Assembly (NCBI RefSeq): GCF_037042905.1
Contig: NC_087250.1
Coordinates: 24,554,001-24,618,000, forward strand
From: Lytechinus pictus
Lineage: Eukaryota
Direction: 5' to 3'
DNA: 64,000 nt
Shown: one piece after another, positions 1 to 64,000 of the stretch
Position numbering within the stretch: the stretch's first letter is position 1
Layout: each line of letters opens with the position of its first letter
Translations under genes and position numbers: made by a program
The notes under the pieces: generated by a model
Told to the model about the DNA's origin: nothing
Database searches by the model: none
What the model saw: the letters and a program-made list of their open reading frames with translations, nothing else

Positions 1-702
1 GAATTTAGTTTGTTTGGTTCATTATTATAAAGTAGACGCCCTCTCCCCCCCCCCCCCCCGCTGTTTTGTCATTACCACTTGGTAGTTGCGTTATGTGCTA
101 TCTACAAACCATTCCTATTTATTGGGGAGGGTGTGGTAGATGGGGTAGGGTGGAACTGGTGGGTCTATTTAAAGATTGATAGCTGAGATGTTGATGTATT
201 TCAGATTTTGTATAATAACATAATTCAATAATGATAACAATAATAGTTACATTTATGTAGCGCTTCATACGTTGGTTTCTAAGCATTTTACATATGTCAT
301 TATTATCACCCTGGTCATAGGATCCACCACTGTTCCACACACAAAGTGCACCATCTCCACTCTCTGTGAGCATCCTGGCCAGGCAACCATTTATCGGTTC
401 ACACATGCCAAGCTAATCGCATTGACGTTCACATCCTATCGCGTACCCATTTAACACCTGGGTCGAGAATTGCAAAGTGTGGATTGTATGTAGCTAGATA
501 GTTCTACTTGTGAAAATTTGAAGTTTCCACCCTTGGTAGACGTAGGTACTGCAATATCAAACAAATGTACAACATAATTAAAGTGAACAGTATTTTTTTT
601 TTCAATGCACATAAACATACAGACATTACAATCATCATTACTGTCAGTATTTTCTTTCACAGAGTTCGTTTATGATCAATCTGAATCTTATGCATCGTTG
701 CC

Positions 703-1389
703 TCACTTGCCACCATCTTCGGTATCATCTGTTTCTCCTTCACTGCTGTCTTCATCCTGGTATTGGAATAATCCCTCAAATTTTGTCTTATGTCTGGCTA
801 CTACACGGCGAATGGCTTTCCACTTCTTCATGCCATTTTCTACTTTCTTCATGATGTCAGAAAGGATTTCGTAATTGGTGTCATCATCTTCAAGGTACAA
901 GCTCTGTCGCAAGAAGTTAGAGTAGTGGTCAAAGAAGATTCGTTTAACAGCCCATAGAACTTTCACATGGGCTTTTTCTTTAGCATCATTATCACTCATA
1001 CCATTGGAGATATACTTTTTGTATTTTTCATTCCTCGACTCCTCAGTTGCTATCATGGCCATTTCTAACCATTCATGGTAAGCCTGGTTATCTTCAAGTT
1101 CTCCTGTCTCGTCCATCTCTGAATTCATTGATTCTTCCTCTCCTCCACTTTCCGAGTCCTCGGATGGTGCATTGCCGTCATGGATAGCCTCCGCAACTCG
1201 GTGCTTTTTAGATGGAGGTTCATACTGAGAATCATCTTCGCTATCCTCTTTTTCGTATTCAGTGTCTTCGTGGTCTTCCATTTTGGGGTGTACAATCTGT
1301 TCGTGCCTCTTGAGATCAAATTTTCGACCATATGATTTATTACACAGTGAACAACTGTAGCGCTTGGACATGAAACTATTCATGTTCAT
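703..1389 (-). CDS. Intronless C2H2 zinc-finger/acidic protein, left copy (Maverick/Polinton-like accessory ORF)
   Basis: CSLCNKSYGRKFDLKRHEQIVH finger, D/E-rich tract, NLS-like PPSKKHR, helical C-terminal domain. First in-frame ATG at 1389. Confidence 0.75.
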   Translation of the reverse strand: MNMNSFMSKRYSCSLCNKSYGRKFDLKRHEQIVHPKMEDHEDTEYEKEDSEDDSQYEPPSKKHRVAEAIHDGNAPSEDSESGGEEESMNSEMDETGELEDNQAYHEWLEMAMIATEESRNEKYKKYISNGMSDNDAKEKAHVKVLWAVKRIFFDHYSNFLRQSLYLEDDDTNYEILSDIMKKVENGMKKWKAIRRVVARHKTKFEGLFQYQDEDSSEGETDDTEDGGK

Positions 1390-1443
1390 TCGTTGAAGTT
1401 CCGTTTGCAAATGACACAGAGCAACTGAATCTTCATACTTGTA

Positions 1444-1675
1444 CACTCTAAATTACAGGGATTTAAAACAAGTCCACATGGACTGTAGTTAGGGACCAAT
1501 CGAATTCCGGATTTAGTTTGAATCCTTAAGATTCATTTTTAAATCTCGAAAGATTTAAATTTAAATCATTTGAGATATAAATTTAAGTCGTTAGGATTAA
1601 AACTAAATTCAGAAATCGATTGGTCCCTAGCTACAGTCCATCTGGACTTATTTTAAATCCCTGTAATTTAGAGTG
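1444..1675. mobile_element. Palindromic MITE (CACTC...GAGTG), TA target duplication
   Basis: Ungapped palindrome centred at 1559/1560 with about 16 mismatches per 120 bp. TA at 1442-1443 and 1676-1677; removing it restores pairing with the right arm. Confidence 0.85.
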
Positions 1676-1903
1676 TACAGATCGCATTGCCGCAAATAAA
1701 CATGGCGTTTACGCCGTAACGCCGTTGACGGCGCTCGGGATGCATTGATACGGCGTAAACGCCGTTTTTATTTGCGGCAATGCGATCTGTACGAGTCTGA
1801 AGATTCAGTTGCTCTTTGACGCCGTAGCAATGCATCCCGAGCGCCGTCAACGGCGTTACGGCGTAAACGCCGCTTTTATTTTTATTTGCGGCAATGCGAT
1901 CTG
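1676..1903. repeat. GC-rich branched hairpin at the palindrome axis, present in two inverted forms
   Basis: Stem tacagatcgcattgccgcaaataaa/tttatttgcggcaatgcgatctgta. Inner segment acgccgttgacggcgctcgggatgcattg (~1719-1747) recurs as its reverse complement (~1828-1856). Confidence 0.9.
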
Positions 1904-1957
1904 TACAAGTATGAAGATTCAGTTGCTCTGTGTCATTTGCAAACGGAACTTCAACGA

Positions 1958-2644
1958 ATGAACATGAATAGTTTCATGTCCAAGCGCTACAGTTGTTCAC
2001 TGTGTAATAAATCATATGGTCGAAAATTTGATCTCAAGAGGCACGAACAGATTGTACACCCCAAAATGGAAGACCACGAAGACACTGAATACGAAAAAGA
2101 GGATAGCGAAGATGATTCTCAGTATGAACCTCCATCTAAAAAGCACCGAGTTGCGGAGGCTATCCATGACGGCAATGCACCATCCGAGGACTCGGAAAGT
2201 GGAGGAGAGGAAGAATCAATGAATTCAGAGATGGACGAGACAGGAGAACTTGAAGATAACCAGGCTTACCATGAATGGTTAGAAATGGCCATGATAGCAA
2301 CTGAGGAGTCGAGGAATGAAAAATACAAAAAGTATATCTCCAATGGTATGAGTGATGATGATGCTAAAGAAAAAGCCCATGTGAAAGTTCTATGGGCTGT
2401 TAAACGAATCTTCTTTGACCACTACTCTAACTTCTTGCGACAGAGCTTGTACCTTGAAGATGATGACACCAATTACGAAATCCTTTCTGACATCATGAAG
2501 AAAGTAGAAAATGGCATGAAGAAGTGGAAAGCCATTCGCCGTGTAGTAGCCAGACATAAGACAAAATTTGAGGGATTATTCCAATACCAGGATGAAGACA
2601 GCAGTGAAGGAGAAACAGATGATACCGAAGATGGTGGCAAGTGA
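1958..2644 (+). CDS. Intronless C2H2 zinc-finger/acidic protein, right copy (Maverick/Polinton-like accessory ORF)
   Basis: Mirror of 703-1389. ATG at 1958 (alternatives 1964, 1976), TGA ends at 2644, TCAGTT Inr-like motif at 1919-1924. Family assignment is from recall, not from a search. Confidence 0.75.
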   Translation: MNMNSFMSKRYSCSLCNKSYGRKFDLKRHEQIVHPKMEDHEDTEYEKEDSEDDSQYEPPSKKHRVAEAIHDGNAPSEDSESGGEEESMNSEMDETGELEDNQAYHEWLEMAMIATEESRNEKYKKYISNGMSDDDAKEKAHVKVLWAVKRIFFDHYSNFLRQSLYLEDDDTNYEILSDIMKKVENGMKKWKAIRRVVARHKTKFEGLFQYQDEDSSEGETDDTEDGGK

Positions 2645-2859
2645 GGCAACGATGCATAAGATTCAGATTGATCATAAACGAACTCTGTGAAAGAAAATAC
2701 TGACAGTAATGATGATTGTAATGTCTGTATGTTTATGTGCATTGAAAAAAAAAATACTGTTCACTTTAATTATGTTGTACATTTGTTTGATATTGCAGTA
2801 CCTACGTCTACCAAGGGTGGAAACTTCAAATTTTCACAAGTAGAACTATCTAGCTACAT

Positions 2860-3095
2860 ACAATCCACACTTTGCAATTCTCGACCCAGGTGTTAAATGG
2901 GTACGCGATAGGATGTGAACGTCAATGCGATTAGCTTGGCATGTGTGAACCGATAAATGGTTGCCTGGCCAGGATGCTCACAGAGAGTGGAGATGGTGCA
3001 CTTTGTGTGTGGAACAGTGGTGGATCCTATGACCAGGGTGATAATAATGACATATGTAAAATGCTTAGAAACCAACGTATGAAGCGCTACATAAA
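2860..3095 (+). mobile_element. 5'-truncated SINE (mirror copy at ~252-487, minus strand)
   Basis: atccacactttgcaattctcgacccaggtg core matches the tRNA-headed element at ~32910-33165. Confidence 0.7.
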
Positions 3096-4158
3096 TGTAA
3101 CTATTATTGTTATCATTATTGAATTATGTTATTATACAAAATCTGAAATACATCAACATCTCAGCTATCAATCTTTAAATAGACCCACCAGTTCCACCCT
3201 ACCCCATCTACCACACCCTCCCCAATAAATAGGAATGGTTTGTAGATAGCACATAACGCAACTACCAAGTGGTAATGACAAAACAGCGGGGGGGGGGGGG
3301 GGAGAGGGCGTCTACTTTATAATAATGAACCAAACAAACTAAATTCAAATCTGAAGTATGAAACAATATGTAGATTATTTTATCGAATAAAATCAAGAAT
3401 AATATACCAGCAATTGAATTGAATCACTAATATAGAACAAGAATAAAAATGAAAAACAGGGAAAAAAACTGGTCTAAAAGTGAAAAGGAATGCATGCGCA
3501 TCATGCCCTTTATCACTGACATATATTCCACTCTAAAATCGTCAAACCAAATGACCAATCAGGTTCTATCTAATAAGGTGGGTGTGTCCAAAGAAATATC
3601 AGAATGTAATTCATTGATCATATTGTATATACTCAGACCTTCACAGACAAATACATGTCTGATTATCCTGCTCAAGGAAACCAAGTGGCTAATCCCCAGA
3701 TCCCCAGGTATATGGCTCAGTGACCCCCCCCCCTTGCTCCATGAATGATTTTAGAACAAAAGAATGTGCTTCCGGATAAAGGAAGACACTGGGAGGATGC
3801 ATCATTAACGAATATCCACATTCCTATTGTTTACAGGATGTCATCGGAATGATGTCTTATTAACGAAGATCCGCTTCCTTATTGTCACCGGAAGTCACAC
3901 TAATTAACCAATTTCCGCTTCCCTATTGTTTACCGGAAGAAGTAATTAACACCTTCAGTAGGGTATATTCTATGCTGCTTACGCCACTGATGAGGAGAAT
4001 TAGTCGATTGCTTCGAGATTGCATTATTCCCAAGAGGTTATCATTAATATTATTGAAGGGTATTCTAACACAACAGTACAGAAACTACAGCTCCCGTTCA
4101 CAGAATATTCTAGTAGGGCCTACTCTGGTAAGAAGTTAAACCAAATTGAACCCCCCCC

Positions 4159-4190
<32 letters not shown>

Positions 4191-4447
4191 CGCTCGTGCT
4201 TTGCGCTCCCATTGATATTACATTATATATTCATGGATTTTTTTTTTCAAGAACACATGAAAAAGTGGTCTTTGGTTTTTTTTAAATGTGATTATAAGAT
4301 AATTCAAAATCCATTTAAGGCACTTTAGTTAGGCTGGCCGGGAGGGAGTGGGCGCCATTTTTCGAAAAGTACACATATGGGCGCCAAAAATCAGGTCAAA
4401 TTTGCCCCCCCCCCTCTCCCTCCCCACGAAATCCTGGATCCGCGCCT

Positions 4448-5402
4448 GGGTTCTATAACAATAACCCAATTAGGGCAATCACCCCCTGACAACTACTTCA
4501 AGGAAAATATTATCCCCATATTTTTACCGGCGGGGACTGATACCCCCCCCCCCGGAAATTTACCCTCCAGATAATTACCCCGGATAATTACCCCTAGTAT
4601 GGAGCCTTGAAAATGCCATTAACGTGACGACATGGCGTGGTACTTTATCTTGCCATGTCTTAATTAATCATTGGCGGCGGAAGGCAAACAAATTTAGGGG
4701 GGTCCACCTGAAATTTTGGGATGGACACAGGTTAAAAAATTGACAAGCAAATCAACCAAAAATTGTAGGAAGGACCACCAATTTTGAAAAAAATTTGACA
4801 AGAAAAACGGTTATAAACCAAAATTAGGGGGACAAAAAGATTTTAGGGGGGTCCACCTCAATTTAGGGGGGACGTAGAAAACAAATTGACAAGCAAAAAA
4901 AAAAGGTTCTCAACTAAAAATCTAGGGGGGACCGTCCCCCACCTCAAATTTAGGAGGAAAGGTCCCCCCCCCCCGCTTCCGCCGCCTAAGTAATTAATAC
5001 GCTTATTATTTTGACATAGCGATATATTCTATCTTGTCAAGTCGATATGTCCACATGGCGAGATATGAAGTGTACAAGCCCCGGCGAGAATCCCGATATA
5101 TCGCTATGTTGACATGTAACTTATTTAAGTCGACTTGGCAAGATAAAATATCTCGCCATGTTGACATATAACTTTTTATAAGTGGACTGACTTGGCAGGA
5201 TAACGTATCGCGCCATTATTTAGTCGACATGGCAAGATAAAGTATCTCGCCATGTCGTCAAGTCGATGGCTCCGTATGGCGTCTAGAGGGTAAATTTCCG
5301 GGGGGGGGGGTAACAGTCCCTGACGATAAAATATGGGGATAATATTTTCCTTGAAGTAGATGTCAGGGGGCGATTGTCCTTTGGGTCATCGTTATAGAAC
5401 CC
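4448..5402. mobile_element. Outer MITE of a three-level nest
   Basis: TIRs gggttctataac...cttcaaggaaaatattatccccatattt and the reverse complement at ~5328-5402. Contains a second element at 4598-5276 (tatggagcc...ggctccgta). Confidence 0.8.
4669..4990. mobile_element. hAT-like MITE with 8-bp TSD
   Basis: Ends cattggcggcggaag / cttccgccgcctaag; taattaat on both flanks (4661-4668, 4991-4998). Confidence 0.8.
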
Positions 5403-5481
5403 CAATGGACTCGTATCATTGGCCTTTTGACCTCTTGATGGCATTGGATCTCACTATATCCTGACCATAATTTTACACACA

Positions 5482-5671
5482 CCGCGGGCTATCGGACCCG
5501 CGGTCTATCGGACCCGCGGACTATCGAACCCGCGGTCTATCGGACCCGCGGTCTATCGGACCCGCGGACTATCGGACCCGCGGTCTATCGGACCCGCGGT
5601 CTATCGGACCCGCGGACTATCGGACCCGCGGTCTATCGGACCCGCGGGCTATCGGACCCGCGGTCTATCGG
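5482..5671. repeat. 16-bp GC-rich minisatellite (ccgcggNctatcggac), about 12 copies
   Basis: Direct tandem units with no spacers; variation is mostly at one position. Confidence 0.95.
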
Positions 5672-5692
5672 GCTGTAACCGCTTACACGTAC

Positions 5693-7028
5693 CGCTTCGT
5701 TTCCAGGAAGGTCGTTATACATCTGAAGATTAACTACAAACTCTTGTCCTCTTTCAATCCTGTCTGGGATGTACAGTCAGTCCGCAAGCCCCTGTGTTAA
5801 TGAGCAAATGAGCAAGATTTATCCAAGTCCTCTCGTGGCTGAATTCATGTCCCTGCAAAATCTCGTGAATTGTGAGACTTTCTTTCTCAAAGAATTTAAC
5901 CACTTTTTTCTTGAGTAATATTGATTATTTTTGTACCATGGGCAAGAGTAAATGTTACTCTTTTATATTGCTCATTTCTTTTGAATGAAATATTTTGATA
6001 AATAAGTGAATTTTTTACCTGAAAAGATGCATCAAACAGAATTTTCTTCCTCTGTTTTCACTTGCAAATTGTGCAACATTTTGTGTTTTAGGCACCAACA
6101 TTATTTATATCATCAGAAAGCTCAAACTCTATACTTTCTTACAATGTCACTCTTGATATGTGGCATCTTTTAGATGGGTCAGCAGCCAGCTTTGTCCATC
6201 AAGATGCAAGACGAGATTTCTGAAATTTCTGAGTAACATAAAATCCAGAGTTCTGATTGGCTGAATACTGTTTTCAAAACAAACAGGCGCGGTTAATTTG
6301 AAGAGATTACCACATGGTGAGTGTGACCTTGCAGAGGCCCAGTGTGGGGAACATAGGAATTTGCGTGGGTGTGCTGTCTCTATGACCAATAAGAGCGCAG
6401 TATTCTTGTTTTTGAGCTGCAAAATGTACTTGGCCTATGAAAAGCTGGCTGCTGACCCATCTAAAATACATCTTCTTATAAAAATTATATCATATTAAAG
6501 CTTAGATCTTCAGCTTTATCATGATCTAAAAATAATTTGTGCCCAAACGGAAATTAAGTGTGAAAACAACAACTGTTGTTGCATGAAAAAAATATTTTGT
6601 TTCATTTTTTAGATCAAAATTTTTTTCCTATATTACAACATCCTTTTAAAAATCCAAACACATGACCTGAAAGAATGATTCTTCTTCTTTACAAAAATAC
6701 CAAAAACATGAAATTTTGTCAATATTTAGAGCAGCAATGGCCGAATAAAAAGAGGTGTTTTGGTTCGCACCAAGCTCATTAACTATGCAAAAACCCTCTA
6801 GTCATGAATATCACTTGGATAAAAGAAGCTACTTTTTCAGGGCTTGCGGACTGACTGTGTATGGAGTACACATAAGTTGCTGTCGGATCACATGTTGTTC
6901 AAGAGGAATCATAATCCACCACTCAGCACAGTAGCTGACGTACAGTTCAAGATGTTTCTTGTAGAGTCTGCAGTATGGTGGTTTCTCTGGTGAGCTGGAT
7001 GATTGCTTCCTTGAAGTTATTGGTAGAT
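5693..7028 (-). pseudogene. ZU5-end/UPA exon split by a DNA transposon
   Basis: Removing 5774-6857 and one TGTA gives ...QQLMCTPY-IPDRIERGQEFVVNLQMYNDLPGNEA|GT in one frame. Confidence 0.85.
5774..6857. mobile_element. Non-autonomous DNA transposon, 18-bp TIR, 4-bp TSD (TGTA)
   Basis: cagtcagtccgcaagccc (5774-5791) and gggcttgcggactgactg (6840-6857); tgta on both flanks. Confidence 0.92.
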
Positions 7029-7259
7029 CTTGTTTTACCAATCCCCAAAATAGAAAAGATCAATAAACATTGAATGAATTATATCAGGACTTTCGAGATC
7101 GTCAAAATGGTCAGACAAGGTTATATAAGAAACAATATCAGTAGACGCGGTAATGGTGTATGATTTGGGGTCCGACCACTTGACCGAAGGCCCTCGAGAC
7201 CGAAGACCCGCGAGACCGATTTTTTTTCCTTCATCAGGTGCCGAGTGGTTTGAGACGCC

Positions 7260-10120
7260 TCGTTGCAGCGGCGTATGCCTGTTATCAAGGGGGGGGGGGG
7301 GGCAGAGCCAAATATTTCCCGGTAACTCCGTCTAGAATTAGTGACATAACTATGATTTCAGTTTAGGGGCGGGAGTGAGCACGGGAAGCGCGCTCCCGGG
7401 ACGGGGGTGCAGTGAGTGGGAGTGTCCGGGGTAGAGACAACGGTAACTAAGTCCAGAAGGATTTCATTTTAGGGGGCGGTAGTGATCACGCGAAGTGGCG
7501 AAAAACTTAATACTGAGCGCGCGAAAGGCGCTCCCTATAACATGTATATTAAAGGTGGAGTTTTCCCCCTCCCACGCAAAGCACGGAAGCTCCGACGTTT
7601 TCTTCGGATTGTTCTTTGTCTGCTCCCGCTCCTTTTACATTCTCTGCCTGTTATCGGGGGGGGGGGGGGGGCGGGGCAAATAATTCCCGGTAACTAAATT
7701 TAGAATCAGTGGCTTTGCTAGGATTTCATTTAAGCATGTTTAAGGGGGCGGTGGTGAGCACGCAAATCGTGCGAAACACTTACTGCGCGCACGAAACGGC
7801 CCTCGATCTAGGGGGGGGGGGGGGAGGTGCAGGGAGGGAGAGTTTCCGCTACTTACAGTGTAAACTTATGTTGCTTAATTTCACTAACACTGCTTTAATA
7901 ACTTTACTCATTAAACGTTTATTTTTGTGGTAATTCTGCTTCATGATCTTGTGCATTTAATGTTTAACAAGAAAACTGGAAATATTATGGAAATACATGC
8001 ACTTGGAACATTGAACCTTCATTATCGGCAATCCTATCGTAGCATTTTTTTCTTATTTAAAAAGAAAATAGGAAGAACAAAAAGGTGAAAGTTCTAAAGA
8101 AAAGAACGTCCATTAATTTGTCACTCAAATATAAGTTTTCCTCCGGGAAGCCTGTCCTCGGGAGAATGGTCCTTCGGGGGAGTTTTCATTGGGGACTTGT
8201 CATGGGGGAGTCTCCCTCCGGAGGAGAAGTCCTTTCGGGGAGTTGTCCAAAACCAGTTTTTTATTGTTGTTGTTACTATACATTTTTGTTATCATGATAT
8301 CAGCAGTAGCATCAGTAGTACAATTAGAAGTCGTATAGTAGTAGTCGGAGTCGTAGTAGTCGTAGTCGTAGTAGTAGTATAGTGATAAACCTAATATTTG
8401 TTTCTATTGTCCTTATTATTCACCATTATTATCGTTATCATCATACGATTATTGATATTTTATTGATATTTTTAATGTATAGGGAGCGTGAAAGAGGAAG
8501 GACATGCACAAGATAGATAGGAAAGAGGAATAGAGAATGCAGATGAAGAAAAAATGGTAGATGAGGTAAATGATAATAACAATAGCCGTAAAATGATAGG
8601 AAAATAAATTAATAGAAGCGCCGTGTTCGCCTAAAGCATAGAGAAAAGACCTAGACAAAAATCACAAAGACAAAAGAAGCGAAATTATTTAGGAATGAGA
8701 TGTTAACATAATTAAAGAGAACAGAGAAGGAGAGAGGAGGGGGGGGGGGGGTCAGGAGGAACGATAGGAAAAATTGGTAAAAGAGCAGTGAGAAAAGTAA
8801 AGAGGAAAAAAAAATTGGCAGAATGTCAAATTTTTTGATGTGCTTTGTGTCTATCAGTGTGTGGGATTAGTGTCTGCGTTTCTTTGCAAATATATTTAGG
8901 ATATTTCTGAAAAACAAATCTTGAAATTTGCAACAGCCCACTTTGGATGCGGCGCCACTGTATTTTGGCTCATCAGTCTAATTGTTGTAACATTTTTTGG
9001 TTTCACCTCGGTTGTGCAGATTTCTTTAAAGACGATGGTATGATTTCGTTAGACGATGAAGTGAGAGAGGGGATGGGGTGTCCGATTTTGTAGTATTATT
9101 AAAAGCATTTTTGCAAACTATCCCCAGTCTAATAATACTCCGGCAGGAGCTGAAATATTATCTAAAAACAATGATATAAAAAAAAAGGAATCTATTAATG
9201 GATAGTTGAATGAACGAATAAATAAATAAATTAACAATTATATTTATAAATTGATTACACCCTCGTAGCAAAACGCCACCCCCAAGAAAAAAGGGGGAAA
9301 TGAGAGTGAGAAAATAAAAAGGTATAGGAGAACGTAAGACGAGCGAGAGCAATCAAGGAATAGTTCAAGGGATTGTCACAGCTTCTCCCTCCATGCACCC
9401 CTGGAACGCGTTTTGCGTGCTCAGTAGGGCCTAAGTGTTCGCCACTAATTTTAGAATTAGTTAACGGGAAATTTTTCGCTGTGCCCCTCCCCATTTCCGG
9501 CAGAAACGTAAGAGCGGATGCAGACAAGTAACGCTTCAAAGAAACGTCGGAGCTTCCGCAATTCGAAATCCCCCCCCCCCCCGTTAACAGGCAGAGAACG
9601 TAAGAACAGCAGCGGGCAAGGAACGATTCGAATAAAACGTCGGAGCTTCCGTGCTTCGCGGGAGGTCGGGGGGGGGGGGAAACTCCCCATATAATATGGA
9701 GCGCCAATTGCGCGCTCATTATTAAGTATTTCGCACACTTCGCGTGCTCACTACAGCCCCCTAAAGTTAAATCCTTGCAAAACAACTGATTCTGGACTTA
9801 GTTACCGGGAATTCCTTTGCTCTGTCCTCACCCCCCCCCCCTCCGATAACAGGCAGAGGACGTATTAAGATGAGCGAGAGCAGATAAAGAACAACTCAAA
9901 GGAACGTCGGACCTTCCGTGCTTCGTGCGGGGGGGGGGGGGGGTACACTCCACTCCCTGCACCCCCCCCCCCACCCCTGGAACCCGCTTCCCGTGCTCAC
10001 TACTGCCCCCTAAACTGAAATCCTAGTTATGTCTCTAATTCTAGATGGAATTACTGGAAAATATTTGGCTCTGCCCCCTCCCCACTCTGATAACAGGCAC
10101 CTGTTACGCCGCTGCAACGA
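7260..10120. mobile_element. Foldback-like element with long modular inverted arms
   Basis: tcgttgcagcggcgta... (7260 to ~7830) is inverted at ~9380-10120. gacgcc lies on both flanks; the interior is non-coding. Confidence 0.75.
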
Positions 10121-10209
10121 GACGCCGATGCAGGGGGGGGGTGCAGGAAAAAAATAAAATCATGTGTATAAAGTGTATGTGCATATTTTCTCATTCTCTA
10201 TGGAATTAC

Positions 10210-10551
10210 CTTTAATTGAGTCCCACATCCGACAAACGATGTCTGGTTTCACCTGCTCTGGATTGATGACAAAGGAACAGTGTGGTATAGTGATCCTAAC
10301 AGGTTGGTTGAAGATCACGGTTTGGGGCTCACACCTGATCCCACAGCAGGCCATTGATTCACTTACTAGGATATCAACACCGGGATTGTCTCTTATGGTG
10401 GTTAGTGTGATCTGACAAGAATCATCCTGGGGAACTGCTCCAGGAGGAATGTACATCGATATCCCATGGTCTTCTAGTTTGATTTCCTGACTGGTATTAC
10501 TTTTTACTTCTGCAGAAACCTCGGCAGAGATGAATGACCTATTAGTGATTT
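10210..10551 (-). CDS. ZU5-domain exon of the ankyrin gene
   Basis: LEDHGISMYIPPGAV...CGIRCEP...FNQPVRITIPHC; ttcag acceptor, GTAAT donor, phase 1-1. Confidence 0.85.
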
Positions 10552-11050
10552 CTGAAGATACAGGAAGTGAACAGTTAGACCAATGGTGTATACAATCCAT
10601 GACAAACGAAATACATTCATATATATATTATGAATGAATTAGAGCTCCACGACCCCGTTGCAGAAAAAGTTGCGATCAAACGCAACTCAAAAAATCTTGC
10701 GCAACTTGATTTCCAGCCAGTGAGGTACCCGTATTCAGGACTTGCGCACGATATTTTGACTCGCCTTTCAACGCAACTCTTTCTGCAACAGGCCCCGGAA
10801 GAGTAACACTTAAAATTACAGCAGTTTACATGGTTCATCTTTATCTTAATAGTACAGTCACCATTAGACTTACCCATGTGTTTGTCATCATCATCAAGTC
10901 ATCAAGTTATTATCATCTTTAATAAATATATGCATAAACTATATATCCTTTATTACTTCGTCTCCATTTAATATAATGCTGGTTGAAAGAAAAGATAAAC
11001 TAGATCCAACGCTAACATGGTGGAGAACCCTTTTTTCAACCAGCGAGATA

Positions 11051-11465
11051 GAGGCTGTTCTCACTACGTTCCTAAAACTAGTTTAGTGGAAACTAGTTTA
11101 ACGCGTAGTGAGAACGGTCGAAGAGGTCTTGGAAGCGATCTTCCAAACCAGTTTGGAAAACCAGCTCGCGATGTAGTTTTCAAGATCGCTTTGCCTCGTT
11201 AAGCTGGTTTTAGCGTAAGTGAGGACACAACCGTTCTTCGGGAAGCGATCTTCGCACATTTTGAGCGCGCTACTCCACACGACAGGTGTAGAATGCCTAT
11301 GCTGCGGTTTCGAATTTCGCTCGAAACGTGTCACCCACTGAGAGCGTTTCCATAGCAACAAGAGCGCTTTACGTGAAGTGATTTTGAAAACCACTTTCGT
11401 GTGATCAAGTGGGAACGCTAGCAAAGCGGTAAACTAGTTTTAGAAAGCGTAATGAGAACGGCCTC
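11051..11465. mobile_element. MITE
   Basis: TIRs gaggctgttctcactacgttcctaaaactagttt / aaactagttttagaaagcgtaatgagaacggcctc. Confidence 0.8.
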
Positions 11466-12794
11466 TATATACTAACTGTTGAACGTCACAAGGACAATCA
11501 TGCCATATGACGAGAGACGGAGAATTCCTCTCTGCAAGCAATTGATTTAACTCACTAATTAACTACCTCCTCGACATCGAACTTTTCTTCTGAACTGTCA
11601 TTGCGATGAACTGACACAACGGAAGTGACAGCATATACATAGCTGTAGGTCTCCCTCAAAGATGATGATTACGACAGTGACAATTAAACGAGATATGGAA
11701 ATAGACCAAGAAGAGAGACAGAAAGATGTACCGTCCAGACGGAAAAAAACAGATGGACGAATTAACAACAATCGCGAAACAACATCACCAACAACAAAGA
11801 CAACACATGGGGAATGTTTCATAAAAGGACTTGACGAACGTTTTATCCGACAAGCCCTGTTTTTCCGACAGTTACCATTGTAGCAGTGCTTCTCAGCCAA
11901 TCAAAATGAAGGAAATTTGTCAGATCTGACAACTTGTCGGACAATAATATTGATGAAACGCTCTCCAAATGGCACGATGGACATCGACAACGGTAGCGAC
12001 GACGACGACGATGAATAGACTGATGTAAACATGGACTTAACAGAGAGACTGCAAACAACTATTATGACTTCGACATGTTCAATAAACCTATAAAGCCAGG
12101 ATTGGATTAAACAGAAGAAAGACAATGACAGATTTATTGACTGTAAGACTGTGTTGAGACAGAGGACAATTTATATTTATATTTCTATTGATGTTTCATG
12201 CATGTCTGTTTAACATATTCCTTTTGCTTCTAAATTTAATTCTAATATTTGGGTGGCTCAGTGGCTCTGGTTTTAGTCAAACTGATTTTTGTACTCTTTT
12301 GTGAAAATGCGTGTACATGGTTTGATAGAAAACAAAAACATATGCTAAATTTATAATTTCACTTTACTTAGATATAACAAGTCGTATGAATTGATATCTT
12401 TTCCAGAATTTTATTAATTGACTTTTGTTATCATATTAGTATAAGAATGTAAAGCTGATAAATGAACCTATGTATATCCGTATGAATTAATTCTGTTGGT
12501 CTCATAGTTCATTTACAACTGGTTTTAGTATTGCTGATTTTTCATCTCATATATATAAGTGTTATAGTTAATGCGAAATTATCAAAAATATTCAGAGGGA
12601 ATATAAATCGAAATGTTGAATGGATGACAAGTGAGAAAAGCGTGAACTCCAATATGGAGAAGGTTTGAATGCATTGATAAAAATAATGCTAACATGCATA
12701 GCTTGAGATAATCATCTGATATGATTTATCTGTTTATGTTTCATTTGAATGACAATTCAGGAAAAAATACATTATGGTATTATCATAGTAGAGA

Positions 12795-12960
12795 GCGAAG
12801 TTGGCTCACTCGGTAAAGTGTCTGCCCGTCCAAAGATCTTGGGTTCGAGTCCAACCCCGGGCAGATGGCTGAAGCCAGTTTTGGTTAAAGAGTACACCGA
12901 TGTAATAGTAGGAACAATGGTCACTGGTGGCAGATAAAACTACCAAGCCTTTTTGGAAGG
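12795..12960 (+). mobile_element. tRNA-derived SINE-like sequence
   Basis: A-box-like tggctcactcgg and B-box ggttcgagtcc; no complete cloverleaf. Confidence 0.5.
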
Positions 12961-13061
12961 ATATCGTTTCCTTATAATTACGCTAATCGCAAGTTTTATG
13001 TGATTGATTATATGTGGCAGTTGGGTTAATAATTGATATGATGTTTAACAAATGTTCTTAC

Positions 13062-13096
13062 CTCTTGTAGACTTTACCTCATCCAATGAAGACAAC
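13062..13096 (-). CDS. 35-bp micro-exon linking the ankyrin and ZU5 regions
   Basis: ttgcag|GTTGTCTTCATTGGATGAGGTAAAGTCTACAAGAG|gtaag; phases 2 and 1 fit both neighbours. Confidence 0.7.
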
Positions 13097-13540
13097 CTGC
13101 AAGTAATCACAAACCACAACCACTCTGTATATACTTTTTTTTATTAGTGTATGCCAGCTTTCCTCATTTGTAATTTTGTTGTAAGGTAGGATGAATGTAA
13201 TCACACGTAAAGGATTTCACCGCAAAATGAAATGAACAAAATAAATGTGTATATCTCATGTGTTTCGAATGTGAAATAAAATGAAAAGTGATTTTTTCTT
13301 CTTATTTACACAACGACATATTCATTTGCACCCTATATGGTGCGGTGTGCACTTCCACCAAAAGAATACAATTCTGCTCCGACTAACTTCACATTAATAA
13401 TTCAGAAATCATCGACAATCATGAGGGTTGGTAATTTCAACCCTACCCTTTTCTTAGTTTGTGAACAACGTGGTCATTATTTTGTCCATAAAACGTTTTC
13501 ATGTAACGCCGTGTGATATAACAAAGGTTGAAACAATCAC

Positions 13541-13698
13541 CTTGACAATATCATCTGCCTGACTAGTTCATCCTTGGCATAGTGGATCGGTAGGTTGCCT
13601 GTCTCGTCCTTTACATCTAGCTTGGCACCATTCTCAATGAGATAAAACACCAACGATTCATTTGGAGATAACCTGCCATTGTAGTATTCGTGGGATAT
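13541..13698 (-). CDS. Terminal ankyrin exon
   Basis: ISHEYYNG...YLIENGAKLDVKDETGNLPIHYAKDELVRQMILS; canonical splice sites. Confidence 0.85.
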
Positions 13699-14211
13699 CT
13701 GAAACAGAGAACAGCTAACTTTCATAACACTTGAAAAGCACTTGCACAACCTGCTTTACATGGGAATTTTTTGTTTTAAAAATCAAATGATTACACTAGC
13801 CAATACGAATTAATTTGCAATATCCCCTACAATCACACAATCGGTTAGCTACATGAATATATTATAATAAGGTTAATATTCTGGGTCGTACGTCTAGACG
13901 CCCGTCGTTGTAATAAAATTAGAAAATGTGTCAAAGCATTTAATTTGTTCCATGGACATACATTTATTAACGATAACAAAGGGAGACTTTTCAGCAGAAT
14001 TATCTATCATTCTATGAGAATTTAATTCAAAGCTACATGGTGAGTTATCTCCTTTGATATCTGGATTTACGACTTATATTTTGATAGATGGATGCCCGAA
14101 ATCATTATGCTACTACGTATTCCAATCATTTATGATGTCTCCCAGAGCACTCATGAGTCCTATGAATATTGCTAACAACTACAGGAAACTCTTCCCCTTT
14201 AAATGGATCAC

Positions 14212-14394
14212 CTTTTTAAGTGTATCTGTGTTTTGAACTGTCATGTTGTTCCTGTGGCATAATTCGATGGCTTTATGAAGACAGGTCTGGCCGTCAGACG
14301 ACTGCGCATTGAGGTCACATCCACTGGATATCAACTTTTCGATGATAGCTGTATGGCCATGTATTATAGCAAGATGGATAGGTGTTGAATTGTC
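14212..14394 (-). CDS. Ankyrin exon
   Basis: DNSTPIHLAIIHGHTAIIEKLISSGCDLNAQSSDGQTCLHKA...; phase 0-0, canonical sites. Confidence 0.87.
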
Positions 14395-14823
14395 CTGGGT
14401 TGAAAGACATATAATCTCCGTATCAAGCAAAATATGTATAGATATATTTTTTAATTCTCGGGAAATACTTTTCACATCTTACTCCCTAAAGCCGCGACAT
14501 TGGATAGGCTTTAACATTGCGTTGAATGTGGATTTACAGTGCTCCTATTTTCAGTTTCCATGGCTCTTCTGATAATTTTAGGGGCTAAATAATCGTTCTG
14601 AGCCCCTGTGTAATTTGTATCTGCTACTTATCAAAATTAACATCTCTGTTTCAATGATATGGTGGATAAGCAATAATCTCCAAAATAATTGTAATGATTT
14701 GTACTGTACTTAAAAAATAGCGCCGTCCTTCGGTTATCGAATATGTACATTACAAATAGTCCTAAAATAAAACCGACAATTAAAGGAAATTAATGTACAG
14801 TTCATTCCAAGAAAATTACATAC

Positions 14824-17325
14824 CTTGGTATTAAACTTGTCTCGTCCTGCCTTATTCAGATCAGCTCCCTCACTGATCAGAAACTCGGTGGCATCAAGAT
14901 GACCATGAATAGCCGCAATGTGTAATGCAGTCGAACCAATATGATCTCCTTTATTCACCTCAGCTCCTTCGCCAATCAGGTATTTAGTAATATCAATATG
15001 ACCACTCTGTACAGCGGTGTGTAATACAGTCCGCCCATCATTATCTCCTGTATTCACCTCAGCTCCTTTACTAATCAGATATTTAGTGATGTCAAGATGA
15101 CCACTCTGTACAGCATTGTGTATTAGAGTCCAACCATCTTCTCTTTCTGTGCTTCCTTCGTTTCCTTGACCAATGAAGTAAGTAATGACATCAAGATGGC
15201 CCTTCTCTGCAGCAGTGTGACATACAATATCTACGTCAGCGCCTTTACTGATCAGATATTTGGCGATGTCATAGTGAAGACTTCTAGTAGCAATGTGTAA
15301 TGCAGTCAAGCCCCAATTATCTCTCTTATTCGCCTCAGCTCCTTTACTAATGCGGTATTTAAGGATGTCAAGATGGCCACCATCAGCAACAATGTGTAGT
15401 GCAGTCCAACCATCATTATCTTTTTGATTAACATCTGCATCATGACTGATCAGATATTTTATGAGGTCAGTATGACCGTTCCCAGTAGCACTGTGTAATG
15501 CAGTCCGGCCATTTTTATCCTTCTTGTTGACCTCAGCTCCTTGGTTGATAAGATATTTGATGACGCTTATATCGCCATTCTCGGCACTAGAGTCAATAGC
15601 ACTGTGTAATGCAGTCCTACCATCATTATCCTCCATTCTGACCTCAGCTCTTTGACTGATCAGATATTTTGTGAGGTCAGTATGACCGTTCCAAGTAGCA
15701 CTGTGTAATGCAGTCCTGCCATTGTTATCCTTCTTGTTGATCTCAGCTCCTTGTTTGATAAGATATTTGGTGACGCTAATATGACCATTGTTGGCAGCAA
15801 TGTGTAATGCAGTCGAACCACAATTATCTTTCTTATTCACCTCAACTCCATGCCCAATCGAGTATTCAGTTTTATCAAGATGACCATTCTGCTCAGCGCT
15901 GTATAATAGAGCCTCGCCATCTTCTGTTGTTGTGTTCACTTCAGCTTCTTCAGTAATGACGTCAATTAGACATTTTAAGGCATCTAGATGTCCATTTTTA
16001 GCTACAAAGTGTAGTGCTGTCCAGCCACCATTGTCTCTTTTATTCACCTCAGCTCCTTGACGAATCAGATATTCAGTGATACGAAGTTGACCATTTTCTA
16101 CAGCACTGTGTAATAGAGTCCAACCATCTTCTCTTGCTGAGTTCACTTTGGTTCCTTTACTAATGAAGTAACCAATGACATCAAGATGGCCCTTCTCTGC
16201 AGCAGTGTGACATACAGTATCAACTTCGGCTCCTTTTTTGATCAGATAGATGATTCCGTCGGTTTTTCTTGATCCCCAAAACAAACTTCGATATGAACGA
16301 TACGAACGATATGAACGATATGAAAGATATGAACGATATGAACGATTTGGCATGTATGTTTGATAGCGGAATACAGCACTGTGTAATGCAGTCATACCAT
16401 TTTTATCCTCCTTATTAACATCAGCTCCTTGGTCGATCAGATACTCGATGACATCAATGTGTTGATCAACCCGCTCATACATGTCAAAAAAGGATGCTCT
16501 ATCACCATGATTTATACTTACAGCACTGTGTAATGCAGTCTCCCCATTTTTATCTTCCTTATTGACCTCAGCTTCTTTACTGATCAGATATTTGGTGATG
16601 TGAAAATGGCCATTCCAAGCGGCAATGTGCAATGCAGTCCTACCATCATTATTCTCCTTATTGACCACAGCTCCTTGACTGATCAGATATTGTACTACGT
16701 CAATATGATCATTCTTACATGTAGCAGCATTGTGTAATGCAGTACAACCACCTTTATTCTCCTTATTGACTTCAGCTCCTTGACTGATCAGATGTATGGC
16801 GACGTAAAAATGGCCTTTCATAGCAGCCTTGTGTAATGCAGTCTCCCCATTTTTATCCTTCTTATTGACCTCAGCTCCTTGACTGATCAGATATACGGTG
16901 ATGTCAATATGACCATTCCAAGCAGCATTGTGTAATGCAGTACTACCATCGTTATTCTGCTTATTGACCTCAGTGCCCTGGCTGATTAGATATTTAGTGA
17001 TGTCAGTATGGCCATACTCAGCAGCAATGGAAAATGCAGTGCCACCAGCTTTATCCTTTTTATTGACCTCAGCTCCTTCACTGATTAGATATTCGGTGAC
17101 GCCAATATGGCCATTCCTTGCAGCATTGTGTAATGCAGTCTTACCATCATTATTCTCCCTATTGACCTCGGCTCCTTTACTGATTAGATATTCGGTGATG
17201 TTAAAATGGCCATTCCCTGCAGCCTTGTGTAATGCAGTCCTACCACAATCATCTCCTTTATTTAACTTCTCTCCCCGACTGATTTGATATTTGACATCTT
17301 CAAGAAAATTATTCGCTGCTGCATC
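14824..17325 (-). CDS. Large exon with more than 20 tandem ankyrin repeats
   Basis: Repeated G.TALH.AA.NGH.DITKYLISQGAEVN. The frame stays open 504 nt upstream of the tracked ATG (16821); donor aag|GTATGT at 14823. Confidence 0.93.
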
Positions 17326-20300
17326 TTATAATCCATGTCTGTTTCCCATTTTGATTTAAATGAGTTGTGTTTTTTTTTTTTAACTATAACTTTAACTACT
17401 TGAGAATTCCCTCACAAGCAGCATTATTTAGCTCCAATTTTGATCCATTTGCCCATATGTATTTCATCGTTTCTCAAATCCTGACTATAGCTCGATAAAA
17501 GATATCAGAAAGTTACAATCACAGGCCACAGAGTGATGTCTATATTCATCCTTTCAGCGTACCTATTTGAAATGATCTTATCTCGTTTCGATTGAATATC
17601 ATCATATCGTGTACGCGGCAAAATGTTTATCAAATTATTACCGGTAATGAAATAGCAGTAGTTCCCTAAGATTTGAACTTTGGACTCATGTATGTAGCAC
17701 ATATGAATTCTTTACTTCGTGGATTTTTTTTTAGACCATTGTTAATCTCATTCCCATTTTGTATAATTTAAAGCAGAAACCGGTCAGAAAAGCAACGACG
17801 CCAAATAAATTGACCTGCAGAAGACGGCGTTAAAATTCGATGACCAAATAACAATGGAGCATTTGTGCAATGTTTGACCAACGTTGCGATTTTTTTCTTC
17901 AGAACCTAGCCACGTTGGAGCATCGTACTCGCAAGCATCGTCAGTCCAACAATGCTGAAAGTACTAATAAAACTTTGCGGGCATCAAAGTCTGGCAACGC
18001 AAGTCCAAGGTTGGCTGTAACATGTGAAATGTCAAGTATAACGTCCCCGAAACGTCTCTAAGATGCGCATACATCGTCATTCCGGCGATGTGAACATTAG
18101 TAGTTCGACGTTTTTACAGCATTGCTCCGACGATGCTACAGCGTTTCTTCGACGTTGTCTGGCTAGATATTTTTCCTTCAACGTCATATCGGCGTTTGAA
18201 AAGACGATAATTGGTTTTAAGGTGAATGTACCCTACCCCGTATTGAAATTTCCCAAGAATCCTACTTTTTTACATCTAGATCTATGTACTGAAATATGCC
18301 ATTGACTTATTTATAATCCTGTACCATAGGTATAGTTAGGAGTGCATGCCAATATATGATATAGTTTTTAATATTTCTTCGCATTCTGATGTAGAAAATA
18401 CCATCTAACATTACATGGTTGGAGACGGCATGGTAATCGAGCTACGTATTTTTGCAGTAATTCTTAGTGAGTAGTTGAATTATTGCGTAAACATAAATAT
18501 GTTAATTATTATATCAATATTTCCTCAGAATGTGTTCATTGCATGTGTCAAGATCCAGTTATACAAATGTTTGCCCAACGTTGGTTCAACGTTACGAACA
18601 TTGCAGTATCAACATTACGTGTTTTTTTTTTTACATCAACCATGGTAGGGTCCATGCATCAACCAAGCAACTGGTATACCAGATTCCTACATTATATCAT
18701 CGTCAGGTGTCCATCAACTTCCCAACCTAACAGTTTTGAACATTGTCAACAACGTATATCCGCAACGGTTGTCCAAATTAAACCAGTATCCAACGTTGTA
18801 CACTCAATCATGACAAGGTCAGCTTTTCTAATCAACGTCGTATTATCGTGGCTTTTCAAACAGCCCTCCTACGTGTCGAACATAATATATGTTTCCAACG
18901 TTGATCTATCATTGAAACAAGCGTTGTCTTCAACGTCCAATGAGCTTTGTGTTTGCAATATTGATTCGACTTTGCGTGGCTTTCTAACCGGTAGATAATA
19001 AAATATAAAAACAATCCTTGAAACAAAAAATAATGGTCGGGGTTTTGATTTTGGGTATACGAAACATTAAAAGGAACTAAACGAGACTATGCCTTGATCA
19101 CGAGATATTTTTTATTATCTATTGTTCCATTTTATAGTTTTATTGAGCTATATAGTGTTGATAGAATCAATATAAATGAGAATATAAAGCTTAGAATATC
19201 ATATAAAACTTTCGTTAATTGCTACTCAACCTAAAACTGACAGCATTGTTAACTGACTTTAACGATCGAAGAAACCATAAAAAATCTGCAAACATGAATA
19301 TAAACTTCATAGATATAATCCTCGTCACAGTTACTTTTATGATATTAGTCCGTATACAGCTTTATTACATTTCACATAAATTTCACAAAGGCAAAGAATA
19401 TAAACTTTAACGTGATACACATCGGGATATATACATTGTTACAATATTTTTTAATGTTGGTTAAACTCAATAGGTAGAAACCAAAAAGAAAAGTCACTCT
19501 TTTGGATTGCCAAACCTCAAATAAAAGTATACAATATATGAGTTTATGTTAATCTTCAGAGACTATTGTTACATAAAGACAGTCAATCTTGAATTCAGGT
19601 GGACCCGTAGTTGAGATTATTTAAAGTTCTTAAAAAATGCTTCAAGTCTTGACATTTCTATTTGGCATGTTTGGTGTGTTTTTTTTATGAGAGTACAGTC
19701 CAAGATGACACGTTTTTAAGTGCATGATCAAGCCATTTGATCTCAAGCAGCATATTGTTCAAAGTAAAAAAAAATTGAAAGCGGAAATATTAATACCACT
19801 ATTAATAATTTAACGATTCAGCAGTGTCGGAGCAGTTCCAGGTTTGAGGGGGCAAATTCTTGAAGGAGGTCTTGGGCGAGGGCGCAAAGCTGTGCCCCCC
19901 CCCCCCGGATCCACCAATGTTAAGATATCTTAGCTTAAGGACGTTCCACAGTTATGTTTGTGCGCATCATGATCTGCGCATATTTTACACTCCTGCGCGC
20001 TGACGTCACAATGGATGAACTGATGCACGAATGTGTGGAAGCTACGAATCCCCCCCACAATCTTAATTAAACAATTAGTAGCGTTCTTTCACCAACAGGA
20101 GGAGGATATTCAATATTTTCATCCACATTTTCCCCAATAGACCACTGAAAGATTGTTTAATTAAAATCGTAGGGGGGGGGGGCTTGATGCCGGTGCAGTG
20201 CTAACTAAAAACTGATGTATTAAGGATCAGGTGCGGATCCAGGATTTTCCAAAAGGGGGCACATTTTCTTGAGGAAAATTTGAAAAGCAAAAAAAAGGGA

Positions 20301-20860
20301 GGCCTTCACTTTCAAAAGGGAGACACACTTGTGTTTAAACGTCCGTTTTACATTACACATTTTAATTGTGCCTTTCAAGGGGGGCACTGGCCGGCTGTGC
20401 CCCCCCCCCCCCCCCGATCCACCAATGTTAGGATATCTTAGCTTAAGGCATCTCATAATGCCTCAATGAATAATGCGAACGCGCAAAGCCGAGCTCAAAT
20501 TTTTGGACATTTCATTTATTCGCACCTGAAAATTTGACTTTGTGAGCGTTTCTTTATGTAATCATGAACGATATGGGTATATTATAACTATATTAAACAA
20601 TAATGCAAGCTTTAAACGCAAGCAGAAGTTTATGCTGGCATGACAAGGAACTGTTAAAGACAGTATCCAGTGATTCAATGAGAAGATGCGAATCTCGCCA
20701 ATAAAAAATATAAACGCGAACTGATTTTTTTTATATTCATTTTTTTTTAAGTCTTGAACCTCCGTATCTCGCTAAAAGAAAAAAATATGAAAACTCGACT
20801 CATCAGCAGAAAAAATTGTGCACATTGAATTGAGAATGGGATATCAAAAGCCCCATGAAT

Positions 20861-22520
20861 ACCATGGTCACATTTGCTCTACGGCGGCCGTAGATACCTG
20901 AATTCGAGATGTTTCTGCGGCAGCCGCAGGGTCGACGTACGGCGGATTCCTATTATTTACAGGCCGTAGGGGTGGCCGTAGAAAAATAGCGCGGAGTTAT
21001 ACAATTTTTTTCATTTCTACGCCCGCCGTAGAAATTAGACTAGCCGTAGCAATGGCGTAGAACGGTGCACGGTCACCGTACGTCGAGCGTACGGTGGCCG
21101 TGCAGCTGCCCTGGTGTCTATATTACAACTATATTTTGCAGCCCTCAAAATTATTGCACCTTCAGTGGAGTGGGTTTGTAGGATTTTCTCTTACTCAGTA
21201 ATCTAGATTGTATACAGAGGTGGGCGCTAATGCAGTTTCGCTCTGATTGGTCAAAAAGACGGCTGTATTTCAGCTTTGAACTCGATGTCGTTGTTCGAAT
21301 CCTCGGACATATATCACTTCGCGGATCGCTTGGATTCGCCGTGCGCCGTAATATTGATATGGACTGAAGTTATGCGACCAAAAGATTCGCCTGCAGCATG
21401 CTGGCAGTTTGTTCGCCACATGTTCGCATGATTTGGTTGCTAACTTCAGTCCATATCAACATTACGGCGCACGGCGAATCCAAGCGATCCGCGAAGTGAT
21501 GTCTGAGGATTCGAACAACGACATCGAGATCAAAGCTGAAATACAGCCGTTCCCGATCGCGATATTTGGAAAAGAGGTGGGTATATTGACCTCGAAATTT
21601 ATTTTTGCTTGAGCCCAAATTATTTTTATATCATGATAATGCTAAATATGTATGCTTTGAAATGATATATGTTTCAAAATAAGAATTGGTTTAATCGGGT
21701 CAAGATCACACTTTTCATTTGCCAAGTACATAAAGCAGCTTGAAAACAAGAATACTGCACTCTGATTGGTCAAAAAGACCACACAATGGCAAATTCCAAC
21801 GGTTCCAGTGCCTGGGTTCGTGGGAAGTAAACACTTCCCTTGTGGTAATCTCCTCAAATACCCCGCGCCTGTTGTTCTTTGAACCTTATCCAGCCAATCA
21901 GAACTCTGGATTTCATGCAAGTATAAATTTCAGAAATCTCGTCTTGTACCTTGGTGGGAAAAGTGTGATCTTGACCCGATTAAAAGGTGCCGCATATCAA
22001 GAGTGGCATTGTGAGAAAGTACAGATGTTCAGCTTTATGGTGATATAGATATAATTGAGGCTCAAAATAAAAAGTTTTGCACAATTTGCAAAAGAAAACA
22101 GAGGAAGAAAATTCAGTTTTTAGGCACATTTTCAGGCCAGAAATTTACTTATTTAACAAAATATTGTATACAAAGTAAATGACCAATATGAAAGAGTAAC
22201 TTTTACTCTATCTGATCGTGTAATAATATTTCATTTAACTTGAGGTTAAAACAGGTAAATTCTTAGAGAAAGAAAATCTCACGAATCACGAGATTTTGCA
22301 AGGAGGAGGATTCAGCCACGAGATGATTTGGATGAATCTGGCCTTTTTGCTCATTAGCATAGGGACCTGCGGTCTGACTGGATTGCAGCCCGTATAGTTG
22401 AGGAGCAGCGGCAGGCCCGACAGCAGAGAAGATGTTGCGACGTGTCACGCTCGGCCACTGCGACAACCTGATGCAGGAGCTGATCATGCGTGAATCAAGG
22501 GGTGATTTTAAAAACTTTTT
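20861..22520 (+). mobile_element. Rearranged PIF/Harbinger-like remnant
   Basis: Begins ccatggtcacatttg followed by (ct)acggc/gccgtag repeats. 22381-22520 encodes fragments IAARIVEEQRQARQQRR and NLMQELIMRESRGDFKNFF, resembling a Harbinger transposase N-terminus. Confidence 0.45.
21600..22380 (-). mobile_element. Diverged partial copy of the 5774-6857 transposon family
   Basis: The reverse complement of 22255-22380 (cagtcagaccgcaggtccctatgctaatgagc...) aligns by eye to 5774-5900, and similarity continues inward. Confidence 0.8.
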
Positions 22521-23550
22521 TCAGCCATAAAGTAGGTTTCATCGTCATGTGGTTCTTGGATATTATACGATACCAGTTGAACAGTAACATGCAGCTTATA
22601 TAGCTATATTGCTTTTATTCCTCTAAATTGGGGTTTATGGATATTTCCGAAATATATCTTATACAAAAAAACGTCATTTATCCATAGGGGCTATACGGTA
22701 TACAATGTAGTGTACATAATGCACTGCATATATCCATGCATTGACCACCACGACATATGACAAGGCCTGCATATAAGTGTCATAGAAATGAGCTCCTACG
22801 GTTTAGAATTAGATTGTGATTTGTGAATTTGATTGTTTGTCAGCTAATGTACATGATGAAACCAGCAACGTAAATTGCACATAAATATCACATATATATC
22901 AGATACGTACATCACATTTAAAGCCATATCTTCTTCATTTGGAGGCTCTTTTTAAGCTGGTTGTGGTGTCTAACTGGCCTATGTTTATGGGGTCAGGTAA
23001 CTATCATGGTAACGCTGATCAATAGCCAAGCAGAATTAAGGATTCCATGCAAGTTACCATTAAGTTAAGCTAACATAATGGTAAATGTTCATGCAACAGG
23101 GCCCAGAATAGCTACAGTGTAAATGCCATGATGTGGGGTTAATTACCTCTCTCCGCCCCCTGAATTAGCATATTTGACAAAACATGTCCTCAATTTCTGA
23201 GACAAAACATATCTTTAGTTTCTGAGGCATCTAATTCAAAACCTGAGAGCTCATTTCTATAACGCTATATTAAAGTTTATACAGGCCTTTTTATGTTATC
23301 TGTCATGGTGGCCAATGCATTTATGCAGTGCAGTATGTACGGTAAATTGTATACTGTATAGCCCCAATGGATAATTGAAATTTTTTTTATTTAATAAGAT
23401 ATATTTCACAAATAACCGTAAAATCCAAAGTAGAGGAATAAAAGCAACATAGCTATATGAAGCTGCTTGCCATCGTTGACCTCGTACCATCTAATATCCA
23501 AGAACCCCAGGACGATAAAACCTAAATTTTGACTGAACAAAGGCTATCAA
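22510..23550. mobile_element. Element with ~300-bp diverged inverted arms and a nested small MITE (~22974-23107)
   Basis: ggttcttggatatta...tatagctatattgcttttattcctcta vs tagaggaataaaagcaacatagctatat...taatatccaagaacc. Confidence 0.7.
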
Positions 23551-23749
23551 ATTGGAAGCTTTAGGTATAATTACCTTTTAACTCTACAGATAATGGTTTA
23601 CAAGTACTAATTACAGGAAAAACAAATTGCCTGCTCCAAAAAACATATGAACAGACACCAGAACGAATGAAAAAGACCGCCAAATAAAGAGGTTGTGGCC
23701 AAAACTGTGATTTGGGGGGGGGGGGGGTTTGGCGGCCATTTTGTAATTT

Positions 23750-26700
23750 CCCTAGTCGAAATAAAATAGTCAAAAAATAGAAAAAAAAATAGCCTAAAAA
23801 TATAACAAAAATATAATTTTATGCAATTTTTTCCCCAAATAAAATAGTGTAAAAATATGTAAAAATTATCAAAAAAATACAATAAAAATAGAAAAAAAAA
23901 AATATTTTACAGCTATTTTTCCTCCTGAAATTAGCAGAAAAATATGTTGAAAATAGGACTAAAATAGAAAAAAAAATAGGGAAAATATATTTTTAGGCAA
24001 TTCAATTTGGAACAAAAATAGATAAAAAGTAGAGACCGTCTGCAAAATATTTTTTTTTATATTTTGCAAAATATACAAAAAATATAATTCTTAGTTGCAC
24101 AGCTATGTTTTCGCTATTTTCTAATAATTTTAAAAATATAACCTAAAATATATACTGTATATTTTCCCTATTTTCAAGGAAGAACTATGTTTCCTCAATT
24201 TTTGTTGTGTCAAATCATATGGATATTTTCCTGATCTTTCACACTTTTCGTATCACTTCTTTTGTTTTCCTTGCACATACACACACATAAGAAAATTGGT
24301 AACACTCCCCTCCCCCTTGGCTGTTACTTGAATTAAGTATCTATACAATGAGTGTCCATTCCTGTTATAATGATGAAATGTTTATTTTTATTTTTATTAT
24401 TATTTTTTTTTTTTTGGGGGGGGATCTGATGTACTCAATACATGTATCTTCAAATCACATAACTTTCAGACTTAGAGTACCCTTAGGATCAATACCACGC
24501 CCATCAACCAAATGAGTGAGACAACCGGTTATATAAACATTTATTTTACAATGTAAAATGGTCCAAAGAGATCTATAAAGAAAGATTCAGACAGAACAGA
24601 AAAAAAAGAAAATCCCCCCCCCCCCGCCCTGTGTAAAGTATAAGGCTGCACAGCAGATATGATGGAGGCACCTTTTTTTTTCTTTAATCAAACTGACTTA
24701 GACTACCCTAACCCTGGGTTTTCCAAGATCATTATTATATTTGGCTCAATTTTTGACATACTTGTAAAATACTGTCGATAACCTGGAGGGTTCTTCAGTT
24801 AATCCATATTAATCTAAATCTTAGTACAATTCATTTTTGTTTCGCACCTGGGCCCCTTTTGTTTGTACATATGTGAAAACTGATAGCATACCCTATCTAT
24901 TATTTTGTATTCAATAAATAAAATATGTAGCTCTAGACATATTCAGTTTTTGAAGCAGTGATAGAGTATAGGTTTTTAACTAATAATTCTAGTGTATGTT
25001 TTCACGCAATTGAGATCCTGGGGCCCTCGTTCAATGCGTCTAAAGAGTTGGCCTGTGACGGTACCTTCATTCTCTGTACTTCTAGCACGGCACTTGTCCT
25101 TTGCTGGTAGATGCAATGTATCTGAAGATTTAAAAGAAAAAACAATGGAAAGGAGAATAATCGCTACAGAGAATAGGCAACTGTACCAGGCCGTGAACGA
25201 TCTAACGTTTAAACCAGATCGAGATTTTTAAAAAATTGTCAGACTCAGAGAACCATATAGAGGTCTAATTTTAAAGATAAAAAAACCATCTCAAGTCCTT
25301 ACGATTTTCAGGAAAAATGCAGGAAATGTAATTTCATTTAACTTAGTTCAGATAAGATAAATGTGCATGTTTCATCTGAATTATACTTCGAATTCCATGT
25401 CATTTTTTCTATACAAGTCACAATGCATAAATTATCGTATGCTGGGCATGGCAGGTTTGTTTTCAGCAATTTTTTTTTATCATCAGAATATTATAAAAAA
25501 AAGGGCCTAGAATCTAGGCCTACAAGTACAAATATATGAAATATTACCAGCAGCATTAAAAAATTAAATCAGAGATCTTCGTAAAACATTAATACTAGTA
25601 TGCATGGCTAAAATTATCACTCGTTATGTGCGAGGTGCTGCACAAGCACGTCGGTTAGCATTACAGTGCTCGCCTCAGCCCCGACGCCAGGCATAGCCTG
25701 CAGTCCACGGGCCGCTGGCGCGGCGCACGGCCGGTGAGCGGGTTAGGAACAAGGGGATGGGGAGTCTGGCCCGGGCGGCAGAGCCAGAGGCAGTACGAAG
25801 AAATCTGAATGCCATCGATCGATTTAACAAACTACGAGAAGAAAATCATATAAAATGTTTATCTGACTTACTGTTTAGCCTACTGCGTATGTCTGCAAAT
25901 TTGTTGTCCAAATGTGACCCGTATTCTGTTAGTTGTTAGGGAATTCTTGACGGCCATCTTCAGCTTCTCGTAGACGTAGAAACGGCGATCTTTTTCAAAT
26001 ATTTTATGGCGGTCGAGGTGCGCATGCGTATCTAGCTGCTTCATGTCATGCGCATGCGCGTGCGTGCTTGCCCATTTTTATTTATTTATATATTTATATA
26101 TTATTTATTTAGTTTTTTATTTACTGGTCTGGCGCATGCAGCAATCATGAATGTGCTTAAAAGTTCCCCGCGGCCGCGGCGATCCCCCTTTTTTTTGTTA
26201 AGTCCCTTCACCCTTTATAATTTTCACATGAATAATTAGAGTAAAAGAAAATATTAAAAACTTAGATGAAGGTAGCGCCGAGGGGGTGGGGAATTTTGAT
26301 AGTCAGTGGGTGAGAAATTCAGACAAGCAAACAGTGATTTCCTTTTTTAAAGAAAAGACCAATACTTATTCACTTTATTATTTGTCTACACCAGTCAGAA
26401 AAAAAATAGTCTGAAAGAGATAATATTACAAACATTGAAATATATTACTGGTAAAAAAAAAAACCTGACCGACATCGTCAAGTAAGGAAAATAGTTTGAA
26501 AATGGATATAGAACCTACAATCTTTGAAAAATGTAGGTAATAAAAAATACCCTGACATTGTAACCACTAGCGTACCTACGGGGGGGGGGCAGTCTGGCCC
26601 CCCTGACGAGCCACCACCCATGTAAAGGACGTATCCCTGCCCCCCCCCCCCCCCCTGACGAGCTTGAAGACCTTTTTTTTTTTTTGCTTGTCAAATTTTT

Positions 26701-27540
26701 TGGCGGACGGTTTTGCCCCCCCCCCCTGTGGAAAATCCTACGTACGCCAGTGATTGTGACACTTAATTTAAGCAAGGAAAATAGATTGGAAATAGATACA
26801 AACTTCTTACAAATTTTCGAAAAAAGAAATAGCCTTGCATTAAAGTTAGAAAAAATTAATATTGAAGTTGGAAACAAAGTTCTTTCAAAAAATTATATAG
26901 TAAAAAAAAATTACCTGACATCATGACATCATTAAAAAAAATAATTACAAAAATATAGTTCTTACCATTTGAAAAAAATAGATACAAAATAGCCTGGCAT
27001 CATATGGCAAGTAAGAAAAAAAGTTTAAAAATAGATACAAACTTGTTTGATTAGACTAAAATAGATAGAAAATAGCCTTGCCAATGTGGCAAGGTTGAAA
27101 AATAGCAAAAAAATAGTCTGCGCGTTAAAAATAGAACTATTTCATCCTATTTTTTTTCTATTTCACTTGTTAAAATACCCAAAAAATAGCATGCCCTTAA
27201 AAAATAGAAATAAAATAGCATATTTGTTTTCTATTTCACCTGTAAAAATAGCATGCGCCTTAAAAATAGAAATAAAATAGTTTATTTTTTTCTATTTCAC
27301 CTGTAAAAATAGCAAAAAAATAGCATGCGCCTTTAAAATGGAAATAAATTAGCCTATTTTCTTTCTATTTCACCTGTAAAAATAGCAAAAAAAAAAGCAT
27401 GCACGTTAACAATATAAATAAAATAGCCCATTTTTTTCTATTTCACCTGTAAAAATAGCAAAAAAAATAGTTGGTGAGGAAAAAATAGAGAGAAAATAGG
27501 GGGAAAATATATTTTCTTGCAGCAAAAAACTACTAAGGTT
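23750..27540. mobile_element. Probable non-autonomous DNA element with AAAATAG subterminal repeat arrays and a GC-rich core
   Basis: Dense aaaatag/ctatttt motifs at 23750-24175 and 26400-27540; ends ccctagt / actaagg. Confidence 0.4.
27100..27470. repeat. AT-rich minisatellite, ~60-70-bp unit
   Basis: Recurring ctatttcacctgtaaaaatagc...gcatgcgccttaaaaatagaaataaaatag. Confidence 0.8.
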
Positions 27541-30259
27541 AGCCCGGCACACTTTTTCTCTGACCCGAGACAAAAAAAATATTGTCATTTCATGCTGAGA
27601 TACATTACAAGGAATAAAAAAACTGTTGCCATATTGAAATTACAAACAAAGTAATTTTTAACTCGTGTATAGCCCACTCCTACTTCTATATAAATTACCT
27701 TCATCGTATAATATGAAGAGAGAAACAAAAAACAAGGTTATCGAATTAATACTTTAAGCAAAAATGCAGATTGGGTCAAATCAGGAATTAGTCATTTATC
27801 AAATTAGAGACAAAGATGGTAGGTCAATTTATTGAATTTTGAGAGTCTGATTTATTGAATTTTGAGAGTCTGAAATGAATTGTTGAACATTTGTCACGGT
27901 TATGTAGGCCTACGGGTTGAACAAACACAAAAACAGCAAAGTAAGTATATAACAAAATAATAATGATAAAAAAATCAAGATTCATACCCAAAGTATAATT
28001 CTCACTATGCTTTCGAAGGAAACGCCTAATATATTTGTTTTGTATCCCTTATGTAAGTGAGAACTGTTGTGTAATCAATCTGGACCAAAACGTTAGATCA
28101 ACCTTGCTAAAAAAAGAAAACCAAGACGGTCTAGACCTAGCGCCTGAGCTAATGCTATCCAGCTCCTGGGAAGGCTGCGCGCGGCTTCTACCCGACTCCG
28201 GTTAATGAGAGGTCCGCTGAGCTGCGCTCCTGCTGCTCTTTCACTCAAGTCAAATTGCAACGCGCTGGTCGGCTAACGTTAGTTACATCGGATCTTAATT
28301 GACTCACTTTGTTATGCTTTTCACAATTTAATGATCCTGTATGAAGTTGCAGAATATAGCGATCAAAAACTCTCCGATCAAAAGATGGCAGTTTCTGCAA
28401 GTGCAAGCGCTCTTGATTAGTGCATACCATCCCAGCGCAGCTCGCCGAAACTTTCCCGTGGCGCAAGGCATGCATGAAGCGCGTACACGGTCGATCGAGT
28501 ACAAGATCGAGCACTAGCGAACTAGCGCGTCGCGTCGCACAGCTCGCGAATCGAGGGGGGCCGGGGGGGGGGTCGAAAAATGTATACCGGTGGTTCTTTT
28601 TTTCCCTAGGAAAAAAATGGACTATGCGTGACGTCAGCAAGGAAAATGAACTATTTCATGGCAAACGTGTTTCGTAGTAAAACTATGCTTTTTATTATTG
28701 TGTACACTCTCAATGCGACAATCTTAAGTAAGGGATATAATAACAGTTATTCTCAACCTCCAAACAAATCAAGGAAAGTTGTTAGAATTAACAACTTGTG
28801 GGAATGAAGGATGACACGCTATGTTTTCTGTGGATCGGATATTAAAAATAAAAAAAGGAAAATATTGAAAAGCTGAGAGAAAAAAGAAAAACTCAGAGAT
28901 AGGCCAACCATTCAATTGAGATTTGATTAAAATTAAAGCCATCTTTGCCCCCCCCCTCCCGACCCTTTCTGTTTCCCTGTGGTGATCAAAAGGCCTTTGC
29001 TCTGAGTTCTAATGCAAGTTATGATTGATTAAATCAAATATTAGATGACAAGTCCACAAACAAAAACGTGATTTAAAAAAAAATCAAACAAGCAAAACAC
29101 TGAAACTTTCATCAAAATCAGATGTAAAATAAGAAAGTTATGACAGTTTAAACTTTTGCTCAATTATACAAAAAATAGTCATCTGCTAATATCGATCCTG
29201 GTCGTTATGCGAATGAGGGAACTGATCGCATCACCGATTCACTGTTTCTTTTTTTAGAACAGACTTAGATGATGGTTTATTAAACACAAATCGATTTGCG
29301 TCCCAAAGGCCAAACTACAGATGCCATCCTGAGTAGGCTACATATCGAAGTTTTATGAGAACACATCATATTCAAATACGGTGATATAGACCAAATAGAA
29401 AAAAAGTGAAATATGAAATATTCAAAAAAAAATTTCCTTGTCATATGAATCAAATCCCCAGTAAAGATCATTATTTGAACATTTTGTGGATTGGCCGAGG
29501 AGGTCGTTATTGTCTAATCTGAAACTGAAACAAAACAAAAAACAATAGTGAATTGGATACTTCATCAATTGTTTCATTTGTAGACCTATCACTGAGTTGA
29601 GCACATAAGTGTCCAGTGAAAAATAAGCAAAACTTTTTTTTACATCCGATATTAATGAAATTATCAACGTTTTGCTTGTATAATTGTTCTCTGTTGATGC
29701 AAATCATCATTTTGTCTGGGGTAGACTTGATCTGTAACAAAATAAGTGGAGCCACATCGGCAATTATCATCCGATTCCTCAACCATTTACTCTCTCTCTC
29801 TCTCTCTCTCTCTCTTTCACCATCTTCTTCTTCCTCCTCCTCTTCTTCCTTCTTAACTTTTTTCCCTTCTCATCCCCTTTCTCTCTTCTCCCTTGTTCTT
29901 CTTGGGGAGGGGGGGTGATGTTGCCCCCTCAGCCGAGGGGAAAAATAATAAAATTGAATGAAATGAAAAAAGAAAAAAATGGTTACACGAAATTTGTTTT
30001 TTAATAATATTCAAATCAACAGGATTTCATTCACTGACTATTATAATTATTAATATTATTATCATCATCATCATCATAATCATCATCATCATTATCATCA
30101 TCATCATCATTATTATTATTATTATTATCATTATTTATGGATATTTAGAGACGCCAAAACAAAAAGTAAGGCGTACAATATATGAATAATAATGTGACAT
30201 TTGCAATAATAACCACAATCAGTCATTCGAGATAAAAAGAGAAATTAAATATTGAGGAA

Positions 30260-30390
30260 AAGGGTATGTCTTACGGAAAGATTTGAAGCCAATAATACTG
30301 GAAGCATTTCTTATTGGAAGAGGGATAGCATTCCAAGTCTTCGCAGCTGCTACAGCAAAACGTTTTCCGGCAGAATTGTAGCGAGAATTT
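30260..30390 (-). mobile_element. 3' fragment of an L2/CR1-group LINE ORF2
   Basis: Translates to RYNSAGKRFAVAAAKTWNAIPLPIRNASSIIGFKSFRKTY, a typical ORF2 C-terminus. Confidence 0.65.
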
Positions 30391-30679
30391 AGAATCCCCT
30401 CCTGTATCCTATACTTTACTCAGTTTAAGTTTTTTATTCGTTACGTCATGGATACGTGAGCCCACCAGCCATCAGTGTTCATCCGATCAGTATAATAATC
30501 TACAGACTTAGGGGGCGTCGGAAGAAAGTATTTGCAATCAACAGCAAATATTCTGTTGCGATTTAGAACAGATAGATCAATTTTAAGTGTAGCAGATCAG
30601 ATCATATTCCTTGTCTTAAGAAGCAAATTAACCATCAATCATAAATTTGCAATTAATTTTTTGATTTTTGGCTGATTTA

Positions 30680-31061
30680 CGGGTAAATTGCCAATCCGTC
30701 TACTGCAAACTCGTCCACCCACCACATGGTCTAATCTCATTTAGTCTAATGCCATTCCGTCCATTAACATTTCGTCTAACAACCATTTGGTCCAATCATC
30801 ACTTCGTGTATGACCATTTCGTCTCATAACCAGTTGGTCTAATATCCATTTCATTCTGCACAATTTAATGTTTAGTCCAATTAGACCAAATGGTATATGT
30901 ACTAAATAGCTATTGGACCAACTTGTTATTAGACGGAATGGCATTAGACTAAATGAAAGTAGACCATGTGGTGAGTAGACGAACTGTTGATAGACCAATT
31001 ATTGATAGTAGACGAGCTGGCGATTGGACGAATTGGCATCAGACGAACTTGAAATAAACCG
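30680..31061. mobile_element. MITE with internal gtcta/tagac repeats
   Basis: Left half rich in tcgtcta/tggtcta, right half in tagacca/tagacga; ends cgggtaaatt / aaataaaccg. Confidence 0.6.
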
Positions 31062-31814
31062 ATTTAGGGACCGAAATAGACATGCAATACATGTATTGAT
31101 CTTAAATTTCTTGCAACGCCCCATTAGACTAGGCCTACTATTAAAGTATACGCAGAACTATTTTTGTTTTCGTTCATCATTTACATTTAATATTCAATTC
31201 ACTTCAATCCAATCTTTATATCACAATTAAGATTAAAACGTACAAGGGCTGGCTGCATTAAATAAATTTAAGTGTTTGGCTTTCTGCTGTAGGTTAAAAA
31301 ACATACTAAATCGCAACATTCCTTTACTCAACTTTTTAATTAAACTGGATTCGTTTTAGTTACACGTAATATTCAATTTCAGTTTTTAGTATACGGCATT
31401 AGAGGTTCTTTGCTAAGGATATACATAATCAATTGAACACAAATTTATCCTCATTTGAATTAGCGCTGGAAAAACATGGTAACATACAATATTCAATTTC
31501 ATTTTTTTTTGGTATTATATTAGAAGTTATACAAGATCAGCTGCTCATAAGTGGGATATTTTTTATTTTGTTTTTGTTTTACCAAACTATAGTTATTTGA
31601 ACCTACTTTCCTTTAAACTTACAAGCGGAATTATATCCCATATAGAGTAAAAAATGTATATGCATATGACATATACAAACTTTTATTGTTTTTGTATAGC
31701 ATTGTGATGAACACATACCTTCCTCCATAAACCAACTGATATTCAAGTTTCGGTTAAAAATAATAGCTTACTTTCTTTACTTTCACCATCGTGATAGATT
31801 TTATTCAAAATATA

Positions 31815-32800
31815 CAGTGCGTATCAAAATAAGTTTACACTTTGAAAAAGCCCTGGGAATTAAAAAATATACAACATGTGGGTAATTTTTTCACATATAA
31901 TCTTGGGTTTGGGTCTCATCTATCCAATGAAAGTAAAAGTTTTGACAGAATGTTAAACTTAAGTGAGCACTGTCCATTTTTTCAAAGCTCGCAGAAATCT
32001 GTTTGCGCAGAAATGCTCGTTTTCACGCTGTGTCAAGGGGAAAGGGCGAAATCAAACTTACCCTGCGAAACATTTCTTATACATTTCCCTTGCACTTTTA
32101 TTCAATTGAAATAAAACGGATACATTCAAGCATTTTGTAACAATTTTGCCACCCAAATTGAAATTTCAACACTTAGTAAGCACAACCTTTACCCTTTTTG
32201 TGCCAGCTGGATCTGAGGACATAACTGAATCTGAACAAAAGTGTATATCAGACATCTCCAGCATTTTTTCACTAAGTTTTTATTATTTAAAGTTGGTTTA
32301 CATGTAGTTTTTCATTTAATACTTGTTTCTCCACACTTTTTTCAAGCTTGACAATGATTTACAAAATGAAAATCAAGCATAAGCCATTTTATGTAAATCA
32401 CAGCTCAGTGTAAAGCAAATATCGTCACGATGGCCTCGGTGTTTGGGGGAGTGGGGTGGGGCGCAATGCACTCTTCGAAGTGTTTTGGGAAAGGAAACAA
32501 TTGAGAAAAGGTAAAAGATATCTTCAAATCAATTTTCCTAGCTAAATTCAACGTGTTATTCATGATTAAGGTCTACTTTTATTCGCATAACTATTTCAAA
32601 GTTCTTCGCAAATCATTTTTCACTAACTTTTCAAAAGTAAGTGGTTCTCACTCAAGCGGAAATATTTTTTTACAGTTATATCGTCATTTGCTTAAATGGA
32701 TCTGTACCAATGTTAAAATGTGGAAAAAATCTTCAGGATATTACAAATGTATAATTTTACAGGATTTTTTCTAAGTGTAAACTTTTTTTGATACGCACTG
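31815..32800. mobile_element. Tc1/mariner-like non-autonomous element
   Basis: TIRs cagtgcgtatcaaaataagtttacactt / aagtgtaaactttttttgatacgcactg; TA on the left flank. Confidence 0.85.
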
Positions 32801-32909
32801 TTGTGGAAAAAACAATACTATTGTACACAAAGAAGAATTCACATTTTTGGTCATGATCATTTAATAAATCATAATGATATCCGGCCAGAAAACCATTACG
32901 ATTTGAATT

Positions 32910-33165
32910 TGGAGGGTCGTGTGTTCGAATCCCACCACGGTCTGGCGTCCTTTGGCAAGGCGTTAATCCACACTTTGCCACTCTCGACCCAGGTGCGGTA
33001 CCCGGTATGATGTGAAAGTCATTGTAGCTTGTGTGCGCCTCACCGGCGACTGACTGGAATACTTCCCAGGGAGTGGAGGATGTGCACACATTGTGTGCGG
33101 GAATGACTGATGGAATCCGATGACCGGGTAACGTCGTTCCGATGTGTTAAGCGCTATAAGTCCAT
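32910..33165 (+). mobile_element. tRNA-derived SINE
   Basis: B-box gttcgaatccc followed by the atccacactttgccactctcgacccaggtg core shared with other copies. Confidence 0.75.
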
Positions 33166-34924
33166 GATACAATACAACTTAGGTGGAATATATCCACATC
33201 AAACATTGAAGAAATTCTCTTTGCACAAATAGCTGCATTTTACTCCAAAAACCTACATAGCAACTATACTTACTGTACAAAATGTATCTCATAGTTTCAA
33301 AATGTTAAAATATTGCGCTACATCAAAGTAGCTTTTATTTCATTTATTGTATGTCTCACAATCCCTCCCCCCTCCAAAAAAAAAGCAACATGTAAACAGC
33401 TTTAATAACCATCAAATACCGTGAGACTGTTGAAACATTTTATAGGCCTTTTTTACACATTCATTTCAACGAGATGAACAGTTTCTTTCAATGAAGTTTT
33501 AGTTTATAGCCTTATAGTAGTAACAATGTGACAATAAAGTTAAATGCAACATTTTAAATGCATGGAAGTATAGAACAAAATATATGTTTTGTCAAAACGT
33601 TGAGCACTGTACAATACAAAATGTAAATGATGACATTCGGAACAGTTTTGCTCTAGAAGCATCATGTCTTCAAGCCTTGTTAATACTTGGGTAGCGTGCA
33701 ATTATATTTGAGAAGAATATTAAACACAGAGTATGAAAATTACATAGGCCTATTATGAGAGCCCATGTATCCGTAAGGTGAAACATTTAGGCCAGTGTAA
33801 TGATATGATACAAAATAAGTACTGTAGGCCTATACTCATTAAATATCTACATTTTTACATATTAAAATGAATATGCATTTCAGGCATAGCAGCTACATCA
33901 CGTTCAACGTTGATATTTTAATGAAAGTATTACAAGTGACTTTTTCAAAAAATTTAACTTTGCGAAAATATGCAGAGCCATTATCAACAACGGAAATATA
34001 AAGTATAGTTTGTATGACTATTGATTTACGTATGGCTGTTTTACTAATAACCTACTCACACGCACTTGTTATATCAACATAATTTTGCTTTGATATTCAT
34101 GATTTTTTTTCTAATATAACTTCAATAACAGCTTTGTCATATTGTGCGTTAATTTCAGTATACACGTCATTGGTATTCTATGAAGGAAATAATGCACGTA
34201 CACACGCATCCCCACCCGCACACACAAATACAAATCCTATAATTATTATGTTCATTATAATTCTAATTTCCGTTTCTGTATCAAGGCTTTTTTATACAAA
34301 TATTTATAAGATTTATAAATGTATAAAGAATTCATATCTTACTGAAATAAATTCAAACAACATGGAAAAACAAAAACGCTTAATGTGCAAAATGTAGACA
34401 TAAGTAAAACGAACTCTGAATATAATTAATAGTAATTTTATTATTTTCCTTAGCTATAAATAATACTGCCTTATTACTGGTTTCGTGCTTTAATGGATTT
34501 AATTTTTTGTATTTTATAGCATCTAAATTACTGCATCTTAAATTTTACATGTATATATTATTATTATTATAACATGACAATGCTTGAAATAACGTTTAAT
34601 CTGAATATGTTATCCTGTATAAATATTCACAGTACTGTCCACATAATATGGGAGCTCCTTATTCATGTTGTCAATCATACATGTGAAGGCAAATGTAACC
34701 TATACGCTGTTTTCTTTTTTCTCCATTCAAACATGTTTTTACTCTATATAAAAAAAACACAAGCAAGAAGTACACTGACTGTGCTATCGTGTGTCATTCA
34801 TAAAAGAAGCAAATAAGGGTATTACCCTTTGTGTAAAATATCCATTCACAGGAATTTATGTGTATTTACTGCATAGAAGGAAGCAAACTTTTACGGATCA
34901 GTAATAGTAATCATACTAATATTA

Positions 34925-35142
34925 ATAGCTGTATTTATCATGCTTATAAAGCACTTTTAGCCTGTGGATACAAAGCGCTTGCTATCATTACCCTGGCTTT
35001 AGCTCTAGCTACCATCACCGGCGCTCAGTGTATGCAAGGAATTAATCCTGCCGGGTAGTGTACCCATTCACCTCACCTGGGTCGAGTGCAGCAAAGTATG
35101 GATACATTTCTCGCTGAAGGAAAACACGCCATGGCTGGGATT
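34925..35142 (-). mobile_element. Related SINE fragment
   Basis: cacctgggtcgagtgcagcaaagtatggat is the reverse complement of the SINE core. Confidence 0.65.
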
Positions 35143-35519
35143 GATTTTGAATTTGTAATCTAAGAGCATAATTATACAGAACACTGTGTATTCATCGGTA
35201 AGAATAACGAAAAAACAAATTAATATACAGGGTCTATATATATAATTTATAATCAATACATGCTTGGTAGTATATTTGTGTAAGGGTCACGATTTTAACA
35301 CAACTCTGTCAGTCCTACTCGAATAACTCAATATCAATACAAACGTAAATGTTTCTTTTTCTATACAAAGGTAGAGAATGAAAAAGTTAGGCCTACAAAA
35401 TTTACAGTGCGACAGTGCTTCTACATTTTTTGAGATATAAACCTGTAAAGGAAGATGACTTGCTTCGTGAAGATCTCATTGCCCATTATTTGGAGGACAA
35501 GGCGTCAGAAATGAACTAA

Positions 35520-35823
35520 TTAGACTGTTTTTTGGTCAAAGATAATTTCAGCTTCATGTCTTAACCCAGCGGCATCTAGGGCAAGTTTGAGTTTCTCAAC
35601 CTGCTCACTGGGTCGGACACACCGTCTCCAGTCCATTAGCATTTCTATAAGAGCCGATCTTGAGACACTGCGGGACGAGGAGTCAGTTCTGACCAGGTAT
35701 TTCTTCACTGATGAGTAAGAGAAACCAAGTTTGTAGCCCAGTTCCCGAGCATCCTTAATCTCACATACCAAATCGGACAACACCTCTAGCATGTAGTCTG
35801 ATGCAAATCTCTGTCTGTCTCGC
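35520..35823 (-). CDS. Last coding exon: C-terminal death domain
   Basis: LEVLSDLV...ARELGYKLGFSYSSVKKY...ALIEMLMDWRR...VEKLKLALDAAGLRHEAE; ttgcag acceptor; TAA at 35520-35522. Confidence 0.85.
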
Positions 35824-36141
35824 CTGCAAGATAGGAAGTGATGACGAAACATTTTAAAAGTTAAGGAAAAATAAAGATTGCCTAACTGCATGAGGGTTAA
35901 TCCAGTTTAATTATACTTCCAATTTGGCCAGCTGATAATTAGAAATAGTTCCAACATTCTCAATTCATGGTTTTAAAATGAGTCAAGATTGGCTGTGGTT
36001 ATTGTCACTACCCGAACACTGAGATTAGTTTGAAAAGAGTTTGAGAAGATTTGAATCTAAATCATTAACCACCGTTGATCTCAATTTTTATTGAAGCCCT
36101 GTTATGATTAGAAATATAAGAATGATGTATTGTATACGTAC

Positions 36142-36169
36142 GTGGGGGAGATTGCATAGTCTGGTTCAG
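36142..36169 (-). CDS. 28-bp micro-exon
   Basis: tttctcttctcataccag|CTGAACCAGACTATGCAATCTCCCCCAC|gtacgt; bridges phase 1 to phase 2. Confidence 0.7.
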
Positions 36170-36788
36170 CTGGTATGAGAAGAGAAAATGAGAATACAAG
36201 AATAAAACGAACGAAAGTAAAGAATAGATGACTTAACCTTTAACTTACGTAGGAATGCATTACAACCTAATTTGCAAGCTTTCTGATCTGTATTAGGGGC
36301 GGCGTGCAAAGACTATGAAAGCGTGACGTCATATTTCTTTCTCAATTGAATTAGCGGGGAATTATAGATTTCCCTTTTTTCTCTCTTTCCCTCATTTGTT
36401 TTGGGTTTCCCTGCATTCTTATCTTCCAATACTTGAAAAACAATAAGGGGGAAGTCACCGATGATTTTATGAGCAATTTTTTTTAAATTTCATTTTTGTT
36501 TGCTATACATCTGTAGGGCTACAAGTGGAACGCCTCTTGCAGTATCGCAATCATTACGCGAGTCAATATAGCATCAGCATGCTGACTTTGAAAATAACTA
36601 AAATGAATAACTATTCACGAAACCACAATTCATGTAATACTGTGATCAATTACTAAGTTCATTGACTTTAAAAGACATTCAACGGTGACTATGTTAATGT
36701 TTGAAATGTCATTAGTATTTTATTTTGCTGAAACCCTTGCTCGATAACGGCTTCATGGACATCTGTAAATCCTTGAGATTTTTCATAC

Positions 36789-36942
36789 CTTCTTTTAAAA
36801 TTGTAAATTGATGATGTGTGAGCGTTGATGCACCCTGGTCAATATGCACACGTGCTTTAAACTTTTTCTCATTTGCAGTAGAGGGCGATAGATCAAATGT
36901 GCTTGAATGACATCCTCCACCGAGTAGGCAGTGAATAGGAAC
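36789..36942 (-). CDS. UPA-like exon
   Basis: VPIHCLLGGGCHSSTFDL...ARVHIDQG...FTILKE; AG/GTATG boundaries, phases fit. Confidence 0.7.
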
Positions 36943-37327
36943 CTTGATCAAGAAATGTTTTGACATAATTATGCGATGATTATGTAGTGATGAATCCCAT
37001 ACTCGACCATAACGCATTTGCACATATAACTTTGGGTTTTATTTATTTGTCTTTATTTTCTATTTTATTGATTGTTGTTCTTTAAATAAACATATATCTA
37101 TTTATATTTTTTGTTCATAAATTGGGAGGAAGCAATTGTACACCGAAACACATTTTACTTTCATTTTCTCAGTAACGTTGTCCCTCTGATGCCCCCCCCT
37201 TTTTTTTTTTAAATAAAAACTATAAATACATCTGGTTTTATTATAAAATAAAATTCATCACAGAGTCAATCATTTTGAAATTGATCTAAGTAATAAATGT
37301 TGTTCAAAATAACTTTAGGCTGCTTAC

Positions 37328-37465
37328 CCTTATATATAAGGCGTTATCAGAGTCAGACAGAAACGAAAGCTTAATGTCATCTTCTGATGATTCAATATTG
37401 AATTTTATAACAGCCGTGGCTTGGTAGGATAGTTTTGAAACGGTCTCGTGACGTTTGCTGACGGC
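37328..37465 (-). CDS. UPA-like exon
   Basis: ttctcttcag acceptor, GTAAG donor, 46 open codons, phase 0-0. Confidence 0.7.
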
Positions 37466-38597
37466 CTGAAGAGAAATATGGTTTTAAAATATGGCTTAAC
37501 TGCAATTGCAAGTATCATGTACATACGAAGAAAAATTATTTCGACTTAATTACTTACATTTGAAGCTTTCCTAAATGGCAAATCACAGTAAATATATATG
37601 ATATTTAACAAATTTATTCCGAAAAATAATGCTTTTTTTTTGCAAACCAAGTTTTAGGCAAATACACAAATTTTGGACATCTTACGTCTTCACAGAAACA
37701 ACTAAAGAGAGTGCGTCAGAAAAAAAATCCCATCAGTTTGAAATTGTTTTGTCTAAAGTATAAACATTTAAGCATTGATTTATTGATATGTCCTGATCAT
37801 AATTAATTTATGAAGAGTTCACTTGTAAAAGGGGTTAGATCCATTTTTCATGAAATTTGATTTTTTTTTTTGTCTCAATGTATAGATTTTTAATAGCTCT
37901 ATAAGTTGATACCAAAGAAAAGTTGAAATTCCCATTAAAAATTGAACAAAATGGCAAAGATTTTTTTTTCAAAAGGTGCAAGGTCCGATTCAGTTTGGTT
38001 GCAAAAGGGGTTAGGTCCACAGATATTTTTTTGGAAAAGAATATAAAAAAAAAATATGAAGACAGGTAGATTTCTTTTATACCAAATTTTATGTAATCTT
38101 GGTAGGGTATCATGAAAATTTAGTTTCGCATCAGAATATTGCAATATGGGAGAATAAAAAAAAATATTTTCTTTGAGTGGACCTAACCCCTTTTGCAACC
38201 AAACTCTTTTGAAGAGCTCATTTGTCAAAAGGGGTTAGGTCAATTTTTCATAGATTTTATTGTTTTGTCTCAAAACCTCTAAATTTCAGTTGTTGTAATG
38301 ATACCAAAATGTGAAATTCAAATGAAAACGTCAATAAAAGTGGCAAAGAAAATTCACTTTTTTAATCAAGAGAGATTGGATTCATTTCATTTTGCTTGCA
38401 AAAGGGGTTAGGTCCACAATGATATATTTTTTTAGATTATATAGAAAAAATTGAAGACAGGTAGATTTCTTTTATACCCAATTTTATGTTCACATGATAG
38501 GGTAGTACATCATGACAATTTAGTTTCTCAGAAGAATACTGCAATAAGTGAAAATAAAAAGCATGGATTTTCTCGGAATGGTCCAAAGTGAACCTAA

Positions 38598-39296
38598 AGG
38601 CCCCCTCACACCTAACCGAATCGCCTGAAATATGCCTTGCGATGGCTGGCAAAAGGCTTTTTTTTTTCGTTTTCAATGGTATCTGATAGTAAATAATTTT
38701 TACCCTTCGTGTTTGGGTTCGTACATCTTCTGAACTAACAGCTGCGATTTTTCAAATTCGCGCGGAAATTTTGAACAAGTTTAAATTTCCCGAGGAATTG
38801 AAAAATCGTTGGTCATCTGCTTTAATTTGCATCTCTTATTTAGTCTGCGGTAATCGTTCGTTTATCGTTCGTGTGTTTTTGTCGCGCATAGTCCCTCTTT
38901 GCGCTTTTGCCAAAGTGGACCGATCTCGAAAGAACCTGTAACGAAGGAACACGATGACACAACGAACAAGATTGCCCGATCTATTCCCTCGTCTTCGTTT
39001 CTAATCGCACGCCATATCAAACCATTGCTCACTTTCCGTTCGTCTTATTGGGTTATATGAACCCTTCGCTCGCCTTCGGCCGCAATTTTCGAAAAGAGGT
39101 GAACCGAAAAATCGATATCCTTCGCATGTCATATTTATCCTTCGCTTACCGGTCGTTGATAAAATTTAACAATAGTTACTGATCGCATGATTTGACTGAA
39201 ATTTTATTTGAATTCGTTGAATTCGCGTGCATTTCGTTCATTTTTCCCATCCGTCACCCTTCGTCCGCCTACATTCGGTTAGGTGTGAGGGGGCTT
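38598..39296. mobile_element. PIF/Harbinger-type MITE with TAA TSD, inserted in an older repeat (~37810-39320)
   Basis: TIRs aggccccctcacacctaaccgaat / attcggttaggtgtgagggggctt with taa on both flanks. The empty site restores acctaaccccttttgcaaccaaactctt, seen intact at ~38181. Confidence 0.88.
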
Positions 39297-39339
39297 TAAC
39301 CCCTTTTGCAACCAAACTCTTCATTTATCTCTATGGTCC

Positions 39340-40040
39340 TGATAGAGTTATTCTCCCCTTTTATTTTGGTACCATGTTCATATGGATCTTTTCATGCATG
39401 AGTGACTGCGAGACAATCTTCAGAAAGTGGTAAAATCTCAGTTGCTCAGTTGTGCTAAGTTACTGGGTTGCTTGCACCATGGACCTATTACGTAATAGGT
39501 CCATGCTTGCACGCATAAAGACACATACTCGCCATGCAACACCTGCATTGCACATGTAAACCCACACATAAGACATCACCTCTCTCGCACACGCACTCAT
39601 ACAGTCACCCGCACCCTAACACACACTTCCTAAACATTTCATAAATACGTCATATAGCAGTGTTTACCATTTCCCCATTACACATTATCTACATGTTATT
39701 GGATATGTCTTTCGTTGATCAACTATGAACAACTGCCAATTTGCTATACCTAATTTCAAAATGGCTTGCCTGATTTACTGAAATTGAGCCCTTTACAAGT
39801 GTGTGGGTTAGTGTGTGGATGATGGTTTATGTGTGTGTGAGGGAAAGGTGATATGCTGTGTGTGGGTGTGAGTGTCGAATGGCGGGTTGGTGTCTTTCTG
39901 CGTGCACACAATTACCTTTTCACATCTTATCTTTTTTCACCAAGCAACTTGACGCTAAATGAGATTTTACCATTTTCTATTTAAAAAGTCCGTAATCCGT
40001 ATGAAAATTATACCAAAAGATGCGGGGAGAATAATTTTAC
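39340..40040. mobile_element. Diverged inverted-repeat element
   Basis: ttattctcccc...ggtaaaatctca vs tgagattttacc...ggggagaataa; CA-rich left interior, TG-rich right interior. Confidence 0.5.
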
Positions 40041-40794
40041 CAGGTAATTATAACACCTTAGACAAGACATGTACAAACTGAAGGGACATATTTACTCTGA
40101 TTCGCCCTGTAAAGTCTAGGTAATACATGTTTTTGAAGACCAGAAGAAGAAGAGAAAAAGTAAAAAATCAAGTGAAATAAGAAAAAGTAAACGAAAGAAA
40201 AAAGGAAAGAAAGAGCCAAAAAATAAGATGAGAGGAAAAAAGAAAAAAAGGAAAAAAAGACGGAATAAAATAAAAGAAGAAACAACTTAAGCAATACAAG
40301 TAAAAAAAAAGTTACACAATGATGACAACGCGTTCAGAGTTTTTTTCAGATTGTTCAGAAATGATTTTTCGGGATGGTGAAAAAATATTCTAAATGAGTA
40401 AGATTTCTATTCTGTCTCATCACTAAATTATAATTTTCATATTTCTTATTGTTATGTATCAAGTAAAAGTATTGCTCAATTTTGATTCTTAAGAAGTTCT
40501 TACACTCGAAACACGTATGGCATAGAGTCCAAACTTCGCTGACGGTCATTATCTAAAAAAAAAACATCCAATATCATCAACGTGAAAAGCGACCTAAAAT
40601 TACTCCTTGACGTAAGTTTTATTTTAGGAGGAGATCAGTATTCATGAAAATATTGACAGAATATAGCCAAATTTGCCATCGTTGGCGCCCGTTCGTAAGC
40701 ATCTGAATTTCTTAACAAGCATCACGATATTCTAATTTTGCAAGCAGATATATATCATACAAAGCGTGAGTTAAATGTGGTTCTGACGGCAGTT

Positions 40795-43700
40795 TATAAT
40801 CACTCGCGTCGCGTGCGGGTTCGTAATCACTCGCGTTTTGAATTTTTTGCGATTTTTTTTTTATTTCGGTGCGATTTTTTTTTAACGGTGTCTTCAATGG
40901 GACAGACATGCAGGGAAAATAAAATAAAATTGAAATTCGAGTTTCGAGTTTCGTTTTAAGCCGGCAATTAAGTGCCTTAAAATAAAATGTACTCGACTAC
41001 TGTTTTAACATAACTAACAAGCAAATCAGCCATGTGGCTCAACTAACTTAGAATAGATCCGGACTTCTACTGTGTCTTATACGAGGACTCCGAGTCGGAA
41101 CATGCCATATCTGCCACATCGATATTACATCGTATCATTCCCATATGCGGACATGCCTGCATGCAATGGCCCCAAGGCGGCCGGACCCGGCCGCGGTCGG
41201 ACACGACGTGCATCGGTAGCATGGAGCAAGCTAACGTGAGTCGAGCTGAGTTAGATCCCACGTTATATATGAGGCGCCGATTGTACCAATATTATATAGA
41301 ACAATTATTTGTTACATAATCATTATTCATTAAATAATAACTATTATTTACATATAATTTACATTTTGTTTGAAAATAATTACTATTATATAAAATAACA
41401 TTTCTAATTATATATAATTCCAAGTAATACTTCATTACTTGTAAATAATAATAGTTCGACATTCCATTATTTATAAATAATGATTATTTGTTTTTCATTA
41501 TCTATAAATAATAATTTTTGTATTTCATTATTTATAAATAATGACACTTCATACTTCATTATTTATGAATAATTGCAATTCGTTTTTTGTATTATTTATA
41601 AATAAGTTTGTCGAGTTTTCTATTATTTGTAAATGATAATTATATATTAACAATGCCAGTGCACATTTCTTTATTCATAAATAATTTGTTGAGTTTCCCA
41701 TTATTTATAAATAATGAAAATTCATCGTGTTTCATTATTTATAATAAGATTATTCGAATAAGCGAAGAAGATAGTTTGCGAGAGAAGACAGGTCTTCTCA
41801 AAAAACCAATTATTGGCAAGCCATACACGGCCCGCGAAAACAAAGCGCGCCCCTGCGATTCCGCGGGAATTCTCCAAGGACACGCCCCCAGCAACATGTC
41901 TGTGATTGGCTGGGCATGTCATGGATAGCGCCGTTACACAGCGCCCTTGGTGACAGCCAGGCAACGGCAACGGGGGCACAGCCTCTACGCTAAAAAGAAC
42001 CAATGAAATGCATTGAAAGAATTCAGGGACGTGCGCAATACGCGACAGATTTGGAAGCACATGTTCATTCTCAACTAAGCTCTGGGGGATGCAAGACGTT
42101 AATTTGCCCTCCCTCCCGCCCATTTAATAATGGTTGTGAGTGGTTGGTTATAATATTGTCAGGGTCGGAGGGTATTGTTTCTGCCTCCAAAAATGTGGTA
42201 CACATGTTATGAAAAAAGATTGGATGATATAATACATGGTTGTTAATAATTCTGTCCTGATTTTTGTTTATACTCAAATCTGTCAAAAGCGATTGTGCTA
42301 ATTAATCTAAATGTGGTAATAGCGAATTTTAAAGACGGGGCTCGAGATTGCTCAATGAGCCTGTTTAAGTGTAAGTTGTGCCGGTTACAGTTGATTGAAA
42401 TAACCTTATATTTTGGTTGGTTATACTGTTGATAGATAACATGGATTTATTTTGGTTGGTTGGCTGGGCATGTGTTTGGATAGAATTGCATTGGTTGCAT
42501 AGGCTTGTATTAGTTGACTGAATGGGCTTGATTGGCTTGTTGGTCGGATAGACTTGCATTGGTTGGTTGGGCGATATGTTTGGTTGTTTATTATCATAAG
42601 CCAGGATCCACGCTCTACAAGCAAGGCTTTTAGTGGATCCCCTCATTTCCAAACAAGTTCTTGTTAATACAATTGCCCAAATTTTCATAATTTGTCTATA
42701 GTTGATTTGTAATTACAATTGTTGTGTATTTGTGTTTATGCATTTAGTGCATATTTGATTTGTACCGTGATTTTTTATGATGTACATGACGGAAGTTCAA
42801 AATGAACTCGTTTTTATTCGGTTGGATGTGCTTGCGCTGGTTGGGTGGATGGGCTTGCTATGATTGGTTGGTTGGTTATAATGATCATAGGGATTCACGC
42901 TCTCCAAGTAGGTATTTTAGTGGATCCCCTCATTTCCAACCAAGCTATTAATACTTTTGTACAAATTTTAAAATTTTGTCTGTAGTGGACCGGCAATTAC
43001 AATTTATATGTATTTGCAAATTGTTTATGCGCACTATGATGCATATTTAATTCGTGTTTGTATTTGGTAATGATGTACAAGATGAACTGAAATTTGTTTG
43101 GTGGCTTTATATGGTTGGTTGGCTGGGCTTGTTCTGGTTGACTACAATTGCACAAATTTTCATAATTTGCAGTTGATTTGGAATTATAATTGATGTGTAT
43201 TTGTGTTAATGCATTTGATGCATATTGATTGGTACCGTAATTTTTTGTGATGTACATGACGGAAGTTCAAAAGGAACTTGTTTTGTTTGGTTGGATGGGC
43301 TAACATTGGTTGGATGTTTGGGCTTGTTATGATTAGTTGATTGGTTATGATCATATCGATCCACGCTCTATCAGCAGATCCTTTAGAAAGATCCCCTCAG
43401 TTTCAACCAAGCTGATAATACTATTGTACAAATGTTGAATTTGTGTCCGTAGTTGACTTGTAATTACAATTGATATGTATTGTCATTGTTTATGCATCAT
43501 CATTTATAATTGATTTATGTTTGTATGTGGTAATGATGTACAAGGTGAACTTAAACTCGTTTGGCTAGTTAGATTGGCTTTACATGGTTGGATGGTTGGA
43601 TAGGCTTGTTATGGTTGGTTGGTCGGGCTTGTTATGGTTGGTTGGTCGGGCTTGATATGGTTGGTTGGATGGGCTTGTTTTGGCTGGTAGGATGGGCTTG

Positions 43701-44915
43701 TTTTGGTGTTTGGCCTGATTACTGAGTATTTTTTCTTATATCGGTCAAATTTCAACACCAGGGGGAGGCACTGTATACTAATTATGTCAAGAAAATCGGG
43801 ACAGGGGAACCCAACTTTCCAAAGTCTCCTGGTTTGGAAGTCCGGCTGGATGTCTTCCGGCAGGTTCCCCTTCCAAGAATTCACGTTCTGGTCTTGAAGC
43901 CTCTCCCCCAATTTTATTTCACACATGAGATAATCTTGTATTGAATAGATGATAAATGTAAAGAGGGGAATCCGCACCCCAGGAAATACCTGTCCTGGGA
44001 TCCCGTTGGATCTCTTCCTTCTGGGAGGTCACGTGACCCGGTTTCCCCCTTAAAATCTGGTTGATTGTGGCTTGATGAATATTGTTTAGAAACTGTGTAC
44101 TTGTTAAAATATTGTAAATGTCGTTTTAATGATTCTGGTAAAATCCCCCAGAGGCAATAAAGTTGAGAAACGGCAATTTCATGTTCGATCTGTATTTATT
44201 CTCGCAAATAACATTTTTGTTTGAATATCTCATTATTTATAAATAATCATTATTTATAAACGATTTTTACAGTTTGCCATTATATACAAATAATCGTTAT
44301 TTATATACAAATAACCATCATTTATAAATAATGTAATTATTTACAAATAGAATGTAAATTATATATAAATAATAGTTATTATTTAATGAATAATGATTAT
44401 GTAACAAATAATTGTTCTATATAATATTGGTACAATCCGCGCCTCATACGTAACGTGGGATCTAACTCAGCTCGACTCACGTTAGCTTGCTCCATGCTAC
44501 CGATGCACGTCGTGTCCGACCGCGGCCGGGTCCGGCCGCCTTGGGGCCATTGCATGCAGGCATGTCCGCATATGGGAATGATACGATGTAATATCGATGT
44601 GGCAGATATGGCATGTTCCGACTCGGAGTCCTCGTATAAGACACAGTAGAAGTCCGGATCTATTCTAAGTTAGTTGAGCCACATGGCTGATTTGCTTGTT
44701 AGTTATGTTAAAACAGTAGTCGAGTACATCTTATTTAAGGCACTTGCCGGCTTAAAACGAAACTCGAATTTCAATTTCATTTTATTTTCCCAGCGTATTT
44801 GTCCCATTGAAGACACCGTTAGAAAAAAAAATCGCACCGAAATGAAAAAAAATCGCCAAAAATCAAAAACGCGTGTGATTACCAACGCGACGCGAGTGAT
44901 TACGAACGCGAGTGA
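40795..44915. mobile_element. ~4.1-kb non-coding foldback element with ~570-bp inverted arms
   Basis: ~40795-41366 is the reverse complement of ~44350-44915. The interior has ttatttataaataa arrays, a GC-rich block and three ttggttgg-rich direct repeats (~42440-43700). Confidence 0.85.
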
Positions 44916-45755
44916 ATATGATAAGCCGTTCTGACCGATTCTATGGCATTTTGCCGTCATTCTGATATATAAAATATCTTATCTTTTGTGCTTGGGTATT
45001 TGTTTAAATCTTCACAAAACTTTGGTCCGCGAAGTTAGGCCACACTTTTTCAGAACGGATTTCCAGCACAGCGCGCATTCGTCGACCGGAATAGAGTTTT
45101 GAGATCTCGATACCGGCAAAACCCCTTGACCTACTTCACATTCGCGTCAATAATTTTATAGTTTACAATCTTGCCCTTAATTTGATAGTTATTATTTCGA
45201 TTGGTTTTTAGTAAATGTGAATAATTTGTTTGAACGAATTTTAGCCGAATGATAATTTTTAAGTGTCCGCGAAGTTTGGACAACCCATCATACAGACCGT
45301 GAGAAACTCCTTGCTGAAGAATGAAAACAAAAATTTATTCACTCGTCTAATGTGACAAAATCGTAGTATACTCTTCTGGCTTTACAATGTAACCTTTATT
45401 AATATAGGCCTAAAAACGACACAATTATCTTTATCATGAATAATATCATGGTTAAGAATAACTGTTTTTAGTTTTCGATTTTTTTTTCAAACCTATTCTG
45501 TAAATACTGTAAATGTAAAAGTGTTAATCTTTTCACTTTAATCACAATGATACTAGGGACCAGTCTATTTGGAGTGAACTGTATAGCTCTTCTTGGAGTG
45601 AACTTTGCAACTTTTTAGAGAATCGCACTAAAAAGAGATTAAATCCACCCTCGAAATCTCACTCCAAAAGGAGAGGTCCCGAGCCCCTCTCACTTCGAAA
45701 GGAGATCAGACCTTTTATTTGGAGTGTAGGAAAAATGCAGAATAATAATACATAC

Positions 45756-45973
45756 TGTGAGGTATCCGTTGTAGGGGTGAGCTACGATAACATGGAGTGT
45801 TGGTTTGTTGGACGAGTAAGTTAGAGACATCTCACAGGTGAATCGAACACCATAAATATATGTTGATGACAATGTAAATAATTGAAGATGACGTGTTGAG
45901 AAGGTGATCTTGTCTTGAGAGATCTGGAAACCAATCGATGTTTGAGAAGATAATACTCTGCGACCAAATTTTC
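45756..45973 (-). CDS. ZU5-end/UPA-start exon
   Basis: ttgcatcctcag acceptor; KFGRRVL...ITFSTRHLQLFTLSS...LHVIVAHPYNGYLT; GTATGT donor. Confidence 0.75.
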
Positions 45974-46142
45974 CTGAGGATGCAATAAAGTAATAACAAA
46001 AGTCTTAGACCCATATTGCCATCTCCGCTGGCTATATTTTCAGAAAATGTAAATGTAATGCAATTGCTGTATTTGTAATGCGTCTAAATAGGAAATGACA
46101 TGTAGAAAGAAAAAGACAGAGACAATATAATCATATATTTAC

Positions 46143-46487
46143 CTGGTTCTAATTTGGCATAAAGTTTAATACGCGCCCCATCTTTATCTATTTTGCATCC
46201 GTCTGAAGTGATGCAGTAAGGAAGGGAAATAGAAGCAGGTCTGAGGAGTTCTTGAAAGAAGGAACATTGGATGACGGGTGTTATGAGAACCTCTCCATTT
46301 CCCAAAGGGATTTTCGATAAACTTCGTCTCGAAACGGTGAGAGTAACAACTGAACCCATTCCTTTGGGGATCGCTCCCGGAGGGAAGGATATTCTGATGT
46401 TAGGTCCATCTAGCTTGAGTTCTCCGCCATCATGATCAACCAACCCATGCGAAAGAGAATCCAGAAAGCCTGGATGATGTTCCATTG
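46143..46487 (-). CDS. ZU5-domain exon
   Basis: GLVDHDGGELKL...ISFPPGAIP...EVLITPVIQC...RPASISLPYC; phase 1-1. Confidence 0.88.
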
Positions 46488-46816
46488 CTACAAGGAATTA
46501 ACACAATGTGAAACAGAAACACTTCTACATGTATTTGAAATTTGACAATTGGAAGAGAACCTTTGGGGAGAGGTATACGATGTGTCACCCTTGATTTCAA
46601 ATTTGGGCCTTTATGAGAGAGGGGACTCTCATCCCGCTCCCCTATGTAAATGAACCAAAAGTGCCACCTAGGGTTGTCGCACTACTGTACATGCTATAAG
46701 GCTATCTGACATGTCTAAGAGGGGTGGCGGTTTAACTTGATTTCCCAGAAACGTCGTTCCCAAAATAACAGGAGACTTTTAACTTGTTTTAATGTAAATT
46801 TTAAGACTAGTCCTAC

Positions 46817-47068
46817 CTTTTGCTACATTTCTTGCAGCATCGTTGAAATGGAAAGCCTGGACAATTTCAAGAAGCCTCTGCCTTCTTCCTCCTCCCTTGA
46901 CCCATTTTTGTAGCATGCGTAGAACGGCTCTGTGTCGTATTACGTTAGGTTCAAATGTCATTGATAAAGCCATAACTTGAATGATTTCAGAAGCCTTTAG
47001 ATTGGTGCATTGGGAGAGGTAGATGAGGTCTTGAGGTGTGCTTATCCTTCTTGTGATTTCATCAAGAC
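46817..47068 (-). CDS. Death-fold-like exon
   Basis: LDEITRRI...VLRMLQKWVKGGGRRQRLLEIVQAFHFNDAA; phase 1-1. Confidence 0.72.
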
Positions 47069-47459
47069 CTTATTAGTAAAAACACGATATTAAGTCCTTA
47101 TTGATGATTACTCGACTACTAAATAGCGATGAGGCGAAAGAAAACCGGTAGAAACGTCGAAAGATTTTCTCAGAGCTACAAATTAATCACGGACGATTAC
47201 CAACAGTCCTTTTCTGGACAACTACATACTTTTACGCCGTGAACCCACCTATTATCTCTCCACTATAAAGTTATGAATTTCATATCACGTACGGCGTATG
47301 ACAAACGCTGGATACCGCCACAAATCTCACATTGGCTCTCCTTATTAAAAATAAATACAATTCCAACCTGTGAAACGAATTCCTTTTCTAATTTCCGCTT
47401 TTCCACGTTATTTCTCCCTACCCTATCAGGACACGCTTTCACATATTATATCTAATTAC

Positions 47460-47750
47460 CTGTACTGCCGTCCTGGATGTTGTAATCATGAAGAATTTTT
47501 GTTATTCTGTCTTCCCTTTCATTGCTTCCTAAACGTTTTTCCCACCTGTGGAGGAGATGCATTGCTAGTTTCTTCATTGCTGCAGGGTTAAGAGCTACAA
47601 TACGAACGATGTCGTCAATATCAACGCGTAGAGCTTTACCCAGTTCCATCGCCAAAGAGGGACTCTTTATCGGTGAAGCGACGCTGCAAAGTTCCCCAGT
47701 AGTCGGTGAACCCCCACACTGGTCATTATCGTCACCGATCTCCATTCCAT
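47460..47750 (-). CDS. Death-fold-like exon
   Basis: ELCSVA...MELGKALRVDIDDI...AMHLLHRWEKR; phase 1-1. Confidence 0.72.
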
Positions 47751-47940
47751 CTACATTTTTTTTTTCAACGAAACAATATCAAGTAAAATATGAACATCTT
47801 TTCCTGACTAAAATATTTTGTTGATATGTATTTTTCTTAAAATATTTTCCACTTCGATCGTTTATTTACACTGTGATTTCCCAATTTCTCTATCTCTCTT
47901 ACTTGGATTTACTTGGATGTAGAGACGTAAAGCTTGTAGC

Positions 47941-50900
47941 TTATTTGCCCCTCGTCACGTTGGATAGTCTCTGGTAGGGTAAAAACTTTAGTGGATAGTT
48001 TTTCCAGTGCCTCTCAATAGCTGATTTGAACATATTGACACTTGATGCAGAAACCACTTCCTCTGGTAAAGCATTCCAGTTATTTATACTCCTAATTGAA
48101 AATGCATTTTGCCTTATTTGCAATTTGCATCTTTTTTTTCTTAATTTCATACTGTGACCTCTGGTTCTACCATAAACATCCATCTCAAAGAAGTTGTTTA
48201 GGTCAATTTGATCAAGTCCTTTTGAAATTTTGTATATTTGGATCAGTTCAGCTCTTTGTCTTCTATATGATAGAGTAGGTAGATTTAACGCCTTCAGCCT
48301 TTCAGGATAGTCTAGATGACGGAGATGAGGCAATAGTCTGGTTGCTCTCTGTTGCACCTTTTCATGTAGATCTTCATCTCGTTTATATACAGGAGCCCAT
48401 GCAGAGTTGCAATATTCCAGAGTAGGTCTTACAATGGCTTTATAAAGCTTGAGCCATCCTTTCTCATTTAATGCTGTGAAAGACCTCTTAATCATTCCAA
48501 GTTTTGCATTAGCCCTTTTTGCAACATCAGCAGTATGGGTGCTGAAGGATAGAGACTTCTCAAAAAGGACTCCTAGATCTTTCTCTTTTTCATCAGATTT
48601 TACTTCTTGGTGACCGTCTTCAGTTGTCATATGGTATGAGAAGCTTTGATTATTTCGACCATAGTGAATAACTTTACACTTTGACTCGTTGAATTTCATT
48701 TGCCACAAGTTTGCCCATTCCTTTACTGCATTCACATCATCCTGTAGGATATCTGCATCCCTCTGTGAGTCTACAACACGGTACATCTTAGTATCATCTG
48801 AAAATAGCTTCATACTACATCTTACAACATCTGGTAGGTCATTGATGAAACAGATGAAAAGGGTGGGGCCAAGGACGCTACCTTGCGGAATTCCGCTACT
48901 GACTGGTAGTGGTGTGGATAAATGACCTTTGATCATTACTCTCTGAGATCGATCAGTCAAGTAAGCCTCAATCCAGTTTAGTAGATCGCCGCTTATTCCA
49001 TATGCTTCAACTTTACGGAGCAGACGTTTATGAGGGACACTGTCAAATGCCTTCTGATAGTCTAAGTAGATGCAGTCAATGTTGTGTCCATCATCAATAT
49101 CTTTAGTCCAATCCTCTAATACCTCTAACAAATGTGTAGTACATGATCTGCCATTGCGAAATCCATGTTGATTCTTATTCAGTAGATACTCCTCTTCCAG
49201 GTGTTGTAGTAGGATTTTACGCACTATTTTTTCCATAATCTTGTATACCACAGATGTCAAACTGACAGGTCTATAGTTAGAAGGATTATTTCTCTTTCCC
49301 TTCTTGAAAAGTGGTACTACATTGGCCTGTCTCCAGGAATCAGGAACGCTGCCTTCTTGCATCAACTTGGTGAAGATGATTTGTAGCGGTAAACTTATTT
49401 CCTTGTGTACCTCCTTAAGAACTCTGGAGTTTATCCCGTCAGGTCCAGGTGATTTTTCAACATTCAGCTTAGAGAGTAAATCTTCAATATCTTGGACTTT
49501 GAATTCTACTTCTCTTATCTCTACTTCAGTTTTCTTTTGGATGAAAGGCATTGAAGATAGATCCTCTACTGTGAATACACTTCCAAAGAAAGCATTAAAA
49601 GTGCTTGCTTTCTCTTCGTTAGTCTTGGCTGTGAAACCATTTTCTGTTATAAGATCAGGAAAACCAGCTCTAGATTTGGTTTTGCTCTTTACATACTGCC
49701 AAAAACTTTTGGCATTGTCCTTTACTTCTTCTGCAATCTGGTTCTCGAACTCGGCCTTAGCACTTCGGACTTCTGCTGTTGCCCTATTTCGATGTATAAC
49801 AATTAGCCTCCAGTTTTCCTCCGATCGATCTTTCTGATATCTATTCCAATATTTGTGTTTAAGTTTTACAGCCTCTACTGATCTGGTATTCATCCATTGT
49901 GGTCTGTATGCACGAGCTCGCCTTTTTCGGAGTGGTTTGCATTCCTGGACACATTTCAACATCATGATTTCCAAGAGCTTCCATGCTTCAATTCCAGAAA
50001 GGGAAGAAAACTTGTGTTCCCAATTGATCTCTCCAACTTTTTTTCTCATTTTGTCATAGGTTCCTTGATAGTAATTTCTTGCGGGTAATTCCTCAGCATT
50101 TTCACTTGATTCAAGTGACAATTGAAGCAGTAATGACACATGGTCGCTTTTTCCAAGCGGATATCCATAGCTCAAGTCAAGTATTAACTCTTCCTCATCA
50201 GTGAACACCAAATCAAGAGTACTAGGCGATTGTCCATCTCTGTATCTCGTTGGAGATATGACATGCTGATGTAAAAAGAGATCATCTATACAATTCAGGA
50301 ACCTGAGACTTTCTTCATTTCCATTAGCAACATTATTCATCTCCCAGTTGATATATCTATAGTTAAAGTCACCAACTATTAATAAATGATCGAACATAAA
50401 TGTTTGTTGACAAGCTTTCTCAATAAGCTGACATAGTTGATCATTATTCTCATCAGAACTAGAAGGGGATCTATAGATATTTCCGAGAAGTAGCATTTTT
50501 TTATTTACTTCGATGGTAACCCATACAGATTCTTCAAATTTATCTTCATCTATTTCAACCAATGTAGTAGATAGAGTGTCCTTAGTATAAATTGCAACTC
50601 CTCTCCTGGAAACTAGACCTTCATTTGATAAAAATAGTTGATAACCTTGCAATTCCAACTCATTGCGTTGTATATCTAACTGTCTGTTCTTAGGGTAAAC
50701 TTCTGTAAGGGCAATGACACTTGGCTTTAACAACTCAAGCTGGGTTTTGAGTTCATCCCTTTTATTGATGACTTAGTCACAATTTGTATAGTATACAGTT
50801 AAGGAAGAACTGCATGTATTTGGCACAATTTCAATTGGTTGATTGGTCTCGACAGTGGAAGCATCACTTGGTGCATCACTACTAGCTGTAGTACTGTTTA

Positions 50901-51147
50901 AGTCCTCGAGTGCCTCAATGCCTGCTACACTGGGTATATCACTTAGTGTTTCACTAGGTGTGTCACTAGGTGTGACACTGGGTGCATCACTGGGTGCATC
51001 ACCGGGTGCATCACAGGGTGTATCACTGGGTGCATCACTAGGTGCTTCATTGGGTCCTTTCCTTAATGTAACATGTGGTGCAGGTGAAGTGCAAGTGCTA
51101 TCCAATCTACTGTTACTCTCTTTCCGGTACTTGTTCTTCGTTGTCAC
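47941..51147 (-). CDS. LINE ORF2 (AP endonuclease + reverse transcriptase) with one premature stop at 50773-50775
   Basis: YTNCD*...IALTE, IYRSP, GDFN, LDLVFT, SDH (APE); PGPDG, NYRPVSLT, DYQKAFDSV, GIPQGSVLGP, FSDD (RT). The two tracked ORFs are in the same frame. Confidence 0.93.
50930..51050 (-). repeat. 12-bp coding tandem repeat (SDAP/SDTP) in the ORF2 N-terminus
   Basis: Units of ggtgcatcactg / ggtgtgtcacta. Confidence 0.85.
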
Positions 51148-52102
51148 GAAATCTGTGCCGGACTATTTTTCCTTTTCTGATAGCCAGGTGTTTCTCCCCC
51201 TTATCCTCTCTTTCTCTCAATTCCTTCCTCAGTTGTCTATATTCCTCTCTTTCCTTTTGGGTACGATCTCTTGTCATCTGTATTGTCTTAGCAATAGGGC
51301 AGTCTGTACGTCTGGATCGTCTAAGAATTTCCTCACATGAATCAGTGGAGCTCATTACTACTTTTATTGGACGGCAAGATTGATCAGATTTTTTGCCAAG
51401 TCTGTATAAGCTCCATACTTCAAAATGCTTGCCTCCAAGAACCTGGGCGATAGTGGATTCCACATTCTGTGTATCATCTTCCTTTCTAGCCTCTGGGTTA
51501 ACATTTTCTGGTTCTGGTAAACCAAAGATGATTAAATTGTTTTTCCTTCTCTGCCTCTCTTCCATATCATCCAGCTTATATGAAACTGATTTTTCAACAT
51601 TTTTTATTCTCTCCATTACTTTTTGAGTGGGAACAGACTGTTCAGCACCCTTTGATTCTGCAAGGTCCTTTTTCACCTCATCCATCGTTTTGTTCATCTG
51701 CTGATATTTACCTTTACATTCACGTTCATGATCTAGAAAGTCTTGTTTCAGACCAACGACTTCTTTCTGCAAACTTTCTTGTTGAGATTGCAATTTGGCC
51801 ATCATCTTGATCATATTTCCAGCTGTGGCGTTACATGTCCTGCAGTACCAATGTATAGTTTATCCCTCTTCATGAATAATTTCGTACAGTTTAGTAGATA
51901 CATTCTGACAAGTGCAGTGAAACCAATAATTGCAGACTTCACATTCGACTGCTGAGTCATCATCCATAACAATCAAGTTACAACTACTACAGCTGTAATT
52001 TTCCCTCTTTGATTTAGCTCCACGAGACTATGTGCTTACACTTCCCTTTCTCGTTAAGACTTTGCTCGAGTTTGTGATTGTCCCTTTACGACCTTCCATC
52101 AT
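51113..52102 (-). CDS. LINE ORF1 (PHD finger, coiled coil, RRM-like region) with two premature stops
   Basis: CSSC...CEVC..WFHCTC...WYCRTC lies in frame upstream of the tracked ORF; RRKNNLIIFGLPE motif; TAG at 52028-52030 and TAA at 51860-51862. Confidence 0.85.
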
Positions 52103-53296
52103 TCCTCTTTGGGCAAAAACTAATTTAAGGATGCTTGAATTGCGACTGAAACTTCACATTAAGTATCAAAAATCTTGTACCGTGCAGCATGAAACTTTTA
52201 CCTCATGGATATCCCTTTTACAAGTTCAGCTCAGATTGAAGAAGGTTGTTTATATTTAAATTGAAGTAGGGTGCTCGGTTAAGTTGTATGAATATAACAA
52301 AAACTGTCTACACTGACTTTCAGTCTTGCTGAGATAATTTCTCTCCTTCTTGACACACAAAAATAAAATAAGTTCTCAGTTCAATACAGTTCACTTCACT
52401 GCCTGACTGTTGAACTACTTCCTTTGAAGTTTGTAGATCTACAAGTAACGTTAGTAGGCTTTTTAAGTAGTCATTCAGATTCTTTCATGACATGTCCAAA
52501 GACTGTGTTGAGAAATACTACTAAATACTTGTTTCCATTTCTTTATAACAGGCCTATGTACAAGTCACTTTATTTTCTTCTTGATTTTTCTTCATTTTTT
52601 TCACAAACAAAATCAAACTTCAAATCCTCTCGGGTTATAGGAATAGGTCCACCAAAAATCAAACTTGATGAAGGGTGAAATGTTGCTTACTTGCTTTACA
52701 TTTGCACAAAATAACCAATAACAGTTGAAATCAGCTCCTTGGTAACTTGAAACTGTGTGCTAGAATTCATTGGCTTTATAAGTATAAGTTCTTCAATATG
52801 AAGGAAAATTCTATATCTTGACTGACTGGCATAGACTAGAGAGGTCTATATAGAGTTTATACTTGTAGTTTACTTGTTTTGCAGTAGAAAACTAGAATGA
52901 TGTAAGGTGCCATCTGAATCACTCATGTAGATGCACTGTGTAGTAGCTGTGTGTACAAATCTCCATAGCATAATGTATGGCTTGCATGAGAGTCCAATCC
53001 ACTAACCAGAAAGCCAATTCTAAATCCATGCAATCTTCATAAATCCAGCAGCAAATTCCTTCTTTCTTTCAATTTTCCTTCTAAGTAATGTTTCTAGCAA
53101 CAGATAAACTCAAAATTTTGAAAAAAAATCCAAACTGAACTGAAAAAAAATGAACAAAAAATAACTAAAAATTTGAGCTGTTGAGAGGCACAACCTATCC
53201 ACTTGAGGGCCAACTATCGCGTACTTGAATCCGAATGTAACCCCCATGTCTCTCAAAGTAGTAGGATTACGGGATTATGTTGGAGAAATGACATAC

Positions 53297-53575
53297 CATG
53301 CATACTTGATTTGATGACCTCCAAGTCTTCAGGCTCTTCGTACTCACTCCCATCTGTCCTTTGTTCAGGTGAGGGAATTAGATTCACTTCGAGTTTATGA
53401 AGGATCTCGTCTTCATCTGTATCTTCCTCTTCTTCTTCTTCTCCTTCATCATCTTCTTCCTCCTCATCAATTTCCTTGTCCTGCTCCATCTCTTCTTCTT
53501 CGTGGTGGTGTTCGTCGTGCTCCTGCTCCTCCTCAGTATTATCTTCTTGTTTTCCACCTGCAGGAGCATTATATT
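53297..53575 (-). CDS. Highly acidic linker exon
   Basis: EDNTEEEQEHDEHHHEEEEMEQDKEIDEEEEDDEGEEEEEED; gacag acceptor, GTATGT donor, phase 1-1. Confidence 0.75.
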
Positions 53576-53730
53576 CTGTCACAATACTTTATTGTTGCTT
53601 CCATTATGATCAAAACACTTCGACACAAAAAAAATTGAAGGAATTTTCAGATAACAATAATTTTAGCATACATCAGCACCACAAAAAGGTCCACTCTATA
53701 GATATTTTGTTTGCTTCGAAACAAAGATAT

Positions 53731-56700
53731 TGTGTCAGATGCATAAAAAGTAGTAATTGCTGGAAATCAATTATTTCAAGCACAAGCAACTGCTAGCCAA
53801 GCAAAACACCATACCTTAGTTGCTTTATTTCATATGCATAAACCTTTGTTTATGCCAAAACCCTTTTCTTGCCTTCAGAAGGCAATTGCTAGCAGTTTGA
53901 ACAATAGCGACGTCACGTTGGTGCAAACATGACTCACAGAACAAAAGCGAGAATCGAATGCAAAAGTATACGGCAGTGCAAAATACTGCTTTTCTTCTGT
54001 CTGCCAGTATAACATCTTTTCCCCAGACGTGGTGTAAAACTATTCTTAAAACTCCTTTGTTAGTATTTCATAAATTTATATAGTTGGCATTCAGTTTGCA
54101 CTTACTAGGAAAAAACATGTACAAGTAAAAAGGCTACTTCAAACCTTGGTGTTCTCTCTCAGTTTCATAAACATGACTATACCGAGCATTCGATTCTCTG
54201 CGACTGCAACGTAGCACGTAATTGACCGGAAGTGGTGACACCGCTCGTTCAGTATCACGTTCGTACTTTGAGGATCAGGCGTAGTATCACGCCACGAACC
54301 AGTGCACATCGGGCCAGAATGAGTTGAAAGTGCGCCAAAATTGCATTCCGTGTTATAGTTTTACTTTAACATTTTGATGAAAGGTAATTTTGGGCGTAGA
54401 ATCGACTGAACATAATTTAAAGCCGATATGACGTCTTCTTGATACTAAATTTTGATTGGCTACTTAAAACCTATCTGTGAAAAGACAAATTACGCTAAGC
54501 AATGTGTAGTATATAAACTTTGTGTTATGTGTTACTTGAAGATTTACCTGAGTGAATGTTGGTTTATGCTTCTCACATGACTAAAAAGTGTGTATGAGAT
54601 CCTGAAAATAATGTTATGGCATCAAAATGATCATAAAATAAAAAAATACTTTAAAATCTGAAAATATTAACCGTGTTTTATCAAGCTGTGTAGACCTGGG
54701 TCGAAACGCGGAGTATTATAACACAACGAATGAATCACTATGAGGAGGGTTTGGGGCTGAAATGATTCTACAAGCAACTTTATCTATGGAAGAGGGGTGG
54801 GTATAGCCCTTATATGCGTTATCAACCTTCATTATGTTTTAAATCATGCCCGGAATTCATGTCATTTTCATGGAATTGAAGGGGAATCGACCTCGCCGTG
54901 CAAAAATGAACTGCAATGTACACCACTTACGGTGCGGTGCGATGACTGCGCGGTACAAAAAATATCATTTTGGGGGTGATTTGTCAAGTAAAATCGGCTC
55001 TAACATAAAAACGGGCAATTAAATTTGGTATCAACTTGAAGCAGATACGAACCAATAGCGCCATCTCGAGTCCTCAACTACTCATACTTGGTCAGTTTCC
55101 TGACCCATAATGCTTTTGTAGTCTAGTAGTATAGTCCCACTTGAATGATAACATGTTATTTAACTACTCAACACATTTATACCGCAATAATTATGTTACC
55201 AAGTAGCAAAACAATTACTTTTCCCCTCAAAACATTTTAGCTTATCTATACAAATACAATTATAGGTCAATTCATTCTCTATAGTATAAGTAGATATCTG
55301 AAAACGTATATTTTAAGACTATTTATTTATAACACACATTCAATGAGAGACCAAGCACAGCTCACTCCCCTTTTACAGCTTAGATATCAGAGAAAATGAT
55401 GTTAATATGATTTAGACGGAAATCCAAGGAAATCTAACGTTTCTAATGTAAATGCAAAAACCATGGATTATCAGCCTATTTCGAGGAACAATTATCCTAT
55501 ACACCACCTGAAAGGTGTCTTTTATCTACTTATTTGCACCCTTTTACACGAAAATAAGGATATATCAGGATTATGTGGGAGCCATTTCAGATCCCTACAT
55601 GAAAAACATCTTGTGAAATGGCCTGTTTTTTAAATAGGTTGTCATATACGCGGCATTTCGCAAAATGTCACATTTTATGATTTGAGGTAGGAAATTAAAA
55701 TATTTTGCTGAAGTATTCTTCAACGTGTTGTCTTTCAGCTGGGCATCACAAAAATAAAAAATCTGATATTGCCCAAAATGACTTTTGGCGCACTTTTGTT
55801 TCGCCCTTGCCCACTGTGCGGTGGGGCGACTTAAGGGTGCAGCATTTGCACTATTGCACTTCGAATGCTGAAAAATGTTTTTACCTATGTGAGAACATAT
55901 AACAATATGAATCCCACAGTGCAGACAACAATTTAAAGTGTTATCAAGAGAATGGATCGTTCAACTTCAACAGTTTTATGATAATACACTGAAAAATATG
56001 TATTTTTAGGAGACGCCTAAAAAGCGGAATTCGACTAAGTTAATTGCCGCAACCCTGGTAGGGTCAGGCTGCAATGCCCGCTGAGCGCTGTCTCAAGCTT
56101 AACTCTGGAAGCTGGGTGTGCAAACGTGGCACAAAAGCCGAAAAATACAATTATTCGGAAATATAACATCAATTACCTACCGTCAGACCGTATACACTGT
56201 TAGAAAATGTATTCTTAAAATAAAAGAAGTTCCTGCAGCAGAGTCTCGAGAACACCTGTAATCTTACCAGATTGCGTATTAAATCTTACATTATATCATG
56301 CAAAATTACAGGAAATTGGTATTTGGTGTATGGAACCTTACAAATTTCCTTTAATAAAACACCCTTTTTAAACAGACCTGTTCTGTTTAATTGCATAAAA
56401 ATTGCTGTTTTATGAATTTACAGAATGATTCTGTTAATGCTTTCTGCAAAATCTTCTTTCTTTTTTTCTGTAAAATCAGGGTTTTTTAACAGTGTATGAA
56501 GTAGCTGAAAACATGACACACGGAATGTATTGGAAAAGCTGATAACATGCAATAACTTGCCGTTACCAGCCCTGCTGAATCACTGAAACTCGGATGTTGA
56601 TGCGGCTTCATTCATTTTTCCTCAGCGTGGATGACGTCATCATGTACGAACTAGCGCTCGTTCGAGCACTATGACACCGAACGTCAAAACCTTCAAATAC

Positions 56701-57096
56701 GAGTCACAGTTTTGGGTAGTGAACGAGAGGGCTCGTCACAGATTACTTCGCGCATGCGCAGAGCTCCCAAAATTCTATAATCTCGTACGTCCACATGGCT
56801 CGTCGCAGAAAAACGAAAGGTCTCTATTATAAGACGCGAACGGGCTGATCAAGCAAACGCTCAAGCTGCTCTGAAGAAGCTTGAGAAAATCTAAGTAAAT
56901 GCTTAAACGCACAAGCTAAATGTTCGTTTTAATGCATAGCCTACCCTTTTTAGCACTAGTTTAATCGTGAAGCAAACGCTAGTAGGCAGTTAGCAATTGC
57001 TTGAGCTTACTAGCTTTTGCTTGCTCATTTATATGCACACGGAATCAAGCAAAAGCCTAGCAAGAGCAATTGGTACTTGTTTATGCATCTGACACA
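53731..57096. mobile_element. TIR element containing nested insertions
   Basis: tgtgtcagatgcataaaaagtagtaattgct / agcaattggtacttgtttatgcatctgacaca, with agcaa/ttgct subterminal repeats. Confidence 0.75.
56195..56494. mobile_element. CACTG-ended MITE with TA TSD
   Basis: ta|cactgttagaaaa ... ttttttaacagtg|ta. Confidence 0.8.
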
Positions 57097-57425
57097 TTGT
57101 TTTGTTGAATATTGGACATTGACTATTTTACGCCTGTTTTAGGAAATGAAAAAAATATACAAATTAAACCAGGAAAATTGAAGAATATTTCAACAATAAT
57201 TTAATGTGAAAGGACATGATCTTTTCATTTTATTATTTAGGTAGCATTTCCCACATTCTTTGGAATAATTCTTGCTCACAATAGACTTCAAATGATTTTC
57301 AAATATCTTTTGGGATTATACTACAAACCGTTAAGAAACAAGAAACCTATTTCGGTTACATTCAAACGCTTTTTGCCAAGTATTGATCAAGTTGCAGAAA
57401 AAAATGTGATTTCATACACCCCAAC

Positions 57426-57685
57426 CTTTTACGACATTTTCTTCAGAGGCTTGATTCACAGACTTCCAAACCCTCTTTAACGTCTCCTTTGCCTTGGGTA
57501 CTGATGTTTGGGATGCTTTCCAGCTCGAGAGCATTTGGATGTTAGCGTCTTTTCTGTTATACAATGTCCGGTGCTCGATATGCTGTAGCTCTGATTTTGC
57601 AAATCCGAGTTTTTCACCAATGTCGAAAAACTTATCCGCGCTGATGTGACGGGCAAATGCTAGTAGTGTGGTGTCCGGAATCTCC
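57426..57685 (-). CDS. Death-domain exon
   Basis: EIPDTTLLAFARHI...FDIGEKLGFAKSELQHIEH...ANIQMLSSWK; tttacag acceptor, GT donor. Confidence 0.85.
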
Positions 57686-58328
57686 CTGTAAATTGAGAGG
57701 AATATCGCAGGAACGTTGTATGTATATTGGACCATAAAGGAAAATATGATTGAATGGATTTCATGAAAAAGTTTTGCGTTAACGGTTCTCCTCTCTCTCT
57801 AAAAAAAATAAACGAACAAAAATAAACGAAAAAAAGGAGAAAGTATTCCCAAATATTTGACAATGTAATTATAATAAAAATAATAATATAACAATGGCAA
57901 TAATGATAGTTCTACTATAATACAAACATAAAATAAAACATAATACAAGCGTATATATACAATACAAAATGAATGGGAAATAAAGATCCTATGCATAAAA
58001 AGATATAAATTTCAGGTATACCGGAAAATTGTTTACAAACTATAACATAGCATGATATATGTAGGTAAAAAAATATATATATACTAATAAGTGATAACTG
58101 ATAAGTGATAATGGGGTGTTACTAATGGAGTTTCCCTATTGACCGTTGAAAACTTTTTCTATTTTGGATTAGTCTTTTTAATATAATAAAATAACAAACT
58201 AAAGATACAAACTTACTGAGTAGCTTCGATGTCTTGATGCCGGTAGCCAGACAAGTGACGCAGCAAAAATTGGAACGGAAATAAAGTATTTTTTCTTTAT
58301 TAAAAAATTATTAAGATATTTAATAAAA

Positions 58329-60481
58329 ACTAGATTTTAATTCGTCATGCGGACGAATTAGGTGGTCTGTCATGATTTTTCATTCATTGTCGGCTAATGT
58401 TGTATAAAATGAATCCCGGGAATGAATCATTCAGATATGATTGATAATCTTGATCATAGACATCAAAGGAATAAATTTTGACCATTGCTAAATGTGATTA
58501 TAAATGTAGTGATGACAATCGTGATGATTATAATGATGGTGGTGATAATGCAATATGTTAAATACGAAATAAAGTTAGGACCACGTAAAATGCCGGCTTA
58601 AAAACTCTCCAAAAATCTCAGACGATTTTACCGAAATTGGCTTTCCAAAATTGCGCAATGAAAGGCGCCTTAATTTTCACAGCAGCTAATTTTTAATCGA
58701 CAGTTTGATGTTTTTTATGCAAATTCTTGTTAAAAATTCTTTGTACTTTGAGCATTTTTTTTTAAATTTCACCCACTGACATTTCACAATGTCAGTGGGT
58801 ATTAATTTCACAGAATACTTGAAAATTCATAGGTGATACTTTTTAAAAGCTAAAATATCTTAAATATTTTTGTTCAAATTTTCTGCTACATTTCAATAGA
58901 TTTTAATGAAAAGTTTCATAATGCTATAATTTCACAGCATTCACCTCAAAACTCATGAGTGATGTATTTGATAAAAGAACCAGATTTTTTTGTAAATGTT
59001 TGCCAAATTTCTGAAAATTTTTAAACATTTCAAATAATATTTTCCGTCAAAAATTTTCAATATCCATTTATTAATTGTGTATGACTTTGACATTTACTTG
59101 AAAATTCTTTCTTGATGATTTTTACTGAAAAAAAGTCAGGTAAAAGATTCAAATACTGGCAATTTTCCCGCAAAATTTCGGGAACATGTGTAATTAACTA
59201 AATTGCACAATTTTTTCATTTCACAGAAGGTACCTGAAAATTTGTTATATGTTATATTAAGTAAAAATGAACAAACAGAAAAAAATCCAGGAATTTCCGC
59301 AAAATGTCCGGAATGAAAATTTTCAACCCAATAGCGTTTAAATATTGCAGCGTTTACTAAAAAATACATAAATGATGTTTTACAATGTTAAAATTGCCCC
59401 TTAAAAAGTTCCGGCAAAATTACAAAAATTGTCCTACATAAAAAAATGCAAGGCAAGTGGGCTTGAAATTTTCAGGAAGACTGTACAATTGGTTAATAAA
59501 ACATTTCTCTAAAGAATTTCTCAAAAATTACGTCCAGAAAAAATTTGCAAAAATTTAAACACATCATAACACATTGATGCTGTGGTCAAAAGTCAAAATT
59601 ATTCACACGTTATTTGTAGAGAATTGTCTTCACTATACGATATCAAAATTTGGAAGAAAACTGACCAGTAAAAACGAAGATACGGTCAAGTCATTGACGT
59701 TTGTTGCGGAAATATGTAATTTTCACTAATAACTTAAAATTGACGTAATTACAAAATCTCCAAATGAAATATTGAATATATAAAAGAGTGAGAAAAAATT
59801 TGGGGTCAACGGACTCCCTGAAGAGCTACAGTGAATTTTATATAGGCATATTTTAGCCCATTTACGCGCGCGTAATGCAAATTTGAATGGACGCGCATTC
59901 CCGTATTATTGGTCGTAAGAGGCTGAATGAGGTATCAAATTAATCAGAAGATAATGAACAATGGAAAGACATGAAAGAAATGATGACTCGAAGATGCATA
60001 ACGATGGTAGGTGCAAGAACGCGCACGCATACCTGTGCGCGCGCAAATTCTTGACATGCTCAAAATGACCAGAAACGTACCCAAACTTGACCACGGTCGA
60101 TTTGGGGAAATTTAAAATTTTGACGCGCGCGTACGTGCGCGTCGTGACCTTTGCATGACCTCTGATGATATGTCCTGATGACCTGTCACCTGAACTTGAT
60201 ATGATGCAAATATGGATGATTTTTGATGATTAGTTGCGATGATATGATCAATCATTTAATTTTACAAAATGGCGCCTAGATGACGTCATCATGATTTGAT
60301 AACCTTGAAAAGTTTCCATTCCCATGTCCATAATGATGCCCATACATGACATGAAAATCAAGGAAATTGACATGCACGATTTTGAGATAGAGGTGGACAA
60401 AGATTTGGCAATAAAAATAAATAAAGTAAATTCTGACGAATATAATAGGTGATCTGTCATATTCATGACAGACCACCTAAA
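58329..60481. mobile_element. Non-autonomous Helentron/Helitron2-like (HINE-like) element
   Basis: Left end: hairpin taattcgtc-atgcg-gacgaatta then ttaggtggtctgtcatga (58358-58375). Its exact inverse at 60463-60480 is one arm of a terminal stem-loop. A-runs on both flanks, no TSD. Confidence 0.65.
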
Positions 60482-63400
60482 AAGGACCAAAAAAAAAAAA
60501 AAAAAAAAAAGGGGGTCCAGCGAGGTTTGAACCACCGAACCCTGGTATACCAGTCAGGTGTGTTATCCAGTCGGCCACAGTGTGTTCGACAAGCACAGAG
60601 AGCAAAATAGGAAACATATTGTCAACTTGACATTGAATGTACATTCTTGCAATTCCAAATTGGCATGATGACAAAACTCTACAAATTCTAGTTTTGAGAA
60701 TAGTACAAGCTTTAAAATGAAACAGTGGAGATATTGTCTAAAGGATACATTCTAAGCTAAAACATATTGAAAATTTGGCGAGAACAGACCAAGATTTACG
60801 GAATTAAAATCAATTTAAATGACTGTGGTGACATCATGAAACAGAAAACACTTGTTCTTAGTTCCGACGCCATTTTGATGACGTCACGATGTAATTAAGA
60901 GTCAAATGTGGCATGAAATCATATCTCCTATTCATACTCTATTCGAATATGAAAAGAAAAATTGGGGTCAACGGACTCCCTGAAGAGCTACAGTGAATTT
61001 TATATAGGCATATTTTAGCCCATTTACGCGCGCGTAATGCAAATTTGAATGGACGCGCATTCCCGTATTATTGGTCGTAAGAGGCTGAATGAGGTATCAA
61101 ATTAATCAGAAGATAATGAACAATGGAAAGACATGAAAGAAATGATGACTCGAAGATGCATAACGATGGTAGGTGCAAGAACGCGCACGCATACCTGTGC
61201 GCGCGCAAATTCTTGACATGCTCAAAATGACCAGAAACGTACCCAAACTTGACCACGGTCGATTTGGGGAAATTTAAAATTTTGACGCGCGCGTACGTGC
61301 GCGTCGTGACCTTTGCATGACCTCTGATGATATGTCCTGATGACCTGTCACCTGAACTTGATATGATGCAAATATGGATGATTTTTGATGATTAGTTGCG
61401 ATGATATGATCAATCATTTAATTTTACAAAATGGCGCCTAGATGACGTCATCATGATTTGATAACCTTGAAAAGTTTCCATTCCCATGTCCATAATGATG
61501 CCCATACATGACATGAAAATCAAGGAAATTGACATGCACGATTTTGAGATAGAGGTGGACAAAGATTTGGCAATAAAAATAAATAAAGTAAATTCTGACG
61601 AATATAATAGGTGATCTGTCATATTCATGACAGACCACCTAAAAAGGACCAAAAAAAAAAAAAAAAAAAAAAGGGGGTCCAGCGAGGTTTGAACCACCGA
61701 ACCCTGGTATACCAGTCAGGTGTGTTATCCAGTCGGCCACAGTGTGTTCGACAAGCACAGAGAGCAAAATAGGAAACATATTGTCAACTTGACATTGAAT
61801 GTACATTCTTGCAATTCCAAATTGGCATGATGACAAAACTCTACAAATTCTAGTTTTGAGAATAGTACAAGCTTTAAAATGAAACAGTGGAGATATTGTC
61901 TAAAGGATACATTCTAAGCTAAAACATATTGAAAATTTGGCGAGAACAGACCAAGATTTACGGAATTAAAATCAATTTAAATGACTGTGGTGACATCATG
62001 AAACAGAAAACACTTGTTCTTAGTTCCGACGCCATTTTGATGACGTCACGATGTAATTAAGAGTCAAATGTGGCATGAAATCATATCTCCTATTCATACT
62101 CTATTCGAATATGAAAAGAAAAATTGGGGTCAACGGACTCCCTGAAGAGCTACAGTGAATTTTATATAGGCATATTTTAGCCCATTTACGCGCGCGTAAT
62201 GCAAATTTGAATGGACGCGCATTCCCGTATTATTGGTCGTAAGAGGCTGAATGAGGTATCAAATTAATCAGAAGATAATGAACAATGGAAAGACATGAAA
62301 GAAATGATGACTCGAAGATGCATAACGATGGTAGGTGCAAGAACGCGCACGCATACCTGTGCGCGCGCAAATTCTTGACATGCTCAAAATGACCAGAAAC
62401 GTACCCAAACTTGACCACGGTCGATTTGGGGAAATTTAAAATTTTGACGCGCGCGTACGTGCGCGTCGTGACCTTTGCATGACCTCTGATGATATGTCCT
62501 GATGACCTGTCACCTGAACTTGATATGATGCAAATATGGATGATTTTTGATGATTAGTTGCGATGATATGATCAATCATTTAATTTTACAAAATGGCGCC
62601 TAGATGACGTCATCATGATTTGATAACCTTGAAAAGTTTCCATTCCCATGTCCATAATGATGCCCATACATGACATGAAAATCAAGGAAATTGACATGCA
62701 CGATTTTGAGATAGAGGTGGACAAAGATTTGGCAATAAAAATAAATAAAGTAAATTCTGACGAATATAATAGGTGATCTGTCATATTCATGACAGACCAC
62801 CTAAAAAGGACCAAAAAAAAAAAAAAAAAAAAAAGGGGGTCCAGCGAGGTTTGAACCACCGAACCCTGGTATACCAGTCAGGTGTGTTATCCAGTCGGCC
62901 ACAGTGTGTTCGACAAGCACAGAGAGCAAAATAGGAAACATATTGTCAACTTGACATTGAATGTACATTCTTGCAATTCCAAATTGGCATGATGACAAAA
63001 CTCTACAAATTCTAGTTTTGAGAATAGTACAAGCTTTAAAATGAAACAGTGGAGATATTGTCTAAAGGATACATTCTAAGCTAAAACATATTGAAAATTT
63101 GGCGAGAACAGACCAAGATTTACGGAATTAAAATCAATTTAAATGACTGTGGTGACATCATGAAACAGAAAACACTTGTTCTTAGTTCCGACGCCATTTT
63201 GATGACGTCACGATGTAATTAAGAGTCAAATGTGGCATGAAATCATATCTCCTATTCATACTCTATTCGAATATGAAAAGAAAAATTGGGGTCAACGGAC
63301 TCCCTGAAGAGCTACAGTGAATTTTATATAGGCATATTTTAGCCCATTTACGCGCGCGTAATGCAAATTTGAATGGACGCGCATTCCCGTATTATTGGTC

Positions 63401-64000
63401 GTAAGAGGCTGAATGAGGTATCAAATTAATCAGAAGATAATGAACAATGGAAAGACATGAAAGAAATGATGACTCGAAGATGCATAACGATGGTAGGTGC
63501 AAGAACGCGCACGCATACCTGTGCGCGCGCAAATTCTTGACATGCTCAAAATGACCAGAAACGTACCCAAACTTGACCACGGTCGATTTGGGGAAATTTA
63601 AAATTTTGACGCGCGCGTACGTGCGCGTCGTGACCTTTGCATGACCTCTGATGATATGTCCTGATGACCTGTCACCTGAACTTGATATGATGCAAATATG
63701 GATGATTTTTGATGATTAGTTGCGATGATATGATCAATCATTTAATTTTACAAAATGGCGCCTAGATGACGTCATCATGATTTGATAACCTTGAAAAGTT
63801 TCCATTCCCATGTCCATAATGATGCCCATACATGACATGAAAATCAAGGAAATTGACATGCACGATTTTGAGATAGAGGTGGACAAAGATTTGGCAATAA
63901 AAATAAATAAAGTAAATTCTGACGAATATAATAGGTGATCTGTCATATTCATGACAGACCACCTAAAAAGGACCAAAAAAAAAAAAAAAAAAAAAAGGGG
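59792..64000. repeat. 1162-bp tandem array, at least 3.6 apparently identical copies, running off the window
   Basis: ORF-track period is 1162 (59906/61068/62230/63392); the A22 homopolymer has the same length in all four copies. Confidence 0.98.
60489..60585 (-). other. tRNA-like Pol III cassette with oligo-T terminator, repeated every 1162 bp
   Basis: Minus strand reads gTGGCCGACTGGataacacacctgactggtataccagggttcggtGGTTCAAACCtcgctggaccccc then T22. A and B boxes are present but the cloverleaf is imperfect. Confidence 0.6.

Follow-up and report, generated by a model that had tools for sequence, protein, structure and literature searches.

The window analysed here, a 64-kb stretch of Lytechinus pictus DNA, opens with a large palindrome carrying the same gene in both arms, and the question it raises is how this arrangement arose and what keeps the arms alike. 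A palindrome alone is an ordinary kind of rearrangement. By self-comparison, the outer arms (1–1445 and, as far as it can be compared, 1902–3346) are complementary at 1444 of 1445 positions, an inverted match far above chance expectation (BLAST E 0.0); 1445 bp is a minimum arm size, as the left arm extends past the window start. The sole mismatch (990/2357) changes one residue of the encoded protein, N versus D. Each arm contains an open, intronless frame of 228 codons specifying a C2H2 finger, an acidic linker and a five-helix domain, the left copy on the minus strand (ATG at 1389, to 703) and the right copy on the plus strand (1958–2644). A preliminary description, made from the letters alone, had proposed arms of at least 1445 bp with one mismatch and an intact zinc-finger gene in each, and both proposals are confirmed. 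The explanation we favor, at about even odds (probability roughly 0.5), combines a gene derived from the tail of a packaging ATPase, fold-back duplication, entry of a MITE, gene conversion between the arms and predicted self-regulation.

With regard to the gene, profile comparison identifies its product as a stand-alone form of the zinc-finger-plus-helical C-terminal tail of A32-type packaging ATPases. The stand-alone protein aligned with tailed ATPases over 166 columns (HHalign 99.7%, E 4.7e-27), the predicted structures of the two contain the identical five helices, and 12 of 45 proteins from an ATPase search scored at least 40 bits against the domain profile. The heads of the tailed ATPases share 38–48% identity with the ATPase of L005 (11 of 11 tested), a complete Maverick whose own ATPase lacks the tail, and Pox_A32 scored above its cut-off in three of the four tailed ATPases scanned. 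We infer a Maverick context for these ATPases and, by homology to a Maverick core protein, regard the gene as Maverick-derived. Approximately 36 stand-alone relatives fall on one branch, and one protein (P0126) has both fingers and the tail without the ATPase. As judged from these alignments, the family is an ATPase tail minus its ATPase; the ATPase would have been lost from a protein of the form C2H2-ATPase-C2HC-tail, the remainder now being a multi-copy family in urchins. The suggested resemblance to accessory ORFs of Mavericks/Polintons is thus supported and made specific as far as the ATPase tail is concerned, with residence inside a Maverick staying conjectural: the loci examined, three of 1.5–1.6 kb, all carried stand-alone relatives rather than tailed ATPases. 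Neither a stand-alone relative nor a tailed ATPase was found in the viral contigs searched.

Only the finger was recognized by general databases, as Pfam zf-C2H2 at E 2.5e-4, a score that does not reach the curated cut-off. The helical domain had no match in Pfam, in the Atlas, which returned generic finger clusters, or among structures; fold searches with the protein gave only zinc-finger rows with E above 0.5 (1yui and 2adr were weak, with E above 1), a fold search with the helical domain gave an uninformative best Z of 6.0, and viral models gave no match under E 0.09. The single bacterial match (L004) was a 24-residue chance match, and no tRNA gene was found in 1–8000. Upstream of the right copy, a TATA-like element followed by TCAGT/TCATT initiator-like words (1908–1938, plus strand) forms a putative core promoter whose layout recurs upstream of the homologues L002 and L003. 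There were zero reads over 1808–2759 in the quarter that was read of one raw RNA run, and no RNA run is listed as containing window sequence. At least 10 differences were seen in the ORF, the 10 listed comprising 4 synonymous and 6 non-synonymous changes on 123 and 561 sites, too few for a claim of selection.

The preliminary description correctly placed a MITE in one arm, leaving unsaid which central hairpin was the MITE and which the axis; the MITE is the AT-rich sequence at 1444–1675, and the axis lies at 1757–1818. The former, 232 bp and confined to the left arm, is a MITE in being short, non-coding and abundant, with terminal inverted repeats (25-bp perfect ends; 86% self-complementary overall) and a TA duplication around it (1442–1443 and 1676–1677). 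It adjoins, on the upstream side, the TATA-like element of the left gene copy. In two other DNA runs its depth was 28,000–51,000, versus 200–1,300 over the GC-rich centre and ORF (41–245 times ORF depth), and one contig from other samples contains the entire MITE with different flanks. The GC-rich centre is ruled out as the MITE, its depth being at ORF level and a contig of an independent run joining it to the ORF (1788 to 2021). This MITE copy has at least two letters absent from nearly all others. Its ends, CAC...GTG with a 2-bp duplication, may be CMC/EnSpm-like; a literature search on its superfamily turned up nothing. Rfam matches to plant microRNA hairpins were all under gathering scores and reflect palindromy only.

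The arms keep register on either side of the MITE, continuing as a left inner arm of 77 bp with a GC-rich cluster of upstream motifs (1680–1756) and a right inner arm with repeated GCGT-core motifs (1819–1901), which differ by two substitutions, one 6-bp gap and one junction base. Between them lies a 62-nt spacer (1757–1818) closed by an 8-bp inverted repeat, 1749–1756 being the exact reverse complement of 1819–1826. Together, 1749–1756 and the spacer directly repeat the upstream module at 1857–1932 in truncated form. Inverted repeats of 3–15 bp are reported at yeast fold-backs in the account of PMC10622511, and the 8-bp repeat falls within this range; a short inverted repeat centring near-perfect arms fits a fold-back inverted duplication. 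We therefore propose that a break occurred left of 1749 and that its 3′ end paired with 1819–1826 over the 62-nt loop, so that the gene would have been copied backwards. The MITE went into a TA site of the left arm, presumably at a later time. Chromosomal duplication by fold-back had already been proposed from a SINE mirrored in both arms. The axis repeat agrees with fold-back, but the SINE-like fragment (2862–2919, plus strand, with depth exceeding 100,000 and a loose end at either side; mirror copy at 428–485, minus strand) does not decide between a chromosome-level and an element-level event, since the X4 contig, too, passes from the ORF across this junction with the SINE, and the SINE is therefore part of the repeated unit. 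A plain fold-back also leaves the apparent multi-copy state of this unit unexplained. On the left, the outer end of the palindrome lies beyond the window, and none of the 15 joints listed, out of 235, falls in its centre.

This multi-copy state is suggested by read depth. In X4, one unbranched 944-bp contig had a depth of 680, versus 22–50 for six other listed contigs, and in X3 the unit had a depth of 207, versus 15–80 for other contigs, suggesting several to tens of near-identical copies, with the caveat that read depth is not equal to copy number. The unit continues through 3347–3983 at a depth of ORF order, with degenerate 44–55-bp repeats bearing CCGGAAG words at 3777–3940, a depth jump at 3984–4119 and a candidate right end at 4112–4126 that lacks the canonical (AGT)2 or (AG)3. 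No Maverick core gene (polymerase, integrase, capsid, protease or ATPase head) was found in the 64-kb window; the best of the tblastn matches of the 11 L005 ORFs to it (E 0.088) lay in an unrelated reverse transcriptase, and a weak match of the last L005 ORF to 3887–4012, at E 0.24 and containing a stop, was discounted. Within the window, then, the locus is not an autonomous Maverick/Polinton.

It is possible, though we are doubtful, that the locus is instead a non-autonomous Maverick snap-back element of ~4.7–4.9 kb whose arms are terminal inverted repeats, in which strand-displacement replication would fold the single strand and keep the arms identical and full-length Mavericks would mobilize it in trans. 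Such an element would account for the Maverick-derived cargo, for the several to tens of copies to which depth points (again, not a copy number), and for a unit that runs to ~3980 and closes near the CCGGAAG-bearing repeats and the depth jump. Relatives are paired on equal-sized contigs (P0011/P0040, P0042/P0052 and P0010/P0270; their relative orientation is not part of the observation), and vertebrate Maverick terminal repeats reach 1,447 bp. However, no (AGT)2 or (AG)3, which are the motifs of vertebrate elements, occurs at a plausible end in 3346–8000 (one lies inside another element), a mirror is absent from the 381 and 455 bp upstream of L002 and L003, and repair of a whole-element hairpin should have levelled the inner 77 bp as well.

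The difference between inner and outer arms also bears on how the arms of a fold-back duplication stayed alike. The inner arms have 3 events in 77 bp versus 1 in 1445 for the outer arms (Fisher p 5e-4), a contrast that depends on how events are counted (p 0.007 for 2 events, 0.10 for 1). The arms differ from the X4 contig, which may be a paralogue rather than an allele, at 26 of 938 sites, versus 1 of 1445 from each other. Similarity between the outer arms far exceeds that between the inner arms or with copies in other samples, and this suggests that each arm serves as a template for the other, which probably keeps them identical. The 234-bp heterology created by the MITE would have shut the inner 77 bp out of conversion, leaving them to diverge, unlike the outer arms. 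A single mismatch across 1445 bp would also suit a very recent fold-back without conversion, the differences between the inner arms then going back to an imperfect inverted repeat that the promoter already had, and the MITE arriving shortly afterwards; homologues, too, have reiterated upstream modules. We consider this improbable, given that the MITE separates inner from outer arm while register is kept on both sides, and that it has at least two private letters in 232 bp (p 0.016 versus the outer arms), although a rare donor copy could supply them.

Near-perfect palindromes are also a known artefact of long-read sequencing and amplification, and this locus could be mimicked by a fold-back read of chimeric origin, by two haplotypes or paralogues joined in inverse orientation, or by short-read polishing that made the arms identical. 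No run contains half or more of the words of 1400–3600, and among the listed contigs none spans both arms. However, a folded read cannot give one side alone a MITE flanked by a TA duplication, along with two substitutions and a gap of 6 bp, which bears out the earlier argument from the one-armed MITE, and the window contains no N. Polishing would spare bases anchored at the unique MITE junction, but the first 455 bp show 0 differences (the chance of 0 in 150 bp at 2.8% divergence is 0.014), and the independent run has the same centre-to-ORF join. We thus think an artefact unlikely. Finally, the suggestion of a captured replication junction of a hairpin-ended element finds no support, as the centre consists of promoter-like modules and Mavericks, in the description of PMC8097293, have protein-primed ends with terminal repeats rather than hairpin ends.

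The last component of the fold-back account concerns the finger and the DNA in front of its gene. Among 30 fingers, R occupies position −1 in 29 and position +6 in all 30, and at position +3 20 have D, 9 have N and 1 has S. Upstream of L002 (+3 D) there are 12 GCGT[ACT]A sites versus 1.4 in shuffles; upstream of L003 (+3 N), a broken copy, there are 11 GAGT[ACT]A sites versus 1.0; and the window (+3 D) has 6 GCGT[ACT]A sites, partly mirror copies of one another, versus 1.2, and 0 GAGT[ACT]A. The window shows no enrichment of plain GCG or GCGT (for GCGT, 9 versus 6.5). The test was post hoc on three loci, L001 (finger R/N/R), with 94 bp of upstream DNA, being left out. That the +3 residue and the upstream motif go together in these three loci (D with GCGT, N with GAGT) hints that the protein may bind repeated motifs before its own gene. 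One-to-one zinc-finger codes vary with context, according to PMC4330361. In the history we propose, the finger would read GCG-core sites in the shared centre and exert feedback control over both copies.

If real, the apparent joint change of finger and site would be a rare natural case of regulator-target co-evolution in a mobile element. It is conceivable, but we think rather improbable, that marine invertebrates harbor snap-back Maverick satellites stripped of all viral enzymes, with an ATPase tail in both arms and a finger co-evolving with its own central sites. The protein would then govern the element and might either mark it for packaging by full-length Mavericks or compete with their packaging machinery, amounting to a defective-interfering or host-restriction system against an endogenous animal DNA virus. 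More generally, the analysis names a previously undescribed domain, the tail of invertebrate Maverick-type packaging ATPases, which persists as a separate, conserved gene family. The locus, in which a MITE divides outer arms that appear converted from inner arms that do not, may also serve as an internal clock for how palindromes are kept up in the germ line of an invertebrate.

Several known systems resemble parts of this arrangement. Foldback transposons (Drosophila FB, sea urchin TU) have long inverted arms of tandem sub-repeats with little between. The locus shares the two long inverted arms and short intervening sequence, but each of its arms holds an intact gene and no tandem sub-repeats (Tandem Repeats Finder reported nothing in 1–4163), and we rejected a classical foldback transposon on that ground. 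GAGA factor is a single-finger DNA-binding protein; like proteins of its type, the protein described here has a single C2H2 finger in which −1 and +6 are R, a basic patch behind it and clustered short sites, but it has no BTB domain and its DNA binding is predicted. As in Mavericks/Polintons as described in PMC8097293 and PMC8502044, the ORF is intronless and apparently multi-copy, and its finger and helical domain are homologous to a Maverick-type ATPase tail; here, however, the tail is a separate gene, without core genes in the 64-kb window or a canonical end motif. The fold-back inverted duplications described in PMC10622511 share the long near-perfect arms, short inverted repeat and small spacer, whereas the present case has a 62-nt loop, an animal germline location, a later MITE and diverged inner arms. 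Lastly, the human Y palindrome P6, in the account of PMC3723533, likewise has arms more than 99.9% identical, greater divergence outside the converted part and a gene duplicated in both arms; by comparison, the Lytechinus palindrome has arms of kilobases rather than 100 kb, a spacer below 0.5 kb, probable rather than established conversion, and a transposon-virus cargo.

The near-perfect palindrome with two intact divergent ORFs claimed in the preliminary description was borne out. By self-alignment, arms 1-1445 and 1902-3346 agree at 1444 of 1445 positions, the left arm being seen to the window start, and each holds one open intronless frame of 228 codons directed outwards. The outer arms enclose two hairpins, one AT-rich (1444-1675) and one forming the GC-rich centre. 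Beyond the former the arms remain in register, continuing as 1680-1756 and 1819-1901, and an exact 8-bp inverted repeat closes the 62-nt loop that forms the true axis. This loop repeats, truncated and in direct orientation, the module at 1857-1932 that precedes the right ORF; because a contig of an independent run wholly covers 1788-2021, the GC-rich DNA belongs to the region upstream of the gene itself. We place the probability that fold-back paired a Maverick-ATPase-tail gene at this locus at roughly 0.5. Taken alone the palindrome is ordinary; the interest rests on an undescribed domain, its stand-alone family and a hint that finger and sites correspond.

The ORF product has a C2H2 finger (residues 11-34), a disordered acidic linker and a five-helix domain at ~100-210 (model, pLDDT mostly above 90). 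Over 104 residues this product shares 95% identity with a protein labelled Lytechinus pictus, which is frameshifted beyond them. Direct search yielded 21 relatives from 135 candidates, and a profile search of 1.84 billion representatives added dozens that match across the helical domain. When 63 chosen domain sequences were placed in a tree, one branch (96/91) united 36 of the 39 without an ATPase, along with one long-branch fused sequence, and the other three sat among fused forms. One relative, P0127, joins the finger, together with the first half of that domain, to ubiquitin-like domains, as either a real fusion or a gene-calling chimera.

The relative P0194 consists of the C-terminal half of an A32-type packaging ATPase followed by a C2HC finger and the same helical domain. 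Searching with it returned 46 proteins, and 12 of the 45 new ones score at least 40 bits with the stand-alone domain profile, always at the C-terminus. Stand-alone and tailed-ATPase profiles match at 99.7% (E 4.7e-27, profile-profile comparison), and a tailed ATPase model has the same five helices as the ORF protein. All 11 ATPase heads compared share 38-48% identity with their counterpart in a complete Maverick locus. By Pfam this locus encodes integrase-chromo, ATPase and C5 protease and, in our reading (no Pfam hit), polymerase and capsid. The suspected Maverick link of the ORF protein is supported, as homology to the tail of ATPases with Maverick-like heads. Among protein records, tailed ATPases form clusters of 17-113 members, many truncated and mostly on large contigs, as expected of mobile elements. 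Searching the 64 kb with the ORFs of the complete locus found no Maverick core gene.

At the N-terminus of four tailed ATPases sits an additional finger, of C2H2 type, whose -1 and +6 residues are R, as they are in the stand-alone finger; position -1 of the inner C2HC finger is S or T. P0126 combines the two fingers with the tail and lacks the ATPase. The stand-alone gene therefore likely arose when the ATPase was lost from the middle of a C2H2-ATPase-C2HC-tail protein. The passages searched, drawn among others from 10.1101/2023.08.22.554363, 10.1101/2024.01.15.575659, PMC8502044, PMC6431247 and PMC7614390, describe neither the ATPase tail, the stand-alone form nor a gene-bearing urchin snap-back Maverick; supplements or repeat libraries may hold one.

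Among 30 stand-alone fingers, R occupies -1 in 29 and +6 in all 30. At +3, where D prefers C and N prefers A, the residue is D in 20, N in 9 and S in 1. This position chiefly determines the triplet's middle base (PMC4005693), and simple finger codes depend on context (PMC4330361). Upstream of stand-alone locus L002 (D) there are 12 GCGT[ACT]A, on one strand only, against 1.4 in shuffles (0/500 as high), and one GAGT-type site. L003 (N), a broken copy, is preceded by 11 GAGT[ACT]A against 1.0 (0/500) and no GCGT type. The window (D) has 6 GCGT[ACT]A, partly mirror copies, against 1.2 (1/500), and no GAGT type; plain GCGT is not enriched there. The motif pattern was picked after the sequences were inspected, and the loci number three; tempered by this, finger residues and motif counts give about even odds that the predicted nuclear protein binds clustered sites upstream of its own gene. 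The head-to-head layout would place one predicted cluster between both copies. A quarter of one raw RNA run (tissue unstated) had no reads over the ORF.

In two other DNA runs, X4 and X3, ORF contig depth is ~18x and ~6x the median of the other contigs listed, which suggests a multi-copy family, depth not being copy number. Depth of this order persists to ~3980, with a fall to 23 at 3168-3303 in X4 and a jump at 3984-4119; CCGGAAG words lie within degenerate repeats at 3777-3940. The repeated unit might itself be a snap-back Maverick derivative with the arms as terminal inverted repeats, a possibility we rate as less likely than the fold-back pair. Three pairs of relatives lie on equally long contigs and the accessions of two named proteins run consecutively, neither giving orientation, but no mirror appears in the 381 and 455 bp upstream of L002 and L003. 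The end motifs (AGT)2 and (AG)3, known from vertebrate Mavericks (PMC8097293, section 7), occur at no plausible place between 3346 and 8000. The mirrored SINE, previously offered as an argument for duplication in the chromosome, does not decide the point: the SINE-like piece lies within the unit in X4 too and is therefore unfit to date the duplication.

An ankyrin-ZU5 gene on the minus strand (10160-17325, 46084-46497, 35520-35906, 57412-57798) comprises an ankyrin exon of 863 codons, a second ZU5 exon and exons resembling a death domain; the palindrome may lie inside or just behind a gene of this kind. The window also contains a high-copy element of ~950 bp whose terminal inverted repeats are long and composite and which has repeats nested inside it (4448-5402); a GC-rich 16-bp tandem repeat (5482-5671; 11.9 copies, 93% matches); a ~780-bp repeat present twice in opposite orientations, the copies being 76% alike (5774-6557 and 21598-22380); an old foldback-type element whose inverted modular arms, ~72-82% alike, flank 1.6 kb of other DNA (7250-7830 and 9440-10130); 600-bp inverted arms, 93% alike, enclosing ~4.1 kb (40797-41395 and 44322-44902); an apparently intact minus-strand LINE with a 943-codon endonuclease-reverse transcriptase frame and an ORF1-like frame upstream (47941-51859); and a tandem array of a 1162-bp unit (59795-64000; at least 3.6 copies, 99.9% identical) continuing past the window end.

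The AT-rich hairpin at 1444-1675 has perfect 25-bp ends flanked by TA on each side, contig depth of 28,000-51,000 against 200-1,300 over 1808-2759 (two other DNA runs), and a whole copy between other flanks in one contig. This hairpin is a MITE that entered only the left arm, in line with the preliminary description, and it lies directly upstream of the TATA-like word belonging to the left copy. Taking the central copy as the outgroup places two substitutions on the left inner arm and a 6-bp insertion on the right one; a junction base also differs. Three events in 77 inner bp against one in 1445 outer bp gives p 5e-4 (0.007 if the three are counted as two, 0.10 if as one). Over 1951-2888 each arm differs from X4's 944-bp contig at 26 sites and 12 gap letters; many of these X4 letters are common to X3, so private changes of the window copy are mirrored in both arms. 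The MITE copy itself has at least two letters missing from almost all other copies. An older duplication, with conversion still passing between the arms but stopped at the MITE, explains this most simply: conversion would keep the outer arms alike, and the MITE would block its reach to the inner ones. That assembly produced the palindrome or the arm identity is improbable; short-read polishing fits less well because the 455 bases adjoining the unique MITE junction show no difference.

Human Y palindromes likewise undergo arm-to-arm conversion (PMC3723533). Origin by fold-back would fit the 8-bp axis repeat, which falls within the 3-15 bp given for central inverted repeats of yeast fold-back duplications (PMC10622511).

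What the first reader, a model, noticed from the sequence alone, without database searches (positions are those of the whole stretch)
1676..1930. Palindrome axis is a branched hairpin in two inverted ('flip/flop'-like) forms
Seen: a ~115-bp hairpin (1676-1791) with inner stems ggcgtttacgcc and cgccgttgacggcg. It is followed by ~25 bp copied from the gene-upstream sequence, then a second partial hairpin whose inner segment is the reverse complement of the first. Established: flip/flop hairpin isoforms mark rolling-hairpin or hairpin-telomere replication (parvoviruses, poxviruses). Inference: this is either the terminus/origin of an undescribed hairpin-ended linear DNA element carrying the ZnF gene, or a small TA-flanked palindromic MITE that triggered repeated template switching.
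Basis: partly seen in the sequence, partly recalled or inferred. Interest (0 to 1): 0.78.

Follow-up and report, generated by a model that had tools for sequence, protein, structure and literature searches.

The report
Mirror-image mini-Polinton with self-reading zinc finger
The hairpin is the fold-back centre of a small mirror-image mobile element, apparently made from one end of a Polinton (virus-like transposon) in a sea urchin, and the single zinc-finger gene it carries looks matched to short repeats in that centre, a match that shifts in step across related elements.

Summary
The sequence observation is right; the reading needs changing. The 116-nt hairpin is real (z -14), but the second, 'flop' copy is the inner end of the right arm of a large palindrome (arms 1 mismatch in 1445; true loop 1760-1815), not a second isoform. 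The hairpin itself is not high-copy. The right arm ends about 1.3 kb past the gene in an imperfect Polinton/Maverick end motif (3979); relatives end in the exact motif (3 of 8 loci), and 3 of 6 begin in an inverted copy upstream of the gene. Best reading: a non-autonomous snap-back derivative of a Polinton end, about 4.6 kb, multi-copy, with origins at the outer ends and the hairpin as the fold-back site. New: the finger's predicted triplet (GCG for R-D-R, GAG for R-N-R) matches the repeats upstream of the gene in 7 of 7 scorable loci, five lineages. The left end and target duplication lie outside the window; binding and mobility are untested.

The parts
1..1441 (-). Left outer arm of the palindrome, cut by the window start; predicted to run 633 nt further left if it mirrors the right arm to its end
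   Evidence: 1-1445 vs 1902-3346: 1 mismatch (990/2357); extension is inference
703..1389 (-). ZnF gene, left copy, 228 aa, open
1442..1677 (.). Element A: AT-rich palindromic MITE with TA on both sides, present in the left arm only; the right arm has a single TA at the matching place (empty site)
   Evidence: depth 20,730-59,338 in X3 and X5
1676..1791 (.). B1: 116-nt hairpin with five GGCGT units, directly upstream of the promoter region; proposed first fold-back site and ZnF binding array
1760..1815 (.). True loop of the large palindrome (56 nt): B1's right arm plus a 24-nt copy (1792-1815) of the gene-upstream sequence; scar of a second template switch
   Evidence: junction spanned whole by contig X12 record 11 (1788-2021)
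1816..1905 (+).
1906..1957 (+). Promoter/leader of the ZnF gene; a TCATT motif at a similar distance from the start codon recurs in the relatives
   Evidence: upstream 95-mers; function inferred
1958..2644 (+). ZnF gene, right copy: one C2H2 finger (helix positions -1/3/6 = R/D/R), acidic stretch, conserved helical domain of about 115 aa; points outwards, towards the element end
2862..3135 (+). High-copy SINE-like insert with an (ATT)-rich tail inside the arm (mirrored at 212-485); entered by the multi-copy family contigs, so older than the family's spread
   Evidence: (depth 2.5e5, loose ends at 2861/2862, X5 records 28 and 30); 'SINE' is a recalled look, not a database hit
3804..3937 (+). 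Subterminal short repeats (3804-3838 ~ 3903-3937)
3961..3979 (+). Proposed right end: GGGTA...motif closing in an imperfect match to the Polinton (ACT)2 end
   Evidence: X12 record 16 starts at exactly 3980 with another upstream sequence
3980..3985 (+). Predicted 6-bp target-site duplication (TACGCC); its partner would lie outside the window
   Evidence: inference from the 6-bp rule in PMC8097293; not tested

Best explanation
The hairpin is the fold-back centre of a non-autonomous, almost wholly palindromic derivative of a Polinton/Maverick end (about 4.6 kb with the MITE). Each arm is: Polinton-type end, about 1.3 kb non-coding DNA, an outward-pointing ZnF gene, its promoter, and a hairpin array of GGCGT units. 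Proposed history: (1, inferred) during strand-displacement copying of a parent Polinton the new strand folded back in hairpin B and primed on itself, giving end-ZnF-B-ZnF-end; (2, inferred from the sequence) a second switch 24 nt past B, at about 3 nt of microhomology, left B1-scar-B2; (3, partly shown) with two ends and no enzymes it spread to several copies using a helper's polymerase and integrase, each displaced strand snapping back to rebuild a duplex origin; (4, shown) the arms of this copy were made alike after it split from its sister copies; (5, shown) MITE A then landed at the TA of the left arm. The ZnF protein most likely binds the repeats at the centre and regulates its own divergent promoters, and perhaps the helper's (sequence match shown, binding inferred).
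For: Arms differ at 1 of 1445, while the family contig X5 record 28 differs from the window at 26 of 944 letters; at 11 of the 40 variant rows shown (223 in all) that fall in the mirrored arm, every contig laid from X3, X5 and X10 differs from the window, yet both window arms carry the window's letter. Exact TACTACT downstream of the gene in 3 of 8 loci (chance 0.03-0.08 each); L001/L006 identity falls from 35/45 to 12/45 exactly there; PMC8097293 gives (AGT)2//(ACT)2 and 6-bp duplications as Maverick ends. Window boundary at 3979/3980 matches a contig break in X12. 3 of 6 loci with over 300 nt upstream start at contig base 1 with an inverted copy (34, 94, 76 nt exact); L001 shows both the inversion and the end, about 2 kb apart. 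Gene contigs at depth 207 (X3) and 680 (X5) against 23-75 for single repeat-copy contigs. Helical domain also occurs at the C-terminus of ATPase-like proteins (P0135 iE 4.7e-11, P0168 9.2e-16, P0130 8.1e-16; P0135 weak Pox_A32 hit). Triplet test: R-D-R loci GCG 19/20/14 vs GAG 4/0/3 (ranks 2, 6, 1 of 32); R-N-R loci GAG 39/59/28/19 vs GCG 2/6/0/3 (all rank 1), as the code in PMC12264921 predicts.
Against: The left end and the target duplication are outside the window and no genome was held. The window's end motif is imperfect (two letters differ), and the composite motif that picks it out (P about 0.017) was defined after seeing the four ends. 5 of 8 loci show no end motif and 3 of 6 show no inversion (short contigs). 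All 9 loci come from one assembly; L001/L006/L007/L008 and L002/L009 are each one family. No full-length Polinton carrying this subfamily was found, and the A32 hit is below Pfam's cut-off (20.8 vs 22.8 bits). Contig depth is not copy number, and duplication of the host ankyrin-ZU5 gene cluster could also raise it. The inner arms (3 substitutions and an indel in about 87 nt) are far less alike than the outer arms, which fits gene conversion in the chromosome as well as copy-back. The D/N switch is forced only twice by well-supported branches (5 changes in the best tree), and a single finger binds weakly by itself.
Confidence: 0.62

Rival explanations
1. In-situ fold-back: a single-armed Polinton remnant sat in the chromosome, a fork or break folded back at hairpin B and made a local inverted duplication (breakage-fusion or template-switch type); arm identity is kept by gene conversion. 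The palindrome is then a locus accident, not the unit that moves.
For: Long hairpins are known fold-back sites (general knowledge). Inner arms beyond the MITE are more diverged than outer arms, as if conversion stops at the 236-nt insert. The left end is unseen.
Against: The scar-B2 junction is spanned by a contig from a run labelled as another organism (X12 record 11) and reached by X10 record 3, so it is not private to this locus; inverted starts recur in two other families; earlier notes describe two other palindromes with Polinton-type ends (unchecked).
Confidence: 0.17
2. True hairpin terminus: B is the covalently closed end or self-priming origin of a linear element, and the locus is an integrated head-to-head replication dimer with flip/flop ends.
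For: Strong branched hairpin at the axis; contigs of relatives start in the inversion; a half-length snapped-back strand of the palindrome would indeed have a closed hairpin end; terminal palindromes were proposed as primers in protist virophages and PLVs (10.64898/2026.07.28.741278, passages).
Against: No Rep/HUH, NS1 or resolvase ORF in the window; the inverted core is explained by mirror symmetry alone; none of the 15 joints shown (26 in all) is an opposite-strand joint in B; the axis differs in place between L001 and L007 of one family, unlike a fixed resolution site; outer ends are of the protein-primed Polinton type.
Confidence: 0.1
3. B is an independent small TA-flanked MITE that inserted in the promoter; the repeats are host bZIP/CRE-like sites and their match to the finger is chance.
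For: TA at both ends and 26-nt perfect terminal arms; TGAGTCA, TGCGTCA and TTACGCA resemble AP-1/CRE/C-EBP half-sites (recalled).
Against: Depth over B is 85-1327, in the range of the gene and 20- to 500-fold under MITE A; no other copy in 64 kb; repeat arrays sit at the same place in 6 of 6 relatives with long upstream sequence, with the central base following the finger.
Confidence: 0.07
4. Assembly artefact from fold-back reads.
For: Near-perfect arms; no laid contig spans the left-arm/A or A/B1 junction among the rows shown.
Against: The MITE with its TA duplication is in one arm only and one substitution separates the arms; the scar junction is in independent short-read contigs; the window lies inside a chromosome-scale piece.
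Confidence: 0.04

Closest known systems
Polinton/Maverick elements (PMC8097293, passages and section 7 read; PMC6431247, passages)
   Same: (ACT)2-type 3' end in relatives, terminal inverted repeats, accessory ORF near the end, helical domain shared with A32-like ATPase fusions
   Different: No pPolB, integrase, capsid or ATPase gene in the visible arm; inverted repeats of about 2.2 kb make up nearly the whole element (46-1447 bp, mean 402, in intact vertebrate elements); window end motif imperfect; target duplication unseen
Palindromic Polinton-1 insertion upstream of Chinook salmon gh1 (PMC2584663, passages)
   Same: A Polinton-related insertion that is largely palindromic (20 kb with a 10-kb palindromic sequence)
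   Different: Mentioned in passing, no mechanism, no family, no ZnF gene or repeat array in the passages seen
Hairpin and palindromic deletion derivatives of protein-primed linear plasmids: Kluyveromyces pGKL1 F1/F2 (Kikuchi 1985) and Neurospora kalilo hairpin/duplex forms (Vierula and Bertrand 1992); both recalled, first not held
   Same: One terminal segment of a protein-primed replicon duplicated as a mirror image and maintained by the helper's polymerase
   Different: Those stay extrachromosomal; this one is integrated in several copies and keeps a DNA-binding gene
Snap-back defective viral genomes (PMC6140465, search listing only)
   Same: Template switch onto the nascent strand gives a hairpin genome with two copies of one end
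   Different: Described there for RNA viruses; interference with a helper is not shown here
Parvovirus rolling-hairpin ends and poxvirus telomeres (recalled)
   Same: Imperfect, branched hairpin with an asymmetric core at a palindrome axis
   Different: No Rep/NS1 or resolvase; no evidence of two isoforms; origin motif lies at the far ends
TA-flanked palindromic MITEs beginning CACT(C/G)TAAA (family name recalled)
   Same: Fits element A (1442-1677): TA duplication against an empty site, very high copy number
   Different: Does not fit hairpin B, which is low-copy and tied to the ZnF promoter

Membership tests
Polinton/Maverick | 5'-(AGT)2 // (ACT)2-3' end motif, in relatives | tested here: met
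   Exact TACTACT in L001, L006, L009 (3 of 8 loci; two families); L001/L006 homology ends there
Polinton/Maverick | End motif in the window copy | tested here: inconclusive
   Imperfect match ending at 3979, only match of a post-hoc composite in 64 kb, supported by a contig break at 3980; left end unseen
Polinton/Maverick | 6-bp target-site duplication | not testable with these tools
   Left flank outside the window; no genome held
Polinton/Maverick | Terminal inverted repeats | tested here: inconclusive
   Arms of at least 1445 nt, 1 mismatch, but the mirror cannot be followed to the end
Polinton/Maverick (autonomous) | pPolB and DDE integrase genes | tested here: not met
   None among 13 ORFs of 120 aa or more in the window; only the ZnF ORF lies between axis and end
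Polinton/Maverick (autonomous) | Capsid and packaging ATPase genes | tested here: not met
   Absent from the visible arm; only distant homologues are fused to an ATPase-like domain
Parvovirus-type rolling hairpin | HUH/SF3 Rep (NS1) gene | tested here: not met
Parvovirus/poxvirus hairpin ends | Two isoforms (flip, flop) of the same end | tested here: inconclusive
   The inverted core is the mirror arm; no opposite-strand joint in B among 15 of 26 rows shown, but contigs resolve this poorly
Parvovirus/poxvirus hairpin ends | Free covalently closed ends | not testable with these tools
   All listed runs are contigs, no raw reads
MITE (element A) | Target duplication against an empty site | tested here: met
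   TA-A-TA in the left arm, single TA in the right arm
MITE (element A) | High copy number, no coding capacity | tested here: met
   Depth 20,730-59,338
MITE (hairpin B) | High, dispersed copy number | tested here: not met
   Depth 85-1327; hairpin drop-out in libraries may lower it; only 24 of 746 loose ends shown
Snap-back derivative of a protein-primed replicon | Both arms derived from one end | tested here: met
   Window-private letters on both arms at 11 of 40 rows shown
Snap-back derivative of a protein-primed replicon | Replication by a helper | not testable with these tools
   No helper sequence found

The most novel reading that the evidence does not exclude
These are a widespread class of hairpin satellites of animal Polintons: about 4-kb mirror-image replicons that keep exactly one gene, whose zinc finger co-evolves with a repeat array at the fold-back axis and whose helical domain copies the C-terminal domain of the helper's packaging ATPase, so that the protein marks satellite DNA for the helper's machinery or represses the helper, in the way phage satellites redirect or silence their phages.
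Probability: 0.25. Interest if true: 0.85.

Novelty: new variant of a known kind. Interest (0 to 1): 0.63.

Why it matters
How Polintons replicate and are controlled in animals rests mostly on a model. A natural 4-kb palindromic derivative marks out the cis-acting parts (ends, subterminal repeats, hairpin) and is the product expected if a strand-displacing polymerase folds back, which supports the protein-primed model and gives a parallel to hairpin plasmids and snap-back defective genomes. The finger/repeat match names a candidate regulator and its site for an unannotated family of over 200 proteins (213 of 295 held), some mis-named as U3 snoRNP protein 25-like, and it can be tested with a simple binding assay.

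Tried and rejected
No genome held. The 23-nt end of B found 0 matches in viral and metagenome contigs. No relative of the protein in viral contigs or prokaryote genomes. Rfam: 10 matches, all under gathering score, generic miRNA-precursor hairpins. Protein atlas: no usable hit. Fold searches: BFVD 0 matches at E 0.001 or better; PDB best Z 5.9, rmsd 4.4, 84 aligned, nothing at Z 8 or more, so only a common helical arrangement; model mean pLDDT 73.7. Homodimer prediction gave no verdict, score 0.00; no evidence either way. Search for longer fusions covered only 981-2800 aa and returned 3 unrelated zinc-finger homeobox proteins. NCBIfam and PHROGs: nothing above cut-off. No RNA holder is listed as such; X10 is only guessed to be RNA, so expression is not claimed. 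Earlier-finding look-ups by sequence were blank for B, the protein and the end region. Literature: six searches on Polintons, one on Polinton plus palindrome (40 of 60 listed) and two on precedents found no description of a ZnF-carrying palindromic Polinton family or of finger/repeat co-variation; Repbase, Dfam and Kapitonov and Jurka 2006 (not held) could not be checked, and supplements were not read, so such elements may be catalogued there. Read in passages without bearing on the point: 10.1101/2024.01.15.575659, PMC1864894.

Full report
Setting. The window is sea-urchin nuclear DNA inside a chromosome-scale piece (earlier notes lie up to 17.8 Mb before it and name a sea urchin; unchecked AI notes). 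It holds ankyrin-repeat and ZU5 exons on the minus strand and a LINE. No whole genome was held, so nothing left of position 1 could be read.

Observation. The hairpin 1676-1791 is real: -55.1 kcal/mol, z -14.2, 0 of 200 shuffles. The 24-nt copy of the gene-upstream sequence (1792-1815) and the 44-nt inverted core (1828-1871 = reverse complement of 1704-1747) are as described. But the second copy hardly folds by itself (z -2.0). It pairs with 1676-1759 and so continues the large palindrome whose outer arms, 1-1445 and 1902-3346, differ at one place (990/2357). The true loop is 1760-1815. The 'flop' is therefore what mirror symmetry gives, not a second isoform. A second palindrome, A (1442-1677, 86% self-complementary), lies between the left outer arm and B1. 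It has TA on both sides where the right arm has one TA, so the right arm is its empty site.

Copy numbers. Contigs of four public runs were laid on 1400-4300 (depth is a rough guide only). A: 20,730-59,338 in X3 and X5, a high-copy MITE. B1 bin: 85 and 119; scar/B2 bin: 500 and 1327; the gene's main contigs: 207 and 680; contigs of single repeat copies: 23-75. So B is not a dispersed MITE, and the gene sits in a family some 5- to 25-fold above single copy, with depth staying in the hundreds to about position 4000. X12 record 11, from a run labelled as another organism, matches 1788-2021 over all its 229 letters (6 other letters, 7 gap letters), and X10 record 3 runs 1812-2890: the scar-B2 junction is a family trait. 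No contig across the left-arm/A or A/B1 junctions was among the rows shown (32 of 4776 pieces, 24 of 746 loose ends, 15 of 26 joints).

Arms come from one arm. X5's family contig differs from the window at 26 of 944 letters, the two window arms at 1 of 1445. At 11 of the 40 variant rows shown (223 in all) within the mirrored arm, all contigs from X3, X5 and X10 carry another letter while both window arms carry the window's. The arms were thus copied from each other after this copy left its sisters. The inner 87 nt beyond the MITE differ by 3 substitutions and a 6-nt indel, so later gene conversion limited to the outer arms is a live alternative to copy-back for this identity.

The protein. 228 aa: one C2H2 finger (weak Pfam hits, under cut-off), an acidic stretch, and a helical domain modelled with high confidence but with no known fold match. 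21 homologues came from a single-sequence search and 137 from the profile; 213 of the 295 proteins held have the helical domain. The same domain ends three ATPase-like proteins (P0135, P0168, P0130; iE 4.7e-11 to 8.1e-16); P0135 has a sub-threshold Pox_A32 hit (E 0.00029), the packaging ATPase type of Polintons.

The far end. Nine loci with relatives were found, all from one public assembly. Downstream of the gene, 3 of 8 with sequence there hold exact TACTACT (L001, L006, L009; chance 0.03-0.08 each), and identity between L001 and L006 drops from 35/45 to 12/45 at it. 5'-(AGT)2//(ACT)2-3' with 6-bp duplications is the commonest Maverick end (PMC8097293, passages and section 7). The window has an aligned but imperfect version ending at 3979, the only match in 64 kb to a composite motif that I defined afterwards (P about 0.017), and X12 record 16 begins at exactly 3980 with a different 122-nt upstream. 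Upstream of the gene, 3 of 6 loci with over 300 nt begin at contig base 1 in an inverted copy (L001 34, L003 94, L007 76 nt exact), as an assembler would leave a longer palindrome; L002, L005 and L009 do not. L001 shows both features about 2 kb apart, like the window (2.2 kb). The mirrored left end is predicted 633 nt before position 1, total about 4.6 kb.

Finger and repeats. By the C2H2 code (Arg reads G, Asn reads A, Asp reads C; PMC12264921, abstract and passages), helix residues R-D-R predict GCG and R-N-R predict GAG. In the DNA upstream of the gene (L009's finger read): window GCG 19, GAG 4 (rank 2 of 32); L003 20 vs 0 (rank 6); L005 14 vs 3 (rank 1); L001 GAG 39 vs GCG 2, L007 59 vs 6, L002 28 vs 0, L009 19 vs 3 (all rank 1). 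That is 7 of 7 scorable loci (L004, L006, L008 lack upstream DNA), five lineages. Counts are inflated by the repeats' own duplication, and lineages are related: the D/N label needs 5 changes on the best tree of 48 proteins (bootstrap 4-6), 2 forced by well-supported branches. Both arginines are near-invariant in the family (R/x/R in 120 of 125). Host bZIP sites are the alternative reading of the repeats (recalled).

Mechanism. Shown: palindrome, arm identity with private letters, family-level scar, low-copy B, MITE with empty site, end motif in relatives, finger/repeat match. Inferred: fold-back of the nascent strand in hairpin B of a parent Polinton; a second switch 24 nt further on at about 3 nt of microhomology; copying and integration by a helper, each displaced strand snapping back to rebuild a duplex end; binding of the protein to the central array between two divergent promoters.

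Known relatives and novelty. It works like the hairpin and palindromic derivatives of protein-primed plasmids (pGKL1, kalilo; recalled) and like snap-back defective genomes (search listing). It fails membership as an autonomous Polinton (no pPolB or integrase) and as a parvovirus-type element. A palindromic Polinton insertion was noted in salmon (PMC2584663, passages), terminal palindromes in protist virophages are a different arrangement, and two unchecked notes of this scan report gene-poor palindromes with Polinton-type ends. My searches found no account of a one-gene palindromic family or of the finger/repeat match; Repbase and Dfam could not be searched. Verdict: new variant of a known kind, confidence 0.62, interest 0.63.

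Noticed in passing
   Followed up: partly
window 47941-51814, minus strand: LINE with endonuclease/RT ORF of 851 aa and an upstream 233-aa ORF1-like frame.
   Followed up: partly
window 59795-64000: Tandem array with a 1162-bp period, four copies 100% identical over the 300 nt compared, running off the window end.
   Followed up: no
window 40980-44736 and 5774-22380: Two large inverted-repeat pairs: 435-nt arms at 95% around a 2.9-kb interior with 23-bp repeats, and nested arms at 76-80% about 16 kb apart around the ankyrin exon.
   Followed up: no
window 5482-5671: 16-bp tandem array, 11.9 copies, with a CCGCGG core.
   Followed up: no
proteins P0205, P0206: Family members with the helical domain duplicated in tandem behind one finger; P0205's cluster has 36 members.
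   Followed up: no
proteins P0292-P0294: Close homologues carry the automatic name 'U3 small nucleolar RNA-associated protein 25-like', which looks like a mis-annotation driven by the acidic stretch.
   Followed up: no
L008 598-1053: An RT-like fragment begins a few bases after the ZnF stop codon, cutting this copy's arm.
   Followed up: no
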